Part shown: one piece after another, positions 1-27,638 of the stretch
How positions within the stretch are numbered: the first letter of the stretch is position 1
Layout: each line of letters starts with the position of its first letter
From: a bacterium
Lineage (GTDB): Bacteria; Hydrothermota; Tepidihabitantia; Tepidihabitantales; Tepidihabitantaceae
Assembly (NCBI GenBank): GCA_046485285.1
Contig: JAWOHE010000013.1
Location: 1 to 27,638, forward strand
Length of the DNA stretch: 27,638 bases
Direction of reading: 5' to 3'
Program-made: the position numbers and the translations under genes
The notes under the pieces: generated by a model
Seen by the model: the letters and a program-made list of their open reading frames with translations, nothing else
Databases searched by the model: none
What the model was told of the DNA's origin: nothing

Positions 1-130
1 ACACCTCGTAGTAGCGGGCGGTCGGCTTGATGCCCTGCTTGAGAGCCAGCATGACCAGGCTATGGCGAATCTCGTACTTCACGGCCGGGTCTTTACTTCT
101 GACCATGGCGTAATAAGCTATTGGCGGCAT
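1..130 (-). CDS. Partial (5' end) helix-turn-helix transposase-like protein, running off the window edge
   Basis: Hand translation MPPIAYYAMVRSKDPAVKYEIRHSLVMLALKQGIKPTARYYEV..., with SD-like GAAAGGTGGA upstream. 'GIKPTARYY' resembles the N-terminal HTH of IS481-like transposases. GC is lower than in the flanks. Confidence 0.5.
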   Translation of the reverse strand, partial: MPPIAYYAMVRSKDPAVKYEIRHSLVMLALKQGIKPTARYYEV

Positions 131-325
131 CGGTTCCACCTTTCTGGCGCTTCTGTTTGGCCACATAAGCATAACCAGAATGGCCGTGAACTCGATGCCT
201 CATCTCGTCTCCACCCGGAGCCGTATCGCTCGCACCTCTCCTCTCAGCATTGCCCAGTCTTTCGGCGGAATGCCCGCCGACCTCGCGGCCGTCCGCAGGG
301 GATCACCATGTGCCCGGGCTAGAAC
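1..325 (-). mobile_element. Possible left end of an IS element
   Basis: Transposase-like N-terminus, an imperfect inverted repeat at 142-180, and a candidate terminal sequence (minus strand GTTCTAGCCCGGGCACATGGTGATC ending near 325). The boundary is uncertain. Confidence 0.3.
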
Positions 326-403
326 TAACCCGTATGGCGCGGGGCCGGGCCGTGCCGCCCGCCCCTCTTCCGTGCCGCAAGACGGACAGCCGGTCGCCCG
401 TGG

Positions 404-431
404 TTGCGCGGGCCGGCCGGGCCGATAGGAT
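404..431 (+). promoter_or_regulatory. sigma70-type promoter, probably leaderless
   Basis: TTGCGC-16-TAGGAT, with ATG at 438 six nt downstream and no SD. Confidence 0.45.
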
Positions 432-437
432 GATGGT

Positions 438-887
438 ATGAGAGCCGACTTGCTGTTCGTGGCCGGCCTGCTCGTCGCCGGCTGTTGCCTGACCTGCTGT
501 CGCCGCACGAAAGCCGCTGACATCGCCTCCGCGCCCGAGGCCGCGCTGATTGACGGCCGGACCCTCCGTCCCCGCGCCGAGCTCTGGCGCGACTTCCAGC
601 CGGTCGCCCCGCCCGACGGCCAGCCGATGATGGCGATTGCCGGCCTCGTCGCGGACGACGACCTGCCCCTGCCCGAGGACATCACCATCGACCGGCTCTG
701 GGTCCTCAACGGCGATGAGCAGTGGGCGCCGAAGCCCGCCGCCGGGGCCGATCGGCTCACCGTCCACGCCGCCGACGGGCCGAAGTGGGGACCGGGCATC
801 AGCGTCGATGTCGTCCTGCGCATCGCGCGCGGGAAGCAGACCTGGCTGGTTCGCGCCCCGGGCGTGCCGATTAAGCGGACCGACTGA
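438..887 (+). CDS. Exported or lipoprotein-like hypothetical protein
   Basis: Signal-peptide-like N-terminus with LVAGC, globular-looking sequence (LWRDFQP, GPKWGPG), GC3-rich codons. Confidence 0.75.
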   Translation: MRADLLFVAGLLVAGCCLTCCRRTKAADIASAPEAALIDGRTLRPRAELWRDFQPVAPPDGQPMMAIAGLVADDDLPLPEDITIDRLWVLNGDEQWAPKPAAGADRLTVHAADGPKWGPGISVDVVLRIARGKQTWLVRAPGVPIKRTD

Positions 888-898
888 AGACCGGTCCG

Positions 899-1264
899 CT
901 ACTTCGCCTGTGGGTCGTCCTGCATCAGGCCGAACCGGTTGCCGTCCGGCCCTTCGAACGCCGCGTACCAGCCGACGCCCGGTATCGGGCCCCGGGGCTG
1001 GATGACCTTGCCGCCGTTTTCCTCGACCTTCCCGAGCGTCGCGTCGAGGTCCTCGGTGTCGAGCGTGTTCACGACCTGGGCCAGCGGCTCGCCCTGCGAC
1101 AGACCGCCGTCGATGCCCGGCTTCGCTGGGTCGCCGGTCATCACCAGCCAGTACTCCATCGGCCCGTCCCACTTCTGGAACGTCCAGCCGAAGACCTTGC
1201 CGTAGAACTCAACCGCCTTCCCGGGCTCGCGGGCCGAGATGTCGAAATGCACGACTCTGCCCAT
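899..1264 (-). CDS. VOC (glyoxalase/bleomycin resistance) family protein
   Basis: VVHFDI...AVEFYGKVFGW...GIDGG...GGKVI...IPGVGWYA.F..PDGNRFGL, with GGAGGTGA SD. Confidence 0.93.
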   Translation of the reverse strand: MGRVVHFDISAREPGKAVEFYGKVFGWTFQKWDGPMEYWLVMTGDPAKPGIDGGLSQGEPLAQVVNTLDTEDLDATLGKVEENGGKVIQPRGPIPGVGWYAAFEGPDGNRFGLMQDDPQAK

Positions 1265-1320
1265 CACTCACCTCCGCGTTTGCGGCCACCACACCGGCTT
1301 CCGGACTGCGCCAACCGGTC

Positions 1321-1349
1321 AGACTACCTGACCGACATTCAGGGGTCAA
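1321..1349 (-). promoter_or_regulatory. sigma70-type promoter for the VOC gene
   Basis: TTGACC-17-TAGTCT on the minus strand. Confidence 0.55.
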
Positions 1350-1420
1350 GCCGGCCGGTCCGGGCTGAATCTCCCGGCCGGTTCGCCGGGTCTGCCAATA
1401 GAGGACAAAAGGAGTTGTAT

Positions 1421-1654
1421 ATGCCTGTTGATTTGACTTGTCCGAACTGCGGCGAGCACAACCTGGATAACTGGCGCCGGGCACCCGAGCCCCGCGACTG
1501 CCGGATGTCCGACCTTGCCGAGGCCCACCGGCGCAGGAGCGCCGGCGAGGCCGACGCCGGCCGGGCCGAACCTGGCCGCGGCGCGGCCTGCGCCCCGGCT
1601 TCGATTGTCTGCCCGGCGTGCAACACCGAGCGGCCGGGCCCGGGCGACAACTGA
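1421..1654 (+). CDS. Small protein with two CxxC pairs (zinc-ribbon-like)
   Basis: AAGGAG SD before ATG 1421; MPVDLTCPNCG...VCPACNT; 77 aa. Confidence 0.6.
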   Translation: MPVDLTCPNCGEHNLDNWRRAPEPRDCRMSDLAEAHRRRSAGEADAGRAEPGRGAACAPASIVCPACNTERPGPGDN

Positions 1655-1674
1655 TTGCCGCCCGGCCGGCCGCC

Positions 1675-1703
1675 TTGACGCCCGGGCATGCCCGGACTAT
1701 ACT
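1675..1703 (+). promoter_or_regulatory. sigma70 promoter with palindromic spacer, leaderless
   Basis: TTGACG-17-TATACT. The spacer contains the perfect palindrome CCGGGCATGCCCGG. ATG at 1710. Confidence 0.7.
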
Positions 1704-1709
1704 GCATCG

Positions 1710-2342
1710 ATGGCCGGATGCGGAGCGTTCGTCACTGCCGCGCGGCTGACCCGGACCGCGCTGTTGCTCGCCGCGGTCCTCGGCGCGACCGCCTGCGAGG
1801 TGCCGAGCGTCACCGAGCCGGTCTATCTACCGCTCGCGGTCGGCAACCGCTGGGTGTACGAGGAGCGCGAGGACGGCGAGTCGTCCGGCGTCGCCGTCAT
1901 CGAGGTCGTCGCGCGAGAGGAGCCCGGGTTCCGGCTCGGCGTCGAGGCGGATAGCTCCCGATCCGCGCACGTCCGCTCGGTAGACAGCACCCTCTACCTG
2001 CGGCCGGCGGGCCGCAACGAATGGCGCACGATGCTCTCCGACGACCCGGCGAGGCGCTGCACCGAGGTGATGCTGGTCGGCACCGGCGGCGACTATCGCT
2101 CCGAGTACATCGGCTGGTTCTCGAGCGGGGCGAATCACTACCGGGACTGCCAGGCCCTGCAGTGCCGGAGCAGCGGCTTCGCCTTCCTGTTCGGCTGGTC
2201 AAACTGGCGCCACGAGGTCTACGCCCCTTCGGTCGGGCTGGTCTACTACGCGGACTCGACCGGCTTCTGGTCCTTCTTCTTCGGCAGTTCCTGGTCGAGG
2301 ACCGAGTGGTTCCTCCGGGACCGCTCGATTGCCGACCGCTAG
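1710..2342 (+). CDS. Putative lipoprotein, hypothetical
   Basis: Lipobox-like LGATAC, then YLPLAVGNRWVY and C-terminal EVYAPSVGLV. Start chosen from the promoter position. Confidence 0.75.
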   Translation: MAGCGAFVTAARLTRTALLLAAVLGATACEVPSVTEPVYLPLAVGNRWVYEEREDGESSGVAVIEVVAREEPGFRLGVEADSSRSAHVRSVDSTLYLRPAGRNEWRTMLSDDPARRCTEVMLVGTGGDYRSEYIGWFSSGANHYRDCQALQCRSSGFAFLFGWSNWRHEVYAPSVGLVYYADSTGFWSFFFGSSWSRTEWFLRDRSIADR

Positions 2343-2362
2343 CCGGCCCGGGGAACGCGGGA

Positions 2363-3001
2363 CTACCGGTCGGGCGGTTCCGGGCCGCCGGGGAAGCCCG
2401 GCCCGAGTCCCTCGACGAAGAACCCGAGTGACAGCGCCAGCGGGAGGCCAACGCCGGGCAGGTCGGCGTTGACCGGCGCCGAGGTCGTCACCGTCAGCGC
2501 GAGCCGACCGGCGAGTCGCCGGGAGAGCCGGAAGTGTCGGACGCCCGCGACACTAAGCCCCCGGTCCCCGACCCCGAATGCCGCGGTGGTCATCCTCTCG
2601 ACGTCCCAGAGCCAGAACAGGTCGGCGAGCAACGGCCAGCCGAACGTCAGCCGAAGCGAGCTGTCGTCATTCAGCCTGACCTTCGCCCCGACCTCGCCGC
2701 CCCAGGGATAGACCTGCCTCGCCGGTCGGGCCAGGACCCGCGCCTGGCCGCCCCAGGCCTGCGCGTGCCACCAGACCCGGTTGCCGCCCCCGCCGATCCG
2801 CGCGAGCGCGCCCGGCCCGATGGTGCGGTAGGTCCAGAGGTACGGGTCGGTCCAGTGCCCGGCTGCGCCGTAGATGCCGCCGCAGGCGGTGAGGCCGTCG
2901 GGCGGCACCGCCCGCTCCGGCAGAATCGGCGCGTTCCCCGCGCGCGACAGTCCGGCCGACACCGCCAGCAACAAGGCCAGCCAGGCTGTTCGTCGTGGCA
3001 T
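2363..3001 (-). CDS. Secreted hypothetical protein, possibly beta-rich outer-membrane
   Basis: Signal peptide, GGAG SD, Gly/aromatic-rich amphipathic strands. Confidence 0.65.
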   Translation of the reverse strand: MPRRTAWLALLLAVSAGLSRAGNAPILPERAVPPDGLTACGGIYGAAGHWTDPYLWTYRTIGPGALARIGGGGNRVWWHAQAWGGQARVLARPARQVYPWGGEVGAKVRLNDDSSLRLTFGWPLLADLFWLWDVERMTTAAFGVGDRGLSVAGVRHFRLSRRLAGRLALTVTTSAPVNADLPGVGLPLALSLGFFVEGLGPGFPGGPEPPDR

Positions 3002-3020
3002 CTTTGCTCCGGTCGTCCTC

Positions 3021-3048
3021 AGTATGATGCCGCACCCCGCGCTGTCAA
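3021..3048 (-). promoter_or_regulatory. sigma70 promoter (divergent pair, leftward)
   Basis: TTGACA-16-CATACT. Confidence 0.6.
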
Positions 3049-3057
3049 GGGTCGGGC

Positions 3058-3086
3058 TTGCCTCCGGCCCGTTCCGGACGTATCAT
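3058..3086 (+). promoter_or_regulatory. sigma70 promoter (divergent pair, rightward)
   Basis: TTGCCT-17-TATCAT, ATG at 3095. Confidence 0.5.
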
Positions 3087-3094
3087 CGGCCGAG

Positions 3095-3961
3095 ATGGCC
3101 GGCTTCCCGGGCAGCGCCGCGGCCGCGGGCAGCGGAGGACTGCCCGGCTGGGCGGAAGTCGCGCTCGTCGCCTTCACCGCCGCGGCCGTCCTCTTCATCA
3201 CCCGCCGGTTCGAGTTCGTCGGCCTGACCGCGGTCCCGCTCGCCGGGTTCTTCGTCCTGCGCGACGTGCCCGCCCCGGGCCTGCGCTGGCCGGTCGTCGG
3301 CGTCCTCGTCGCCCTGGCCGCGGTCGCCGCGTGGTCCGCGGCCCGCCATCGGCTCTTCGCCCGCACCGACCGCACCCGCGAGCAGGTCAAGCTCTGGCGG
3401 TTCCTCATCCGGCCCGCGGCGATGGCCTTCCCGGCCCTGCTCTTCATCTGGAGCCGGGTCGGCACCGTCATCCTGCTCGCGGCGGTGACCGCCGCCTTCC
3501 TCGCGCTCGACCTGACCCGGCTCTCGGCCGGCCGGGTCAACCGCTGTCTCTTCCGCCGCGCCTCGGGCGCCTTCAAGACCCGGGAGCGCGACCGGCTCTC
3601 CTCGATGACGCTCTTCCTGGTCGCCGCGCTCCTCGTCACCCTCGTCTTCAGCCGCGCGGTCGCGCTCTACGCGGTCGCCTATATGGTGTTTGGCGACTTC
3701 GCGGCCAAGTTCTTCGGGCTCTGGTTCGGCCGGACCCGGCTCTTCTCGAAGACCGTCGAGGGCACGCTCGGCCACCTCGTCGCCTGCCTGTCGGTCGGCG
3801 CGGTCCTCGCCGGGTTCGTGCCCCTGCCCCTGCCCGCCGTCGCGCTGGCCGCGGTCGTCGCGACCGGGGCCGAGGCCCTGCCCATCGACGTCGACGACAA
3901 CCTGACCGTCGGCGTCTCGGCCGCGGCCGCCCTGCACTTCCTCGCCCGGCTGTTCGGCTGA
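3095..3961 (+). CDS. CTP-dependent polyprenol/diacylglycerol kinase family membrane protein (SEC59/DGK1/VTE5-like)
   Basis: Multi-TM protein with FGDFAAKFFG..FGR, KTVEGTLG and DDNLTV motifs. The upstream part of the 2534 ORF is shadow of the opposite-strand gene. Confidence 0.85.
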   Translation: MAGFPGSAAAAGSGGLPGWAEVALVAFTAAAVLFITRRFEFVGLTAVPLAGFFVLRDVPAPGLRWPVVGVLVALAAVAAWSAARHRLFARTDRTREQVKLWRFLIRPAAMAFPALLFIWSRVGTVILLAAVTAAFLALDLTRLSAGRVNRCLFRRASGAFKTRERDRLSSMTLFLVAALLVTLVFSRAVALYAVAYMVFGDFAAKFFGLWFGRTRLFSKTVEGTLGHLVACLSVGAVLAGFVPLPLPAVALAAVVATGAEALPIDVDDNLTVGVSAAAALHFLARLFG

Positions 3962-3977
3962 CGCCCGGCCTTCAAAG

Positions 3978-4003
3978 CGAAGGCGGCCCTTGGGCCGCCT
4001 TCG
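3978..4003. terminator. GC-rich hairpin between convergent genes
   Basis: CGAAGGCGGCC-CTTG-GGCCGCCTTCG perfect inverted repeat. Confidence 0.65.
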
Positions 4004-4022
4004 AGGGTGTGCAGGCCTTGCG

Positions 4023-5678
4023 CTATTCAGCCGGCATCGCGCATTCCGGGTCCGGCCCGAGGAACGAGTACCGGCCCTGCATTTCCTTGCGCCGGTAGTC
4101 GGGCAGGAGCATCGGCGACCGCCGCGAGCGCGGCACCTTCGCCGCCTTGAGCTCTTCCTTGAACGCAGCGACGTGCGCGAGGCCCGGCTCGGGCGCCGCC
4201 TTCATCGCCTTCGCCGCCTCGGCCGCGGCCTTGCCCGCCCGGCGGCCGTACACGAGGATGTCGAGGAGCGAGTTGCCCATCAGCCGGTTGCGGCCGTGGA
4301 TGCCGCCGACGTTCTCGCCCGCGCCGTAGAGTCCCTTGACCCCGGTCGCGCCCTGGTCGTCGACGAGGATGCCGCCGTTCTGGTAGTGCTGGGTCGGGTA
4401 GGTCAGCACCGGCTCCTTGTCCATCTCGATGCCGTAGCGCGCGAACTGGTGGAACATCGCCGGCAGGCCGGCGCGCACCGCGCCCGTGCCCTTGATGACG
4501 TCGATGAGCGGCGAGTCGAGCCAGACGCCGGCCGAGCCGGTCGGGGTCGCGATGCCCCGGCCCTCGCGGCACTCGCGGATGATCGCCGAGGCGGTGATGT
4601 CGCGGCTCTCGAGCTCGTAGATGAACCGGTTGCCCTCGCTGTTGACGAGCTGGGCGCCGAGCCCCCGGACCTTCTCGGTTATCAGCAGGCCGAGGATCTG
4701 CTCCGGGTAAGCGACCCCGGTCGGGTGGTACTGGATCGTGTCCATGAACGCGAGCTTAGCCCCTGCCCGGTAGGCGAGCACCAGCCCGTCCGCGGTCGCG
4801 CCGTAGTGGTTGGTGCAGGGGAAACCCTGAATGTGAAGCCGGCCACAGCCGCCGGTCGCCAGGATGACCGTCTTCGCCCGGATGACCCGGCGCTGGCCGG
4901 TCTCGAGGTTGACGATGACCGCGCCCGCGCCCGCGCCCCCGGGCCCGGTCAGTAGTTCGACCGCGGCCGCGAACTCGATCGTCGGCACGGCGTGGTTGAT
5001 GAGCTCGTCGCGCAGGACGCGCATTATCTCCGCGCCGGTGTAGTCGCGCGCCGCGTGCATCCGCTTGCGCTGGGTGCCGCCGCCGTGGATCGTTATCATC
5101 GTGCCGTCGGGCTCCTTGTCGAACATCACCCCCAGCTCCTCGAGCCAGGCGATGACCCCGGGCGCGTCCATCACCAGCGCCCGGGCGAGCTCCGGCACGT
5201 TCTTGAAGTGCCCGCCGCCGAGGACGTCGAGGTAGTGACGGGCGGGCGAGTCGTGGGCCTTGTCCGCGGCCTGAATGCCGCCCTGCGCCATCCGGGTGTT
5301 GGCGTCGCCGACCCTGAGCTTGGTGACGAGCAGGACGTCGGCGCCCTCGGCCTGGGCGACGAGCGCGGCCGCGACCCCGGCCCCGCCGCCGCCGATGACG
5401 AGCACGTCGCAATCCCGGTCCGGGTGGGCAAGGTCGATGTTCTTCGCCTCGATGACCGGCCACGCCTGGAGCACCTTCGCCAGCTCGTGCGGCGTGCGGT
5501 CGCCCTTGTTCGGGCCGAGAACGAGCTGCTCCATCGACTCCTCGATGTAGTCGGGGTGGAAACCCCTGAGCAGTTCCTTCTTCTGGTCGGCGGTCCGCAT
5601 CGGGAACTTCTGGTCGATGCGCGCCTTGCGCGTCTCCTCGAGCCGCCTGATGCTCGCCTGCATGCTCTCGGGGTACAT
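4023..5678 (-). CDS. Fumarate reductase/succinate dehydrogenase flavoprotein-like subunit
   Basis: DVLVIGGGGAG, AQGG, QYHPTG, TEKVRG.G, SRD, HYQNGG, HGRNRLMGNSL. AGGAGG SD before ATG 5678. Confidence 0.9.
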   Translation of the reverse strand: MYPESMQASIRRLEETRKARIDQKFPMRTADQKKELLRGFHPDYIEESMEQLVLGPNKGDRTPHELAKVLQAWPVIEAKNIDLAHPDRDCDVLVIGGGGAGVAAALVAQAEGADVLLVTKLRVGDANTRMAQGGIQAADKAHDSPARHYLDVLGGGHFKNVPELARALVMDAPGVIAWLEELGVMFDKEPDGTMITIHGGGTQRKRMHAARDYTGAEIMRVLRDELINHAVPTIEFAAAVELLTGPGGAGAGAVIVNLETGQRRVIRAKTVILATGGCGRLHIQGFPCTNHYGATADGLVLAYRAGAKLAFMDTIQYHPTGVAYPEQILGLLITEKVRGLGAQLVNSEGNRFIYELESRDITASAIIRECREGRGIATPTGSAGVWLDSPLIDVIKGTGAVRAGLPAMFHQFARYGIEMDKEPVLTYPTQHYQNGGILVDDQGATGVKGLYGAGENVGGIHGRNRLMGNSLLDILVYGRRAGKAAAEAAKAMKAAPEPGLAHVAAFKEELKAAKVPRSRRSPMLLPDYRRKEMQGRYSFLGPDPECAMPAE

Positions 5679-5686
5679 CATTCCTC

Positions 5687-6421
5687 CTACGGCTCGATGT
5701 CGCGGACCTTCTTGTCGTAGAAGCGCTCCGAGAGCTCGGGCTCGGACAGCTTCATCAGCTCCTCGACCTCGGGCAGGCACTTGCCGGCCGCGATTTCAGC
5801 GACCCGGGCCGCGAGGTGCGGCGCGCGGGGCCGGAGCTTCGCCCCGACGATGCGCCGGGCGAGCAGGGCGACGTTGTAGTGGACGATTTCCGCCGGGCAG
5901 CGGCTGGCACACAGGCCGCACATGATGCAGTCGAAGCTCATGTCCGCGACCGCCTCGTGGTCGCCCCGGATCGCCGCGTTGATGTAGCCCATCACGTCGA
6001 TGTCCTGCGGGCAGATGCGCGTGCAGGAATTGCAGGATATGCAGCGCATCACCTCCGGGTAGTGGCGCACGAGCGTCTGGGTCGTCGGCTCGAGCCCGGC
6101 GATGTCGTACTTCGCCTTGTTCGCCGGGTAGAACGGGAGCTGGGTCAGGTACATCCCGTCCTCGATGACCGTCTGGCAGGCGAGACCGACCTTGACCTTG
6201 TAAGAGCTCTCGAGCCGGTAGATCGTGCCGCAGGCGCCGCAGAACCCGCCCCGGCAGCCGCAGCCGCGGATGAACTGGTAGCCGGCGTACTCCATCGCCT
6301 TCATAATCGTCAGGCCGGCCGGCACCCGGTAGGCCTTGCCCATCACGTAGATCGTGACGAGGTCCGGCCGCGCCTCGGGCTCCCGGACCGCGGTGTCGCC
6401 GGGCTTCTTGCTCTTTGCCAT
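5687..6421 (-). CDS. FrdB/SdhB-like iron-sulfur subunit (2Fe-2S plus 2x4Fe-4S)
   Basis: CRGGFCGAC...LACQT, CISCNSCTRICP, CIMCGLCASRCP. TGATG overlap with the upstream gene. Confidence 0.88.
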   Translation of the reverse strand: MAKSKKPGDTAVREPEARPDLVTIYVMGKAYRVPAGLTIMKAMEYAGYQFIRGCGCRGGFCGACGTIYRLESSYKVKVGLACQTVIEDGMYLTQLPFYPANKAKYDIAGLEPTTQTLVRHYPEVMRCISCNSCTRICPQDIDVMGYINAAIRGDHEAVADMSFDCIMCGLCASRCPAEIVHYNVALLARRIVGAKLRPRAPHLAARVAEIAAGKCLPEVEELMKLSEPELSERFYDKKVRDIEP

Positions 6422-6978
6422 CACTCTTCCTTCCGGTACCTGGCCACGCCCTCGTCGTAGAGGTCCCGGCCGCTCGGGTCGTTGACAACGATGGCCGGGA
6501 AGTCCTCGACCTCGAGCTCGCGGACCGCCTCCGGCCCGAGCTCGTCGTAGGCGATGACCTTCGCCGCCTTGATGCTCCTCGAGATGAGCGCCGCCGCGCC
6601 GCCGACCGCCGCGAAGTACACCGCCCGGTACTGCCTGATGGCGTCAAGCACCGGCTGGGTGCGGTTGCCCTTGCCGATCATTCCCTTGAGGCCGCGGGCG
6701 AGTAGCGTCGGCGTGTACTTGTCCATCCGGTAGCTGGTCGTCGGCCCGGCCGAGCCGATCGGCCGGCCGGGCGGCGCCGGTGACGGCCCGACATAGTAGA
6801 TGATCGCGCCCTCGAGGTCGAAGGGCGGCTTCTCGCCCTTCTCGAGCGTCTCGACCAGCCGCGCGTGGGCGAGGTCGCGGCCTGTGTAAATCCTGCCGGT
6901 AATCAGCACCGCGTCGCCGGCCGCGAGGCCCGCGATGGTCTCGTCGGTCAGCGGGGTCCGGATTCGCTTGGCTGCCAT
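6421..6978 (-). CDS. Class I fumarate hydratase (Fe-S hydro-lyase), beta subunit
   Basis: TGRDLAH, YYVGP, GPTTSYRMD, MIGKG, GGAAAL, LGPEA. Confidence 0.93.
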   Translation of the reverse strand: MAAKRIRTPLTDETIAGLAAGDAVLITGRIYTGRDLAHARLVETLEKGEKPPFDLEGAIIYYVGPSPAPPGRPIGSAGPTTSYRMDKYTPTLLARGLKGMIGKGNRTQPVLDAIRQYRAVYFAAVGGAAALISRSIKAAKVIAYDELGPEAVRELEVEDFPAIVVNDPSGRDLYDEGVARYRKEE

Positions 6979-6990
6979 CTCGCGCCTCCG

Positions 6991-7833
6991 CTAGAGCGTC
7001 GCGGTCATGTGCCGGGCCGCGTGGCAGTTGATGTTCACCGCGCAGGGCATCGTCGCGATGTGGCACGGGAACGCCTCGATGAACACGGCCAGGGCGGTCA
7101 CCGAACCGCCAAGGCCCTGGGGACCGATGCCGAGCCGGTTGATCCGCTCGAGCAGGTCGGCCTCGAGCCGGGCGTAGAACGGGTCCGGGTGGACCGAGCC
7201 GACCTCGCGCAACAGCGCCCTCTTCGCCAGCATCGCGCACTTGTCGAACGGCCCGCCGATGCCGACGCCGACGAGGACCGGCGGACAGGGGTTTGCCTTC
7301 GACCGCGCGACCCGGTCAACGACGAACTTCCTGATGCCCTCTTCCCCGTCCGCGGCCGACAGCATCCGCACCTCGCTCATGTTCTCGCTGCCACCGCCCT
7401 TGGGCTGGACCGTCAGCTTGAGCCGGTCGCCGGGCACGATGTCGGTGTAGATCACCGCCGGGGTATTGTCGCCGGTGTTCTTGCGCCGCAGCGGGTCGGC
7501 GACGATGCTCTTGCGCAGGTAGCCGTCGGTGTAGCCCTTCGCGACGCCCTCGTTGATGGCGTCGGGAAGCTCCCCGCCGGCAACCCGGACCCCGGAGCCG
7601 AGCTCGACCCAGACCACTGCCCAGCCGGTGTCCTGGCAGGCCGGCAGGCGCTCGGCGCGGGCGATCTTCGTGTTCTCGACGATCTGGCCGAGGATCTCCC
7701 GCCCGGTCGGCGACTCCTCGACCGCGATGCTCTTCTCGAGCGCCGCGACGACGTCGGCCGGGATCTCGCAGTTGGCGTCAATGCACAGCCGGGCGACGGT
7801 GTCGCGGACGAGGTTGAAGGGGATCTCGCGCAA
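6991..7833 (-). CDS. Class I fumarate hydratase (Fe-S hydro-lyase), alpha subunit
   Basis: CQDTG, LRKSIV.DP, NTGDNTP, KGGGSEN, NPCPP, HIA, NCHAARH. TTG start with AAGGAG SD. Confidence 0.93.
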   Translation of the reverse strand: MREIPFNLVRDTVARLCIDANCEIPADVVAALEKSIAVEESPTGREILGQIVENTKIARAERLPACQDTGWAVVWVELGSGVRVAGGELPDAINEGVAKGYTDGYLRKSIVADPLRRKNTGDNTPAVIYTDIVPGDRLKLTVQPKGGGSENMSEVRMLSAADGEEGIRKFVVDRVARSKANPCPPVLVGVGIGGPFDKCAMLAKRALLREVGSVHPDPFYARLEADLLERINRLGIGPQGLGGSVTALAVFIEAFPCHIATMPCAVNINCHAARHMTATL

Positions 7834-7843
7834 CTCGACTCCT

Positions 7844-8500
7844 TTACAGCGCCTGGTCGAGGAGCCAGATTTCCGGCTCCTCGGGCAGCCGGTCGGCGTC
7901 CAACTCCACCTCGGCGGTGCCGGTGCGCGTGAGCCGGGCCTGGTCGGCCAGGAACTCGTCGACCGGCGCGATCTTGAAACCGAGCCTTGAGGTCTTGAAG
8001 TGCATCGGGACGATGACCCGGGCCTCGAGTTGGCGGGCGACCGTGTGGGCGCCGCGGGCGTCGAGCGTGTACACCCCGCCGACCGGGACGAGGATGACGT
8101 CGACCGCCCCGATTGCCGTGGCCAGGTCCGCGCCCAGCGCGTGGCCGAGGTCGCCGCAGTGGCAGACCCTGAGCCCGTCGGCCTCGAACACGTAGATCAC
8201 GTTCGCGCCGCGCTTGGCGCCGTTCTCGCCGTCGTGCCAGGAATGGAAACCCCGGACCGTGAACGCGCCGATGCTGAACTCGCCGGTGCCGTTGACCAGC
8301 CGCGGGTTGCCGGGCAGGGTCGCGAACCCGGCGTGGTCAGGGTGGTCGTGGCTGACCGTCACGCCGTCGGCCGGCTCGGTGATGCGGCCGTAGCCGAGCG
8401 CGCCGTCGTAGCTGCCGGCGACGTACGGGTCGGTCAGCAGCCGGGTGCCGTCAGCCGCGACCAGCAGGAAGGCCGAGTGGCCCAGCCACTTGAGCTTCAT
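7844..8500 (-). CDS. MBL-fold metallo-hydrolase
   Basis: WLGHSAF, DPY, SHDHPDH, HCGDLGH, PVGG, PMH. Confidence 0.92.
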   Translation of the reverse strand: MKLKWLGHSAFLLVAADGTRLLTDPYVAGSYDGALGYGRITEPADGVTVSHDHPDHAGFATLPGNPRLVNGTGEFSIGAFTVRGFHSWHDGENGAKRGANVIYVFEADGLRVCHCGDLGHALGADLATAIGAVDVILVPVGGVYTLDARGAHTVARQLEARVIVPMHFKTSRLGFKIAPVDEFLADQARLTRTGTAEVELDADRLPEEPEIWLLDQAL

Positions 8501-8507
8501 CGCGCGG

Positions 8508-8771
8508 TCAGTCGGTCCCGGCCGGCACGACCGTCACCCGCTGCTTGACGCGGCTGACGTACTCGAACTTGACCTTGCCGTCGGCGACCGCGTAGAGCGT
8601 GTCGTCCTTGGCGCGTCGGACGTTCGCGCCGGGCAGGAACTTCGTCCCGCGCTGGCGGACGATGATCCCGCCGGCCCGGATGCTCTCCGACGCATAGGCC
8701 TTGATGCCCAGGCGCTGGCCCTGGCTGTCGCGGCCGTTCTTGGCTGTGCCGCCGCCCTTCTTTTTCGACAT
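8508..8771 (-). CDS. rpmA: 50S ribosomal protein L27
   Basis: [24 protein letters not shown]...[14 protein letters not shown]...DDTLYA..DGKVKF, with AAGGAG SD. Confidence 0.97.
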
Positions 8772-8830
8772 CAGGATTCTCCTTGATTGCGTGCTTTCAC
8801 AGCGTGCCCGAGGCACGATTTCAACCGGGA

Positions 8831-8858
8831 ATTATAGACCCGCTCCCGAGAGTGTCAA
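8831..8858 (-). promoter_or_regulatory. Consensus sigma70 promoter of the rpmA operon
   Basis: TTGACA-16-TATAAT. Confidence 0.85.
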
Positions 8859-8880
8859 CCGGTCGCGGTCCGGGACGCAC

Positions 8881-8904
8881 CGGGGCGGGCTCGCGCCCGC
8901 CCCG
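8881..8904 (-). terminator. Hairpin downstream of the Omp28-like gene
   Basis: 10-bp perfect stem CGGGGCGGGC/GCCCGCCCCG with GCGA tetraloop on the minus strand. No U-tract. Confidence 0.5.
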
Positions 8905-8928
8905 AATGTCCTGCCCGGCCGGCTGCGG

Positions 8929-9975
8929 TCAGTCGGCCAGCACGAACTTGCCCTGCGCGGTCCCGTCCGACGCGGTCAGCCGCCAGGCGTAGATCCCGGC
9001 CGCCAGCCGGCGACCGGCGGCATCGCGGGGCTCCCAGCGCACGGTCTCGGGACCCCGGGCCGTGCCGGACTCCTCCGCCACCAGCCGCCCGGCGCTCGAA
9101 TACACTGCGAGCTGCCAACGCGAGCCGGGGGCGGCAGTGAACCTGACCTCAGCCCGGTCGCGGACCGGGTTCGGACCGCCGGTCGCGCTGAGCCGGGGCG
9201 CCGGCGTCCGCCGCCCTTCCGCGACGCCGGTGAGTTCGAGCAGCTTGACGATTCCGCCCTGATAGACCGGCCGCGAGGAATCGGACTGCTGGGTGGGATT
9301 CTGGAGGAACACGACGAGGTTGCAGTTGGCCTCGACCCAGTCGCTCTCGATCGTGAACGGCTGATACGCGGTGTCCGCGCCCATCGCCGGGACGGTGACA
9401 CTCGTGCCGGCGATGCCGGTGACGTAGTCGCGGCAGACGTGGTTGTGCCACTGGTCGCCGTTCGGCGCCGGGGAATTGATGCTGTCCTCGGTGATGACGA
9501 CGTACAGATTGGCGTCAATCGGCGCTGAAGTCTCGTTCACCATCTCGATTGCCAACTCGCCCGCACCGGCCCCGGGCAGGTAACTGCCGGTCAGGTTAAT
9601 GCCGACCTCGGCCGGCTCGCCGAGCTTCTGCTGGACCCAGTAGTCCCACGACGAATACTGGTAGCCGCGGTTCTTGCCGTCGATCCAGGCCCACGGCGTC
9701 GCGTAGTACCAGTTGCCGCCCGAGTAGTAGGGCGGCGGGTAGCTGAACCAGCGCTGCCGCGCCTCGGCGCAGTAGAGCGGATAGCCGGAGTTGACGTGCC
9801 ACTCGATGGCCGCGATCTGGCCCGGGTAGTTCGCCTTGATCTGGTCCACCGCCACACTGGCGGCGTTGCAGCTGCCTCAGCCTTCGGAGTAGGCCTCTTC
9901 GATGACCACGACCCGGTCAAAGCCGAAGCCGACAACGACACAGGCAAGCAGGGCAGCGACAATCAGCTTCTGCAC
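8929..9975 (-). CDS. Omp28-related thioredoxin-fold selenoprotein (UGSC) with C-terminal T9SS/FlgD-like domain, 348 aa
   Basis: AGGAGG SD and GTG 9975; signal peptide; RVVVIEEAYSEG-U(TGA 9877-9879)-GSC in frame with the 8929..9855 ORF; IEWH, TPWAWIDG, LYVVITED, HNHVCRD, VVFLQN; C-terminal PNP...AGRLV...AGIY. Confidence 0.88.
9847..9865 (-). promoter_or_regulatory. Putative bacterial SECIS hairpin
   Basis: CGCCGCCA-GUG-UGGCGGUG. The loop follows 19 nt after UGA and begins with G. Confidence 0.7.
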
Positions 9976-10009
9976 GGTTCCTCCTGTTCGGTCGGGATTG
10001 CGCACAATC

Positions 10010-10039
10010 AATATACCGCAGCCGGCACGCGCCTGTCAA
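10010..10039 (-). promoter_or_regulatory. sigma70 promoter of the Omp28-like selenoprotein gene
   Basis: TTGACA-18-TATATT. Confidence 0.65.
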
Positions 10040-10045
10040 GCCCGG

Positions 10046-11443
10046 TCAGCGGCGTGGCCGGGCGCGGAAGGCGTGGAGAAAGACTTCCTTGTTGTAGTTG
10101 AGCCGGTTGAGCGCGAAAGTCCCGAGCACCTGCACCGTCCGGACCACCGTCCGACTGCGCCGCTCCTGGATCCGGGCCAGCAGCGGCAGGCAGGCGAAGC
10201 GGGCGAGCCCGCTGACCAAGAACAGGAGGTGGTAGTTGACGAAGGTCCGGCCGAAGAGCTCGAGCCGGAACCCGGCGAGAGCCTGGGCGATCGCCCCGCC
10301 CGCCAGCGACGCGGCGAAGGTCGCCAGCCCGACGACGACCCCGTAGATCGCGAAGTAGCTCTCCTTGCGCACCGGGTTGTCGCCGAGCGCGAACAGCAGG
10401 TTGACCAGCCCGAGGTTGGCCCCGGTCCAGAACAGGCCGTTGAGCACGCCGTCAATCCAGATCGGCAGCCGGAACGTCGGCGTCGCGATCACCCAGAGCA
10501 GCGGCATCACGCCGACGAACGCAAAGCTGATGACCGCGGCCGGCTTCGGGCCGAAGCGGTCGATGTGCCAGCCCCAGAAGAGCTGGAACAGGATACCGGT
10601 CGTCCCGCCGAGGATGGCGTAGACGCCGACCGAGCTGAATGAGAACTGGAGGTTGGTCAGGAGGTGCGCCATGTAGAACGGCGAGGCGAGCGTGCAGGTC
10701 AGGAACCAGACCCCGAGAAAGACAATCAGCCGGCGGAACTGGCGCTCCTCGACGAGCGGCCCGAGCAGCCGCTCGCGCAGCGGCACGTGCGGCCGCGGCA
10801 CCAGCGGCGGCTCGGGCTGGCGCGCGAGCAGCAGCGCCGACGCGACCCCGAACGCGACCGCGAGCAGGTAGGCGAGCCCGAAGCCGAGGTCCGGGTCGTG
10901 GGTCTTGACCCAGTCCATCGCCCGGCCGGCCAGGACGGTCAGCACCATCCCGATGCCGCCGAGGATGGCGTTGCGCCGGCCGAAGAACCGGCCCCGGCCA
11001 TCCTCGGGCACGAGGTCGCTCATCCACGAATTCCAGGTCGTCCCCGCGAACGCGAGCAGGACGTTATAAGCGAAGACGACGGTGAAGAACAGCCCAAGTC
11101 CCAGCTCGAGCTTCAGCAGTAGGTACGGCACCAGGACGATGAACGCCGCCCGGCCGACCCCGCTCGTCCAGACCGTCAGCCCGCGCCGGGACCCGGCGCG
11201 CCGGACGAGCGACCCGGCCGCGAGCGCGACGACCGAGACCAGCGCCGGTATCGCGGCGAGGAGCCCGATGTGGAACGGCCGGGCGCCGAGGTGGAGCGCC
11301 AGCCCGGTCAAGAACATCCCGCCCGCCAGCACGAGGTGGCTGTTGGCGAACGCGCCCTCGACGATCGAGATCCGAAGGCCGCGCCGAACTTCCGCCGGGC
11401 TCAGCCCGACGGCCCCGGCCGCCGGCCCGGGTTCGCCGCTCAC
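10046..11443 (-). CDS. MFS transporter
   Basis: About 12 hydrophobic segments, WMSDLVP..RGRFFG.RN, WGWHIDRFGPK. GTGA overlap with the lipA stop. Confidence 0.9.
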   Translation of the reverse strand: MSGEPGPAAGAVGLSPAEVRRGLRISIVEGAFANSHLVLAGGMFLTGLALHLGARPFHIGLLAAIPALVSVVALAAGSLVRRAGSRRGLTVWTSGVGRAAFIVLVPYLLLKLELGLGLFFTVVFAYNVLLAFAGTTWNSWMSDLVPEDGRGRFFGRRNAILGGIGMVLTVLAGRAMDWVKTHDPDLGFGLAYLLAVAFGVASALLLARQPEPPLVPRPHVPLRERLLGPLVEERQFRRLIVFLGVWFLTCTLASPFYMAHLLTNLQFSFSSVGVYAILGGTTGILFQLFWGWHIDRFGPKPAAVISFAFVGVMPLLWVIATPTFRLPIWIDGVLNGLFWTGANLGLVNLLFALGDNPVRKESYFAIYGVVVGLATFAASLAGGAIAQALAGFRLELFGRTFVNYHLLFLVSGLARFACLPLLARIQERRSRTVVRTVQVLGTFALNRLNYNKEVFLHAFRARPRR

Positions 11444-12375
11444 CGGCCCGCTCTCCTGCCGCCGGGCGCCAGCAGCGTGTCGGCGAGATAGGAACTCCGG
11501 ACCAGCGGCCCGCAGAACGCCGCCCGGAAGCCGAGCGCCCGCGCCTCATCCTCCCACTCCGCGAACCGCTCCGGCGCGACGTGACGCGCCACCGGCCGGC
11601 AGTGCCGCGCCGGCCGCAGGTACTGGCCGATGGTGACGATGTCACAGCCGGCAGTTCTCAGGTCGCGAAGCGCGTGGGAAACCTCTTCGTCGGTCTCGCC
11701 CAGCCCGGCCATCAACCCGCTCTTCGTCGGGATGCCGGGCGCCAGCCGCTTCGCGGTCGCGAGCACCTCGAGCGAGCGGCGATAGCCCGCCCGCCGGTCG
11801 CGCACCTCCGGGCTCAGCCGCTCGACCGTCTCGAGGTTGTGGCCGAACACCGCCGGTCCGGCCGCGAGCACCTGCCCGATGAGCTCCGCCCGGCCGCAGA
11901 AGTCGGGCGTCAGCACCTCAACCCGGACGCCACCCGTTCCTGTCCCCGCATCCTCGCCGCCGGCTTCCGGGTTCCGCGCCCTGACCTCGGACACGGTCCG
12001 GGCGAACTGCCCGGCACCGAGGTCGTCAAGGTCGTCCCGGTCCACCGAGGTCAGCACGACGTAGCGCAGGTCCAGCTCGGCCACCGCCGCCGCCACCCGG
12101 CCCGGCTCGCTCTCATCGACCGCGCCGCCCGGGTTGACGGTCGCGACCGAGCAGAACCGGCAGTTCCGCGTGCAGACCGCGCCAAGAATCATGAAAGTCG
12201 CGGTCCCCCGGTTCCAGCACTCGGCGAGATTCGGGCACCGGGCCGCACTGCAGACCGTCACGAGCCCGTGGGCCCGGAGCCGGGCGTTGACCCGCTCGAA
12301 CTCCTCGCCCTGCGGCAGGCGGGCGCGCAGCCAACGTGGCTTGCCCGCGCGGTCCGGTTCCGGGGCAGGGTTCAT
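11440..12375 (-). CDS. lipA: Lipoyl synthase
   Basis: KPRWLR, CX4CX5C (CSAARCPNLAEC), CX3CX2C (CTRNCRFC), TSVDRDDL, HNLETV, IGQYLRP, RSSY. Confidence 0.96.
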   Translation of the reverse strand: MNPAPEPDRAGKPRWLRARLPQGEEFERVNARLRAHGLVTVCSAARCPNLAECWNRGTATFMILGAVCTRNCRFCSVATVNPGGAVDESEPGRVAAAVAELDLRYVVLTSVDRDDLDDLGAGQFARTVSEVRARNPEAGGEDAGTGTGGVRVEVLTPDFCGRAELIGQVLAAGPAVFGHNLETVERLSPEVRDRRAGYRRSLEVLATAKRLAPGIPTKSGLMAGLGETDEEVSHALRDLRTAGCDIVTIGQYLRPARHCRPVARHVAPERFAEWEDEARALGFRAAFCGPLVRSSYLADTLLAPGGRRAGR

Positions 12376-12397
12376 CGGCGTGACGGGTTAGGGGCGA

Positions 12398-14005
12398 CTA
12401 GGCGCGAATTCTCAGCCCGGACGGCTTGCAGTTCCAGACGCACTCGAAGCAGCGGATGCACTCTGCCTGGTTCGGGTCCTGGTAGGCCGAGATGTTCATC
12501 GGGCAGACCCGCTGGCAGAGCGTGCAGGAAGTGCACCGGTCGCTCACGACCTCCATCCGCAGCAGGCTCACCTTGTTGAACAGCGCATAGACCGCGCCGA
12601 TCGGGCAGACCAGCCGGCAGAACGGCCGCTTGATGCCGATTGCCGCGACGACCACCAGCAACAGGAATCCGACCTTCACCCAGTACAGCCAGCCGACCAG
12701 CCCGCGCAGGGCATTGACCGGGTCCCAGAGCACGAGCGGAATACCGGCGCCGAGCGTCCCCTGAGGGCAGAGCTTGCAGAACCACGGCTCGATGGTCAGG
12801 TAGGAGGCAAGGCCGGCGACGAGCAGCAGCACGGCGTACTTGGCCGTCGTCGAGGGCAAGCTCACCTTCGCCAGCCGGTCCAGCAGCAGGATGACGAGCC
12901 CGGCCGCGGCCGCCAGCGCGATGCCGAGCCCGAACCCGGACAGCGGTCCGATGGCGAACTCCGCCGGCCCGAGCCAGCCGAGCAGGAACGCGGCCGGCAC
13001 GGCAATCGCGGCCGCGACCCAACCGCCGGAAAGCCCGAGGACGAGAATTCCCGCGAACCCGGCGACGACCCCGAAGCCGGCGCCGAACCTCAGCCACGTC
13101 AGTGCGCCGATGCCGACCGCAACGAGGAAACTGCCCACCCAGAGCCGCCTCGGGACGTCGAACTTGCCTGTCAGCGCAACTGCCAGCAGTGCGCCGGCGA
13201 ACGGCAGCCAGCCGAACAGCAACACCTGCCACCACGCCAGCTTGAGCAGCGCGACGAGCAGGAACCCGGCGACCGCCGCGACGCCGGCGATGACGCCGAA
13301 CGACAGCCACTTCTTCGCCTTTGCCCGGCGCCCGACCGGGACCTTCTGGAGCAGGTCCTGCCACAGCCCGAACGGGCATATCCACGCGCAGGCCGCCCGG
13401 CCGACCAGCGCGCCGACGACGATGAACGCGCCCAGCGCCAGCCACGGGATGGTCCTCATCCCGATCATCTGCTGGGTCGAGCCGATCGGGCAGGCGAACA
13501 CCGCCAGCGGCCCGCCATAGCAGTTGAGTATCGGCTGAGGGATGTGCTTGAAGAAGCCCTGGTAGAGAATCTTGTCCTGCAGGTAGGCAAGGATGTAGGC
13601 GTTGAGAACCACCGCCGAGATGACCTGCACGACCCGGAACGGCGCGACCCGCCGCCTGACGAACAGCGTCACGACCAGCATCAGCGCGATGAACGGCAGG
13701 GTCGCGAAGAGCAGCACCCGGGCCGGCGCGATGCCCTCGAAGAAAGCCAGCCAGGCTGAGACCAGCAGCCCGGCCGCGACAATCGCTCCGAACGCGGGCC
13801 AGCGCCGGCGGTCCTCCGGCCGGCCGGCGTAGAGTGCCGCGAAGAGCTCGACCAGCACCAGCGGCAGCCAGCCGAACGCGAGCACCCGCCACCAGTTGAA
13901 GCCGGCGAACGCTACCAGCGCCGCAATCACCAGCGTCGAAAGCCCGGCGATGACGAAGAACCAGGTCCAGCGGACCCTGCCGCCGGACCGCCGGGCGTCA
14001 GTCAA
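12398..14005 (-). CDS. Polytopic membrane 4Fe-4S binding protein (NapH/MauN/RdxA-like)
   Basis: NCYGGP...CPIG, GRAACAWICPFG, FCKLCPQG, RPFCRLVCPIG, CTSCTLCQRVCP, CIRCFECVWNC; many TM helices; TTG start with GGGAG SD. Confidence 0.9.
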   Translation of the reverse strand: MTDARRSGGRVRWTWFFVIAGLSTLVIAALVAFAGFNWWRVLAFGWLPLVLVELFAALYAGRPEDRRRWPAFGAIVAAGLLVSAWLAFFEGIAPARVLLFATLPFIALMLVVTLFVRRRVAPFRVVQVISAVVLNAYILAYLQDKILYQGFFKHIPQPILNCYGGPLAVFACPIGSTQQMIGMRTIPWLALGAFIVVGALVGRAACAWICPFGLWQDLLQKVPVGRRAKAKKWLSFGVIAGVAAVAGFLLVALLKLAWWQVLLFGWLPFAGALLAVALTGKFDVPRRLWVGSFLVAVGIGALTWLRFGAGFGVVAGFAGILVLGLSGGWVAAAIAVPAAFLLGWLGPAEFAIGPLSGFGLGIALAAAAGLVILLLDRLAKVSLPSTTAKYAVLLLVAGLASYLTIEPWFCKLCPQGTLGAGIPLVLWDPVNALRGLVGWLYWVKVGFLLLVVVAAIGIKRPFCRLVCPIGAVYALFNKVSLLRMEVVSDRCTSCTLCQRVCPMNISAYQDPNQAECIRCFECVWNCKPSGLRIRA

Positions 14006-14020
14006 TCGGTTCGCTCCCAG

Positions 14021-14048
14021 GTGCCGGGGCTACACGAGCCCCATGCAC
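14021..14048 (-). promoter_or_regulatory. Putative bacterial SECIS hairpin spanning the stop codon
   Basis: GUGC-AU-GGGGCU-CGUGU-AGCCCC-G-GCAC. The loop follows 17 nt after UGA. Confidence 0.7.
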
Positions 14049-14167
14049 GACAGTCATATCTGGGCCGCGAAGCGGTGAATCGTCTCCGGGTCGCCCTTGA
14101 CTATTCCGATCACGACCGCGGCGACGCCCGCCAGCGCGACCACCGCGAACAGGACGCGGCGCCTCAC
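14030..14167 (-). CDS. 45-aa single-TM selenoprotein (ULSC), CD1871A-like CxxC-motif family
   Basis: GGGAGGG SD and GTG 14167; MRRRVLFAVVALAGVAAVVIGIVKGDPETIHRFAAQI-U(TGA 14054-14056)-LSCMGLV-TAG. Matches the 'ICLxCIG' terminus of small peptides encoded upstream of such 4Fe-4S proteins. Confidence 0.82.
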
Positions 14168-14214
14168 CTGCGTCCCTCCCCGGCCGTCCGCGTCCACCTG
14201 TGCTTCGTTCATTC

Positions 14215-15690
14215 TCAGAACCTCGAGATGAGCTGGGCCTTCACGCCCCGGAACGGCGCCTCGAACCGGCAGACCCCGCCCGAACAGGTGTAGCCGCCGC
14301 GCTCGGCCCCGACCCGGACCCGGAGCATGTTGCGCTGGGTTATCGACCAGACCGCCTCGAACACCGGCCAGCCCTGCTCGCCGTTGTAGCGCTTGTCGAG
14401 CTTCTCGCTGACGTGCTGGTAGCCGACCGTGAACAGGAGCGCCTCGTCGATGCCGTAGGAGAACGCCGCCGCCAGCTCGCGGTACTTCCAGGTCTCGCCC
14501 TCGGTCGAGCGCTCGTCGACGAACGCTAGCTCACCCTCGAGCGCGAAGCTGTGCCGGCCGACGGCGTGGTTCAGGTGGACCACCGGCTTGTCGGTCGCCC
14601 GGTGGGCGGTGCCGAGCTCGACGTTCTGCTGGACCATGTGGTTGAACGCCAGCTCGAACGTCCAGTCGCTGGTCGGATAGCGCGCCTTGCCCTCCCACTC
14701 GACCACGCCCGCGCTGGTGTTGTCGTGGGTGAACAGCCGGCCGTAGTCGGCCTCGAGGTAGAGCGTCGACCACGGCGTCGTGGTCGCGGTCACCCCGAAC
14801 CCGCGCTCGTCGACCCCGCGGTTCATCGCCACCCCGGACTTTGTCGGCGTCGGCGGGTCGTTCCAGTGGTAGAGCCCGGCCGGGAACCCGATGTTGTCGT
14901 AGTCCATCAACTGGCCGAGCACGCTGAACCCCGGGAACGTCACCGTCCCGCTCGCGTACCAGCCGAGCCCGCTCTCCCGCCCGCCCAGCCCGGCCGCGGT
15001 CCCCAGCCGGCGGCAGACCTCGCCGTACACCTCGACCGGCCCGACCGCCGAGGTCAGGTTGCCGCCGAAGAGCTCGGTGAACGCCCGCGCCTGCGGGTCG
15101 CTCTCGCGGTTGACGCGGACGTAGCGCCCGCCGAACCCACCCCACCGGGCCGGCCGCGACTCGAAATTCGCGCCCAGCACCTGGTCGGAGGTGTCCGCGG
15201 CGTTCACCAACCGGTAGGTGTTCTCCTGGAAGAATATGTCGCGCAGCCGCGCGCCGAGCAGGACCAGCTCGGACCGGAACGGCAGCCGCGCGGTCCCGCG
15301 CAGGCCGTGCAGGCTCTTGTAGTGCCGGAACTCGTCGTCCTTGTAGGCCCGGAGCGCCAAACCCTTGCCGAAATCCTGGTAGAACCGGCCGTAAAGCACC
15401 TCGAGCTGCTTCGGGCTGTAGGCGACGGTGTAGTCAAGCAGGCGGAGCGGCCGACGGGCGTCGCTCCACGGCTTCGACGGCTCGTAGGCGAACAGCCCGA
15501 GGTTGCCGCGTAGGTCGCCGTAGCGCAGGTTCATATCGAGCAGCTCCTCGAGCTGGGTCGAGAACGTCGAGTCGAAAAAAGACCAGAACTCGGCCCGGTT
15601 CACGCCGCTGACCGACAGCTCGGCCGCCCGGGCCGGGCCCAGGACGGCGAGACACGCAACCGCGAACAGGCTGACCCTGACTGCCTTCAT
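14215..15690 (-). CDS. DUF6029-like outer-membrane beta-barrel protein
   Basis: Signal peptide, GRFYQDFGKGLALR, amphipathic strands, C-terminal RGGYTCSGGVCRFEAPFRG...SRF ending in Phe. Confidence 0.82.
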   Translation of the reverse strand: MKAVRVSLFAVACLAVLGPARAAELSVSGVNRAEFWSFFDSTFSTQLEELLDMNLRYGDLRGNLGLFAYEPSKPWSDARRPLRLLDYTVAYSPKQLEVLYGRFYQDFGKGLALRAYKDDEFRHYKSLHGLRGTARLPFRSELVLLGARLRDIFFQENTYRLVNAADTSDQVLGANFESRPARWGGFGGRYVRVNRESDPQARAFTELFGGNLTSAVGPVEVYGEVCRRLGTAAGLGGRESGLGWYASGTVTFPGFSVLGQLMDYDNIGFPAGLYHWNDPPTPTKSGVAMNRGVDERGFGVTATTTPWSTLYLEADYGRLFTHDNTSAGVVEWEGKARYPTSDWTFELAFNHMVQQNVELGTAHRATDKPVVHLNHAVGRHSFALEGELAFVDERSTEGETWKYRELAAAFSYGIDEALLFTVGYQHVSEKLDKRYNGEQGWPVFEAVWSITQRNMLRVRVGAERGGYTCSGGVCRFEAPFRGVKAQLISRF

Positions 15691-15717
15691 CTTCCTTGAG
15701 TCTTCGCGCCGGGGCCG

Positions 15718-16248
15718 CTACTCGCCCGCATCCTCGGGGCTGTCCAGCGGCTCCTCGGGCAGCCATTTCAGGAACTCGGCCCTGATCTTCGCCTCGTCAC
15801 CCTTCTTGTAGCCGATGTGGGTGTAGACGACCTCGCCCTTGGTGTTAATCAGGTACGAAGTCGGCTTGATGATGATGCCGTACGCGCTCTTGACCTCCTG
15901 CTGCGCGTCGAGCAGGCAGACGTACGGCCACCTCTTCGCCGCGACGAACGCCTTGACCTTGGCCCCGTCCGCCGGCTTGTCCACCGACAGCGCGATTATC
16001 TGCAGGCCGTAGGGCGCGAGCTCCTCGTAGATCGGCACCAGCGCGTCGAGCTCGGCGATGCAGTTCACGCACGGCAGGTCCCAGCACTCCATGTAGACCG
16101 GCCCGCGCTTGAGCATCTCGGACAGCGTGTGCTCCTCGCCGTTCACGTCCGTCAGCGTAAAGTCCTGCGCCTTCTCGTACTTCACCTCGGCGGCGAAAAC
16201 CGGCCCGGCCGCCAGCGCTACCACCACTGCCAGTCCCAACAGCTTCAT
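15718..16248 (-). CDS. TlpA/ResA-like periplasmic thiol-disulfide oxidoreductase
   Basis: Signal peptide, DFTLTD.NG, W..PCVNC..E, LSVD, cis-Pro motif KPTSYLIN; GGAGGTG SD. Confidence 0.92.
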   Translation of the reverse strand: MKLLGLAVVVALAAGPVFAAEVKYEKAQDFTLTDVNGEEHTLSEMLKRGPVYMECWDLPCVNCIAELDALVPIYEELAPYGLQIIALSVDKPADGAKVKAFVAAKRWPYVCLLDAQQEVKSAYGIIIKPTSYLINTKGEVVYTHIGYKKGDEAKIRAEFLKWLPEEPLDSPEDAGE

Positions 16249-16261
16249 CGCAACACCTCCG

Positions 16262-17038
16262 TCATTCCCGCGCCAGCTTGCGCGTCACCACTGTCTGCAT
16301 CACCGCCCGGGTCGCCGTGTCCTGGACGAACACCGCCACCCCGAGCCGGTCCTGGCGCCAGCCCCGGTAGGGCGTCGCCAGCACCGTGTCGAGCTCGGTC
16401 GCGTAACGGAGCCGGACCGGCACGCCCCACGGCCCGCCGATGATGTCCGCCGCGATCGGCACGTACGACGTGTCGGTGCTCCCGAACCGCACCCGCGTCA
16501 CACTGTCCTGGAACACCACCGCCACCAGCATCAGCCCGTCGATATCATCTACCAGCGTGTCGAGCGTGGTAATCCGCACGCCGACCCGCAGTTCGCTGCC
16601 GACGATACCGGTCGCCGCGGTGTCGAGCGCCATCTCGAGCATCGTCTTCCGCGACCGGGCGGCATCGACCCGCGACCGGAGCGCGTCGTAGAGCGTCTCC
16701 TGGAACGCGGCGTCGCCGCCGTCGAAATACGTCACCGGCTCGAAGCCCAGCCCGTAGCCGTACCACTGCGCCCGGCGCAGGGCCGTCACGGTCGCCAGCG
16801 TATCGAACAGCGTATCCGAATGATACGTGAAATAGGCCAGCGAATCGCCGAACTCGTACGACAGCCGTTCAAGAGACCGCTCCGCGGCCTCGCAGTAACT
16901 TCAGCCCGCGCTCGAGAACACCTCGCTCAGCACCACCCGGTTCGCGGCCATGGTGATGAGCGGGGCGATCGAACACTGGGCGGTCAGGCCGAAGACCGCG
17001 GCCGCCGCGGCGAGCGAAAACAATCTGCGTCTGGTCAT
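16262..17038 (-). CDS. Omp28-like thioredoxin-fold selenoprotein (USYC), possible lipoprotein, 258 aa
   Basis: The ORFs 16901..17083 and 16262..16789 share a frame and are joined through a single TGA (16901-16903): RVVLSEVFSSAG-U-SYCEAAE...FTYH...EPVTYFDG...VAVVFQD...VAVFVQD. Signal peptide with LTAQC. Confidence 0.85.
16873..16891 (-). promoter_or_regulatory. Putative bacterial SECIS hairpin
   Basis: GAGGCCGC-GGA-GCGGUCUC. The loop follows 17 nt after UGA and begins with G. Confidence 0.7.
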
Positions 17039-17045
17039 TACAGAT

Positions 17046-17074
17046 ATGCTAAAAGACCCGACCGAGTGAGTCAA
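17046..17074 (-). promoter_or_regulatory. sigma70 promoter of the redox operon, leaderless
   Basis: TTGACT-17-TAGCAT, with ATG 17038 seven nt downstream and no SD. Confidence 0.65.
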
Positions 17075-17093
17075 GCCGGGCAAACCCGAACCG

Positions 17094-18617
17094 CTACTCC
17101 GGCCTGACCACTTTCACCCGCTCAACCCGCTCGCCCGAGTCCACCAGGCAGTAGTACACCCCCGGGGGACGGTCGCCGAGCGCAACGCTGACGACGTGCT
17201 GTCCTGGCCCGAGCCGGCCCCGGTACAGCCGCCCGCCGGCCCGCCCCCCGGCGTCGAACAGGGTGATGCTCACGTCCGCGGACGCGGCCAGTCCAAACCG
17301 CAGTATCGCGACCCCGCCGCGACTGACGACCGCCGCCTGCCCGGACCCGGGCCGGGACGGCCGTTGCTCCTCGATCGCCGTGAAGTGGTAGCCGTCAAAC
17401 CAGACTTGGTCGGTATCCAGCTTCGCATATCCAAGGTACCCGCCGCTGGTCAGCCAGGAGTATCCCACCTGCGCGCCGATGCCCAGCACCATCCGGAAGT
17501 CGTTGCGCACACCCCGCCCCTCCCAGACATTCGGTCCGACCGGGCGCGAGTAGGCGTACACCAGCGAGTCGCGGTTGCGGGTCGGCTCGGGCATCGTCGC
17601 CGCGCCGCGGAAGAGGTCGTCGGCGTATCCCCGGCGCACGCGCGGGAGCCTCGCGTCCCAGGTCACCCGCGTCTGGTTCACCGGCGGCCAGAACCCGGTG
17701 GTCCACCCCGCGCCGCCATTCGTCGTCCAGCCCTGGCCGACCCCGACGATGCTGTCGGCAACGCTGCTGCAGTAAAGCACCACCGCCGCCTGCGCCGTGC
17801 GCCCGGCCTCCCGGTCCGCAGCGACCGACGCCGCCCACACCCGCCCGTTGCCGGCCGAGTCGAGCCGGGCGACCGCCGAGTCCGCGCCTGCGAGGTTCTC
17901 GGTGTAGCGTGTGACCTGCACCCACGCCGAGTCCCGGCTGTTGCAGGCGAGGTACACGCAGCCGTCCCCGCCCGCAGCCAGCGCCGGCAACTCGCAGCCG
18001 GTCGCGGCGACCCGGTGGTTGCCCCAGGTCTGGCCCGAGTCGCTCGAGGCGGCGAGGTGTATCTCTCCCGCCTGCGTCTCCCAGGCCGCGAACAGACGCT
18101 GGGGCGACTCGATGTTCAGATCTGCCGCAACCCGCACGACGGTGTCACTGCCCGGCACGTGGATCCATGCCGGGCTGACCATCATCGGCCGGTGCCGCAG
18201 CAGCCAGAGGCCGATGCCCGGTGGGTTGCCGACCAGCAGGTCGTAGAGCCAGGTGCCGTTAGCGTCACTGCCCACCCGGAGCTCGTAGTCCGCGAACGAC
18301 GCGAACGGGTCGTCGGGGGCAATCTCGTAGGCAGTCGTCCAGCTCCAGCCTCCGTCGGTCGATCGCCAGACGTGGACCCGGTCACCCGGGCCGCCGCCCG
18401 GCTCGAGCAGGCCGACGTAGATGGTGCCGGCCGTGTCCGAGTCAGTGACCAGCTTGCCGGTTGTAAGCGCGCGGCCGACCGCGCCGACCAGCACGTCGTC
18501 GCCCCAGTCGCGCATCGTGTCGGCGAGGACCCGGACTTCAGGGGCGTGGCAGTACTCCACCCGCCCGGACGGCACGTGGTAGACAGGGAAAGCGCAGAGC
18601 AGGACCATCAGCAGCAC
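17094..18617 (-). CDS. Secreted BNR/Asp-box beta-propeller protein with T9SS-like C-terminal domain
   Basis: Asp-boxes RSTDGGWSW, SSDSGQTW, TTNGGAGW; C-terminal LFDAGGR...PGVYY...KVV; AGGAGG SD. Confidence 0.8.
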   Translation of the reverse strand: MLLMVLLCAFPVYHVPSGRVEYCHAPEVRVLADTMRDWGDDVLVGAVGRALTTGKLVTDSDTAGTIYVGLLEPGGGPGDRVHVWRSTDGGWSWTTAYEIAPDDPFASFADYELRVGSDANGTWLYDLLVGNPPGIGLWLLRHRPMMVSPAWIHVPGSDTVVRVAADLNIESPQRLFAAWETQAGEIHLAASSDSGQTWGNHRVAATGCELPALAAGGDGCVYLACNSRDSAWVQVTRYTENLAGADSAVARLDSAGNGRVWAASVAADREAGRTAQAAVVLYCSSVADSIVGVGQGWTTNGGAGWTTGFWPPVNQTRVTWDARLPRVRRGYADDLFRGAATMPEPTRNRDSLVYAYSRPVGPNVWEGRGVRNDFRMVLGIGAQVGYSWLTSGGYLGYAKLDTDQVWFDGYHFTAIEEQRPSRPGSGQAAVVSRGGVAILRFGLAASADVSITLFDAGGRAGGRLYRGRLGPGQHVVSVALGDRPPGVYYCLVDSGERVERVKVVRPE

Positions 18618-18626
18618 CGACCCCTC

Positions 18627-21191
18627 CTATTCCAGCTTCACCAGCTTGCACCGGGCCGCACGGCCCGGGGAAGGTTCCGGCTCGGCGAAGTAGACGCCCC
18701 GCGCCGTCTGCCCGCCGAGCTCGTCCGCCCCGTTCCAGGCAACCGCGCCGCTCGCGCCGACCGCCAGCGTTCGCACCAGCCGCCCCGCGCAATCGCGGAT
18801 GGTGACCGCGCCGCCCGGGGCGGCCTCAAACCGGACCTCGCGCCGGAACGGAACCGGCGCCGCGCGCAGGGTCACCGGGCTGGTGCTGGCCGGCTTCGCT
18901 TCGGCCACTCCGCCGTAGGGCGAGAGCACGCCCTTGATGCGGGGAACCCCGGCCGGGTGACTGTTGATGCTGTCCACCAGCCCGGCGTAGACCATCAGCA
19001 TCTCGCCGCCCGGGCTCGCGGCCAACGCCGGCACCGGAACCTGCCGTTCGTCGGCGACGAGCGGGAAGGTGTCGAACACCGTCGTGCTACGTCCGACCCG
19101 CGCGCCCTGGACCAGCCAGGACGAACCTGCCAGCTCGGCCCAGACGAGGTAGTGATGCGCCCCGTTGAAGACAACGTCCGCGTTGTCGTAGTAGTTCGGG
19201 GACTGCCGGACGAATGCCGGCGGCGAGTCGAGCGCAACCCCGGCCGTGTCCACCCGCAGGCAGCAGATGGCATAATCGGCGCCCTGCCGGTACACCCAGG
19301 TGACGAAGTAGTTGTCGCCATCGAAGGTCAGTGCGGGTTTGCGGTCATGCCCGGGCAGGTTGCTGTAGTAGCGTACTGAATCCAGGGCAGTGCCGTCGTG
19401 GGACAAGCGTCTTCCGGCAACCTCGCTTCCGTAGTGCAGACGGGACTCAGTCCACAGAACGAGAAGCCGTGTTCCATCGAATCGTGCTATCGGGTAGTAG
19501 TTCCAAGTCGTCGAGGGGGGGGTTACGTCAAAGCCGCCCGGATGCGTTACCGAGCCGTCCGTGAGCACGAAAGTTCCCCGGATGTTCGACCCACTGCCTG
19601 CTCGCCAGACTACGAACCACGAGTCTCCGGCGACACAGACGCTGGCTTCCAAGCTGCCCCCGGACGACAGTACCAAGTTGACCGTATCCACCACGCGGCC
19701 CAGTGTGTCAACTCTTGTCCCGTGGAGAGCCTGGCTGAGGCTGCGCAAGTCGGACCAGATGACCAGGAATTGCGTCCCGTTGAACGCCACCTGCGGCGAC
19801 TGTTGGTCGCCCGGGACCGAGCAGATGACAAAAGGGACCGGGTCGAGGGCCGCGCCCGCGTGAGATATTCGCATCCCGTAGATGTCGAGCCCGGTCGTCT
19901 GGCCGCGGTAATCGGTCCAGGCGACGAGATACTGCCCGCCGCCGTCGGCAATTGCCGGCTGCAATTGGGCGTAGTAGAGCGGTATCCACAGGTCCAGCAG
20001 GCCGAATCCTTCCGGGTCGAGCACGCTGTCTCGTGTCGACACCCGGGCCGCCCGGATGTCCCCGCAGACCGTTCCATCCGGTATATCCCGCCAGGCCACC
20101 AGCGCGAGCGTGTCCGCCCCGGCAACACAGGGCTGGTCCTGCGTCCCGGCCGCGACGGTGACCGGGACCCCGTCCGGGTTGGCGACACTGCCGTCCGCCC
20201 GCACACGCGCGGCGTAGAGGTCGGGCACGGTCGCGGAGTTGCGCGAATCAACCCAGACCGCCAGCGCGTCGTCGCCGAGCGCGGTCAGCCGCGGCCGCCG
20301 CTGGGGGCCGGGTGCGGCGGCGACGCGGACCGGCGCGCTGTCGAGCACCGCGCCTGCCGGGGACAGCCGCACGCCCCAGATCTCCGAATCGAGCAGGGCG
20401 CTTTCCTCCCAGGCGATGAGCGCGTTCTCACCGAGTCTGACCACCGCCGGCCGTTCCTGGTCGTACCGGTCCGGCCACAGCTCAATGCCGGCGGTGTCGA
20501 GGACCGCCCCGTCCGGTCCCAGCCGCGCGCACCGGACCTGCGGATACTGACCGTTCCGCCAGTCCTCCCACGCGACGACGAAGCCGCTGTCGGTTGCGGC
20601 GACGGCGGGTTGCGCCTGCGCGCGGCCCGCACGGCAGACCGGCACCGCCGGACCGACCGCACCCGACGAATCGAGGATTGCCGCGTAGACGTCGCCGTCC
20701 CCGGACTGCTCCTCCCAGGCCACCAGCCAGCGCCCGTGCCCATAGGCAGCCGCCGGGCTGCGCGAGTCGCCGCTCCCGGCGCGGATGGGGAGTGCCTGCG
20801 GGTCGAGCAGGTTGCCGCCCGCGTCAACCCGCGCGCCGAATATGTCCCAGCGCGTCCCGCTGCGACGGTCCTCCCAGACGACCAGACACGCACCCGCGCC
20901 CCCGGCGACCTGCGGACTGCGCTGGTCCAGCGAGCAGTCCGAAACCACGAACGCGTGGGAGTCGAGCACCTCGCCCGAATGCGCGACCCTTACAGCGAGC
21001 AGATCCCAGTCGGTCCCGGTCCGGGTCTGCCAGGCGACAAGGAAGTTGTCGCCGCAGACCGCCGCGGCGGGCATCTCCTCGATGCTGTCCCCCGGCCACC
21101 AGACCGGGGTGGTGTCGAGGATGAAGCTCTCGGGCACGGGCTGGCCTGCGGCAAGCGCGGCAAGCAGGACGACGGGAACGGCGATGCGCAT
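18627..21191 (-). CDS. Secreted 14-repeat beta-propeller protein with FlgD/T9SS-like C-terminal domain
   Basis: Signal peptide; repeats P.VA.DG..YLVVW.D.R...DIYGARV...G.VLDP; C-terminal AGRLVR...WNG.D...GVYF. Confidence 0.85.
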   Translation of the reverse strand: MRIAVPVVLLAALAAGQPVPESFILDTTPVWWPGDSIEEMPAAAVCGDNFLVAWQTRTGTDWDLLAVRVAHSGEVLDSHAFVVSDCSLDQRSPQVAGGAGACLVVWEDRRSGTRWDIFGARVDAGGNLLDPQALPIRAGSGDSRSPAAAYGHGRWLVAWEEQSGDGDVYAAILDSSGAVGPAVPVCRAGRAQAQPAVAATDSGFVVAWEDWRNGQYPQVRCARLGPDGAVLDTAGIELWPDRYDQERPAVVRLGENALIAWEESALLDSEIWGVRLSPAGAVLDSAPVRVAAAPGPQRRPRLTALGDDALAVWVDSRNSATVPDLYAARVRADGSVANPDGVPVTVAAGTQDQPCVAGADTLALVAWRDIPDGTVCGDIRAARVSTRDSVLDPEGFGLLDLWIPLYYAQLQPAIADGGGQYLVAWTDYRGQTTGLDIYGMRISHAGAALDPVPFVICSVPGDQQSPQVAFNGTQFLVIWSDLRSLSQALHGTRVDTLGRVVDTVNLVLSSGGSLEASVCVAGDSWFVVWRAGSGSNIRGTFVLTDGSVTHPGGFDVTPPSTTWNYYPIARFDGTRLLVLWTESRLHYGSEVAGRRLSHDGTALDSVRYYSNLPGHDRKPALTFDGDNYFVTWVYRQGADYAICCLRVDTAGVALDSPPAFVRQSPNYYDNADVVFNGAHHYLVWAELAGSSWLVQGARVGRSTTVFDTFPLVADERQVPVPALAASPGGEMLMVYAGLVDSINSHPAGVPRIKGVLSPYGGVAEAKPASTSPVTLRAAPVPFRREVRFEAAPGGAVTIRDCAGRLVRTLAVGASGAVAWNGADELGGQTARGVYFAEPEPSPGRAARCKLVKLE

Positions 21192-21194
21192 CGC

Positions 21195-24143
21195 TCAGTC
21201 CAGCAGGACGGACTTCCGTTCAGCGAGGCCGCCCGCGGCGTCGGTCAGCCGGACGAAGTAGACCCCGGCCGCGACCGGTCGGCCGGACGCGTCGCGCCAG
21301 TCCCAGCCCGGCCCTCCCCCGGCGCCGGGCTCGACGACGGCGACCCGGCGCCCGTCGGTCCCGAACACCTCGAGCCTGAGCAGTCCCGGCCCGCCCGAGC
21401 CGGCGCACGTCAGCGCTTGCCCGCGCCGCAGGACGCTCGCCCCGGCCAGCACCGGCAAGCCGCCGGGCGGTCCTTCCTCGAGACCGGTCGGTAGGTACGC
21501 GAACTGCCAGGCAACGCTGAAACGGCTCCACAGCGAGTCGTCGAAGACACGACACGTCCAGCGATGAGTCGCGCCCGGGACGATGACATCGTCGGGCACG
21601 GTACAGCGGGGCGCTTCTGAGCAGTACCGCCAGAGCGTATCCCCGCCGAGCATTACCCGGAAGTCGAAGCTGTCGAGCGCGGGCCTGAGTGAGTCAACCA
21701 ACAGGACTACCGGCAGTTCCGGGATGGAGTGGTTGTGAGGCGGCCAGACGAGCCCTGGCGGCGCCGGTCGACCGTCGTCGTGCAAGAGCCGTCCCCAGAT
21801 GCGGTTCCGCCCGCACGGGCGGTGATTCACGGAGTCGGCCCGGGCCGAGTAGACTGCCATGAAACGGGACGAGCCCCCCGAACAGACTCCCGGGTTCGCC
21901 GTAACATCATCGGCTTCGGCAATGCCCAGGCTTTCGACTGCGCCACTCACAGGGTCGTACCACACCCCTTTCAGAAGCCTTCCTTCAGGCCAGACGGCGA
22001 GATACCTCGGGCTTCCGTAGGCGACTGCGGGCTCGGGCTTTGCGGGCGACCCGCTGGCGGACAGTATCATCGCGTCTCCGACTCCTCCCTCGCGGGAAAC
22101 CGGGACGCCGTAAATGGCGGCCAGCGAAGTCTGTTCGAAGACCACCAGGAAATCCCGTCCGTCGCTGGCGACCGCCGGAGGACCCTCATAGAAGTGCGCC
22201 GGAGTCAGGTCCAGTCCCTCAGGATCCGGGTAGGTCCTGTCCGGGGCGATGCGCCCTGCGTAGATCTCGTTCGCGTATCCCGAGTTCCACCGCTGGTCGA
22301 TCCAGGTCAAGAGGCCCAGTCCGGAGTCGGCATAGACGATGTCGGGCTTGTAGCCCTCGCCGCTGATGCCAACTCCCCTGCGGTGGATCGCCCCGCCCTG
22401 AGCGACCCAGGCGGCATCGAGGTGCCTCAGGTTGCCCCCGGTCTCACGGTACCAGGCAACGTAGAAGTATGTCCCATCGAATGCGACCGCCGGACCGTGC
22501 TCTCCCACCGACGTGCCGGGAGAGAGCCAGATACCGTTCCCGTCAAGCACGTCGCCATCCCTGGTGACCCGCGTGCCGAAGATCTCGCTGCCATAGCCAC
22601 CGGAAACGCGCAGGTCTCTCCACACGACGAGGTAGCAACTGTCTCCCCAGGCGACATCAGCGTATCCCTGCTCCGCAGCCGCCGCGCTGATGAGCAACGG
22701 CACGGAATCGAGCAAGCCTCCGGAACCGGAGACGCGCATGCCCCGGATGTCCTCGCCGGTGCCGACATCACGGTCCTCCTGCCACACCACAAGGTAGTTC
22801 TCTCCATCAAACGCAAGCGACGGCCGTGACTGGTTCGCGAACTTCGGCACGAGGGCCTGCGTGTCCGGCACCGGGAATGCGCTGTCGAGCACGGTTCCGT
22901 CCGGGCTGATGCGGGTCGCGAAGACGTCGGCGTCGTTCGGCCAGCGGAAATCGAGCCAGACGAGAAGCCAGTTGCCCGCGCCGGCGGCGACTGCCGGGTT
23001 GGACTCTGTCTGAGGCTTGCGCGTCCAGGCTGACCCGCCCGGGTCGAGAACGACCCCGCTCGGGGTCACCCGCGCGCCATAGATGTCCGGGTTGCCGTCG
23101 CGCCAGTCCTGCCACGTGACTGCGTAGTTCGCCCCGTCGAACGCCACCGCCGGGTTCTCCTGCGCGTGGCTGTACGTGCAGACCGCAATGGGACGCCGGT
23201 CGAGCACTACGCCATCCGGGCTCACCCGCGCCGCGAGTATATCTGCCAGCGCGCCCTCGCCGGCCCGCCAGACAGCGAGGAAGTTCTCTCCATTGGTTGC
23301 CACGACGGGAACCCGGGCGTCACCACCCTCGCCGGCGATGATGATTGGCATCGTATCCAGCGGCACCCCCGCGCTGTCAAGCACGGTGCCAAGTATGTCC
23401 CACTGCCCGGTCCATTTGCTCTCCCACGCAACCAGGCTGCCGTTCGGCAGTGCCGCAACCGCCGCAAGCTGGTTTGCGTGCAGCAGGGAGAGCCCGTGGT
23501 GTATGCGCAGGCCATTGGGGTAGCGGACCTGTCCCGTGGTGGAGACCGGTGTTGCCCGGATGTCCCAGCGACGACCATCAGGCGAGGCATTCCACGCGAC
23601 GATGAACTTGGTGCCGTCGTAGGCTACCGCCGGGTTGTAGTGCCGCTGGAGGTCATCGGCTATAACTATCCCCCCGGGGTTGACTCTGCCGTTGGCCGAT
23701 ACAAGCGCGCCTCCAATCTTCGGAACGTAGTTCGTTGCATACCCCCAGAGAACGAGGTAACTGGTATCGCCCCAGGCCACCGCGCATCGTGCGGCTCCGG
23801 ACTGGGTAAATGTCCTGATGATGACCCCACCGGGGTCCAGAAGTTGGCCCGTGGCGGAAACCCGCGCGCAGTACACCCGGTTGTCCGGGTAGAGGGCCTG
23901 CTTCCAGACCACCAGGTAGTCCGTGCCGTTCGAGGCCACCGCCGGAGTGAGTACCGGATCCGCGGTTCTGGTCAGGCCAATCGGTACAGTGTCCAGCATG
24001 AACCCGACCGTGTCCTGCACAAAGGCCTGCGGCGACTCGCCCCGGGTGCTGTTGACCTGCTCGACAATGGCGTGCGGGTCGAACGGCAACTCACCTGAAA
24101 CTGCGGCCGCCAGCGTGCAGACCAGCGAGAAGAGCGTTCGCAT
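21195..24143 (-). CDS. Secreted 14-repeat beta-propeller protein with extra Ig/Fn3-like domain and FlgD/T9SS-like C-terminal domain
   Basis: Same repeat as its neighbours; extra PAPPGLVWP...WSRFSVAWQF segment; C-terminal DGRRV...WDWRD.SG..VAAGVYFVRL. Confidence 0.85.
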   Translation of the reverse strand: MRTLFSLVCTLAAAVSGELPFDPHAIVEQVNSTRGESPQAFVQDTVGFMLDTVPIGLTRTADPVLTPAVASNGTDYLVVWKQALYPDNRVYCARVSATGQLLDPGGVIIRTFTQSGAARCAVAWGDTSYLVLWGYATNYVPKIGGALVSANGRVNPGGIVIADDLQRHYNPAVAYDGTKFIVAWNASPDGRRWDIRATPVSTTGQVRYPNGLRIHHGLSLLHANQLAAVAALPNGSLVAWESKWTGQWDILGTVLDSAGVPLDTMPIIIAGEGGDARVPVVATNGENFLAVWRAGEGALADILAARVSPDGVVLDRRPIAVCTYSHAQENPAVAFDGANYAVTWQDWRDGNPDIYGARVTPSGVVLDPGGSAWTRKPQTESNPAVAAGAGNWLLVWLDFRWPNDADVFATRISPDGTVLDSAFPVPDTQALVPKFANQSRPSLAFDGENYLVVWQEDRDVGTGEDIRGMRVSGSGGLLDSVPLLISAAAAEQGYADVAWGDSCYLVVWRDLRVSGGYGSEIFGTRVTRDGDVLDGNGIWLSPGTSVGEHGPAVAFDGTYFYVAWYRETGGNLRHLDAAWVAQGGAIHRRGVGISGEGYKPDIVYADSGLGLLTWIDQRWNSGYANEIYAGRIAPDRTYPDPEGLDLTPAHFYEGPPAVASDGRDFLVVFEQTSLAAIYGVPVSREGGVGDAMILSASGSPAKPEPAVAYGSPRYLAVWPEGRLLKGVWYDPVSGAVESLGIAEADDVTANPGVCSGGSSRFMAVYSARADSVNHRPCGRNRIWGRLLHDDGRPAPPGLVWPPHNHSIPELPVVLLVDSLRPALDSFDFRVMLGGDTLWRYCSEAPRCTVPDDVIVPGATHRWTCRVFDDSLWSRFSVAWQFAYLPTGLEEGPPGGLPVLAGASVLRRGQALTCAGSGGPGLLRLEVFGTDGRRVAVVEPGAGGGPGWDWRDASGRPVAAGVYFVRLTDAAGGLAERKSVLLD

Positions 24144-24146
24144 CGC

Positions 24147-26747
24147 CTACTCCAGTTTGATGGCCTTCCGGCGCTCGACCGGCCCCGGCCCGACCGCCTC
24201 GACCAGGTACACCCCGCTGGGCAGTTCCGCGCCCTGTCCATCCCGGCCGTCCCACTCCCGCGCCTCGCGGTCCAGCACCCGGACGCGGCGCCCGGCCGCG
24301 TCGTGGATGTGGAACCCGTGGACTCCCGACTCCCGCGCGACGACCAGTCGTACCGACTGCCGGAACTGTGCCGGGTGGACGGCGAACCCGGCCCCTGCCC
24401 CTGCCGTCACGGTGTCGCCGGCCACCCCGCCGGTGACCGGCCGGCGGAAGTCCTCGCGCGGCAATCCGAGCAGCGCGGCCCAGATGCGCGCCAGCGTATC
24501 CCACGGCATTCCGGGCTGGGTCCGGCCGGAGAAGACCAGTAGCCCTCCGCCCGGACCGGACGCGACGGAAGGGGAAGCCGGCCTGGCGAGTGGGTCAGCC
24601 AGCGATACCGCAAACGAGTCAATCTTGCCACACTCACGGCTCAGCATGGTTCCCTTGATGACCGTCGAGTAGTCGCCCGCCCACGCGACGATGAAGTGCT
24701 CGCCGTTGAAGTCGACCGTCGGGTATAGCATGTTGCCGCCGCCCGGGCCCCAGGAGAGGATTCTGCCGCTGGGATCGAGGACCTCAGCCGACGGCGTCAC
24801 CCGCGTGCCCGATATCCGGCTGTAGGTAGTCCAGACAACCAGGTAGTTCTCGCCGTCGAACGCCACGTCCGCGAATCTGCCGCCGCTCGTTGAGATGTTG
24901 AAGCCGCTCGGGTCAACGACCGTTCCACCGGGACGAACTCGCGCGCCCTTGACGTAGTGGTCCGTGTGCCAGACCACCAGGTAGTTCTGGCCGTCGAACG
25001 CCACTGCCGGGTTCCGCTTCGTGTCGGTCCCGACCGACACGATAAACCCCCCGGGGTCGAGGACGGTCCCGTCCTCTCGCACGCGCGCGGCGCGAATCTC
25101 GTCCTGGCTCCAGTCCCGGTGCCAGGCGACAAGGAACTGGCCGGCGCCGCAGGTCACATCCGGTTCTGCTCCGGAGTCGGCGAGTAACGTGCCGTAGTTG
25201 TCGAGCACGCGGCCCGACTCAGTCACGATGGTCACGCGCGGACCGCCGGGGTACGCCCAGACGACCGCGTAGGACGACTCGCCGCGCGCAACCGCCGGGG
25301 TCAGTTCGTCACCGCCGCCCATTGCCACCGGGAAGCTCGCCGTGTCGCGCGGCATGCCATCGGGCCCGAGAACCCGCGCGCAGATGTCCGTGCGCCAGTA
25401 AGCGCCCGTCGTGTCGCGACTCTCCCAGACCGCGAGGTAGCCGCCGCGGCCCGCCGCCAGCGCCGGTGCCGTCTGCCCGGTCCAGCAGGAGTGAAGAGCA
25501 GGCAGCCGCTCGGGCTCACCGGTCACCGCTCCGGCCGTGTCGACCCCGACCCCGTACAAGCTGACCTTTACGGCGCGATTGTCATTCAGGCAGACCAGCC
25601 AGCCGCCGGCGGTGGCGCAGGAATTCGCAAGGTACTGGCCGTATTCTCGGACCGCCAGCCGGATGCCGGCCGTGTCGATGACAACACCCTCGCGCGTCAT
25701 CCGGCATCCCCAGATGTCTTCCCTCGATGACGTCAGGAAGGTCTGCCATGTCACCAGGTAGCGGCCGTGCCCGTATGAGACCCGGGGCTCGGTCTGCGGC
25801 ACCCAGCCGGCCGGCGAGACCTGAATGTGGTCGCCGACCGGCCGGCCTTCCGAAACCCGCGTCGCGTAGACGGCGCGCGGCGTGTCCTCGTTCTGCCAGA
25901 CAACGATGAAGTCCTGTCCATCCGACGCCACCGCCGGGTGCCCTGCGGAGTGGCGCAGGCGGCGGTCCCCGGCGATGTCAAACCCGGCCGGGTCGAGTAT
26001 CGTCCCGTTTCCCATGACCCTCGCCCCGCGCGTGGTCCAGGCTCCTGCTTCGTCGCTCTTCCAGACAACGAGGAACTCGCTTCCGCTCCAGGCCGCGTCC
26101 GGCAGGGTCTGGATGCCGGGGCCGGTACCGATCGGCAGCCCGCCCGGGTCGAGCAGCGTGCCGTCGAAAGCCACCCGCGCCCCGAACACATCCGTGCCGG
26201 TCCGGTTGTCCGTCCATACCACCAGCCAGGCCGAATCGCCCGCGGTCACCCGCGGGTAGAGTTGGTCGTTGGCGACCACGCTGACCGGGAACCCCCCGGG
26301 GTCCAGCACCGCCCCATCGAAGGCGACGCGCGCGGCGTAGATGTCGAAGTTTCCGGACCGCCGGTCCTGCCACGCGACGAGGTGGCAGGCATCCCCGCGG
26401 GCTATTGCCGGCCGAGCCTGCTGGCCGGCGGCCCTGCAGATGCTGACCTGACTCCGACTGGCTCTCCGCACTTCACTCGTGACCAGGCCGCCCGAGATGT
26501 CGCCACTGCTGTTGTTATCGCACCAGACCGCGAAGCACAGCGAGTCGCCGGCGGCTACGGCGCCGTACCACTGGTCGAGCAGAATGCTGGCCGTTCCCGT
26601 GTCCACAACCCACATCGCCGGGTCGGTGCCGCCTGAGAAATGCCCGGCGTCGGCGCGCGCGGACACCTCCCCCGCCGGCCCGGTGGCCGGTGCTGACGCG
26701 AACAGGCACAATGCGGACGCTACTGCCAGCAGGATGGTTTCCTCCAC
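24147..26747 (-). CDS. Secreted 14-repeat beta-propeller protein with FlgD/T9SS-like C-terminal domain
   Basis: Same repeat; C-terminal DAAGRRVR...WDGRD..G..LPSGVY. Start moved to about GTG 26747, where the signal peptide begins just after the promoter. Exact start uncertain. Confidence 0.82.
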   Translation of the reverse strand: MEETILLAVASALCLFASAPATGPAGEVSARADAGHFSGGTDPAMWVVDTGTASILLDQWYGAVAAGDSLCFAVWCDNNSSGDISGGLVTSEVRRASRSQVSICRAAGQQARPAIARGDACHLVAWQDRRSGNFDIYAARVAFDGAVLDPGGFPVSVVANDQLYPRVTAGDSAWLVVWTDNRTGTDVFGARVAFDGTLLDPGGLPIGTGPGIQTLPDAAWSGSEFLVVWKSDEAGAWTTRGARVMGNGTILDPAGFDIAGDRRLRHSAGHPAVASDGQDFIVVWQNEDTPRAVYATRVSEGRPVGDHIQVSPAGWVPQTEPRVSYGHGRYLVTWQTFLTSSREDIWGCRMTREGVVIDTAGIRLAVREYGQYLANSCATAGGWLVCLNDNRAVKVSLYGVGVDTAGAVTGEPERLPALHSCWTGQTAPALAAGRGGYLAVWESRDTTGAYWRTDICARVLGPDGMPRDTASFPVAMGGGDELTPAVARGESSYAVVWAYPGGPRVTIVTESGRVLDNYGTLLADSGAEPDVTCGAGQFLVAWHRDWSQDEIRAARVREDGTVLDPGGFIVSVGTDTKRNPAVAFDGQNYLVVWHTDHYVKGARVRPGGTVVDPSGFNISTSGGRFADVAFDGENYLVVWTTYSRISGTRVTPSAEVLDPSGRILSWGPGGGNMLYPTVDFNGEHFIVAWAGDYSTVIKGTMLSRECGKIDSFAVSLADPLARPASPSVASGPGGGLLVFSGRTQPGMPWDTLARIWAALLGLPREDFRRPVTGGVAGDTVTAGAGAGFAVHPAQFRQSVRLVVARESGVHGFHIHDAAGRRVRVLDREAREWDGRDGQGAELPSGVYLVEAVGPGPVERRKAIKLE

Positions 26748-26751
26748 GGCT

Positions 26752-26780
26752 AGTGTAGTCCGGGGCGTTCCCCGTGTCAA
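26752..26780 (-). promoter_or_regulatory. sigma70 promoter of the propeller gene array
   Basis: TTGACA-17-TACACT. Confidence 0.7.
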
Positions 26781-27061
26781 CCCGGTTCTACGCTCGGCAA
26801 CCCGCGCGGACCCCTGCGCGCCAGCACTTCCCGAGCGCCCCGGCTGGCGCCTACCCGGGCGCGTCCCAAGCCGCGATACGGGGACGGAGGTGAGCACAAA
26901 ACGGGTCGGCATCAATTGCCTGGCTCCGACCGGTCCGGTAGTCAGCCGGGTCGTGGGCGGCTACACCCAGAGCACCTGAATCAGCCCGGCCAGTCTGGCC
27001 GCTGGAGCCAGGCCCGGTCCGCGCCGGCCGGGCCCACTGCGCGCCCCACCCCCACCTGCCT

Positions 27062-27580
27062 TCCCCTAGCGGCCCCGGGGACGCCTCCCCTAGCGGCCCC
27101 CGGGACGGCCTCCGGGACGGCCCCGGTAGCGGCTCCCGGGACGGCCCCGGGAACCGTCCCCCCGATATCCCCAGGAGCGGCTCCCCGGACGGCCCCGGGA
27201 GCGGCCTCCGGGACGGTCCCCGGGGTGGCCCCCGGAACCGTCCCGGGGATATCCCCGGGTATACCCCCCGGAGCGCTCCTGACTGCCTCGGACTTACAGG
27301 AGAAGTCGGAAGACACCCCTATCCCCCCCCGCATCCCGGGAGCGGTCCCCCGAGTGGTCCCGGGAGTGGTCCCCGGGACGGCCCCCGGAGCGGCCCCCGG
27401 AGCGGCCCCCGGAGCGGCCCCCGGAGCGGTCCCCGGAGCGGCCCCCGGGACGGCCCCCGGGACCGTCCCCGGAGTGGCTTCCGGGACGGTCCCCGGGGCG
27501 GTCCCCGGGACCATCCCCGGGGCGGTCCCCGGGACCGTCCCGGGGATATCCCCGGGGATATCCCCGGGGATATCCCCCCC
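27062..27580. repeat. Degenerate 12-bp tandem repeat in two blocks
   Basis: Units such as GGAGCGGCCCCC, GGGACGGTCCCC and GGGGATATCCCC, with a unique spacer at about 27279-27330. Confidence 0.9.
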
Positions 27581-27638
27581 TGCCGTCAAAGCTCGGCCGG
27601 TGTGTGACTTACGTTTTGAGGCCCGAAAAGGGGGCTGG

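Follow-up and report, generated by a model that had tools for sequence, protein, structure and literature searches.

A conserved WOR-3 gene cluster encoding three predicted selenoproteins and a proposed thiol/selenol redox system of the cell envelope

Gene content and organization of the cluster

The analyzed window, a 27,638-nt stretch of the genome of an uncultured bacterium of candidate division WOR-3, contains a cluster of eight genes, all located on the minus strand and closely packed, as described earlier. The gaps between successive genes are 13, 27, 2, 24, and 22 nt, followed by a 4-nt overlap and a gap of 34 nt. Sigma-70-like matches, identified by consensus pattern only, occur at both spots where promoters had been claimed: TTGACT-17-TAGCAT (17046..17074, minus strand, 9/12 consensus matches), 7 nt upstream of the ATG of the first gene, and TTGACA-18-TATATT (10010..10039, minus strand, 11/12 matches), in the gap upstream of the last gene. 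The pattern scan detected three such sites in the region, with 0.5 expected.

The first gene (16262..17038, minus strand; coding part 17038..16265) encodes selenoprotein 1, a lipoprotein with a USYC motif and a thioredoxin fold, which was assigned by reading TGA as U, by its orthologues, and by AF2 and Foldseek. Positions C22, S23, C46(U), and C49 are invariant among 29 sequences, Cys22 being the lipobox cysteine. In the AF2 model (pLDDT 87.2), U46 is placed at the N-terminal end of helix 1 of the thioredoxin fold, and the Foldseek matches of this model are 2axo, HBP35 (5y1a, TMq 0.70), and the Omp28 domain 2r2c. The Omp28-like assignment made in the earlier note thus stands by fold but not by Pfam score, and all family scores of the protein are under the curated cut-offs.

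The second gene (15718..16248, minus strand) encodes a periplasmic TlpA/ResA-like thiol-disulfide oxidoreductase (AhpC-TSA, 70.4 bits; Redoxin, 55.9 bits) with a predicted cleavable signal peptide and a CVNC motif; the CxxC is present in 69 of 70 cases. It is followed by a DUF6029 outer-membrane beta-barrel of ~24 strands (14215..15690, minus strand; 63.9 bits; AF2 pLDDT 85.4) with a C-terminal Phe, the model of which resembles ushers, TonB-dependent transporters, MtrB, and LptD (TM ~0.5). No DUF6029 match was obtained in one Bacteroides control genome. The Cys pair of the barrel hairpin C469-SGGV-C474 is invariant in all 13 aligned orthologues. Strand parity in the model suggests that the hairpin holds this pair on the outer face, where TlpA would have no simple access to it; the two Cys may just form a structural disulfide.

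The fourth gene (14030..14167, minus strand) encodes selenoprotein 2, a 45-aa membrane peptide of the form MRRR-TM-...QIULSCMGLV, which begins at GTG 14167 when TGA is read as U and is represented by 34 Sec and 32 Cys forms. Hydropathy and the positive-inside rule predict an N-in/C-out orientation, the N-terminus being rich in K/R. The adjacent gene (12398..14005, minus strand) encodes a NapH-like polytopic membrane polyferredoxin, as characterized by Pfam/NCBIfam, an alignment of 65 orthologues, and hydropathy-based topology. Sixteen Cys residues are invariant in this alignment. According to the predicted topology, C162/C172 and C410/C413 face outward, two CX3CP motifs (C206/C210 and C463/C467) face inward, and two 4Fe-4S motifs occupy the C-terminus. 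Hydropathy and K/R-rich loops thus place the ferredoxin domain and the CX3CP motifs inside, with C162, C172, C410, C413, and the UxxC of the peptide outside, on the same periplasmic side as TlpA, so that the redox motifs occupy compatible sides of the inner membrane. Family scores of both the peptide and the NapH-like protein are under the curated cut-offs.

The cluster continues with the lipoyl synthase gene lipA (11440..12375, minus strand; 372.6 bits) and an MFS transporter gene (10046..11443, minus strand; Pfam/NCBIfam). The identities proposed earlier for the CVNC TlpA, the DUF6029 barrel, the 4Fe-4S membrane protein, lipA, and the MFS transporter agree with Pfam and NCBIfam. The last gene (8929..9975, minus strand) encodes selenoprotein 3, an Omp28-family thioredoxin-like UGSC protein (55.9 bits; cut-off, 34.9) with a T9SS-type C-terminal domain. 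Its start is most likely GTG 9975 rather than the previously suggested 10011, since AGGAGG is found just upstream.

Selenocysteine decoding

Three in-frame TGA codons (16901..16903, 14054..14056, and 9877..9879, minus strand), each within a UxxC motif, interrupt genes of the cluster, and reading them as U fuses the fragments into whole proteins. The codon is retained among orthologues down to 34% identity, and each is followed on its 3' side, at a fixed distance, by a conserved hairpin with compensatory changes. In selenoprotein 1, U is present in 18/18 orthologues and, in a wider set, in 52/54 by regular expression, the other two being U by eye; paralogues with CSYC have Cys at this position. 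Its SECIS-like hairpin (16873..16891, minus strand; nt 13-31 after the U of UGA; apical loop GGA) has seven pairs, five of them with compensatory changes among 40 sequences. For selenoprotein 3, a single TGA is present in all but one of the 33 orthologue rows (E<=1e-50), the exception being a row that begins past the motif; U is found in 12/12 orthologues and in 26/27 of a wider set, with CTYC in the Cys paralogues. Here the hairpin (9847..9865, minus strand; nt 15-33 after the U of UGA) has a conserved CCAGY/RCUGG stem with one compensatory pair among 25 sequences.

The peptide has U or C at a single column of an otherwise invariant [U/C]LSCMG motif, with 34 U versus 32 C among 66 WOR-3 loci, although these relatives are not independent and the split corresponds to one clade boundary. 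Its hairpin (14021..14048, minus strand) spans the UAG stop and extends into the 3' untranslated stretch; two of five core pairs are compensatory among 21 sequences, one of them joining a Gly third position with a non-coding base. At the Cys-form loci, the peptide stop overlaps the start of the NapH-like gene.

The Sec machinery, for which a genome search had been suggested earlier, was found in this genome (88% complete): selA (537.7 bits), selB (357.5 bits), selD (334.8 bits), which itself holds one in-frame TGA, and tRNA-Sec with anticodon TCA (73.2 bits). Since the four standard lines of evidence (retained TGA, Cys homologues at the same column, covarying hairpins, and Sec machinery) all point the same way, we accept UGA decoding as Sec and, on this comparative evidence, regard the three UxxC proteins as genuine selenoproteins, in agreement with the initial proposal. 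It is extremely improbable that these TGAs are plain stops and the genes fragments or pseudogenes: gene callers do treat the codons as stops and the peptide is recorded only as 37-aa products, but coding conservation runs past the TGA in all orthologues, and the Cys forms at the same column, the covarying hairpins, and the full Sec machinery contradict this reading. The anticipated fragmentation by standard annotation was confirmed for the peptide, as all 17 non-window database matches end at the TGA (...HRFAAQI).

Conservation of the gene unit

The core gene order is maintained across WOR-3, as had been expected for a functional unit: the Omp28-like Sec lipoprotein, TlpA, the DUF6029 barrel, the [U/C]xxC peptide, and the NapH-like polyferredoxin. 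TlpA precedes the barrel in all 66 testable loci, the NapH-like gene follows the barrel in 64/68, and the peptide lies between them in 66/74. The Sec protein of the T9SS type is found near the cluster in just 21/78 loci. The earlier inclusion of lipA and the MFS gene in the functional unit was not upheld. Both follow the NapH-like gene in the Sec-peptide clade only (lipA, 31/31 loci versus 1/30 others; MFS, 21/26 versus 0/28). Judging from these neighborhoods, the MFS gene is a clade-specific neighbor rather than a core member, and lipA is probably a bystander outside the redox system.

The NapH-like gene of Clostridia-like metagenome loci is preceded in 59/72 cases by a peptide that is a true CD1871A member (61-75 bits), in line with the previous statement that small CxxC peptides precede 4Fe-4S proteins in anaerobes. 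Moreover, a TlpA/ResA-like CxxC protein adjoins this pair in 28/33 long loci; its gene is upstream of the peptide in some loci and downstream of the NapH-like gene in others. The recurrence of the trio in variable order argues for a functional module composed of the TlpA-like reductase, the CxxC peptide, and the NapH-like polyferredoxin.

Comparison with known systems

The cluster resembles CcdA/DsbD systems with TlpA, ResA, or CcmG in having a membrane component beside a periplasmic TlpA-family CxxC protein and in carrying redox-active Cys motifs on both membrane faces, with Pro next to several of them on the C-terminal side. It differs in the absence of a DsbD_TM domain from the cluster; the membrane protein is a polyferredoxin of NapH type, carrying two 4Fe-4S motifs, and is accompanied by a separate 45-aa [U/C]xxC peptide. 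The four-helix membrane core, the pair of cytoplasmic CX3CP motifs, and the two 4Fe-4S motifs at the C-terminus are shared with NapH/MauN/NosR proteins (TIGR02163), but the window protein reaches only 49.7 bits (cut-off, 213), carries the additional invariant outer-face motifs C-x2-[C/G]-P-x5-CP and CxxCP, and has the CxxC peptide and TlpA as partners, with no nap, mau, or nos genes near the window cluster. The peptide is a distant relative of CD1871A (NF040920; 26.2 bits, cut-off 32), likewise a short membrane peptide with its N-terminus inside and CxxC-[MIV]-G-[LI] at its end, encoded directly before a NapH-like gene; in 34/66 WOR-3 loci, however, the first Cys is replaced by Sec, and the WOR-3 Cys forms gave no match to NF040920. 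A literature search on the CD1871A family found no paper.

The two larger selenoproteins share with HBP35 of Porphyromonas gingivalis (5y1a) and Omp28 (2r2c, PF11551) a beta-sandwich preceded by a thioredoxin fold that bears the active-site dyad. According to PMC2907840, HBP35 is a surface protein of the T9SS type whose thioredoxin activity has been measured. A T9SS C-terminal domain and a surface location like those of HBP35 are also proposed for the UGSC protein. The window proteins differ in carrying Sec for the first Cys, in the presence of one copy as a lipoprotein without the sorting domain, and in the location of their genes inside the TlpA/barrel/NapH-like cluster. NCBI curators already recognize an Omp28-related selenoprotein (NF045500), and this family and CD1871A are therefore known relatives in NCBIfam, below the cut-offs of which the window proteins score. 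For NF045500 the scores are 47 and 15.3 bits (cut-off, 200), and in a sample of 151 genomes of this phylum no protein reaches the cut-off, which assigns the WOR-3 Omp28-type selenoproteins to other subfamilies.

Proposed electron path and alternatives

The cluster is plausible as a previously undescribed envelope redox module, and we give about an even chance to its being a WOR-3 thiol/selenol oxidoreductase system that exports reducing power. On the cytoplasmic side, the two 4Fe-4S clusters and two CX3CP motifs of the NapH-like protein would accept electrons, which would pass to its own four invariant outer-face Cys and to the UxxC of the adjacent peptide, a route that would have to span ~30 A of membrane. 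The peptide would then reduce periplasmic TlpA, which would hold outer-membrane partners reduced: the thioredoxin-fold Sec lipoprotein, perhaps at or within the large barrel, and the HBP35-like Sec protein, which T9SS would carry to the surface. The steps up to TlpA would form a module common to WOR-3 and Clostridia, standing in for CcdA/DsbD. A point against this path is that the known proteins of the NapH type act as quinol dehydrogenases, whereas a TlpA disulfide calls for a stronger reductant than quinol.

Independence from DsbD/CcdA, as claimed in the earlier note, is not forced by the data. CcdA with its own thioredoxin is encoded on another contig of this genome and CcdA is present in 28/40 relatives, so TlpA could be fed in the usual way. 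CcdA was not found in the other 12 relatives, among which 10 genomes have a completeness of 90% or more; the cluster is present in eight of those 10.

Electrons might flow in the opposite direction, although we consider this unlikely. The NapH-like protein and the peptide would then act as a DsbB/VKOR counterpart that forms disulfides, e.g., the barrel CSGGVC, in an anaerobe without DsbB, and periplasmic thiols would pass electrons via TlpA and the peptide to the NapH-like protein and on to quinone or a cytoplasmic acceptor. NapH-family proteins trade electrons with quinones, searches of this genome (88% complete) gave neither DsbB nor VKOR, and the invariant Cys pair of the barrel lies in a tight hairpin resembling a structural disulfide. 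On the other hand, relatives of TlpA, ResA, and DsbE act as reductases, WCxPC motifs typical of reductive enzymes occur in the Clostridial partners, and UxxC thioredoxin folds at the outer membrane and surface require reductant for turnover. Reduction of insulin by HBP35 in vitro, described in PMC2907840, likewise favors export of reducing power.

Similarly doubtful is the presence of two separate, merely adjacent systems. In that case TlpA, the peptide, and the NapH-like protein would supply extracytoplasmic reductant in general, and the barrel with the Omp28/HBP35-like proteins would serve surface uptake or binding of haem or metal, as with HBP35, TlpA being needed at most for maturation. 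Clostridia-like loci indeed hold the trio without barrel or Omp28, three distant loci (L134, L136, and L139) hold TlpA-barrel pairs without the NapH-like gene, and the barrel is similar to transport barrels; according to PMC2907840, HBP35 binds haemin and is required under haemin limitation. Against such a division, the WOR-3 barrel gene is located between TlpA and the peptide wherever both occur, and the Omp28-like proteins retain, beyond a binding domain, a catalytic-type UxxC at the thioredoxin active site.

Considerably less probable is the handling of a metal, metalloid, or sulfur species instead of protein disulfides, with the M-C-x-x-C-M end of the peptide binding Cu(I), Hg, or polysulfide and the NapH-like protein acting as a CcoG-like reductase. 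The Met/Cys-rich motif, which we take to be comparable to metal-binding motifs, and the presumed likeness of the NapH-like protein to CcoG are consistent with this possibility, as is a divergent two-component system in Clostridia-like loci, for which heavy-metal sensor families score best (197 and 178 bits, each under its cut-off). Nonetheless, no conserved metal transporter or chaperone accompanies the WOR-3 loci, and both the Sec/Cys exchange at the first CxxC position and the constant TlpA partner are typical traits of thiol oxidoreductases.

Gene Organization of the Cluster

The eight co-oriented genes described in the earlier note were confirmed on the minus strand, running from 17038 down to 8929, and their families were upheld by Pfam and NCBIfam. 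In this order, they encode a 258-aa protein with a USYC motif (17038..16265), a 176-aa TlpA/ResA-like protein with CVNC, a 491-aa DUF6029 barrel (assigned by Pfam and NCBIfam), a small peptide with the C-terminal end QIULSCMGLV, a 535-aa membrane protein with 4Fe-4S motifs (12398-14005, minus strand; hereafter the NapH-like protein), LipA, an MFS transporter, and an Omp28-family protein that carries UGSC and ends in a sorting-type domain. The intergenic gaps range from 2 to 34 nt, and lipA overlaps the MFS gene by 4 nt. The most likely start of the peptide gene is GTG 14167, yielding a 45-aa product that begins with MRRR and matches its orthologs, and that of the UGSC gene is GTG 9975, five bases past an AGGAGG.

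Three sigma-70-like sites turned up in a simple scan for promoters on the minus strand, against 0.5 expected. Two of these pattern matches coincide exactly with previously claimed promoters, namely 17074..17046 and 10039..10010, the latter falling in the 34-nt gap upstream of the UGSC gene. The third site (8831-8858, minus strand) is a perfect 12-of-12 match to the sigma-70 consensus TTGACA-16-TATAAT upstream of the rpmA ORF 8816..8508, which is taken from its translation to encode ribosomal protein L27; this match suggests that the organism uses canonical promoters.

Selenocysteine Decoding

The presence of three selenoproteins in the cluster is established as far as sequence can show. The genome assembly (88% complete) contains the selenocysteine machinery on which the claim of hidden UxxC selenoproteins depended, all four components scoring above curated cut-offs: selA (537.7 bits), selB (357.5 bits), selD (334.8 bits), and the tRNA-Sec gene selC (73.2 bits; anticodon TCA by ARAGORN). 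The selD gene (contig 37: 9674-10585) adjoins selB (10662-12542) and has one in-frame TGA, so that SelD is probably itself a selenoprotein here.

For all three genes, the in-frame TGA is kept in orthologs with coding conservation on both sides, Cys being found at the peptide column in some loci. Among 40 relatives, which span five families of the order, one in-frame TGA occurs in 32 of the 33 matches to the UGSC gene at E<=1e-50, and the 33rd match starts past the motif; the 14 closest matches to the USYC gene all have one in-frame TGA (14/14). Across 20 fetched loci, Sec occupies the first position of U-x-[YF]-C in 18/18 USYC orthologs and of U-x-[ST]-C in 12/12 UGSC orthologs. A pattern search of a further 78 loci, which share genomes with the former set and are not independent of it, assigned Sec to 52/54 USYC-type proteins (the two misses proved to be U on inspection) and to 26/27 UGSC-type proteins. 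The peptide lies between the barrel and NapH-like genes in all 20 fetched loci, with U (13 loci) or C (7 loci) as the first residue of an invariant [U/C]LSCMG motif; the 66 peptides of the wider set are divided into 34 with U and 32 with C at the aligned column. Cys paralogs of the two Omp28-like proteins carry CSYC where the first has USYC, and CTYC where the second has UGSC. A second pair of Cys-type Omp28-like genes (about 600 and 250 aa) lies side by side elsewhere in three relatives' genomes, G010, G022, and G035 (loci L140, L141, and L142), and these genes are Cys paralogs of the two Omp28-like Sec proteins.

Downstream of each TGA there is a hairpin with its apical loop 21-25 nt from the U of UGA. 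The USYC hairpin has a 7-bp stem (nt 14-30) with a GGA loop and compensatory changes in 5/7 pairs among 40 orthologs. In the UGSC hairpin the stem CCAGY/RCUGG is conserved, and one of four pairs is compensatory. The peptide hairpin crosses the UAG stop into non-coding sequence and shows compensatory changes in 2/5 core pairs; one compensatory pair joins a Gly third position with a non-coding base. Single-sequence folding energies after the TGAs were no better than those of shuffles in this GC-rich DNA (z-scores not significant); the SECIS case rests on covariation. An Rfam search of the window gave no relevant match. In public protein records, all 17 non-window matches of the peptide are cut at the TGA, ending with HRFAAQI, and are named hypothetical protein or left unnamed. 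The peptide, which is among the smallest selenoproteins, is truncated at the UGA by public gene calls, and the annotation of WOR-3 genomes overlooks a conserved set of Sec proteins.

Conservation of the Cluster in WOR-3

Searching species-representative genomes with the barrel alignment gave 78 loci. Almost all of these are labeled candidate division WOR-3, the remainder comprising one TA06, one Latescibacterota, several Stahlbacteria, and one Coatesbacteria. The TlpA gene is located upstream of the barrel gene in all testable loci (66/66) and is preceded by a USYC-type gene in 51 of 63. The NapH-like gene is downstream of the barrel gene in 64 of 68 loci, with the peptide between them in 66 of 74. 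UGSC-type genes, found inside the fetched stretch in 21 of 78 loci, are downstream in the clade of the studied genome and upstream in others. The lipA gene follows the NapH-like gene in 31/31 Sec-peptide loci vs. 1/30 Cys-peptide loci, and the MFS gene is present in 21/26 and 0/28 of them, respectively. Being thus almost confined to Sec-peptide loci, lipA and MFS are clade-specific neighbors, and both were rejected as members of the system. The neighborhood pictured in the earlier note therefore holds for the USYC protein, TlpA, the barrel, the peptide, and the NapH-like protein, whose order is kept in WOR-3, and not for lipA and MFS, where synteny is only clade-specific.

NapH-Like Protein and the Membrane Peptide

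Sixteen Cys residues of the NapH-like protein are invariant in 65 orthologs: C162 and C172, C206/C210 (CX3CP), C410/C413 (CxxCP), C463/C467 (CX3CP), and eight ferredoxin Cys. These motifs are kept in relatives from WOR-3, Anaerolineae, Dehalococcoidia, Sedimentisphaerales, and Clostridia that go by the names polyferredoxin, NapH, or 4Fe-4S binding protein. For a 273-aa minimal form, hydropathy together with the positive-inside rule assigns the ferredoxin domain, the two CX3CP motifs, and the N-terminus to the inside, and the first Cys cluster and CxxCP to the outside, which is the topology of NapH. The protein shares with NapH/MauN two CX3CP and two 4Fe-4S motifs on a four-helix core. It thus resembles NapH, yet its score of 49.7 bits is well below the cut-off of 213 for TIGR02163, and a search at the cluster found no nap genes, leaving it there without the NapH partners NapG and nitrate reductase.

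Sec-peptide and Cys-peptide clades differ in two further respects. The former has Gly in the NapH-like protein (33/33) where the latter has Cys165 (29/31), as does more than 90% of the wider family, and the TlpA motif is WDLPCVNC in the former vs. WALWCKMC in the latter. Both differences represent one clade split and may reflect either coincidence or co-adaptation of partners; the correlation between Sec and loss of Cys165 was accordingly discounted as evidence.

The peptide consists of a K/R-rich N-terminus and one helix, a layout that would place UxxC outside. With the CD1871A family (NF040920), already in NCBIfam, it shares a common arrangement, a small membrane peptide with a C-terminal CxxC encoded directly ahead of a NapH-like 4Fe-4S gene, but at 26.2 bits it does not reach the cut-off of 32 and is by score a relative outside the curated family. 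In ten Cys-type loci (L094, L097, L098, L100, L107, L118, L121, L122, L124, and L125) the last coordinate of the peptide gene is the first of the NapH-like gene, and this stop/start overlap suggests translational coupling. Co-folding of residues 117-535 of the NapH-like protein with the peptide scored 0.16 against a mark of 0.32, the peptide being the 37-aa code-11 reading from which the redox end ULSCMGLV is missing, and the alignments being taken from protein-search matches.

The Trio in Clostridia-Like Loci

A metagenome scan with non-WOR-3 NapH-like proteins as queries yielded 80 loci related to the Clostridiaceae query (L144-L223), many from records labeled gut metagenome. A peptide ending with C[ML]EC[IV]G[IL]G precedes the NapH-like gene in 59 of the 72 loci with enough upstream sequence, and four such peptides score 61-75 bits on the CD1871A family (cut-off 32). 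A TlpA/ResA-like CxxC protein with a signal or lipoprotein signal adjoins the pair in 28 of the 33 loci of at least 9 kb, its gene being located before the peptide in some loci and after the NapH-like gene in others. In a phylum that lacks an outer membrane, the three genes have thus stayed neighbors despite changes in their order, which argues for joint action of TlpA, the peptide, and the NapH-like protein; these loci are the strongest support for one functional system, and the barrel and Omp28-like proteins are WOR-3 additions. The module is widespread in anaerobes, occurring in WOR-3 and Clostridia-like gut organisms. The trio in the long loci is flanked by a divergently oriented histidine kinase (20/33) and response regulator (19/33); the families that these two match best are of the heavy-metal sensor type, with scores below cut-off.

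TlpA and the Outer-Membrane Barrel

The TlpA/ResA-like protein has a Redoxin/AhpC-TSA domain above cut-off, a CxxC motif, and an export signal, which reads as a cleavable signal peptide; the ResA and TlpA equivalog cut-offs were not reached. The barrel matches DUF6029 (PF19494) with 63.9 bits (cut-off 27), and its model (pLDDT 85.4) has about 24 strands; its likeness to ushers, TonB-dependent transporters, MtrB, and LptD (TM ~0.5) is no more than that of one large barrel to another. The invariant CSGGVC forms the hairpin between the last two membrane strands in the model and, by strand parity, would lie on the outer side. The DUF6029 profile had no match in any of 14 control genomes, and the sole literature mention found, a passage in PMC9603273, describes the family as a possible polysaccharide porin relative.

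Proposed Pathway and Its Alternatives

The cluster is best interpreted as a transmembrane supply of reductant for extracytoplasmic thioredoxins whose Sec proteins are new members of known families. The relay proposed in the earlier note is supported in part. Electrons would enter the NapH-like protein at the cytoplasmic ferredoxin domain and the CX3CP motifs, and move to its outer Cys motifs and the UxxC of the neighboring peptide. TlpA would be reduced next and would in turn serve the outer-membrane Sec lipoprotein and, perhaps less directly, the predicted surface Sec protein. A more far-reaching proposal, offered tentatively and rather doubtful as a whole, is that the NapH-like polyferredoxin and the 45-aa Sec/Cys micropeptide constitute an unrecognized class of transmembrane disulfide (selenylsulfide) reductase that replaces CcdA/DsbD in anaerobes. 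In WOR-3 it would feed TlpA, then a Sec-thioredoxin lipoprotein docked at the 24-strand barrel, and then a T9SS-displayed Sec-thioredoxin, giving selenium-dependent reducing power at the outer surface. Should the module function as envisaged, the cytoplasmic membrane would have, beside CcdA/DsbD, a second and iron-sulfur-based means of delivering reducing equivalents to extracytoplasmic thioredoxin-like proteins. In the papers searched, their supplements not being covered, we found none joining Omp28 and selenoprotein, none on CD1871A, and none on the trio; the passages retrieved on CD1871 describe either an ABC permease or a gene of a conjugative transposon.

The unit would work like the CcdA/DsbD-TlpA systems, but it contains no DsbD_TM protein, the defining feature of that family. 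On the previously claimed independence from CcdA/DsbD the evidence points both ways. The genome itself carries a single DsbD_TM gene, which lies outside the cluster, on contig 68 beside a different thioredoxin; in 12 of the 40 relatives DsbD_TM was not found (10 of these genomes are at least 90% complete, and 8 of the 10 carry the cluster). The other 28 relatives have a DsbD_TM gene, never beside the cluster in comparable cases. On contig 68 (locus L143, 6619-10245), the genes form a row of methyltransferase, CcdA, thioredoxin-like protein, and ArsP-type permease, which may be a separate redox or metalloid unit.

A less likely alternative is the reverse direction, a disulfide-forming path, for which there is room because neither DsbB nor VKOR was found in the genome (88% complete). 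Reduction is favored by the family type of TlpA/ResA and by the WCxPC motifs that the Clostridial partners carry. A role in metal or sulfur handling, to which the Met/Cys-rich motif of the peptide and the heavy-metal-type two-component genes beside the Clostridial loci (below cut-off) would point, is a weaker rival to reductant supply.

Omp28/HBP35-Like Selenoproteins

The cluster points to selenoproteins that leave the cytoplasm, one as a lipoprotein and one as a predicted HBP35-like T9SS cargo, which has a bearing on the means by which anaerobes maintain reduced proteins at the surface or act reductively on external substrates. The USYC protein is the predicted lipoprotein, since Cys22-Ser after its signal sequence is invariant in 29 aligned orthologs. 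In its AlphaFold model (pLDDT 87.2), a beta-sandwich comes after a thioredoxin fold in which U46 occupies the N-end of helix 1. Foldseek ranked first the DUF1223 protein 2axo, next HBP35 of Porphyromonas gingivalis (5y1a, TMq 0.70, rmsd 3.6), and then DipZ C-terminal domains, with a transglutaminase chain at rank 4 and the Omp28 domain 2r2c at rank 5 (E 5e-5). The similarity to Omp28 is by fold only, as the protein has no match to Pfam PF11551 and scores 27.2 bits on NF033782 (cut-off 150). The UGSC protein exceeds the PF11551 cut-off (55.9 vs. 34.9 bits) and remains under that of NF033782 (60.6 vs. 150 bits). An Omp28-related selenoprotein family, NF045500, is already in NCBIfam; the two proteins score 47 and 15.3 bits on it (cut-off 200) and are relatives outside the curated family, and this cut-off was reached by none of 151 genomes sampled from the phylum.

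HBP35 is a T9SS surface protein that binds haemin and has measured thioredoxin activity dependent on its two Cys (PMC2907840). The UGSC protein has the full architecture of HBP35, i.e., a thioredoxin-like motif, an Omp28 domain above the Pfam cut-off, and a C-terminal domain, the latter scoring 19.4 bits on the TIGR04183 sorting domain (cut-off 23). The whole UGSC protein has 45 matches in its own genome; among the matches listed, all except the gene itself cover only its last ~100-145 residues. Two PorU-like ORFs of the genome score 297.9 and 258.2 bits, both below the curated cut-off of 420. Directly upstream of the cluster, a 507-aa ORF (17094-18617, minus strand) with no Pfam or NCBIfam match contains several copies of an S-x-D-x-G-x-[TS]-W repeat that looks Asp-box-like by eye, and its C-terminal stretch resembles T9SS-type tails.

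Follow-up and report, generated by a model that had tools for sequence, protein, structure and literature searches.

An in-frame UGA almost certainly encoding selenocysteine in a thioredoxin-like, Omp28-related protein with a predicted type IX sorting domain

Selenoproteins with a UxxC motif in a thioredoxin-like fold have been described before. Zhang and Gladyshev predicted the GOS_C group in 2008, with 74 selenocysteine (Sec) sequences, 312 Cys homologs, a thioredoxin-like fold and a UxxC motif, and the same paper describes a UGSC-containing selenoprotein with the motif U-G-S-C and a presumed thioredoxin-like fold (PMC2398784). The table of a 2026 review equates the curated family NF045500, 'Omp28-related selenoprotein', with 'hypothetical protein GOS_C' (PMC13188914). 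Hemin-binding protein 35 (HBP35) of Porphyromonas gingivalis is reported to be a type IX secretion system (T9SS) cargo that occurs in a modified form at the cell surface; it rescues an E. coli dsbA mutant, its C-terminal part binds hemin, and its reduction of insulin requires C48 and C51 (PMC2907840). A conserved lysine of T9SS C-terminal domains is described in PMC11285876. Apart from one apparently coincidental co-mention, our literature search gave no paper that connects selenoproteins with Omp28, WOR-3 or T9SS.

The window, that is, the whole stretch of DNA analysed, was 27,638 nt long with a G+C content of about 69%. On its minus strand, a single 348-codon frame ran from GTG 9975 to TGA 8929 and was broken only by a TGA at codon 33 (9879-9877); inspection of the sequence found no frameshift and no further stop in the read-through frame. 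The open reading frame track called only 8929..9855 (-), a product of 308 aa with a GTG start, as the initial annotation had pointed out, and the called frame stayed open upstream of 9855 as far as GTG 9975-9973. The read-through N-terminal sequence was VQKLIVAALLACVVVGFGFDRVVVIEEAYSEG-U-GSC..., in which a hydrophobic N-terminus was followed by RVVVIEEAYSEG-U-GSC. The features of the locus were as follows.

10010..10039, minus strand: sigma-70-like promoter, TTGACA, 18 nt, TATATT (11/12 matches)
9980..9985, minus strand: Shine-Dalgarno sequence AGGAGG, 4 nt upstream of the GTG, read from the sequence
8929..9975, minus strand: full predicted selenoprotein coding sequence, 348 codons plus TGA stop, Sec at codon 33
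9973..9975, minus strand: GTG start codon, with a start codon at the equivalent place in 33/33 homologous frames
9919..9975, minus strand: putative signal peptide, residues 1 to ~19 (hydrophobic N-termini in 34/34 frames; helix 2-14 in the model, at low pLDDT)
9616..9918, minus strand: thioredoxin-like domain, residues 20-120 (AlphaFold2 model, alignment, fold searches)
9877..9879, minus strand: UGA, predicted U33, first position of the UxxC redox motif (conserved column, Cys homologs)
9868..9870, minus strand: TGC, Cys36, predicted resolving cysteine of UxxC (invariant in 29/29 sequences)
9847..9865, minus strand: SECIS-like hairpin, 8-bp stem and GUG loop, beginning 11 nt after the UGA
9226..9615, minus strand: Omp28-type beta-sandwich, residues 121-250 (PF11551, model with sandwich at 124-244, 2r2c)
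8932..9189, minus strand: T9SS type A-like C-terminal sorting domain, residues 263-348 (structure and sequence matches)
8929..8931, minus strand: TGA, true stop codon, read from the frame
8882..8903, minus strand: G+C-rich hairpin past the stop, 9-bp stem and GCGA loop, without a T run, from the sequence

The initial annotation had placed a promoter, an AGGAGG, GTG 9975 and a coding stretch interrupted by TGA alone ahead of the called start, and every one of these elements was present. Two promoter-like sites were found in the region, compared with 0.1 expected from shuffles. The 4-nt spacing between the Shine-Dalgarno sequence and the GTG was short. In all 33 homologous frames, the start was followed by a K/R-rich stretch and then by a hydrophobic one. 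The gene is real and was cut short by the gene callers. The hairpin at 8882..8903 is possibly a terminator; the terminator scan of the region made no call there. Neighbouring genes encoded an MFS transporter, lipoyl synthase, ribosomal protein L27, an MBL-fold protein and fumarase. No functional linkage of these neighbours to the selenoprotein gene was seen, and the gene had its own promoter. It was also the sole match in its own genome when residues 1-250 were used in tblastn, with no paralog detected. Two public DNA runs, with matches to 4-5% of sampled words, yielded short contigs from relatives (about 85-95% identical), and 9877-9879 was spanned by two of them, at low depth and with no change at these positions among the differences listed. 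No matching public RNA runs were listed.

The AlphaFold2 model, calculated on the family alignment, had a mean pLDDT of 87.9 and arranged the chain as a thioredoxin fold, the first beta-sandwich, a low-confidence linker and a second beta-sandwich at residues 263-346. The thioredoxin-like elements were b1 23-29, a1 36-49, b2 54-60, a helix at 70-78, a strand at 83-98 and a helix at 107-118. U33 was located directly before helix 1, where this fold canonically has its attacking Cys, and the Cys forms carried CxxC there, in agreement with the earlier proposal that the TGA occupies the nucleophilic position of a thioredoxin CxxC. In the alignment of 29 sequences, a YPPP motif was invariant within the thioredoxin-like domain, and so were TEDS and NGD.WHNH..R in the beta-sandwich that follows; the latter two motifs may together form a ligand or metal site. 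The hydrophobic character of the N-terminus suggests a signal peptide. A lipoprotein reading based on LLAC in this segment was rejected: the Cys at residue 12 was not conserved in the 29-sequence alignment and is thus not a lipobox.

The C-terminal domain was recognised far more clearly by structure than by the profile scores of the protein itself. In a structure search with the model, it matched the C-terminal domains of PorU (Z 11.7) and PorZ (Z 10.7), and a sequence-profile comparison with the PorU domain gave an E-value of 7.9e-6. However, the HMM scores were under their cut-offs, at 22.7 bits for FlgD_ig (cut-off 27), 15.4 bits for Por_Secre_tail PF18962 (cut-off 27) and 19.3 bits for TIGR04183 (cut-off 23). 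Across the family, TIGR04183 matched 20/29 members at E ≤ 1e-3, the best at 2.2e-10. The motifs of this domain were PNP (nearly invariant), G.Y and GK.V, with G327/Y329 and K343 invariant, and we take PNP, G327/Y329 and K343 to fit the motifs of T9SS C-terminal domains. The T9SS/FlgD-like assignment made in the initial annotation therefore holds at the level of structure, while the protein's own HMM matches remained weak. The genome contained two PorU-like genes (297.9 and 258.2 bits, below the curated cut-off of 420), one of them directly followed by a PorV-like gene (77.6 bits, below the curated cut-off of 250). SprA (TIGR04189) had no match in this genome, which is 88% complete; the search is uninformative because the control was also matched in no genome. 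The further statement that the protein would be exported to the cell surface was too strong, being drawn from domain content only.

When the read-through protein was searched against 272 genomes of the phylum with stops read through, 147 of the 150 matches listed contained exactly one TGA, two of these 147 with one further stop. The remaining three began at query residues 53, 91 and 106 and did not cover residue 33. The gene itself was returned as one match covering query positions 1-348 with one TGA. We located 34 frames in 30 loci, four of them tandem second copies. The TGA was in the same column in 34/34 frames, within a motif U-[GAPS]-[STQG]-C; because only TGA-containing frames were taken into this set, the figure shows the position of the TGA, and its frequency comes from the 147/150. 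Both flanks of the column were conserved in the 34 frames, with R-V-V-V-x-E-E-x-Y-x-E-x on the 5' side and xxC-xx-[AS]-S...DQI on the 3' side. R21, E26, E31, U33, C36 and S40 were invariant in the 29-sequence alignment. Thus the homologs expected from the initial annotation were found, with TGA at codon 33 or, in some, Cys, and with conservation on both sides.

Two Cys forms were informative. P0037 (341 aa) was full length with the sequence ...SETCDGC..., and the G266 protein, with ...GTWCTYCP..., was aligned residue for residue with U33 and C36 by BLASTP. Most of the public records listed were short. Among the 120 protein-database homologs listed, query coverage was just 74-88% for 119, as expected of truncated gene calls. 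P0003, P0006 and P0011 started a few residues past the U column, and several truncated records were titled 'Omp28-related outer membrane protein [candidate division WOR-3]'. The public records of this clade are therefore N-terminally truncated entries named 'Omp28-related' or 'hypothetical', without the signal peptide and without the catalytic motif. With a clade-specific model, hundreds of records would be corrected and more selenoproteins would be counted in these uncultured anaerobes.

The gene callers and the public records agree on a product of the 308-aa type, as would be expected if TGA33 were a true stop, the real gene began at GTG 9855 and the upstream 32 codons were an unrelated short ORF or leader. 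We consider this very unlikely, and it is already contradicted by conservation. The upstream 32 codons were kept in frame in 34/34 inspected copies, and in the Cys forms (P0037, G266) the corresponding stretch was contiguous with the rest of the protein. The 308-aa product would be without strand b1 and the entire redox motif of the thioredoxin fold, and without the signal peptide needed by a cargo bearing a C-terminal sorting domain. Further, the promoter and the Shine-Dalgarno sequence precede 9975, not 9855, and the mis-called GTG 9855 sits within the loop of the hairpin downstream of the UGA.

Bacterial SECIS elements are judged by the distance of the apical loop and by a G in that loop. 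The initial annotation had noted a hairpin at SECIS distance, and such a hairpin was indeed present, formed by the strands CGCCGCCA and UGGCGGUG around the loop GUG. Taken by itself, it was not beyond chance: the 76-nt fold in this 69% G+C window had a z of -0.35, and 71/200 dinucleotide shuffles were at least as stable. Since the hairpin of the single window is not remarkable, support for it comes from tests at the family level. The folds placed it over Ala-Ser and Val/Leu-Asp codons in every copy and in two registers, and for this reason synonymous-recoding tests were used rather than fixed-structure covariation. The 42 nt past the UGA were more stable than synonymous recodings in 32/33 distinct sequences, with a mean z of -1.71 and z < -1 in 25/33. 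The gene itself had a z of -1.58, and 8.7% of its recodings were at least as stable. With gene-specific codon weights, the mean z was -1.47 in the post-UGA windows versus -0.12 in 1410 other windows of the same genes, and z <= -1.5 was reached in 16/33 post-UGA windows versus 9.4% of the others. The sequences of the family are related, so these statistics overstate independence and are supportive only. In L020, one C:G to G:C double change was found at the stem base, arising partly via a synonymous change. An Rfam scan of 9750-9950 at E ≤ 10 returned no SECIS family and two noise matches (snoZ6, E 2.4; Dictyostelium SRP, E 3.8).

The genome assembly was a draft of metagenome type (2.34 Mb, 102 contigs), and the genes for Sec insertion were found in it. 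SelB scored 357.5 bits (cut-off 242) and selA 537.7 bits (cut-off 268). SelD, which adjoins selB and itself contains one in-frame TGA, scored 334.8 bits, above its cut-off, and a tRNA-Sec was found at 73.2 bits, also above cut-off, and was assigned as SeC with anticodon tca by ARAGORN. At a presence threshold of E ≤ 1e-30, selA was detected in 122/272 genomes of the phylum versus 84/89 genomes with a listed TGA copy. Five of the 89 had no selA at this threshold. In one of them, G145, tRNA-Sec was clear at 75 bits and a contig end held a selA fragment. In the single-contig G133, selA was limited to a C-terminal fragment of 70 bits lying 0.7 kb from a copy, and no tRNA-Sec exceeded the cut-off; the fragmented assemblies G128, G130 and G160 gave nothing clear. 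SelA was less than 10 kb from a copy in nine genomes (G112, G113, G116, G117, G122, G133, G147, G159 and G162), the distance in G116 being 0.2 kb.

Sequence tools do not tell which residue is inserted, and UGA33 could on that account be read as another amino acid (Trp, Gly or Cys, for example), via a suppressor or a variant code. The probability of this appears minimal. The gene's own stop is TGA, which argues against a genome-wide reassignment; the Sec machinery in the genome is complete, and the copies co-occur with selA. Further, the Cys homologs have the redox residue of CxxC at this position, a classic site of Sec/Cys exchange, and a G+C content of 69% is unlike that of the known code-4 and code-25 lineages. 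A pseudogene, or a TGA that arose from TGC/TGT through a fault of assembly or sequencing, might be suspected from a single in-frame stop in a draft assembly of this kind, but is extremely improbable given that the codon was TGA and never TAA or TAG in the 147 matches listed, which come from 89 genomes assembled independently, that the gene is otherwise intact, and that conservation across the family is strong (mean column identity 55% in the 29-sequence alignment). Decoding of UGA33 as Sec is thus strongly supported by the comparative data, and the in-frame TGA almost certainly stands for selenocysteine, at the active site of a thioredoxin-like protein that is exported. As a whole, the interpretation given in the initial annotation was supported.

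We are highly confident that the locus encodes an exported selenoprotein of 348 residues, composed of a predicted Sec-type signal peptide, a thioredoxin domain with U33-G-S-C36, an Omp28-type sandwich and a T9SS C-terminal domain. The gene would be transcribed from its own promoter and translated from GTG 9975. UGA33 would be decoded by tRNA-Sec brought by SelB, itself recruited by the hairpin downstream of the UGA. The precursor would then cross the inner membrane via Sec, and PorU/PorV-like machinery, guided by the C-terminal domain, would carry the protein on to the cell's outer face; there the U33/C36 pair could act as a fast, selenol-based thiol-disulfide oxidoreductase. A surface thiol-disulfide oxidoreductase is the most likely function; the binding of SelB to the hairpin, the export route, the redox activity and the substrate are what we infer from the locus and its relatives. 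If confirmed, this would be a selenoprotein that works beyond the cell envelope, a place with no known thioredoxin reductase.

Some relatives carried at least four copies, and all 147 listed copies that reach the site had TGA. A broader proposal, which we put forward tentatively and regard as rather unlikely in its full extent, is that the clade is Sec-obligate and often multi-copy, that its members are the first T9SS-delivered surface selenoproteins and a main reason these anaerobes keep the Sec machinery, and that the selenol and the TEDS / NGD.WHNH..R site act on a substrate outside the cell (heme, a metal, polysulfide or the disulfides of proteins), in a setting that offers no known reductant. 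The idea that the clade is a main reason for Sec retention was suggested by the nine genomes with selA close to a copy.

Compared with known families, the U33 protein belongs to a known kind of system, as a divergent branch of the selenoprotein group that was first predicted in 2008. The view of the initial annotation that it is unusual was overstated, as the curated 'Omp28-related selenoprotein' NF045500, the GOS_C of 2008, exists already. Exported selenoproteins are also known, for example periplasmic formate dehydrogenase. The U33 protein matched the NF045500 model over residues 20-240 (E 2.8e-12), and 28/29 family members did so at E ≤ 1e-3; a UxxC motif in a thioredoxin-like fold is common to both. 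However, the score was 46.7 bits against a cut-off of 200, and model positions 264-377 were unmatched. The cut-off was reached by none of the 272 genomes of the phylum, the best score being 97.8 bits for a Cys form, and the clade therefore lies outside the curated family as a divergent relative. The UGSC-containing selenoprotein (NF041046) has the same four-letter motif, U-G-S-C, as the U33 protein; identity with that family was rejected, as there was no match at E ≤ 1 and the motif varies among the relatives of the U33 protein.

The Omp28 assignment was clear at the domain level, where PF11551 scored 56 bits (cut-off 34.9) over residues 93-230 and the Omp28 structure PDB 2R2C was matched by sequence profile at E 6e-4. 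The Omp28 family outer membrane lipoprotein model NF033782 was not reached (60.7 bits, cut-off 150). In contrast to that family, the relatives of the U33 protein are without a conserved lipobox Cys and are apparently sorted by the T9SS C-terminal domain instead. DUF1223, represented by Atu2684 (PDB 2AXO), shares the body of thioredoxin-like domain and beta-sandwich and was the next-best structure (Z 19.4 over 202 residues by VIA). Its Pfam model matched at the redox motif with an E-value of 6.6e-5, at 23.5 bits under the cut-off of 30.7, but Atu2684 is without a C-terminal sorting domain.

The best solved structural match was HBP35 of P. gingivalis (PDB 5Y1A), with a Foldseek E-value of 1.7e-14 and, by VIA, a Z of 24.5 and an rmsd of 2.5 A over 226 residues (model 16-252). 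The sequences share just 14-15% identity, and HBP35 was missed by a profile search of PDB sequences and has Cys, not Sec. In both proteins, a thioredoxin-like domain carrying a dithiol motif is followed by a beta-sandwich and a T9SS C-terminal domain; the likeness is one of fold and domain order. Set beside HBP35, the predicted protein would be a T9SS-type cargo that has the HBP35 fold and a redox centre built on selenocysteine.

The selenocysteine machinery of the window's genome (G000) includes two adjoining genes that share a strand:

Contig C37, 9674-10585, selD (locus L007)
Contig C37, 10662-12542, directly adjoining selB (locus L001), same strand as selD

The selD gene contains an in-frame TGA, indicating that SelD is probably a selenoprotein itself. 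The studied gene and selA lie on separate contigs in this genome. Among the matches listed, selA was located less than 10 kb from a TGA-containing copy of the studied gene in nine relatives (G112, G113, G116, G117, G122, G133, G147, G159 and G162). The two were separated by 0.2 kb in one of them:

G116, C10, 32740-33750, TGA-containing copy
G116, 33939-35279, selA

The studied gene was single-copy in G000, and tandem duplication was frequent in its family (loci L022, L024, L031, L043 and L044; genomes G214, G118, G129 and G143), with at least four TGA-bearing copies in some relatives among the matches listed. Three such copies were present, among the matches listed, in the single-contig genome G133. 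However, selA in this genome was represented only by a 70-bit C-terminal fragment (C1:1645576-1645917), and no tRNA-Sec above the cut-off was found in its single contig. This discrepancy reflects either indel errors in the assembly or decay of the selenocysteine trait.

Other features in the window were as follows:

8831-8858, minus strand, sigma-70 consensus promoter, perfect 12/12 match (TTGACA, 16 nt, TATAAT), a short distance upstream of the gene for ribosomal protein L27 (8508-8816)
14215-15690, minus strand, DUF6029 protein gene
15718-16248, minus strand, AhpC/TSA peroxiredoxin gene, adjoining the DUF6029 gene (together 14215-16248)
18627-26915, minus strand, three consecutive large ORFs of 854, 982 and 922 aa

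No Pfam match at E<=1e-5 was obtained for the three large ORFs or for the ORFs at 12372-13892 and 17094-18617.

Within the studied protein, the family alignment revealed invariant or near-invariant residues in the Omp28-type beta-sandwich domain, comprising T-E-D-S and N-G-D-x-W-H-N-H-V-x-R:

Window 9490-9432, minus strand, motif region of the beta-sandwich (residues 162-182)

These residues may form a metal or heme site. Approximately 30 further open frames, distributed over many G000 contigs, matched the PorU model in its C-terminal domain (CTD), at approximately positions 1000-1090, suggesting that this genome encodes many cargo proteins that carry a CTD tag.

Follow-up and report, generated by a model that had tools for sequence, protein, structure and literature searches.

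The window analyzed here (the whole 27,638-nt stretch of DNA) carries on its minus strand a 45-codon gene for a small membrane peptide, whose reading frame contains an in-frame TGA codon, and which is located between a gene for a DUF6029 protein and a gene for a polytopic membrane 4Fe-4S protein. The features on which the analysis draws are as follows, in the order in which they are read on the minus strand.

16262..16789, minus strand: first ORF of the block, distantly Omp28-like (tblastn synteny; no Pfam match)
15718..16248, minus strand: TlpA/ResA-like protein of thioredoxin fold, exported (signal peptide), in which C60-V-N-C63 is the Cys motif (Pfam AhpC/TSA and Redoxin)
14215..15690, minus strand: DUF6029 protein that has a signal peptide and ends in Phe; its gene immediately precedes that of the peptide (Pfam DUF6029, 63.9 bits)
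14175..14179, minus strand: Shine-Dalgarno sequence GGAGG, 7 nt ahead of the GTG at 14167-14165 (direct sequence reading)
14030..14167, minus strand: predicted membrane selenopeptide gene of 45 codons, with a GTG start, U38 and an LSCMGLV tail (TAG stop included in the coordinates)
14054..14056, minus strand: in-frame TGA, codon 38, predicted to be read as selenocysteine (aligned with TGC/TGT in Cys-form relatives)
14021..14048, minus strand: SECIS-like hairpin, with its core stem-loop at 14043-14025 and the loop CGUGU at 14036-14032 (fold and covariation)
12398..14005, minus strand: partner, a 535-aa polytopic membrane 4Fe-4S protein (Pfam Fer4_5, 44.8 bits; cut-off 22)
11440..12375, minus strand: lipoyl synthase LipA, downstream in the conserved block (NCBIfam lipA, 364.9 bits; synteny)
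10046..11443, minus strand: MFS transporter, downstream in the conserved block (Pfam MFS_1; synteny)

Translated from the minus strand, the peptide begins with V-RRR, continues with 19 uncharged residues (VLFAVVALAGVAAVVIGIV, residues 5-23), which are flanked by the RRR and by K24, and closes with KGDPETIHRFAAQI. Its short positive N-terminus leads into a single transmembrane helix, after which comes a 22-residue tail with a Sec-Leu-Ser-Cys (UxxC) motif towards its end. The TGA codon (14056-14054) is followed by LSCMGLV and the stop codon TAG (14032-14030), and 24 nt separate this stop from the TTG start (14005) of the 535-aa Fer4_5 protein. An earlier sequence-only reading of this DNA had proposed the Shine-Dalgarno sequence, the GTG start and the single transmembrane helix, the end QI-U-LSCMGLV with U at position 38, and a distance of 24 nt to the 4Fe-4S membrane gene downstream, and the coordinates, the translation and the distance were all verified on the minus strand.

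Two start codons come into question, i.e. GTG 14167 and an ATG further upstream, at 14212. The start that is conserved in the relatives is positioned 36-37 codons ahead of the U/C codon (37 in the window and in most loci), and a stop codon is found immediately ahead of the peptide start in three loci. Because the start position is kept and is so closely preceded by a stop codon in these three loci, GTG 14167 is favored, which gives the 45-residue product. A mechanical ORF listing contains a 52-aa ORF (14054-14212, minus strand), which runs from the ATG at 14212 and terminates at the TGA, and the same 52-aa form, cut at the TGA, is present in the public protein collection for the contig of the window. 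For the relatives, the collection holds mostly 37-aa 'hypothetical proteins', attributed to candidate division WOR-3 where their source is named. The gene had been described in the sequence-only reading as absent from the ORF track, which is correct for the read-through form, but not for the 52-aa ORF ending at the TGA, which is both listed and deposited. What is on record is only the 5' part of the gene, and what is missing from the databases is the read-through form. A Pfam search of the peptide returned no family.

Decoding of the in-frame TGA

Related loci were collected in a six-frame search with the profile NF040920, which represents the CD1871A family. The initial set comprised 30 loci, of which 26 were analyzed, the remaining four (L025, L026, L035 and L036) being partial profile matches without the peptide. 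Sixteen of the 26 read ...Q/H-I-U-LSCMGLV-TAG and ten read ...C-L-S/D-C-M/I-G..., and after more loci had been fetched the enlarged set contained 31 distinct DNAs of the TGA form and 14 of the Cys form. Here, one and the same alignment column holds TGA in the 31 Sec forms and TGC or TGT in the 14 Cys forms. LSCMGLV follows the TGA in every one of the distinct TGA forms (31/31), encoded by 14 different DNA versions, and the stop codon of the peptide is likewise TAG in 31/31. Variable columns at codon positions 1, 2 and 3 number 0, 0 and 6 in the 21 nt after the TGA, and 30, 27 and 35 in the 36 codons before it, in the same 31 TGA forms. Variation that is restricted to third positions indicates that the stretch after the TGA is translated under strong purifying selection, rather than being an untranslated spacer. 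The Cys-form relatives have the same tail, written with other codons and with no hairpin. Both signs that had been suggested for checking the sequence-only reading in relatives, i.e. retention of the LSCMG codons after the TGA and alternation of TGA with a Cys codon, were thus found: the codons are kept with synonymous changes only, and TGA alternates with TGC/TGT.

The SECIS-like hairpin begins 11 nt after the UGA and reaches from the last four sense codons (ATG GGG CTC GTG) through the TAG stop to the bases that follow it directly. Its core folds as U-GGGGCU / CGUGU loop / AGCCCC-G (14043-14025), and in the window genome the stem is lengthened by GUGC/GCAC to 14048-14021; the 11-nt spacing and the GU in the loop agree with the minimal E. 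coli SECIS. In the alignment of 16 Sec forms, 94.6% of cells were paired and the covariation was 0.194, compared with 0.071 in shuffles, none of which reached as high a value (0/500), and in controls where the hairpin alignment was slid the paired share went down to 31–64%. All five core pairs are intact in 31/31 Sec forms. One pair, which joins the third base of the Gly codon to the base right after the stop codon, occurs as GC in 20, as CG in 9 and as UA in 2 of the 31 Sec forms, so that synonymous changes of the Gly codon are matched by changes past the stop codon. The 14 Cys forms are unpaired at this site, with a mean minimum free energy (MFE) of -1.6 kcal/mol versus -12.0 kcal/mol in the Sec forms. 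Furthermore, in paralogs with the tails ULGCMGLG and UIPCMGLGK, where the stop codon is shifted, a GGGNC.../...GNCCC hairpin is found at an unchanged distance from the UGA. As judged from these alignments, the conservation of tail, stop codon and hairpin far exceeds chance, and fold and covariation mark the hairpin as a putative SelB-type element aiding the decoding of the UGA as Sec. As a candidate SECIS that extends across a stop codon into an intergenic spacer, it is a clean example with which programs for finding selenoproteins can be trained on very short genes.

If the UGA were instead an ordinary stop, the gene would yield a 37-aa (or 52-aa) product without the motif, and the downstream stretch would merely contribute a hairpin for RNA stability or coupling ahead of the Fer4 gene. 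Consistent with this, gene callers stop at the TGA, the hairpin extends into the spacer between the peptide and Fer4 genes, and a scan of positions 13900-14300 against Rfam gave no SECIS family or other match at E <= 10; in a passage of a 2026 preprint, most or many bacterial SECIS elements are described as having no Rfam match. The ordinary stop is, however, difficult to reconcile with the codon pattern after the TGA (0, 0 and 6 variable columns, and 14 DNA versions all giving LSCMGLV), which includes the 12 nt between the UGA and the hairpin that are also kept as codons. It also leaves aside the Cys-form relatives, with their identical tail, other codons and lack of the hairpin, the match to NF040920, which is obtained only with read-through, and the Sec machinery present in the genome. 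We therefore regard an ordinary stop as exceedingly improbable. A terminator reading of the hairpin was also considered and rejected, as no T-run follows the hairpin and a terminator scan calls none there.

The window genome, whose assembly is 88% complete, encodes selB (357.5 bits), selA (537.7 bits) and selD (334.8 bits), all with scores above the curated cut-offs, as well as a tRNA-Sec with anticodon tca (contig C49). Its selD itself has one in-frame TGA, and the hairpin after that UGA has a 5-nt loop, AGUUG, compared with CGUGU at the peptide (two examples only). Using a profile built from the 26 peptides, we surveyed 272 genomes of the phylum and found peptide matches in 200 of them. TGA forms account for 57 of the 150 matches listed for the phylum (90 more exist; counted from the table), and among the matches listed 55 of these 57 belong to the taxonomic family of the window genome and two to a second family of the same order, all other families having Cys forms. 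Within its own family, a peptide match is present in 44/44 genomes; 56 of 73 matches have the TGA and 17 do not (counted from the table), and at least one TGA form occurs in 42 of the 44 genomes. The sequencing runs listed for the locus are two DNA runs, with small shares, and include no RNA run. From the comparative evidence, the TGA in the window is almost certainly decoded as Sec and the gene a true selenoprotein gene. The view that it encodes a tiny membrane selenoprotein of the CD1871A type, first put forward in the sequence-only reading, is thereby supported by codon conservation, by covariation of the SECIS-like hairpin and by a complete Sec machinery.

Relation to the CD1871A family and to known selenoproteins

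With U read as C, the peptide matches positions 2-37 of the 38 in the NF040920 profile (E 5.3e-6, 26.2 bits), and the ORF cut at the TGA has no match to this profile at E <= 1. In 61 related genomes, the six-frame search with NF040920 gave full-length matches interrupted by a single in-frame TGA (17 genomes) and, in others, stop-free matches; the cut-off was exceeded in 0/61 genomes, Cys forms included. The kinship with CD1871A-like peptides that had been claimed from the sequence is supported: the HMM search did find a significant match along nearly the full length of the profile, but its 26.2 bits are below the curated cut-off of 32 bits. The NCBIfam models of small selenoproteins, including TsoA (LULAxC), gave no match at E <= 1, the only hits besides NF040920 being two noise matches to the transmembrane segment.

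The peptide shares with the uncharacterized CD1871A family a length of ~45 aa (40–50), a single transmembrane helix and the tail C-x-x-C-[MI]-G at the C-terminus. It also shares the neighboring Fer4_5 4Fe-4S membrane protein, an adjacency criterion that comes from the sequence-only reading and not from the curated definition of NF040920. In contrast to that family, the first Cys of its motif is replaced by selenocysteine, and the WOR-3 relatives are all below the cut-off. Judged by profile coverage and tail conservation, the peptide represents a branch of the CD1871A CXXC family that has diverged and contains Sec, although it is not a member by the curated cut-off. The literature library that was searched has no paper with 'CD1871A' or 'NF040920', and nothing relevant was found in it that links selenocysteine or WOR-3 with NapH, polyferredoxin or small membrane proteins. 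To our knowledge, a 45-residue Sec subunit would rank with the smallest selenoproteins, and would be one of the very few in bacteria that are integral to the membrane.

Table 1 of a May 2026 review (PMC13188914), with its 119 selenoprotein families and subfamilies, does not include the peptide, and a term search of the paper describing BSepDB (PMC13326102) gave nothing, while the BSepDB database itself may have such entries. The same Table 1 does include Sec-containing thioredoxin, glutaredoxin, Prx-like and TlpA-like proteins and many UxxC entries. The peptide resembles the thioredoxin-fold UxxC selenoproteins of that review (PMC13188914) in having Sec as the first residue of a CxxC-type redox motif, in the existence of Cys homologs and in the position of the SECIS just past the UGA. 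It differs from them in that it has no thioredoxin fold, is only 45 residues long and is anchored in the membrane, with the motif 8 residues from the C-terminus and the SECIS-like element overlapping the stop codon and the intergenic spacer. What is new is thus an unlisted Sec form of a known but unstudied family, and the mechanism of Sec insertion is not of a new kind. The finding extends the known selenoproteins by a family whose members are reduced to 37 residues by gene callers, and that the inventory of 119 families in Table 1 of PMC13188914 omits.

The Fer4_5 partner and a possible outward redox relay

The peptide gene is part of a conserved block. The order Omp28-like ORF, thioredoxin, DUF6029, peptide, Fer4, LipA, MFS and (Omp28) is found, whole or in large part, in ten loci, which come from nine relatives in the family. 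An Omp28-like ORF precedes the thioredoxin gene in seven loci (tblastn identity 38–45% in L071 and L076-L080, 30% in L075). The thioredoxin-fold protein matches ResA-type NCBIfam models at scores below their cut-offs, and the DUF6029 protein is probably an outer-membrane barrel. Among the 26 loci, a Fer4 homolog is located downstream of the peptide in 20 and DUF6029 upstream in 18, and in distant members of the phylum only a pair remains, i.e. the peptide and a short Fer4_5 protein of 264–327 aa. Fer4_5 occurs in 220 of the 272 genomes of the phylum, and families without the peptide are mostly also without Fer4_5; among the matches listed, the peptide precedes a Fer4_5 match on the same strand by a few hundred nt in at least 30 genomes outside the own family. 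The 4Fe-4S membrane gene had already been named as the usual partner in the sequence-only reading, and its position downstream in 20/26 loci, the same order in distant taxa and the co-distribution across the phylum bear this out. We consider it likely that the peptide is the functional partner of the Fer4_5 protein.

The partner is the sole Fer4_5 gene in the window genome, and its hydropathy profile has ~14 hydrophobic segments or transmembrane helices. Its 16 cysteines, all invariant in 47 homologs, are distributed over two CX3CP motifs, eight ferredoxin-type Cys (two 4Fe-4S motifs in a C-terminal two-cluster domain) and two further pairs, C162...C172-P and C410-x-x-C413-P. In a positive-inside tally, K/R-rich loops alternate with K/R-poor ones, and C162/C172 and C410/C413 are located in K/R-poor loops; from these counts, the loops with the two extra pairs are predicted to face outward, and the CX3CP motifs and the ferredoxin domain to be cytoplasmic. 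The partner resembles NapH, NosR and CcoG (Pfam Fer4_5) in its Fer4_5 modules, its CX3CP motifs and its C-terminal two-cluster ferredoxin domain. Unlike these proteins, it comprises ~14 helices, contains two additional invariant Cys pairs in loops predicted to face outward, and is accompanied by a UxxC/CxxC micro-subunit with a gene of its own. Its scores against the corresponding equivalog models are all below the cut-offs (napH 49.7 versus 213 bits, NosR 24.6 versus 1000 bits, ccoG 19.9 versus 316.7 bits), and no nap, nos or cco genes were found in a Pfam search of the neighboring genes. A sequence search of the partner against solved structures gave 0 matches at E <= 0.01, and an AlphaFold2 model of the partner alone, made from the single sequence without an alignment, reached a mean pLDDT of 49 and a pTM of 0.28, values too low for reading the topology from it.

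When Sec takes the place of the first Cys in a CxxC motif, the site is typically redox-active and the Sec usually a nucleophilic redox residue. The exchange of Sec and Cys at the first CxxC position accordingly suggests that the first residue is the working one. From the RRR ahead of the helix, the positive-inside rule predicts an N-in/C-out orientation, which would leave the UxxC tail outside, i.e. at the periplasmic face and close to both of the invariant Cys pairs that the partner is predicted to expose outward, where it could cycle between a selenol/thiol and a selenenylsulfide. Reducing power might then leave the partner's cytoplasmic 4Fe-4S clusters by way of the CX3CP motifs at the membrane face, reach its outward cysteines, and go on from these to the UxxC of the peptide and then to the exported TlpA-like thioredoxin of the same operon, which would in turn serve periplasmic or outer-membrane clients. 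Such a relay is favored by the RRR topology, by the outward Cys pairs in K/R-poor loops and by Sec as the first residue of the CxxC, and its predicted topology rests on hydropathy and charge counts. The sequence-only reading had suggested that the peptide is probably a redox shuttle subunit of the membrane complex, a role that would fit the operon and this topology. We put forward the outward-facing relay in this form tentatively, giving it slightly short of an even chance, while the best explanation as a whole (selenopeptide, Fer4_5 partner and relay) is held with modest confidence, a little above even.

In its proposed outcome, the relay would be similar to CcdA/DsbD with their TlpA/ResA/CcmG partners, since cytoplasmic reducing power would be delivered to an exported TlpA-like thioredoxin. 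It would differ in that no gene of the block has a DsbD_TM Pfam match, and in that the proposed donor is iron-sulfur clusters rather than thioredoxin. It is possible, if rather doubtful, that the peptide and the Fer4_5 protein constitute an undescribed kind of inner-membrane reductant export, which would be driven by Fe-S clusters instead of CcdA/DsbD and in which the residue for the outward hand-off would be a Sec on a 45-residue subunit. The window genome also encodes a CcdA/DsbD-type membrane protein with DsbD_TM (77 bits, contig C68), so that the module is not needed as the sole route of reductant export; the idea that it replaces a missing CcdA/DsbD was ruled out on the basis of this gene. 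The two-gene membrane module is widespread but unstudied, and the Sec gives an experimental handle on orphan NapH-like polyferredoxins.

The same arrangement of cysteines allows for another role of a true selenopeptide, in which Sec and Cys, together with the outward cysteines of the partner, would ligate an extra iron-sulfur or other cofactor, or in which the peptide would serve only the assembly or stability of the Fer4_5 protein. Four invariant outward Cys of the partner and two chalcogen ligands from the peptide could make up a cluster site, and small single-helix subunits often stabilize membrane complexes. On the other hand, iron-sulfur clusters at the periplasmic face are unusual, and an exchange of Sec and Cys that affects only the first CxxC position is, in our interpretation, the pattern of a nucleophilic redox residue and not of a symmetric ligand pair. 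A role as ligand or assembly factor thus appears quite improbable.

A further alternative is suggested by the paralogous copies of the peptide. In relatives, the paralogous copy has no Fer4_5 neighbor and is found beside genes for SAM-methyltransferase, Omp28/MAM, AIR-synthase-like and corrinoid proteins, which keeps a role in the handling of metals or metalloids alive beside the redox relay. The selenopeptide would in that case be genuine as well, with a UxxC tail that would serve to bind or transfer a metal or metalloid (such as Cu(I), or Hg, As or Se species) and a Fer4_5 protein acting as a CcoG-like metal reductase. TlpA-type proteins are also used in the assembly of copper sites, and many homologs of the partner have the CcoG/RdxA-type Fer4_18 domain PF13746 (precomputed Pfam). 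The partner in the window itself matches ccoG_rdxA_fixG weakly (E 2.9e-4), and a cation-efflux gene accompanies the paralogous Sec/Cys peptide, with its SAM-methyltransferase, AIR-synthase-like and corrinoid neighbors, in one locus. Metal selenoproteins with UxxC or CxxU motifs (MerT-like, P-type ATPase, CopZ-like) are among the entries of Table 1 of PMC13188914. The conserved block in the window, however, has no gene for a metal transporter or chaperone, the score of the partner against the CcoG equivalog is far from its cut-off (the 19.9 versus 316.7 bits given above), and the constant neighbor in blocks of the window type is an exported thioredoxin. We consider metal handling unlikely, and retain the outward redox relay as the preferred reading. 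Among the distant members of the phylum that keep only the pair of peptide and short Fer4_5 protein, a gene for a pyridine-nucleotide-disulfide oxidoreductase is found downstream in one locus (L086), and nearby on the opposite strand in another (L089).

The Fer4_5 partner and its N-terminal extension

In the polytopic Fer4_5 protein encoded directly downstream of the selenopeptide gene (window 12398-14005 (-)), residues 1-128 form an N-terminal extension that comprises the first four helices. Many homologs of this protein are 412-438 aa long and span only 77-78% of the window protein, and some tblastn matches to it begin at residue 129. No Fer4_5 match was found in an 86%-complete genome of the same genus (G003), where the sole peptide seen, at locus L011, is a Cys form with the deviant tail CLSCMGFV, a pattern that may reflect either gene loss or an assembly gap.

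Variant tails and a paralogous peptide copy

Alternative Sec tails occur among relatives, namely QI-U-LGCMGLG and GI-U-IPCMGLGK (loci L077 and L075), and in both of these the distance between hairpin and UGA is unchanged despite a shifted stop codon.

A paralog of the peptide is also present in relatives as a second copy, which is of the Sec form in L074 (5976-6200 region) and of the Cys form in L081 (at 6035), L083 (at 6165) and L084. At these four loci the copy has no Fer4_5 neighbour, and is flanked by a SAM-methyltransferase on one side and by an Omp28/InhA-MAM protein of 576-631 aa on the other, followed in L081 and L083 by a further Omp28 protein and an AIR-synthase-like protein. A gene for a B12-binding protein lies farther downstream in L083 and L074, and is adjoined by URO-D in L074.

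Other genes and signals in the window and its genome

The following features were recorded in the window and on two other contigs of its genome, C68 and C37:

Window 18627-26915 and 8929-9855, (-): an Omp28-like protein and ORFs of 854, 982 and 922 aa, all three very large
C68:8119-8745, away from the window: gene for a CcdA/DsbD-type membrane protein (DsbD_TM, 77 bits)
C37:9674-12542: selD and selB, adjacent on the same strand

Two of the three very large ORFs share a C-terminal FlgD Ig-like domain with the Omp28-like protein, and these products are likely to be T9SS-tail-type proteins, either secreted or surface-located. Within 11000-17500 a sigma-70-like promoter is matched at a single site, 17074-17046 (-), immediately upstream of the ORF that opens the conserved block. 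Within the motif SCAG-U-ASK, selD carries an in-frame TGA of its own, and its post-UGA hairpin has a 5-nt loop, AGUUG.

Follow-up and report, generated by a model that had tools for sequence, protein, structure and literature searches.

A gene on the minus strand of a 27,638-nucleotide contig (JAWOHE010000013.1, hereafter the window) encodes a selenoprotein with a two-domain fold like that of the Porphyromonas gingivalis protein HBP35. It heads a conserved gene cluster, and its product, a predicted lipoprotein, probably functions as the distal oxidoreductase of a redox relay in the cell envelope. The coding sequence (16265..17038) starts with the ATG at 17038, ends with the TGA at 16262-16264, and yields 258 residues if codon 46, its sole internal TGA, is translated as selenocysteine (Sec, U). 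With translation table 11 the gene appears as a pair of minus-strand open reading frames (ORFs) in the same frame, 16901..17083, which ends at the TGA at 16901-16903, and 16262..16789. The sequence-only reading had joined these fragments through one TGA into a protein of 258 amino acids and had described the 37 codons between them as free of stops; both statements were confirmed, as the frame is continuous, the stretch 16790-16900 is open, and codon 46 holds the only internal TGA. It is one gene with a selenocysteine codon that has been split by gene callers. The motif around codon 46 reads S-A-G-U-S-Y-C, where U46 (16901..16903) occupies the first position of U-S-Y-C and C49 (16892-16894) the last. 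The proposed kinship to the protein encoded at 8929-9975 was recovered by BLASTP, which aligned residues 27-109 with residues 14-88 of that protein (24% identity, pairwise E 2e-7) and placed U46 and C49 onto its U33 and C36. The 8929-9975 protein has a FlgD_ig match and a weak Por_Secre_tail match. Neither of these two families matched the 258-residue protein, which ends at residue 258 directly after its beta-sandwich and has no sorting-domain family match, in agreement with the earlier statement that a sorting domain is missing.

All 25 orthologous loci that were read carry TGA in the same alignment column, and cysteine takes the place of selenocysteine in this column at four of four paralog loci and in the five full-length database relatives that were fetched (5/5). 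This agreement between loci far exceeds chance. Conserved positions were found on both sides of the TGA, namely C22, S23, A25, P26, R34, and E39 before it, and C49, A52, L59, D65, and S66 after it. The genome encodes a tRNA-Sec with the anticodon TCA (73.2 bits; gathering score 47) as well as SelB (357.5 bits), SelA (537.7 bits), and SelD (334.8 bits), each above its cut-off, and the selD gene carries one in-frame TGA of its own. One alternative is that the TGA is a true stop in a pseudogene or split gene, or results from faulty assembly, with the 175-residue ORF 16262-16789 or another post-TGA product as the functional protein. This reading could invoke the foreign database entries, all 17 of which begin past the TGA, a single further entry that consists of the 45-residue N-terminal piece alone, and the copy of one relative (L046), whose alignment is split over two frames close to the 3' end. 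It is nevertheless highly improbable, because the TGA recurs in 25 of 25 loci of different genera, is flanked by conserved sequence on both sides, and is matched by cysteine in the paralogs. A six-frame search moreover found the N-terminal 45 codons conserved at every orthologous locus, and the post-TGA starts of the database homologs are therefore a gene-calling artefact. Homologs that begin downstream of the TGA, or an unconserved N-terminal part, had been named beforehand as observations that would speak against the selenoprotein; at the level of the loci neither was found. Reassignment of TGA to a standard amino acid such as tryptophan or glycine would account for the open frame only and has next to no probability, since the same gene terminates with TGA, as do many of its orthologs, the Sec machinery is complete, and the aligned residue in the paralogs is cysteine.

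A SECIS-like hairpin (16873..16891, minus strand) with a stem of 8 bp and a 3-nt loop (GGA) begins 12 nt past the U of the UGA. In the genome comparison its stem was paired in 98.5% of 200 cells, with compensatory changes in five of the eight pairs, and its covariation score of 0.460 was not reached by any of 500 shuffles (0.166 in shuffles). Controls with a slid register paired in 28.5-59.5%, and RNAalifold recovered the identical helix. Across the Sec loci the apical loop is GGA, GGC, GGU or GUU. In this register all eight pairs form in 23 of the 25 Sec forms, compared with four to six of eight in the Cys paralogs. Single-sequence folds of the window's RNA were ordinary for a GC-rich sequence (z 0.21 and 0.76), and the evidence for the hairpin therefore comes from the comparison between genomes, where part of the covariation could reflect shared descent since the hairpin overlaps the reading frame and the compared genomes are relatives. 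Searches of the window against Rfam at the gathering score gave no match; we know of no bacterial SECIS family in that database. The covarying hairpin behind the TGA is a further argument against a true stop. Judged from these sequence comparisons, UGA-46 is a genuine selenocysteine codon decoded via SelB, which would read it under the guidance of the hairpin 12 nt downstream. The protein had been described as the second UxxC selenoprotein of the stretch, and this description is supported by the presence of the Sec machinery, the conserved Sec/Cys column, and the covarying hairpin.

The structure model of the protein (pLDDT 84.7, pTM 0.80) consists of a thioredoxin-fold domain (approximately residues 33-131; 16646..16942, minus strand), which matches thioredoxins with Z 7-8 over residues 34-129, and a C-terminal beta-sandwich of the Omp28 domain type (approximately residues 132-258; 16265..16645, minus strand), which matches 2r2c_A. 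A strand (36-42) is followed by U46 and a helix (47-66), which puts the redox motif after strand 1, at the N-terminal end of helix 1; the fold thus spans the TGA, with strand 1 before and helix 1 behind it, which again contradicts a true stop. The invariant P101 directly precedes the strand 102-105, where the cis-proline of the fold would be expected, and is a candidate for this residue. In the family profile U-x-Y-C aligns with C-P-Y-C of the small thioredoxins 1nho and 1fo5, with U46 in the place of the first cysteine. The best structural match was HBP35 (5y1a; Z 23.1, rmsd 2.7, 222 residues), which covers the whole mature protein at an identity of 12%, and further matches were obtained with the DUF1223 protein 2axo (Z 18.7, rmsd 3.3, 203 residues) and the Omp28 domain 2r2c_A (Z 10.0, rmsd 2.5, 113 of 121 residues). 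According to the model, the protein is a thioredoxin domain combined with an Omp28-type beta-sandwich in the two-domain arrangement of HBP35.

The label "Omp28-like" given by the sequence-only reading holds for distant homology and for the fold (2r2c), but not for formal family membership, as the protein falls short of the curated thresholds in both Omp28 models. The protein reached 27.2 bits with NF033782 (cut-off 150 bits; E 2.1e-6) in a colinear and nearly full-length alignment (residues 29-250 on positions 33-257 of 264), and had no match to Pfam Omp28 (PF11551) at E 0.01. The Cys paralogs fit NF033782 better (1.9e-21), and six of the 25 family members matched Pfam Omp28. NF045500, the "Omp28-related selenoprotein" model, aligned with residues 32-76 only (15.3 bits, cut-off 200), and the profile of DUF1223 (PF06764) matched the redox motif weakly (17.7 bits, gathering cut-off 30.7).

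Comparison with the closest known systems showed a mixture of shared and distinct features. HBP35 shares the two-domain fold and the redox motif at the start of helix 1, but has CxxC and a C-terminal type IX secretion domain, whereas the window protein has UxxC and a lipobox-type cysteine and ends after the sandwich. Thioredoxin activity that depends on the two active-site cysteines has been described for recombinant HBP35 (PMC2907840). The Omp28 lipoproteins (NF033782, PF11551, 2r2c) have in common with the window protein a colinear profile match, a matching beta-sandwich, and, putatively, a lipoprotein-type N-terminus; the profile match is below the cut-off, and the first cysteine is replaced by Sec in the window protein. 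With DUF1223 (PF06764, 2axo, Atu2684) it shares the same combination of thioredoxin fold and beta-sandwich, with a profile score below the cut-off. DUF1223 is not known to have a Sec form or a comparable gene cluster. That family has been classed as thioredoxin-like (PMC3091736). GOS_C was reported as a protein with a thioredoxin-like fold, a conserved UxxC, and an unknown function (Zhang and Gladyshev 2008; PMC2398784), and corresponds to NF045500 according to a published table (PMC13188914). The thioredoxin-like UxxC is common to both, but the window protein represents a different branch, with a predicted lipoprotein-type anchor and a gene cluster of its own. A literature search retrieved nothing that joins "Omp28" with "selenoprotein". 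The main text of a 2026 selenoproteome review does not mention NF040920, CD1871A, NF033782, HBP35 or DUF1223, which its supplements may list.

The N-terminus of the protein has the features of an export signal. A signal peptide with a basic n-region and a hydrophobic core covers residues 1-21 (16976..17038, minus strand; helix at residues 2-20 in the model), and is followed by a lipobox-type cysteine, C22 (16973..16975, minus strand), and S-x-A-P. All 25 aligned sequences share C22, S23, A25, and P26 without exception, and in most loci the start codon lies 18-23 codons ahead of the invariant cysteine. The genome contains lgt and lspA. A possible lipobox had been suggested beforehand; in its favor, Cys22 is invariant behind a hydrophobic core, but residue -1 is not canonical, being glutamine in this genus and arginine or histidine in some relatives instead of the usual small residue. 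Most likely the protein is exported and carries a lipid anchor, predicted at Cys22.

Directly in front of the start codon lies a sigma-70-like promoter (17046..17074, minus strand), which consists of TTGACT (17074-17069), a 17-nt spacer, and TAGCAT (17051-17046). It is the sole promoter-like site in the region 14000-18800 (1 found, 0.2 expected). Of the 24 Sec-form loci whose upstream sequence extends to 200 nt, every one has an equivalent site (at least 9 of 12 positions) that ends 4-13 nt before the first in-frame start; the four Cys-paralog loci reach best promoter scores of 5-6 of 12. This promoter precedes the upstream ATG and not the downstream ORF, which is likewise at odds with a true stop at codon 46. 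The -10 box ends only 7 nt ahead of the ATG, and the mRNA is therefore probably leaderless, as far as the promoter position can tell. A terminator search found none behind the upstream gene (17094-18617), and transcription may also read through from this gene. The three terminators that were found (1.7 expected) all lie inside the reading frame of DUF6029 and are attributed to chance.

The conserved promoter and the conserved genes downstream agree with the earlier view that the gene heads an operon. In its extent this operon had to be revised: it is longer than first seen and includes a second candidate selenoprotein. It had also been proposed that termination at UGA-46 under low selenium reduces the output of the genes that follow. 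In favor of this, the selenoprotein gene comes first after the promoter, approximately 636 nt past codon 46 would be left untranslated, and rho is present; yet the next gene has a strong GGAGG site of its own (16256-16260), and we regard such polarity as unlikely.

This next gene (15718..16248, minus strand) encodes a TlpA/ResA-like exported redoxin with the motif C-V-N-C (AhpC-TSA 1.8e-19, Redoxin 5.5e-15; ResA subfamily model 4.3e-19, below cut-off). In 24 of the 25 Sec loci it directly follows the selenoprotein gene and is itself followed by a DUF6029 gene. The same two genes also follow in an additional 20 loci of other families, which were picked for their TGA and are thus uninformative on whether the cassette gene always is a Sec form. 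In a set of 13 DUF6029 loci chosen for the lack of an adjacent relative, ten had the redoxin but no Omp28-like gene upstream, and the pair of redoxin and barrel therefore works without such a gene in some lineages.

The DUF6029 gene (14215..15690, minus strand; PF19494, 1.5e-17) encodes a large outer-membrane beta-barrel with an invariant cysteine pair (C469...C474). Its model is all-beta (pLDDT 85.6), and the best Foldseek matches were usher pores, TonB-dependent barrels, MtrB, and LptD. A hint at a possible role in polysaccharide export, based on profile similarity, is found in the literature on DUF6029. The barrel raises the question whether the selenoprotein mainly acts as a receptor for a ligand such as hemin or a metal, with U-x-x-C binding or reducing the ligand during uptake through the barrel. 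HBP35, its closest solved structure, is a hemin binder needed for growth at scarce hemin (PMC2907840), and, among known structures, the barrel model comes closest to large transport barrels that accommodate a plug or partner. However, a family search of the barrel gave no match to a plug domain or a TonB-related family, the conserved neighbors are thiol-redox and Fe-S proteins, and at 12% identity the ligand sites of HBP35 are not transferable. A receptor function thus appears rather improbable.

Downstream of the barrel gene follows a small gene of 60 codons (14033..14212, minus strand) for a membrane protein with a single helix and a C-terminal U-L-S-C, in which codon 53 (14054-14056) is TGA. 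It resembles NF040920, the CD1871A family CXXC protein, below the cut-off (E 1.1e-5; 25.1 bits, cut-off 32); a literature search found nothing on CD1871A. This TGA position is shared by all 17 loci of the own family and its sister families, and two loci of other families have a cysteine codon instead. A SECIS-like hairpin with a 6-bp stem and a 5-nt loop (14026..14042, minus strand) spans the TAG stop of the gene; 97.2% of 108 cells were paired, with one pair present as UA in 7, GC in 6, and CG in 5 sequences, and the covariation score was 0.374 (0.166 in shuffles; 0/500 reached it), with 26-62% pairing in slid controls. By these signals the small membrane protein is a candidate second selenoprotein of the cluster. 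The next gene (12398..14005, minus strand; start codon uncertain) encodes a NapH/MauN-like polytopic 4Fe-4S membrane protein (TIGR02163 3.3e-13, below cut-off; Fer4_5 1.2e-11), and follows the small gene in all 17 loci of the own and sister family and in three of three other-family loci. The frame 12372..13892, which overlaps this gene, has no family match and was rejected as a gene. In all 17 loci the NapH-like gene is in turn followed by a LipA-like radical SAM gene (11440..12375, minus strand; Radical_SAM 2.6e-18, LIAS_N 5.2e-6). Paralogs of approximately 600 residues were also considered as fusions of the thioredoxin domain to a NapH-like domain, but on reading by eye no NapH-like part was seen in the 628-residue ORF of L106, which has a thioredoxin/Omp28-like start and an end that resembles a secretion-sorting domain.

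The gene, its Sec decoding signals, its fold, the promoter conservation, and the gene order are established, and the lipid anchor, the location, the direction in which electrons flow, and the substrate are inferred. In the proposed redox relay of the envelope, the selenoprotein would serve as the distal thiol/selenol-disulfide oxidoreductase; the TlpA-like periplasmic redoxin would keep it reduced, and it would act at or with the DUF6029 barrel, whose invariant cysteine pair is a candidate substrate. This arrangement recalls the pathways from DsbD/CcdA to TlpA/ResA in that a TlpA-like CxxC protein is fixed beside a second thioredoxin-fold protein and a candidate for membrane electron input is part of the same cluster. 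It differs from them in that a NapH-like Fe-S protein and a small helix protein with U/CxxC take the place of DsbD as membrane partners in the cluster, and in that the terminal protein is predicted to be lipid-anchored and is paired with an outer-membrane barrel. A DsbD-type membrane protein is encoded in the genome, on another contig. The opposite function, an oxidant or isomerase of the DsbA/DsbC type that forms or shuffles disulfides of outer-membrane or secreted proteins, could be suggested by the DsbA-like UxxC proteins among the known selenoproteins (PMC2398784, Table 2). The barrel with its invariant cysteine pair and the richness of the window in secreted proteins with C-terminal sorting-type domains would fit such a role as well. 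The fixed partner, however, is a TlpA/ResA-type protein, a family that acts as reductant, and there is little reason to favor an oxidizing function over the proposed reductive relay.

A more far-reaching and tentative possibility is that the whole cluster from 17074 to approximately 11440 forms an envelope-spanning selenol/thiol electron conduit that is independent of DsbD. In such a conduit, the NapH-like Fe-S protein and the single-helix U-x-x-C selenoprotein would move electrons across the inner membrane, the TlpA-like protein would ferry them through the periplasm, and their final delivery to the outer membrane or cell surface would fall to the U-x-x-C lipoprotein, bound to the large DUF6029 barrel or seated within it. 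If true, two selenoproteins would operate in one relay, and the reduced state of the lineage's surface thioredoxin-fold proteins would be explained.

Public annotation splits or truncates the gene wherever it is found, as the 17 foreign entries and the 45-residue fragment illustrate, and a branch of envelope selenoproteins of candidate division WOR-3 has therefore been invisible to protein databases. Omp28-related selenoproteins were described as early as 2008, and the system is therefore not new in kind. A UxxC thioredoxin-fold protein, predicted to be a lipoprotein, is here tied to fixed partners, the TlpA-like redoxin and the DUF6029 barrel, and the same cluster reveals a very small membrane protein as candidate selenoprotein together with a NapH-like Fe-S protein. 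DUF6029, the GOS_C-like proteins, and the small CXXC proteins of the CD1871A type thereby gain a shared context. In these bacteria, which belong to an uncultured group, the cluster probably passes reducing power through the cell envelope and provides a concrete proposal for how it may reach the outer membrane.

On the minus strand, the two table 11 ORFs at 16901..17083 and 16262..16789 lie in one frame. Translation from the ATG at 17038, with the internal TGA (16901-16903, codon 46, minus strand) read as selenocysteine (U), yields 258 residues and ends at a TGA stop codon (16262-16264, minus strand). The internal TGA is the sole in-frame TGA inside this coding sequence, and the 37 codons between the two ORFs contain no stop. 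The sequence-only reading had joined the two fragments through one TGA into a 258-aa protein across a stop-free stretch, and it had seen a motif relationship to the second UxxC selenoprotein of the window (8929-9975, minus strand); all of this held. The redox motif is S-A-G-U-S-Y-C, and BLASTP aligned residues 27-109 with residues 14-88 of the read-through product of 8929-9975 (24% identity, pairwise E = 2e-7), the U-x-x-C motifs being in register. The full Sec machinery is present in the genome assembly (102 contigs, 88% complete). A tRNA-Sec scored 73.2 bits (gathering score 47) and was called tRNA-SeC with anticodon TCA by ARAGORN, and selB (357.5 bits), selA (537.7 bits), and selD (334.8 bits) each exceeded the curated cut-off. 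The selD gene adjoins selB and has one in-frame TGA.

A word-indexed protein search retrieved 18 proteins, one of which was the window's own 175-residue ORF; none of the other 17 (155-212 residues) extended upstream of query residue 50. Homologs starting downstream of the TGA, the pattern that the sequence-only reading had named as speaking against it, occur in annotations only and are an artefact, because gene calling cuts at this position. An exhaustive representative protein search found 162 proteins at E ≤ 0.001, including a 45-residue entry that corresponds to query residues 1-45 and ends exactly at the TGA position, and full-length relatives of 246-264 residues; all five of the latter that were fetched have Cys in place of U, together with a lipobox-type Cys. 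The annotated starts are contradicted by a six-frame search of 61 genomes (own and relatives), which gave matches in 57; the best 23 rows each span the query from its first 1-22 residues with exactly one TGA apiece. The 30 loci read (L018-L047) comprised 25 Sec forms, including that of the window, four Cys-form paralogs, and one C-terminal fragment. The alignment was built from 21 Sec and four Cys forms, without L022 (truncated at a contig end), the near-duplicates L031 and L036, L046 (two frames), and L045 (the fragment). Across these 25 sequences the TGA/Cys column is invariant, as are C22, S23, A25, P26, R34, and E39 before it and C49, A52, L59, D65, S66, R89, Y93, P101, F105, and G107 after it. 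The ortholog L046 (1341-2115 of a relative's contig) aligns in two frames, residues 1-201 and 204-255, pointing to a frameshift or misassembly close to the 3' end.

A 72-nt stretch surrounding the TGA is free of gaps when the 25 Sec loci are aligned, and it contains a SECIS-like hairpin with an 8-bp stem and a 3-nt loop (16891-16873, minus strand), which begins 12 nt past the U of UGA. Across the 25 Sec loci 98.5% of 200 cells were paired, compared with 28.5-59.5% when the partners were slid by 1-3 columns, and RNAalifold independently gave the same helix. Five of the eight pairs changed on both sides (e.g., AU 11/CG 11, UG 12/GU 10, and CG 19/UA 6); the covariation score of 0.460 (0.166 in shuffles) was reached by none of 500 shuffles, but it carries the caveats that the helix lies within coding sequence and that the genomes are related. 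In the hairpin register, 23 of the 25 Sec forms pair at all eight positions, one at seven, and one at six; the four Cys paralogs pair at just 4-6. When the window RNA was folded alone, its stability was not unusual. We regard it as almost certain that 16265-17038 (minus strand) is a real selenoprotein gene.

The only Pfam match was a weak one to DUF1223, located at the motif (E = 0.0038); in 25 family members Pfam found Omp28 in six (best 2.1e-12) and DUF1223 in ten. The alignment to Omp28 profiles that had been proposed as a check gave a mixed outcome: NF033782 ("Omp28 family outer membrane lipoprotein") matched residues 29-250 at E = 2.1e-6 and one Cys paralog at 1.9e-21, but the selenoprotein stayed below the cut-offs of both NF033782 (27.2 bits, cut-off 150) and NF045500 ("Omp28-related selenoprotein"; E = 0.0096, 15.3 bits, cut-off 200). 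Its relationship to the curated Omp28 families is thus distant, and their cut-offs exclude it from membership. An AlphaFold model computed from the 25-row alignment (pLDDT 84.7, pTM 0.80) shows a signal helix (2-20), a strand (36-42) leading through U46 into a helix (47-66), and an all-beta C-terminal half. VIA-align on Foldseek candidates matched this model to HBP35 of P. gingivalis (5y1a; Z 23.1, rmsd 2.7, 222 residues aligned), to the DUF1223 protein Atu2684 (2axo; Z 18.7, rmsd 3.3, 203 residues), and to an Omp28 domain (2r2c; Z 10.0, rmsd 2.5, 113 residues); plain thioredoxins reached Z 7-8 over residues 34-129. The protein is accordingly modeled as a thioredoxin fold plus beta-sandwich within the HBP35/Omp28/DUF1223 fold group, the attacking residue being Sec, and an HBP35/Omp28-like fold is very probable. 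In vitro, HBP35 has a thioredoxin activity that depends on two active-site cysteines, and hemin binding is a further property of it (PMC2907840); a ligand receptor like HBP35 is a rival reading of the selenoprotein. The family profile aligned U-x-Y-C with C-P-Y-C of the small thioredoxins 1nho and 1fo5. A second rival reading is an oxidase or isomerase.

The invariant Cys22 has a start codon 18-23 codons upstream of it in nearly all loci, and it is preceded by a basic n-region and a hydrophobic core and followed by S-x-A-P; the genome encodes lgt (150.1 bits) and lspA (83.5 bits). At position -1 of the lipobox many relatives have Gly or Ser, the own genus has Gln, and others have Arg or His, so lipidation is only probable. 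The possible lipobox of the sequence-only reading corresponds to Cys22, and we consider the protein a likely lipoprotein. The motif C-S-x-A-P starting at the lipobox Cys (16964-16975, minus strand, and orthologs) is invariant in all 25 sequences and may be a sorting or recognition signal. As the sequence-only reading had stated, no sorting domain was found by Pfam and NCBIfam profiles, unlike in the 8929-9975 protein, which has a FlgD_ig and a weak Por_Secre_tail match. Their restriction to the latter would fit paralogs sent to different places. The 8929-9975 protein also matched Omp28 (5.7e-15) and, below their cut-offs, NF033782 and NF045500, and an 8-bp hairpin begins 14 nt past the UGA of its gene.

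The only promoter-like site in 14000-18800, TTGACT-17-TAGCAT (17074-17046, minus strand), ends 7 nt before the ATG at 17038. In all 24 Sec loci for which 200 nt upstream were available, such a site, scoring 9-11 of 12, ends 4-13 nt (mostly 6-9) ahead of the first in-frame start codon; L020, with only 80 nt upstream, scored 6, and the four Cys-paralog loci scored 5-6. The closeness of the -10 box to the start codon would imply a leaderless mRNA. The upstream gene (17094-18617) had a tblastn match in none of the 29 other loci. It is one of four large genes in a row in 17094-26915 (minus strand; 507, 854, 982, and 922 residues) that show no Pfam family or only a weak C-terminal FlgD_ig match and are probably secreted cargo. 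The segment 4023-8500 (minus strand) carries ordinary metabolic genes, encoding an FAD-binding oxidoreductase, two fumarate hydratase subunits, and a metallo-beta-lactamase-fold protein.

Downstream on the same strand follow a TlpA/ResA-like redoxin with its own GGAGG (15718-16248, minus strand) and a DUF6029 gene (14215-15690, minus strand). This holds for 24 of the 25 Sec loci, the remaining one being truncated by the end of its contig. With the promoter site, this agrees with the earlier placement of the selenoprotein at the head of an operon, which we consider probable, the operon being conserved. Twenty further, more divergent matches (about 250 residues) in other families within the order and class, a biased choice since they were picked for carrying one TGA, all lie in the same cassette, one being cut before the barrel. 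DUF6029 is single-copy in 57 of 201 phylum genomes. At 13 DUF6029 loci without an adjacent selenoprotein relative, the redoxin was directly upstream in every case; in two of them a Cys form lay some 700 nt farther upstream, one had another Sec form, and ten had no such gene. The core is therefore the redoxin-barrel pair; the selenoprotein often joins it as a third member, though not everywhere.

Sequence conservation is high in the DUF6029 protein and peaks at residues 465-480, a stretch that includes C469 and C474. Its model (pLDDT 85.6) is a large all-beta barrel with both cysteines in a short hairpin before the last strand, and its best Foldseek matches were usher pores, TonB-dependent barrels, MtrB, and LptD. 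Barrels of these types usually enclose a plug or partner. C469/C474 are a possible disulfide or redox site of an outer-membrane barrel. By the source names of close homologs of the barrel, the organism group is candidate division WOR-3.

Two bases past the barrel stop lies a 60-codon gene (14212-14033, minus strand) for a small membrane protein with one hydrophobic helix, whose TGA at codon 53 gives a C-terminal U-L-S-C. The TGA is at the same place in all 17 loci of the own and sister families; of three loci in other families, two have Cys there and in the third the ORF was undetected. A 6-bp hairpin spans the stop codon (14026-14042, minus strand; 97.2% pairing), one pair varying as UA 7, GC 6, and CG 5. 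NF040920 ("CD1871A family CXXC motif-containing protein") matched weakly (E = 1.1e-5, 25.1 bits, cut-off 32), and neither CD1871A nor NF040920 was mentioned in the main text of a 2026 review (PMC13188914) or in a literature search. This is likely an unlisted small selenoprotein. It is followed by a conserved gene for a NapH/MauN-like 4Fe-4S membrane protein (12398-14005, minus strand) and, in 17 of 17 loci, by a LipA-like radical SAM gene; an overlapping frame (12372..13892) had no family match and was rejected as a gene. Several relatives carry the small gene twice, the additional copy (Sec or Cys) adjoining the Cys-paralog cluster, which links the small protein a second time to the thioredoxin-fold family. 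One paralogous cluster (L106, a relative's contig, minus strand, 1-5317) opens with a 628-residue protein whose N-terminal part is thioredoxin/Omp28-like (CxxC) and whose C-terminus, by eye, is of a sorting type, followed by a Cys-form lipoprotein, a small membrane protein with U-I-P-C, and, by eye, a yedF-like gene and selD with an in-frame TGA.

Omp28-related selenoproteins as such have been known since 2008, when GOS_C was described from 74 Sec and 312 Cys sequences as a thioredoxin-like fold with UxxC and a function unknown at that time (PMC2398784); a table of the 2026 review lists it as NF045500 (PMC13188914). The branch described here differs in that it is a probable lipoprotein branch of its own failing both curated models (GOS_C/NF045500 and NF033782), is truncated in every database entry found, has a conserved promoter implying a leaderless transcript, and lies in a cluster with a second, tiny membrane selenoprotein and a NapH-like partner.

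Since rho is present, selenium-dependent polarity on the downstream genes, as raised in the sequence-only reading, is possible. Two UxxC selenoproteins, a TlpA-like CxxC protein, an Fe-S membrane protein, and a large Cys-pair barrel are kept together behind one conserved promoter. We give even chances to an envelope redox relay formed by these proteins, beside the receptor and oxidase/isomerase readings. In such a relay, electrons would enter via the NapH-like protein and the small U-x-x-C helix protein, whose basic N-terminus suggests that its motif faces the periplasm; classical input by DsbD is also possible, given a DsbD-type gene elsewhere in the genome. The TlpA-like protein would be next to receive the electrons and would hand them on to the lipoprotein, which would act at the barrel or at surface proteins.
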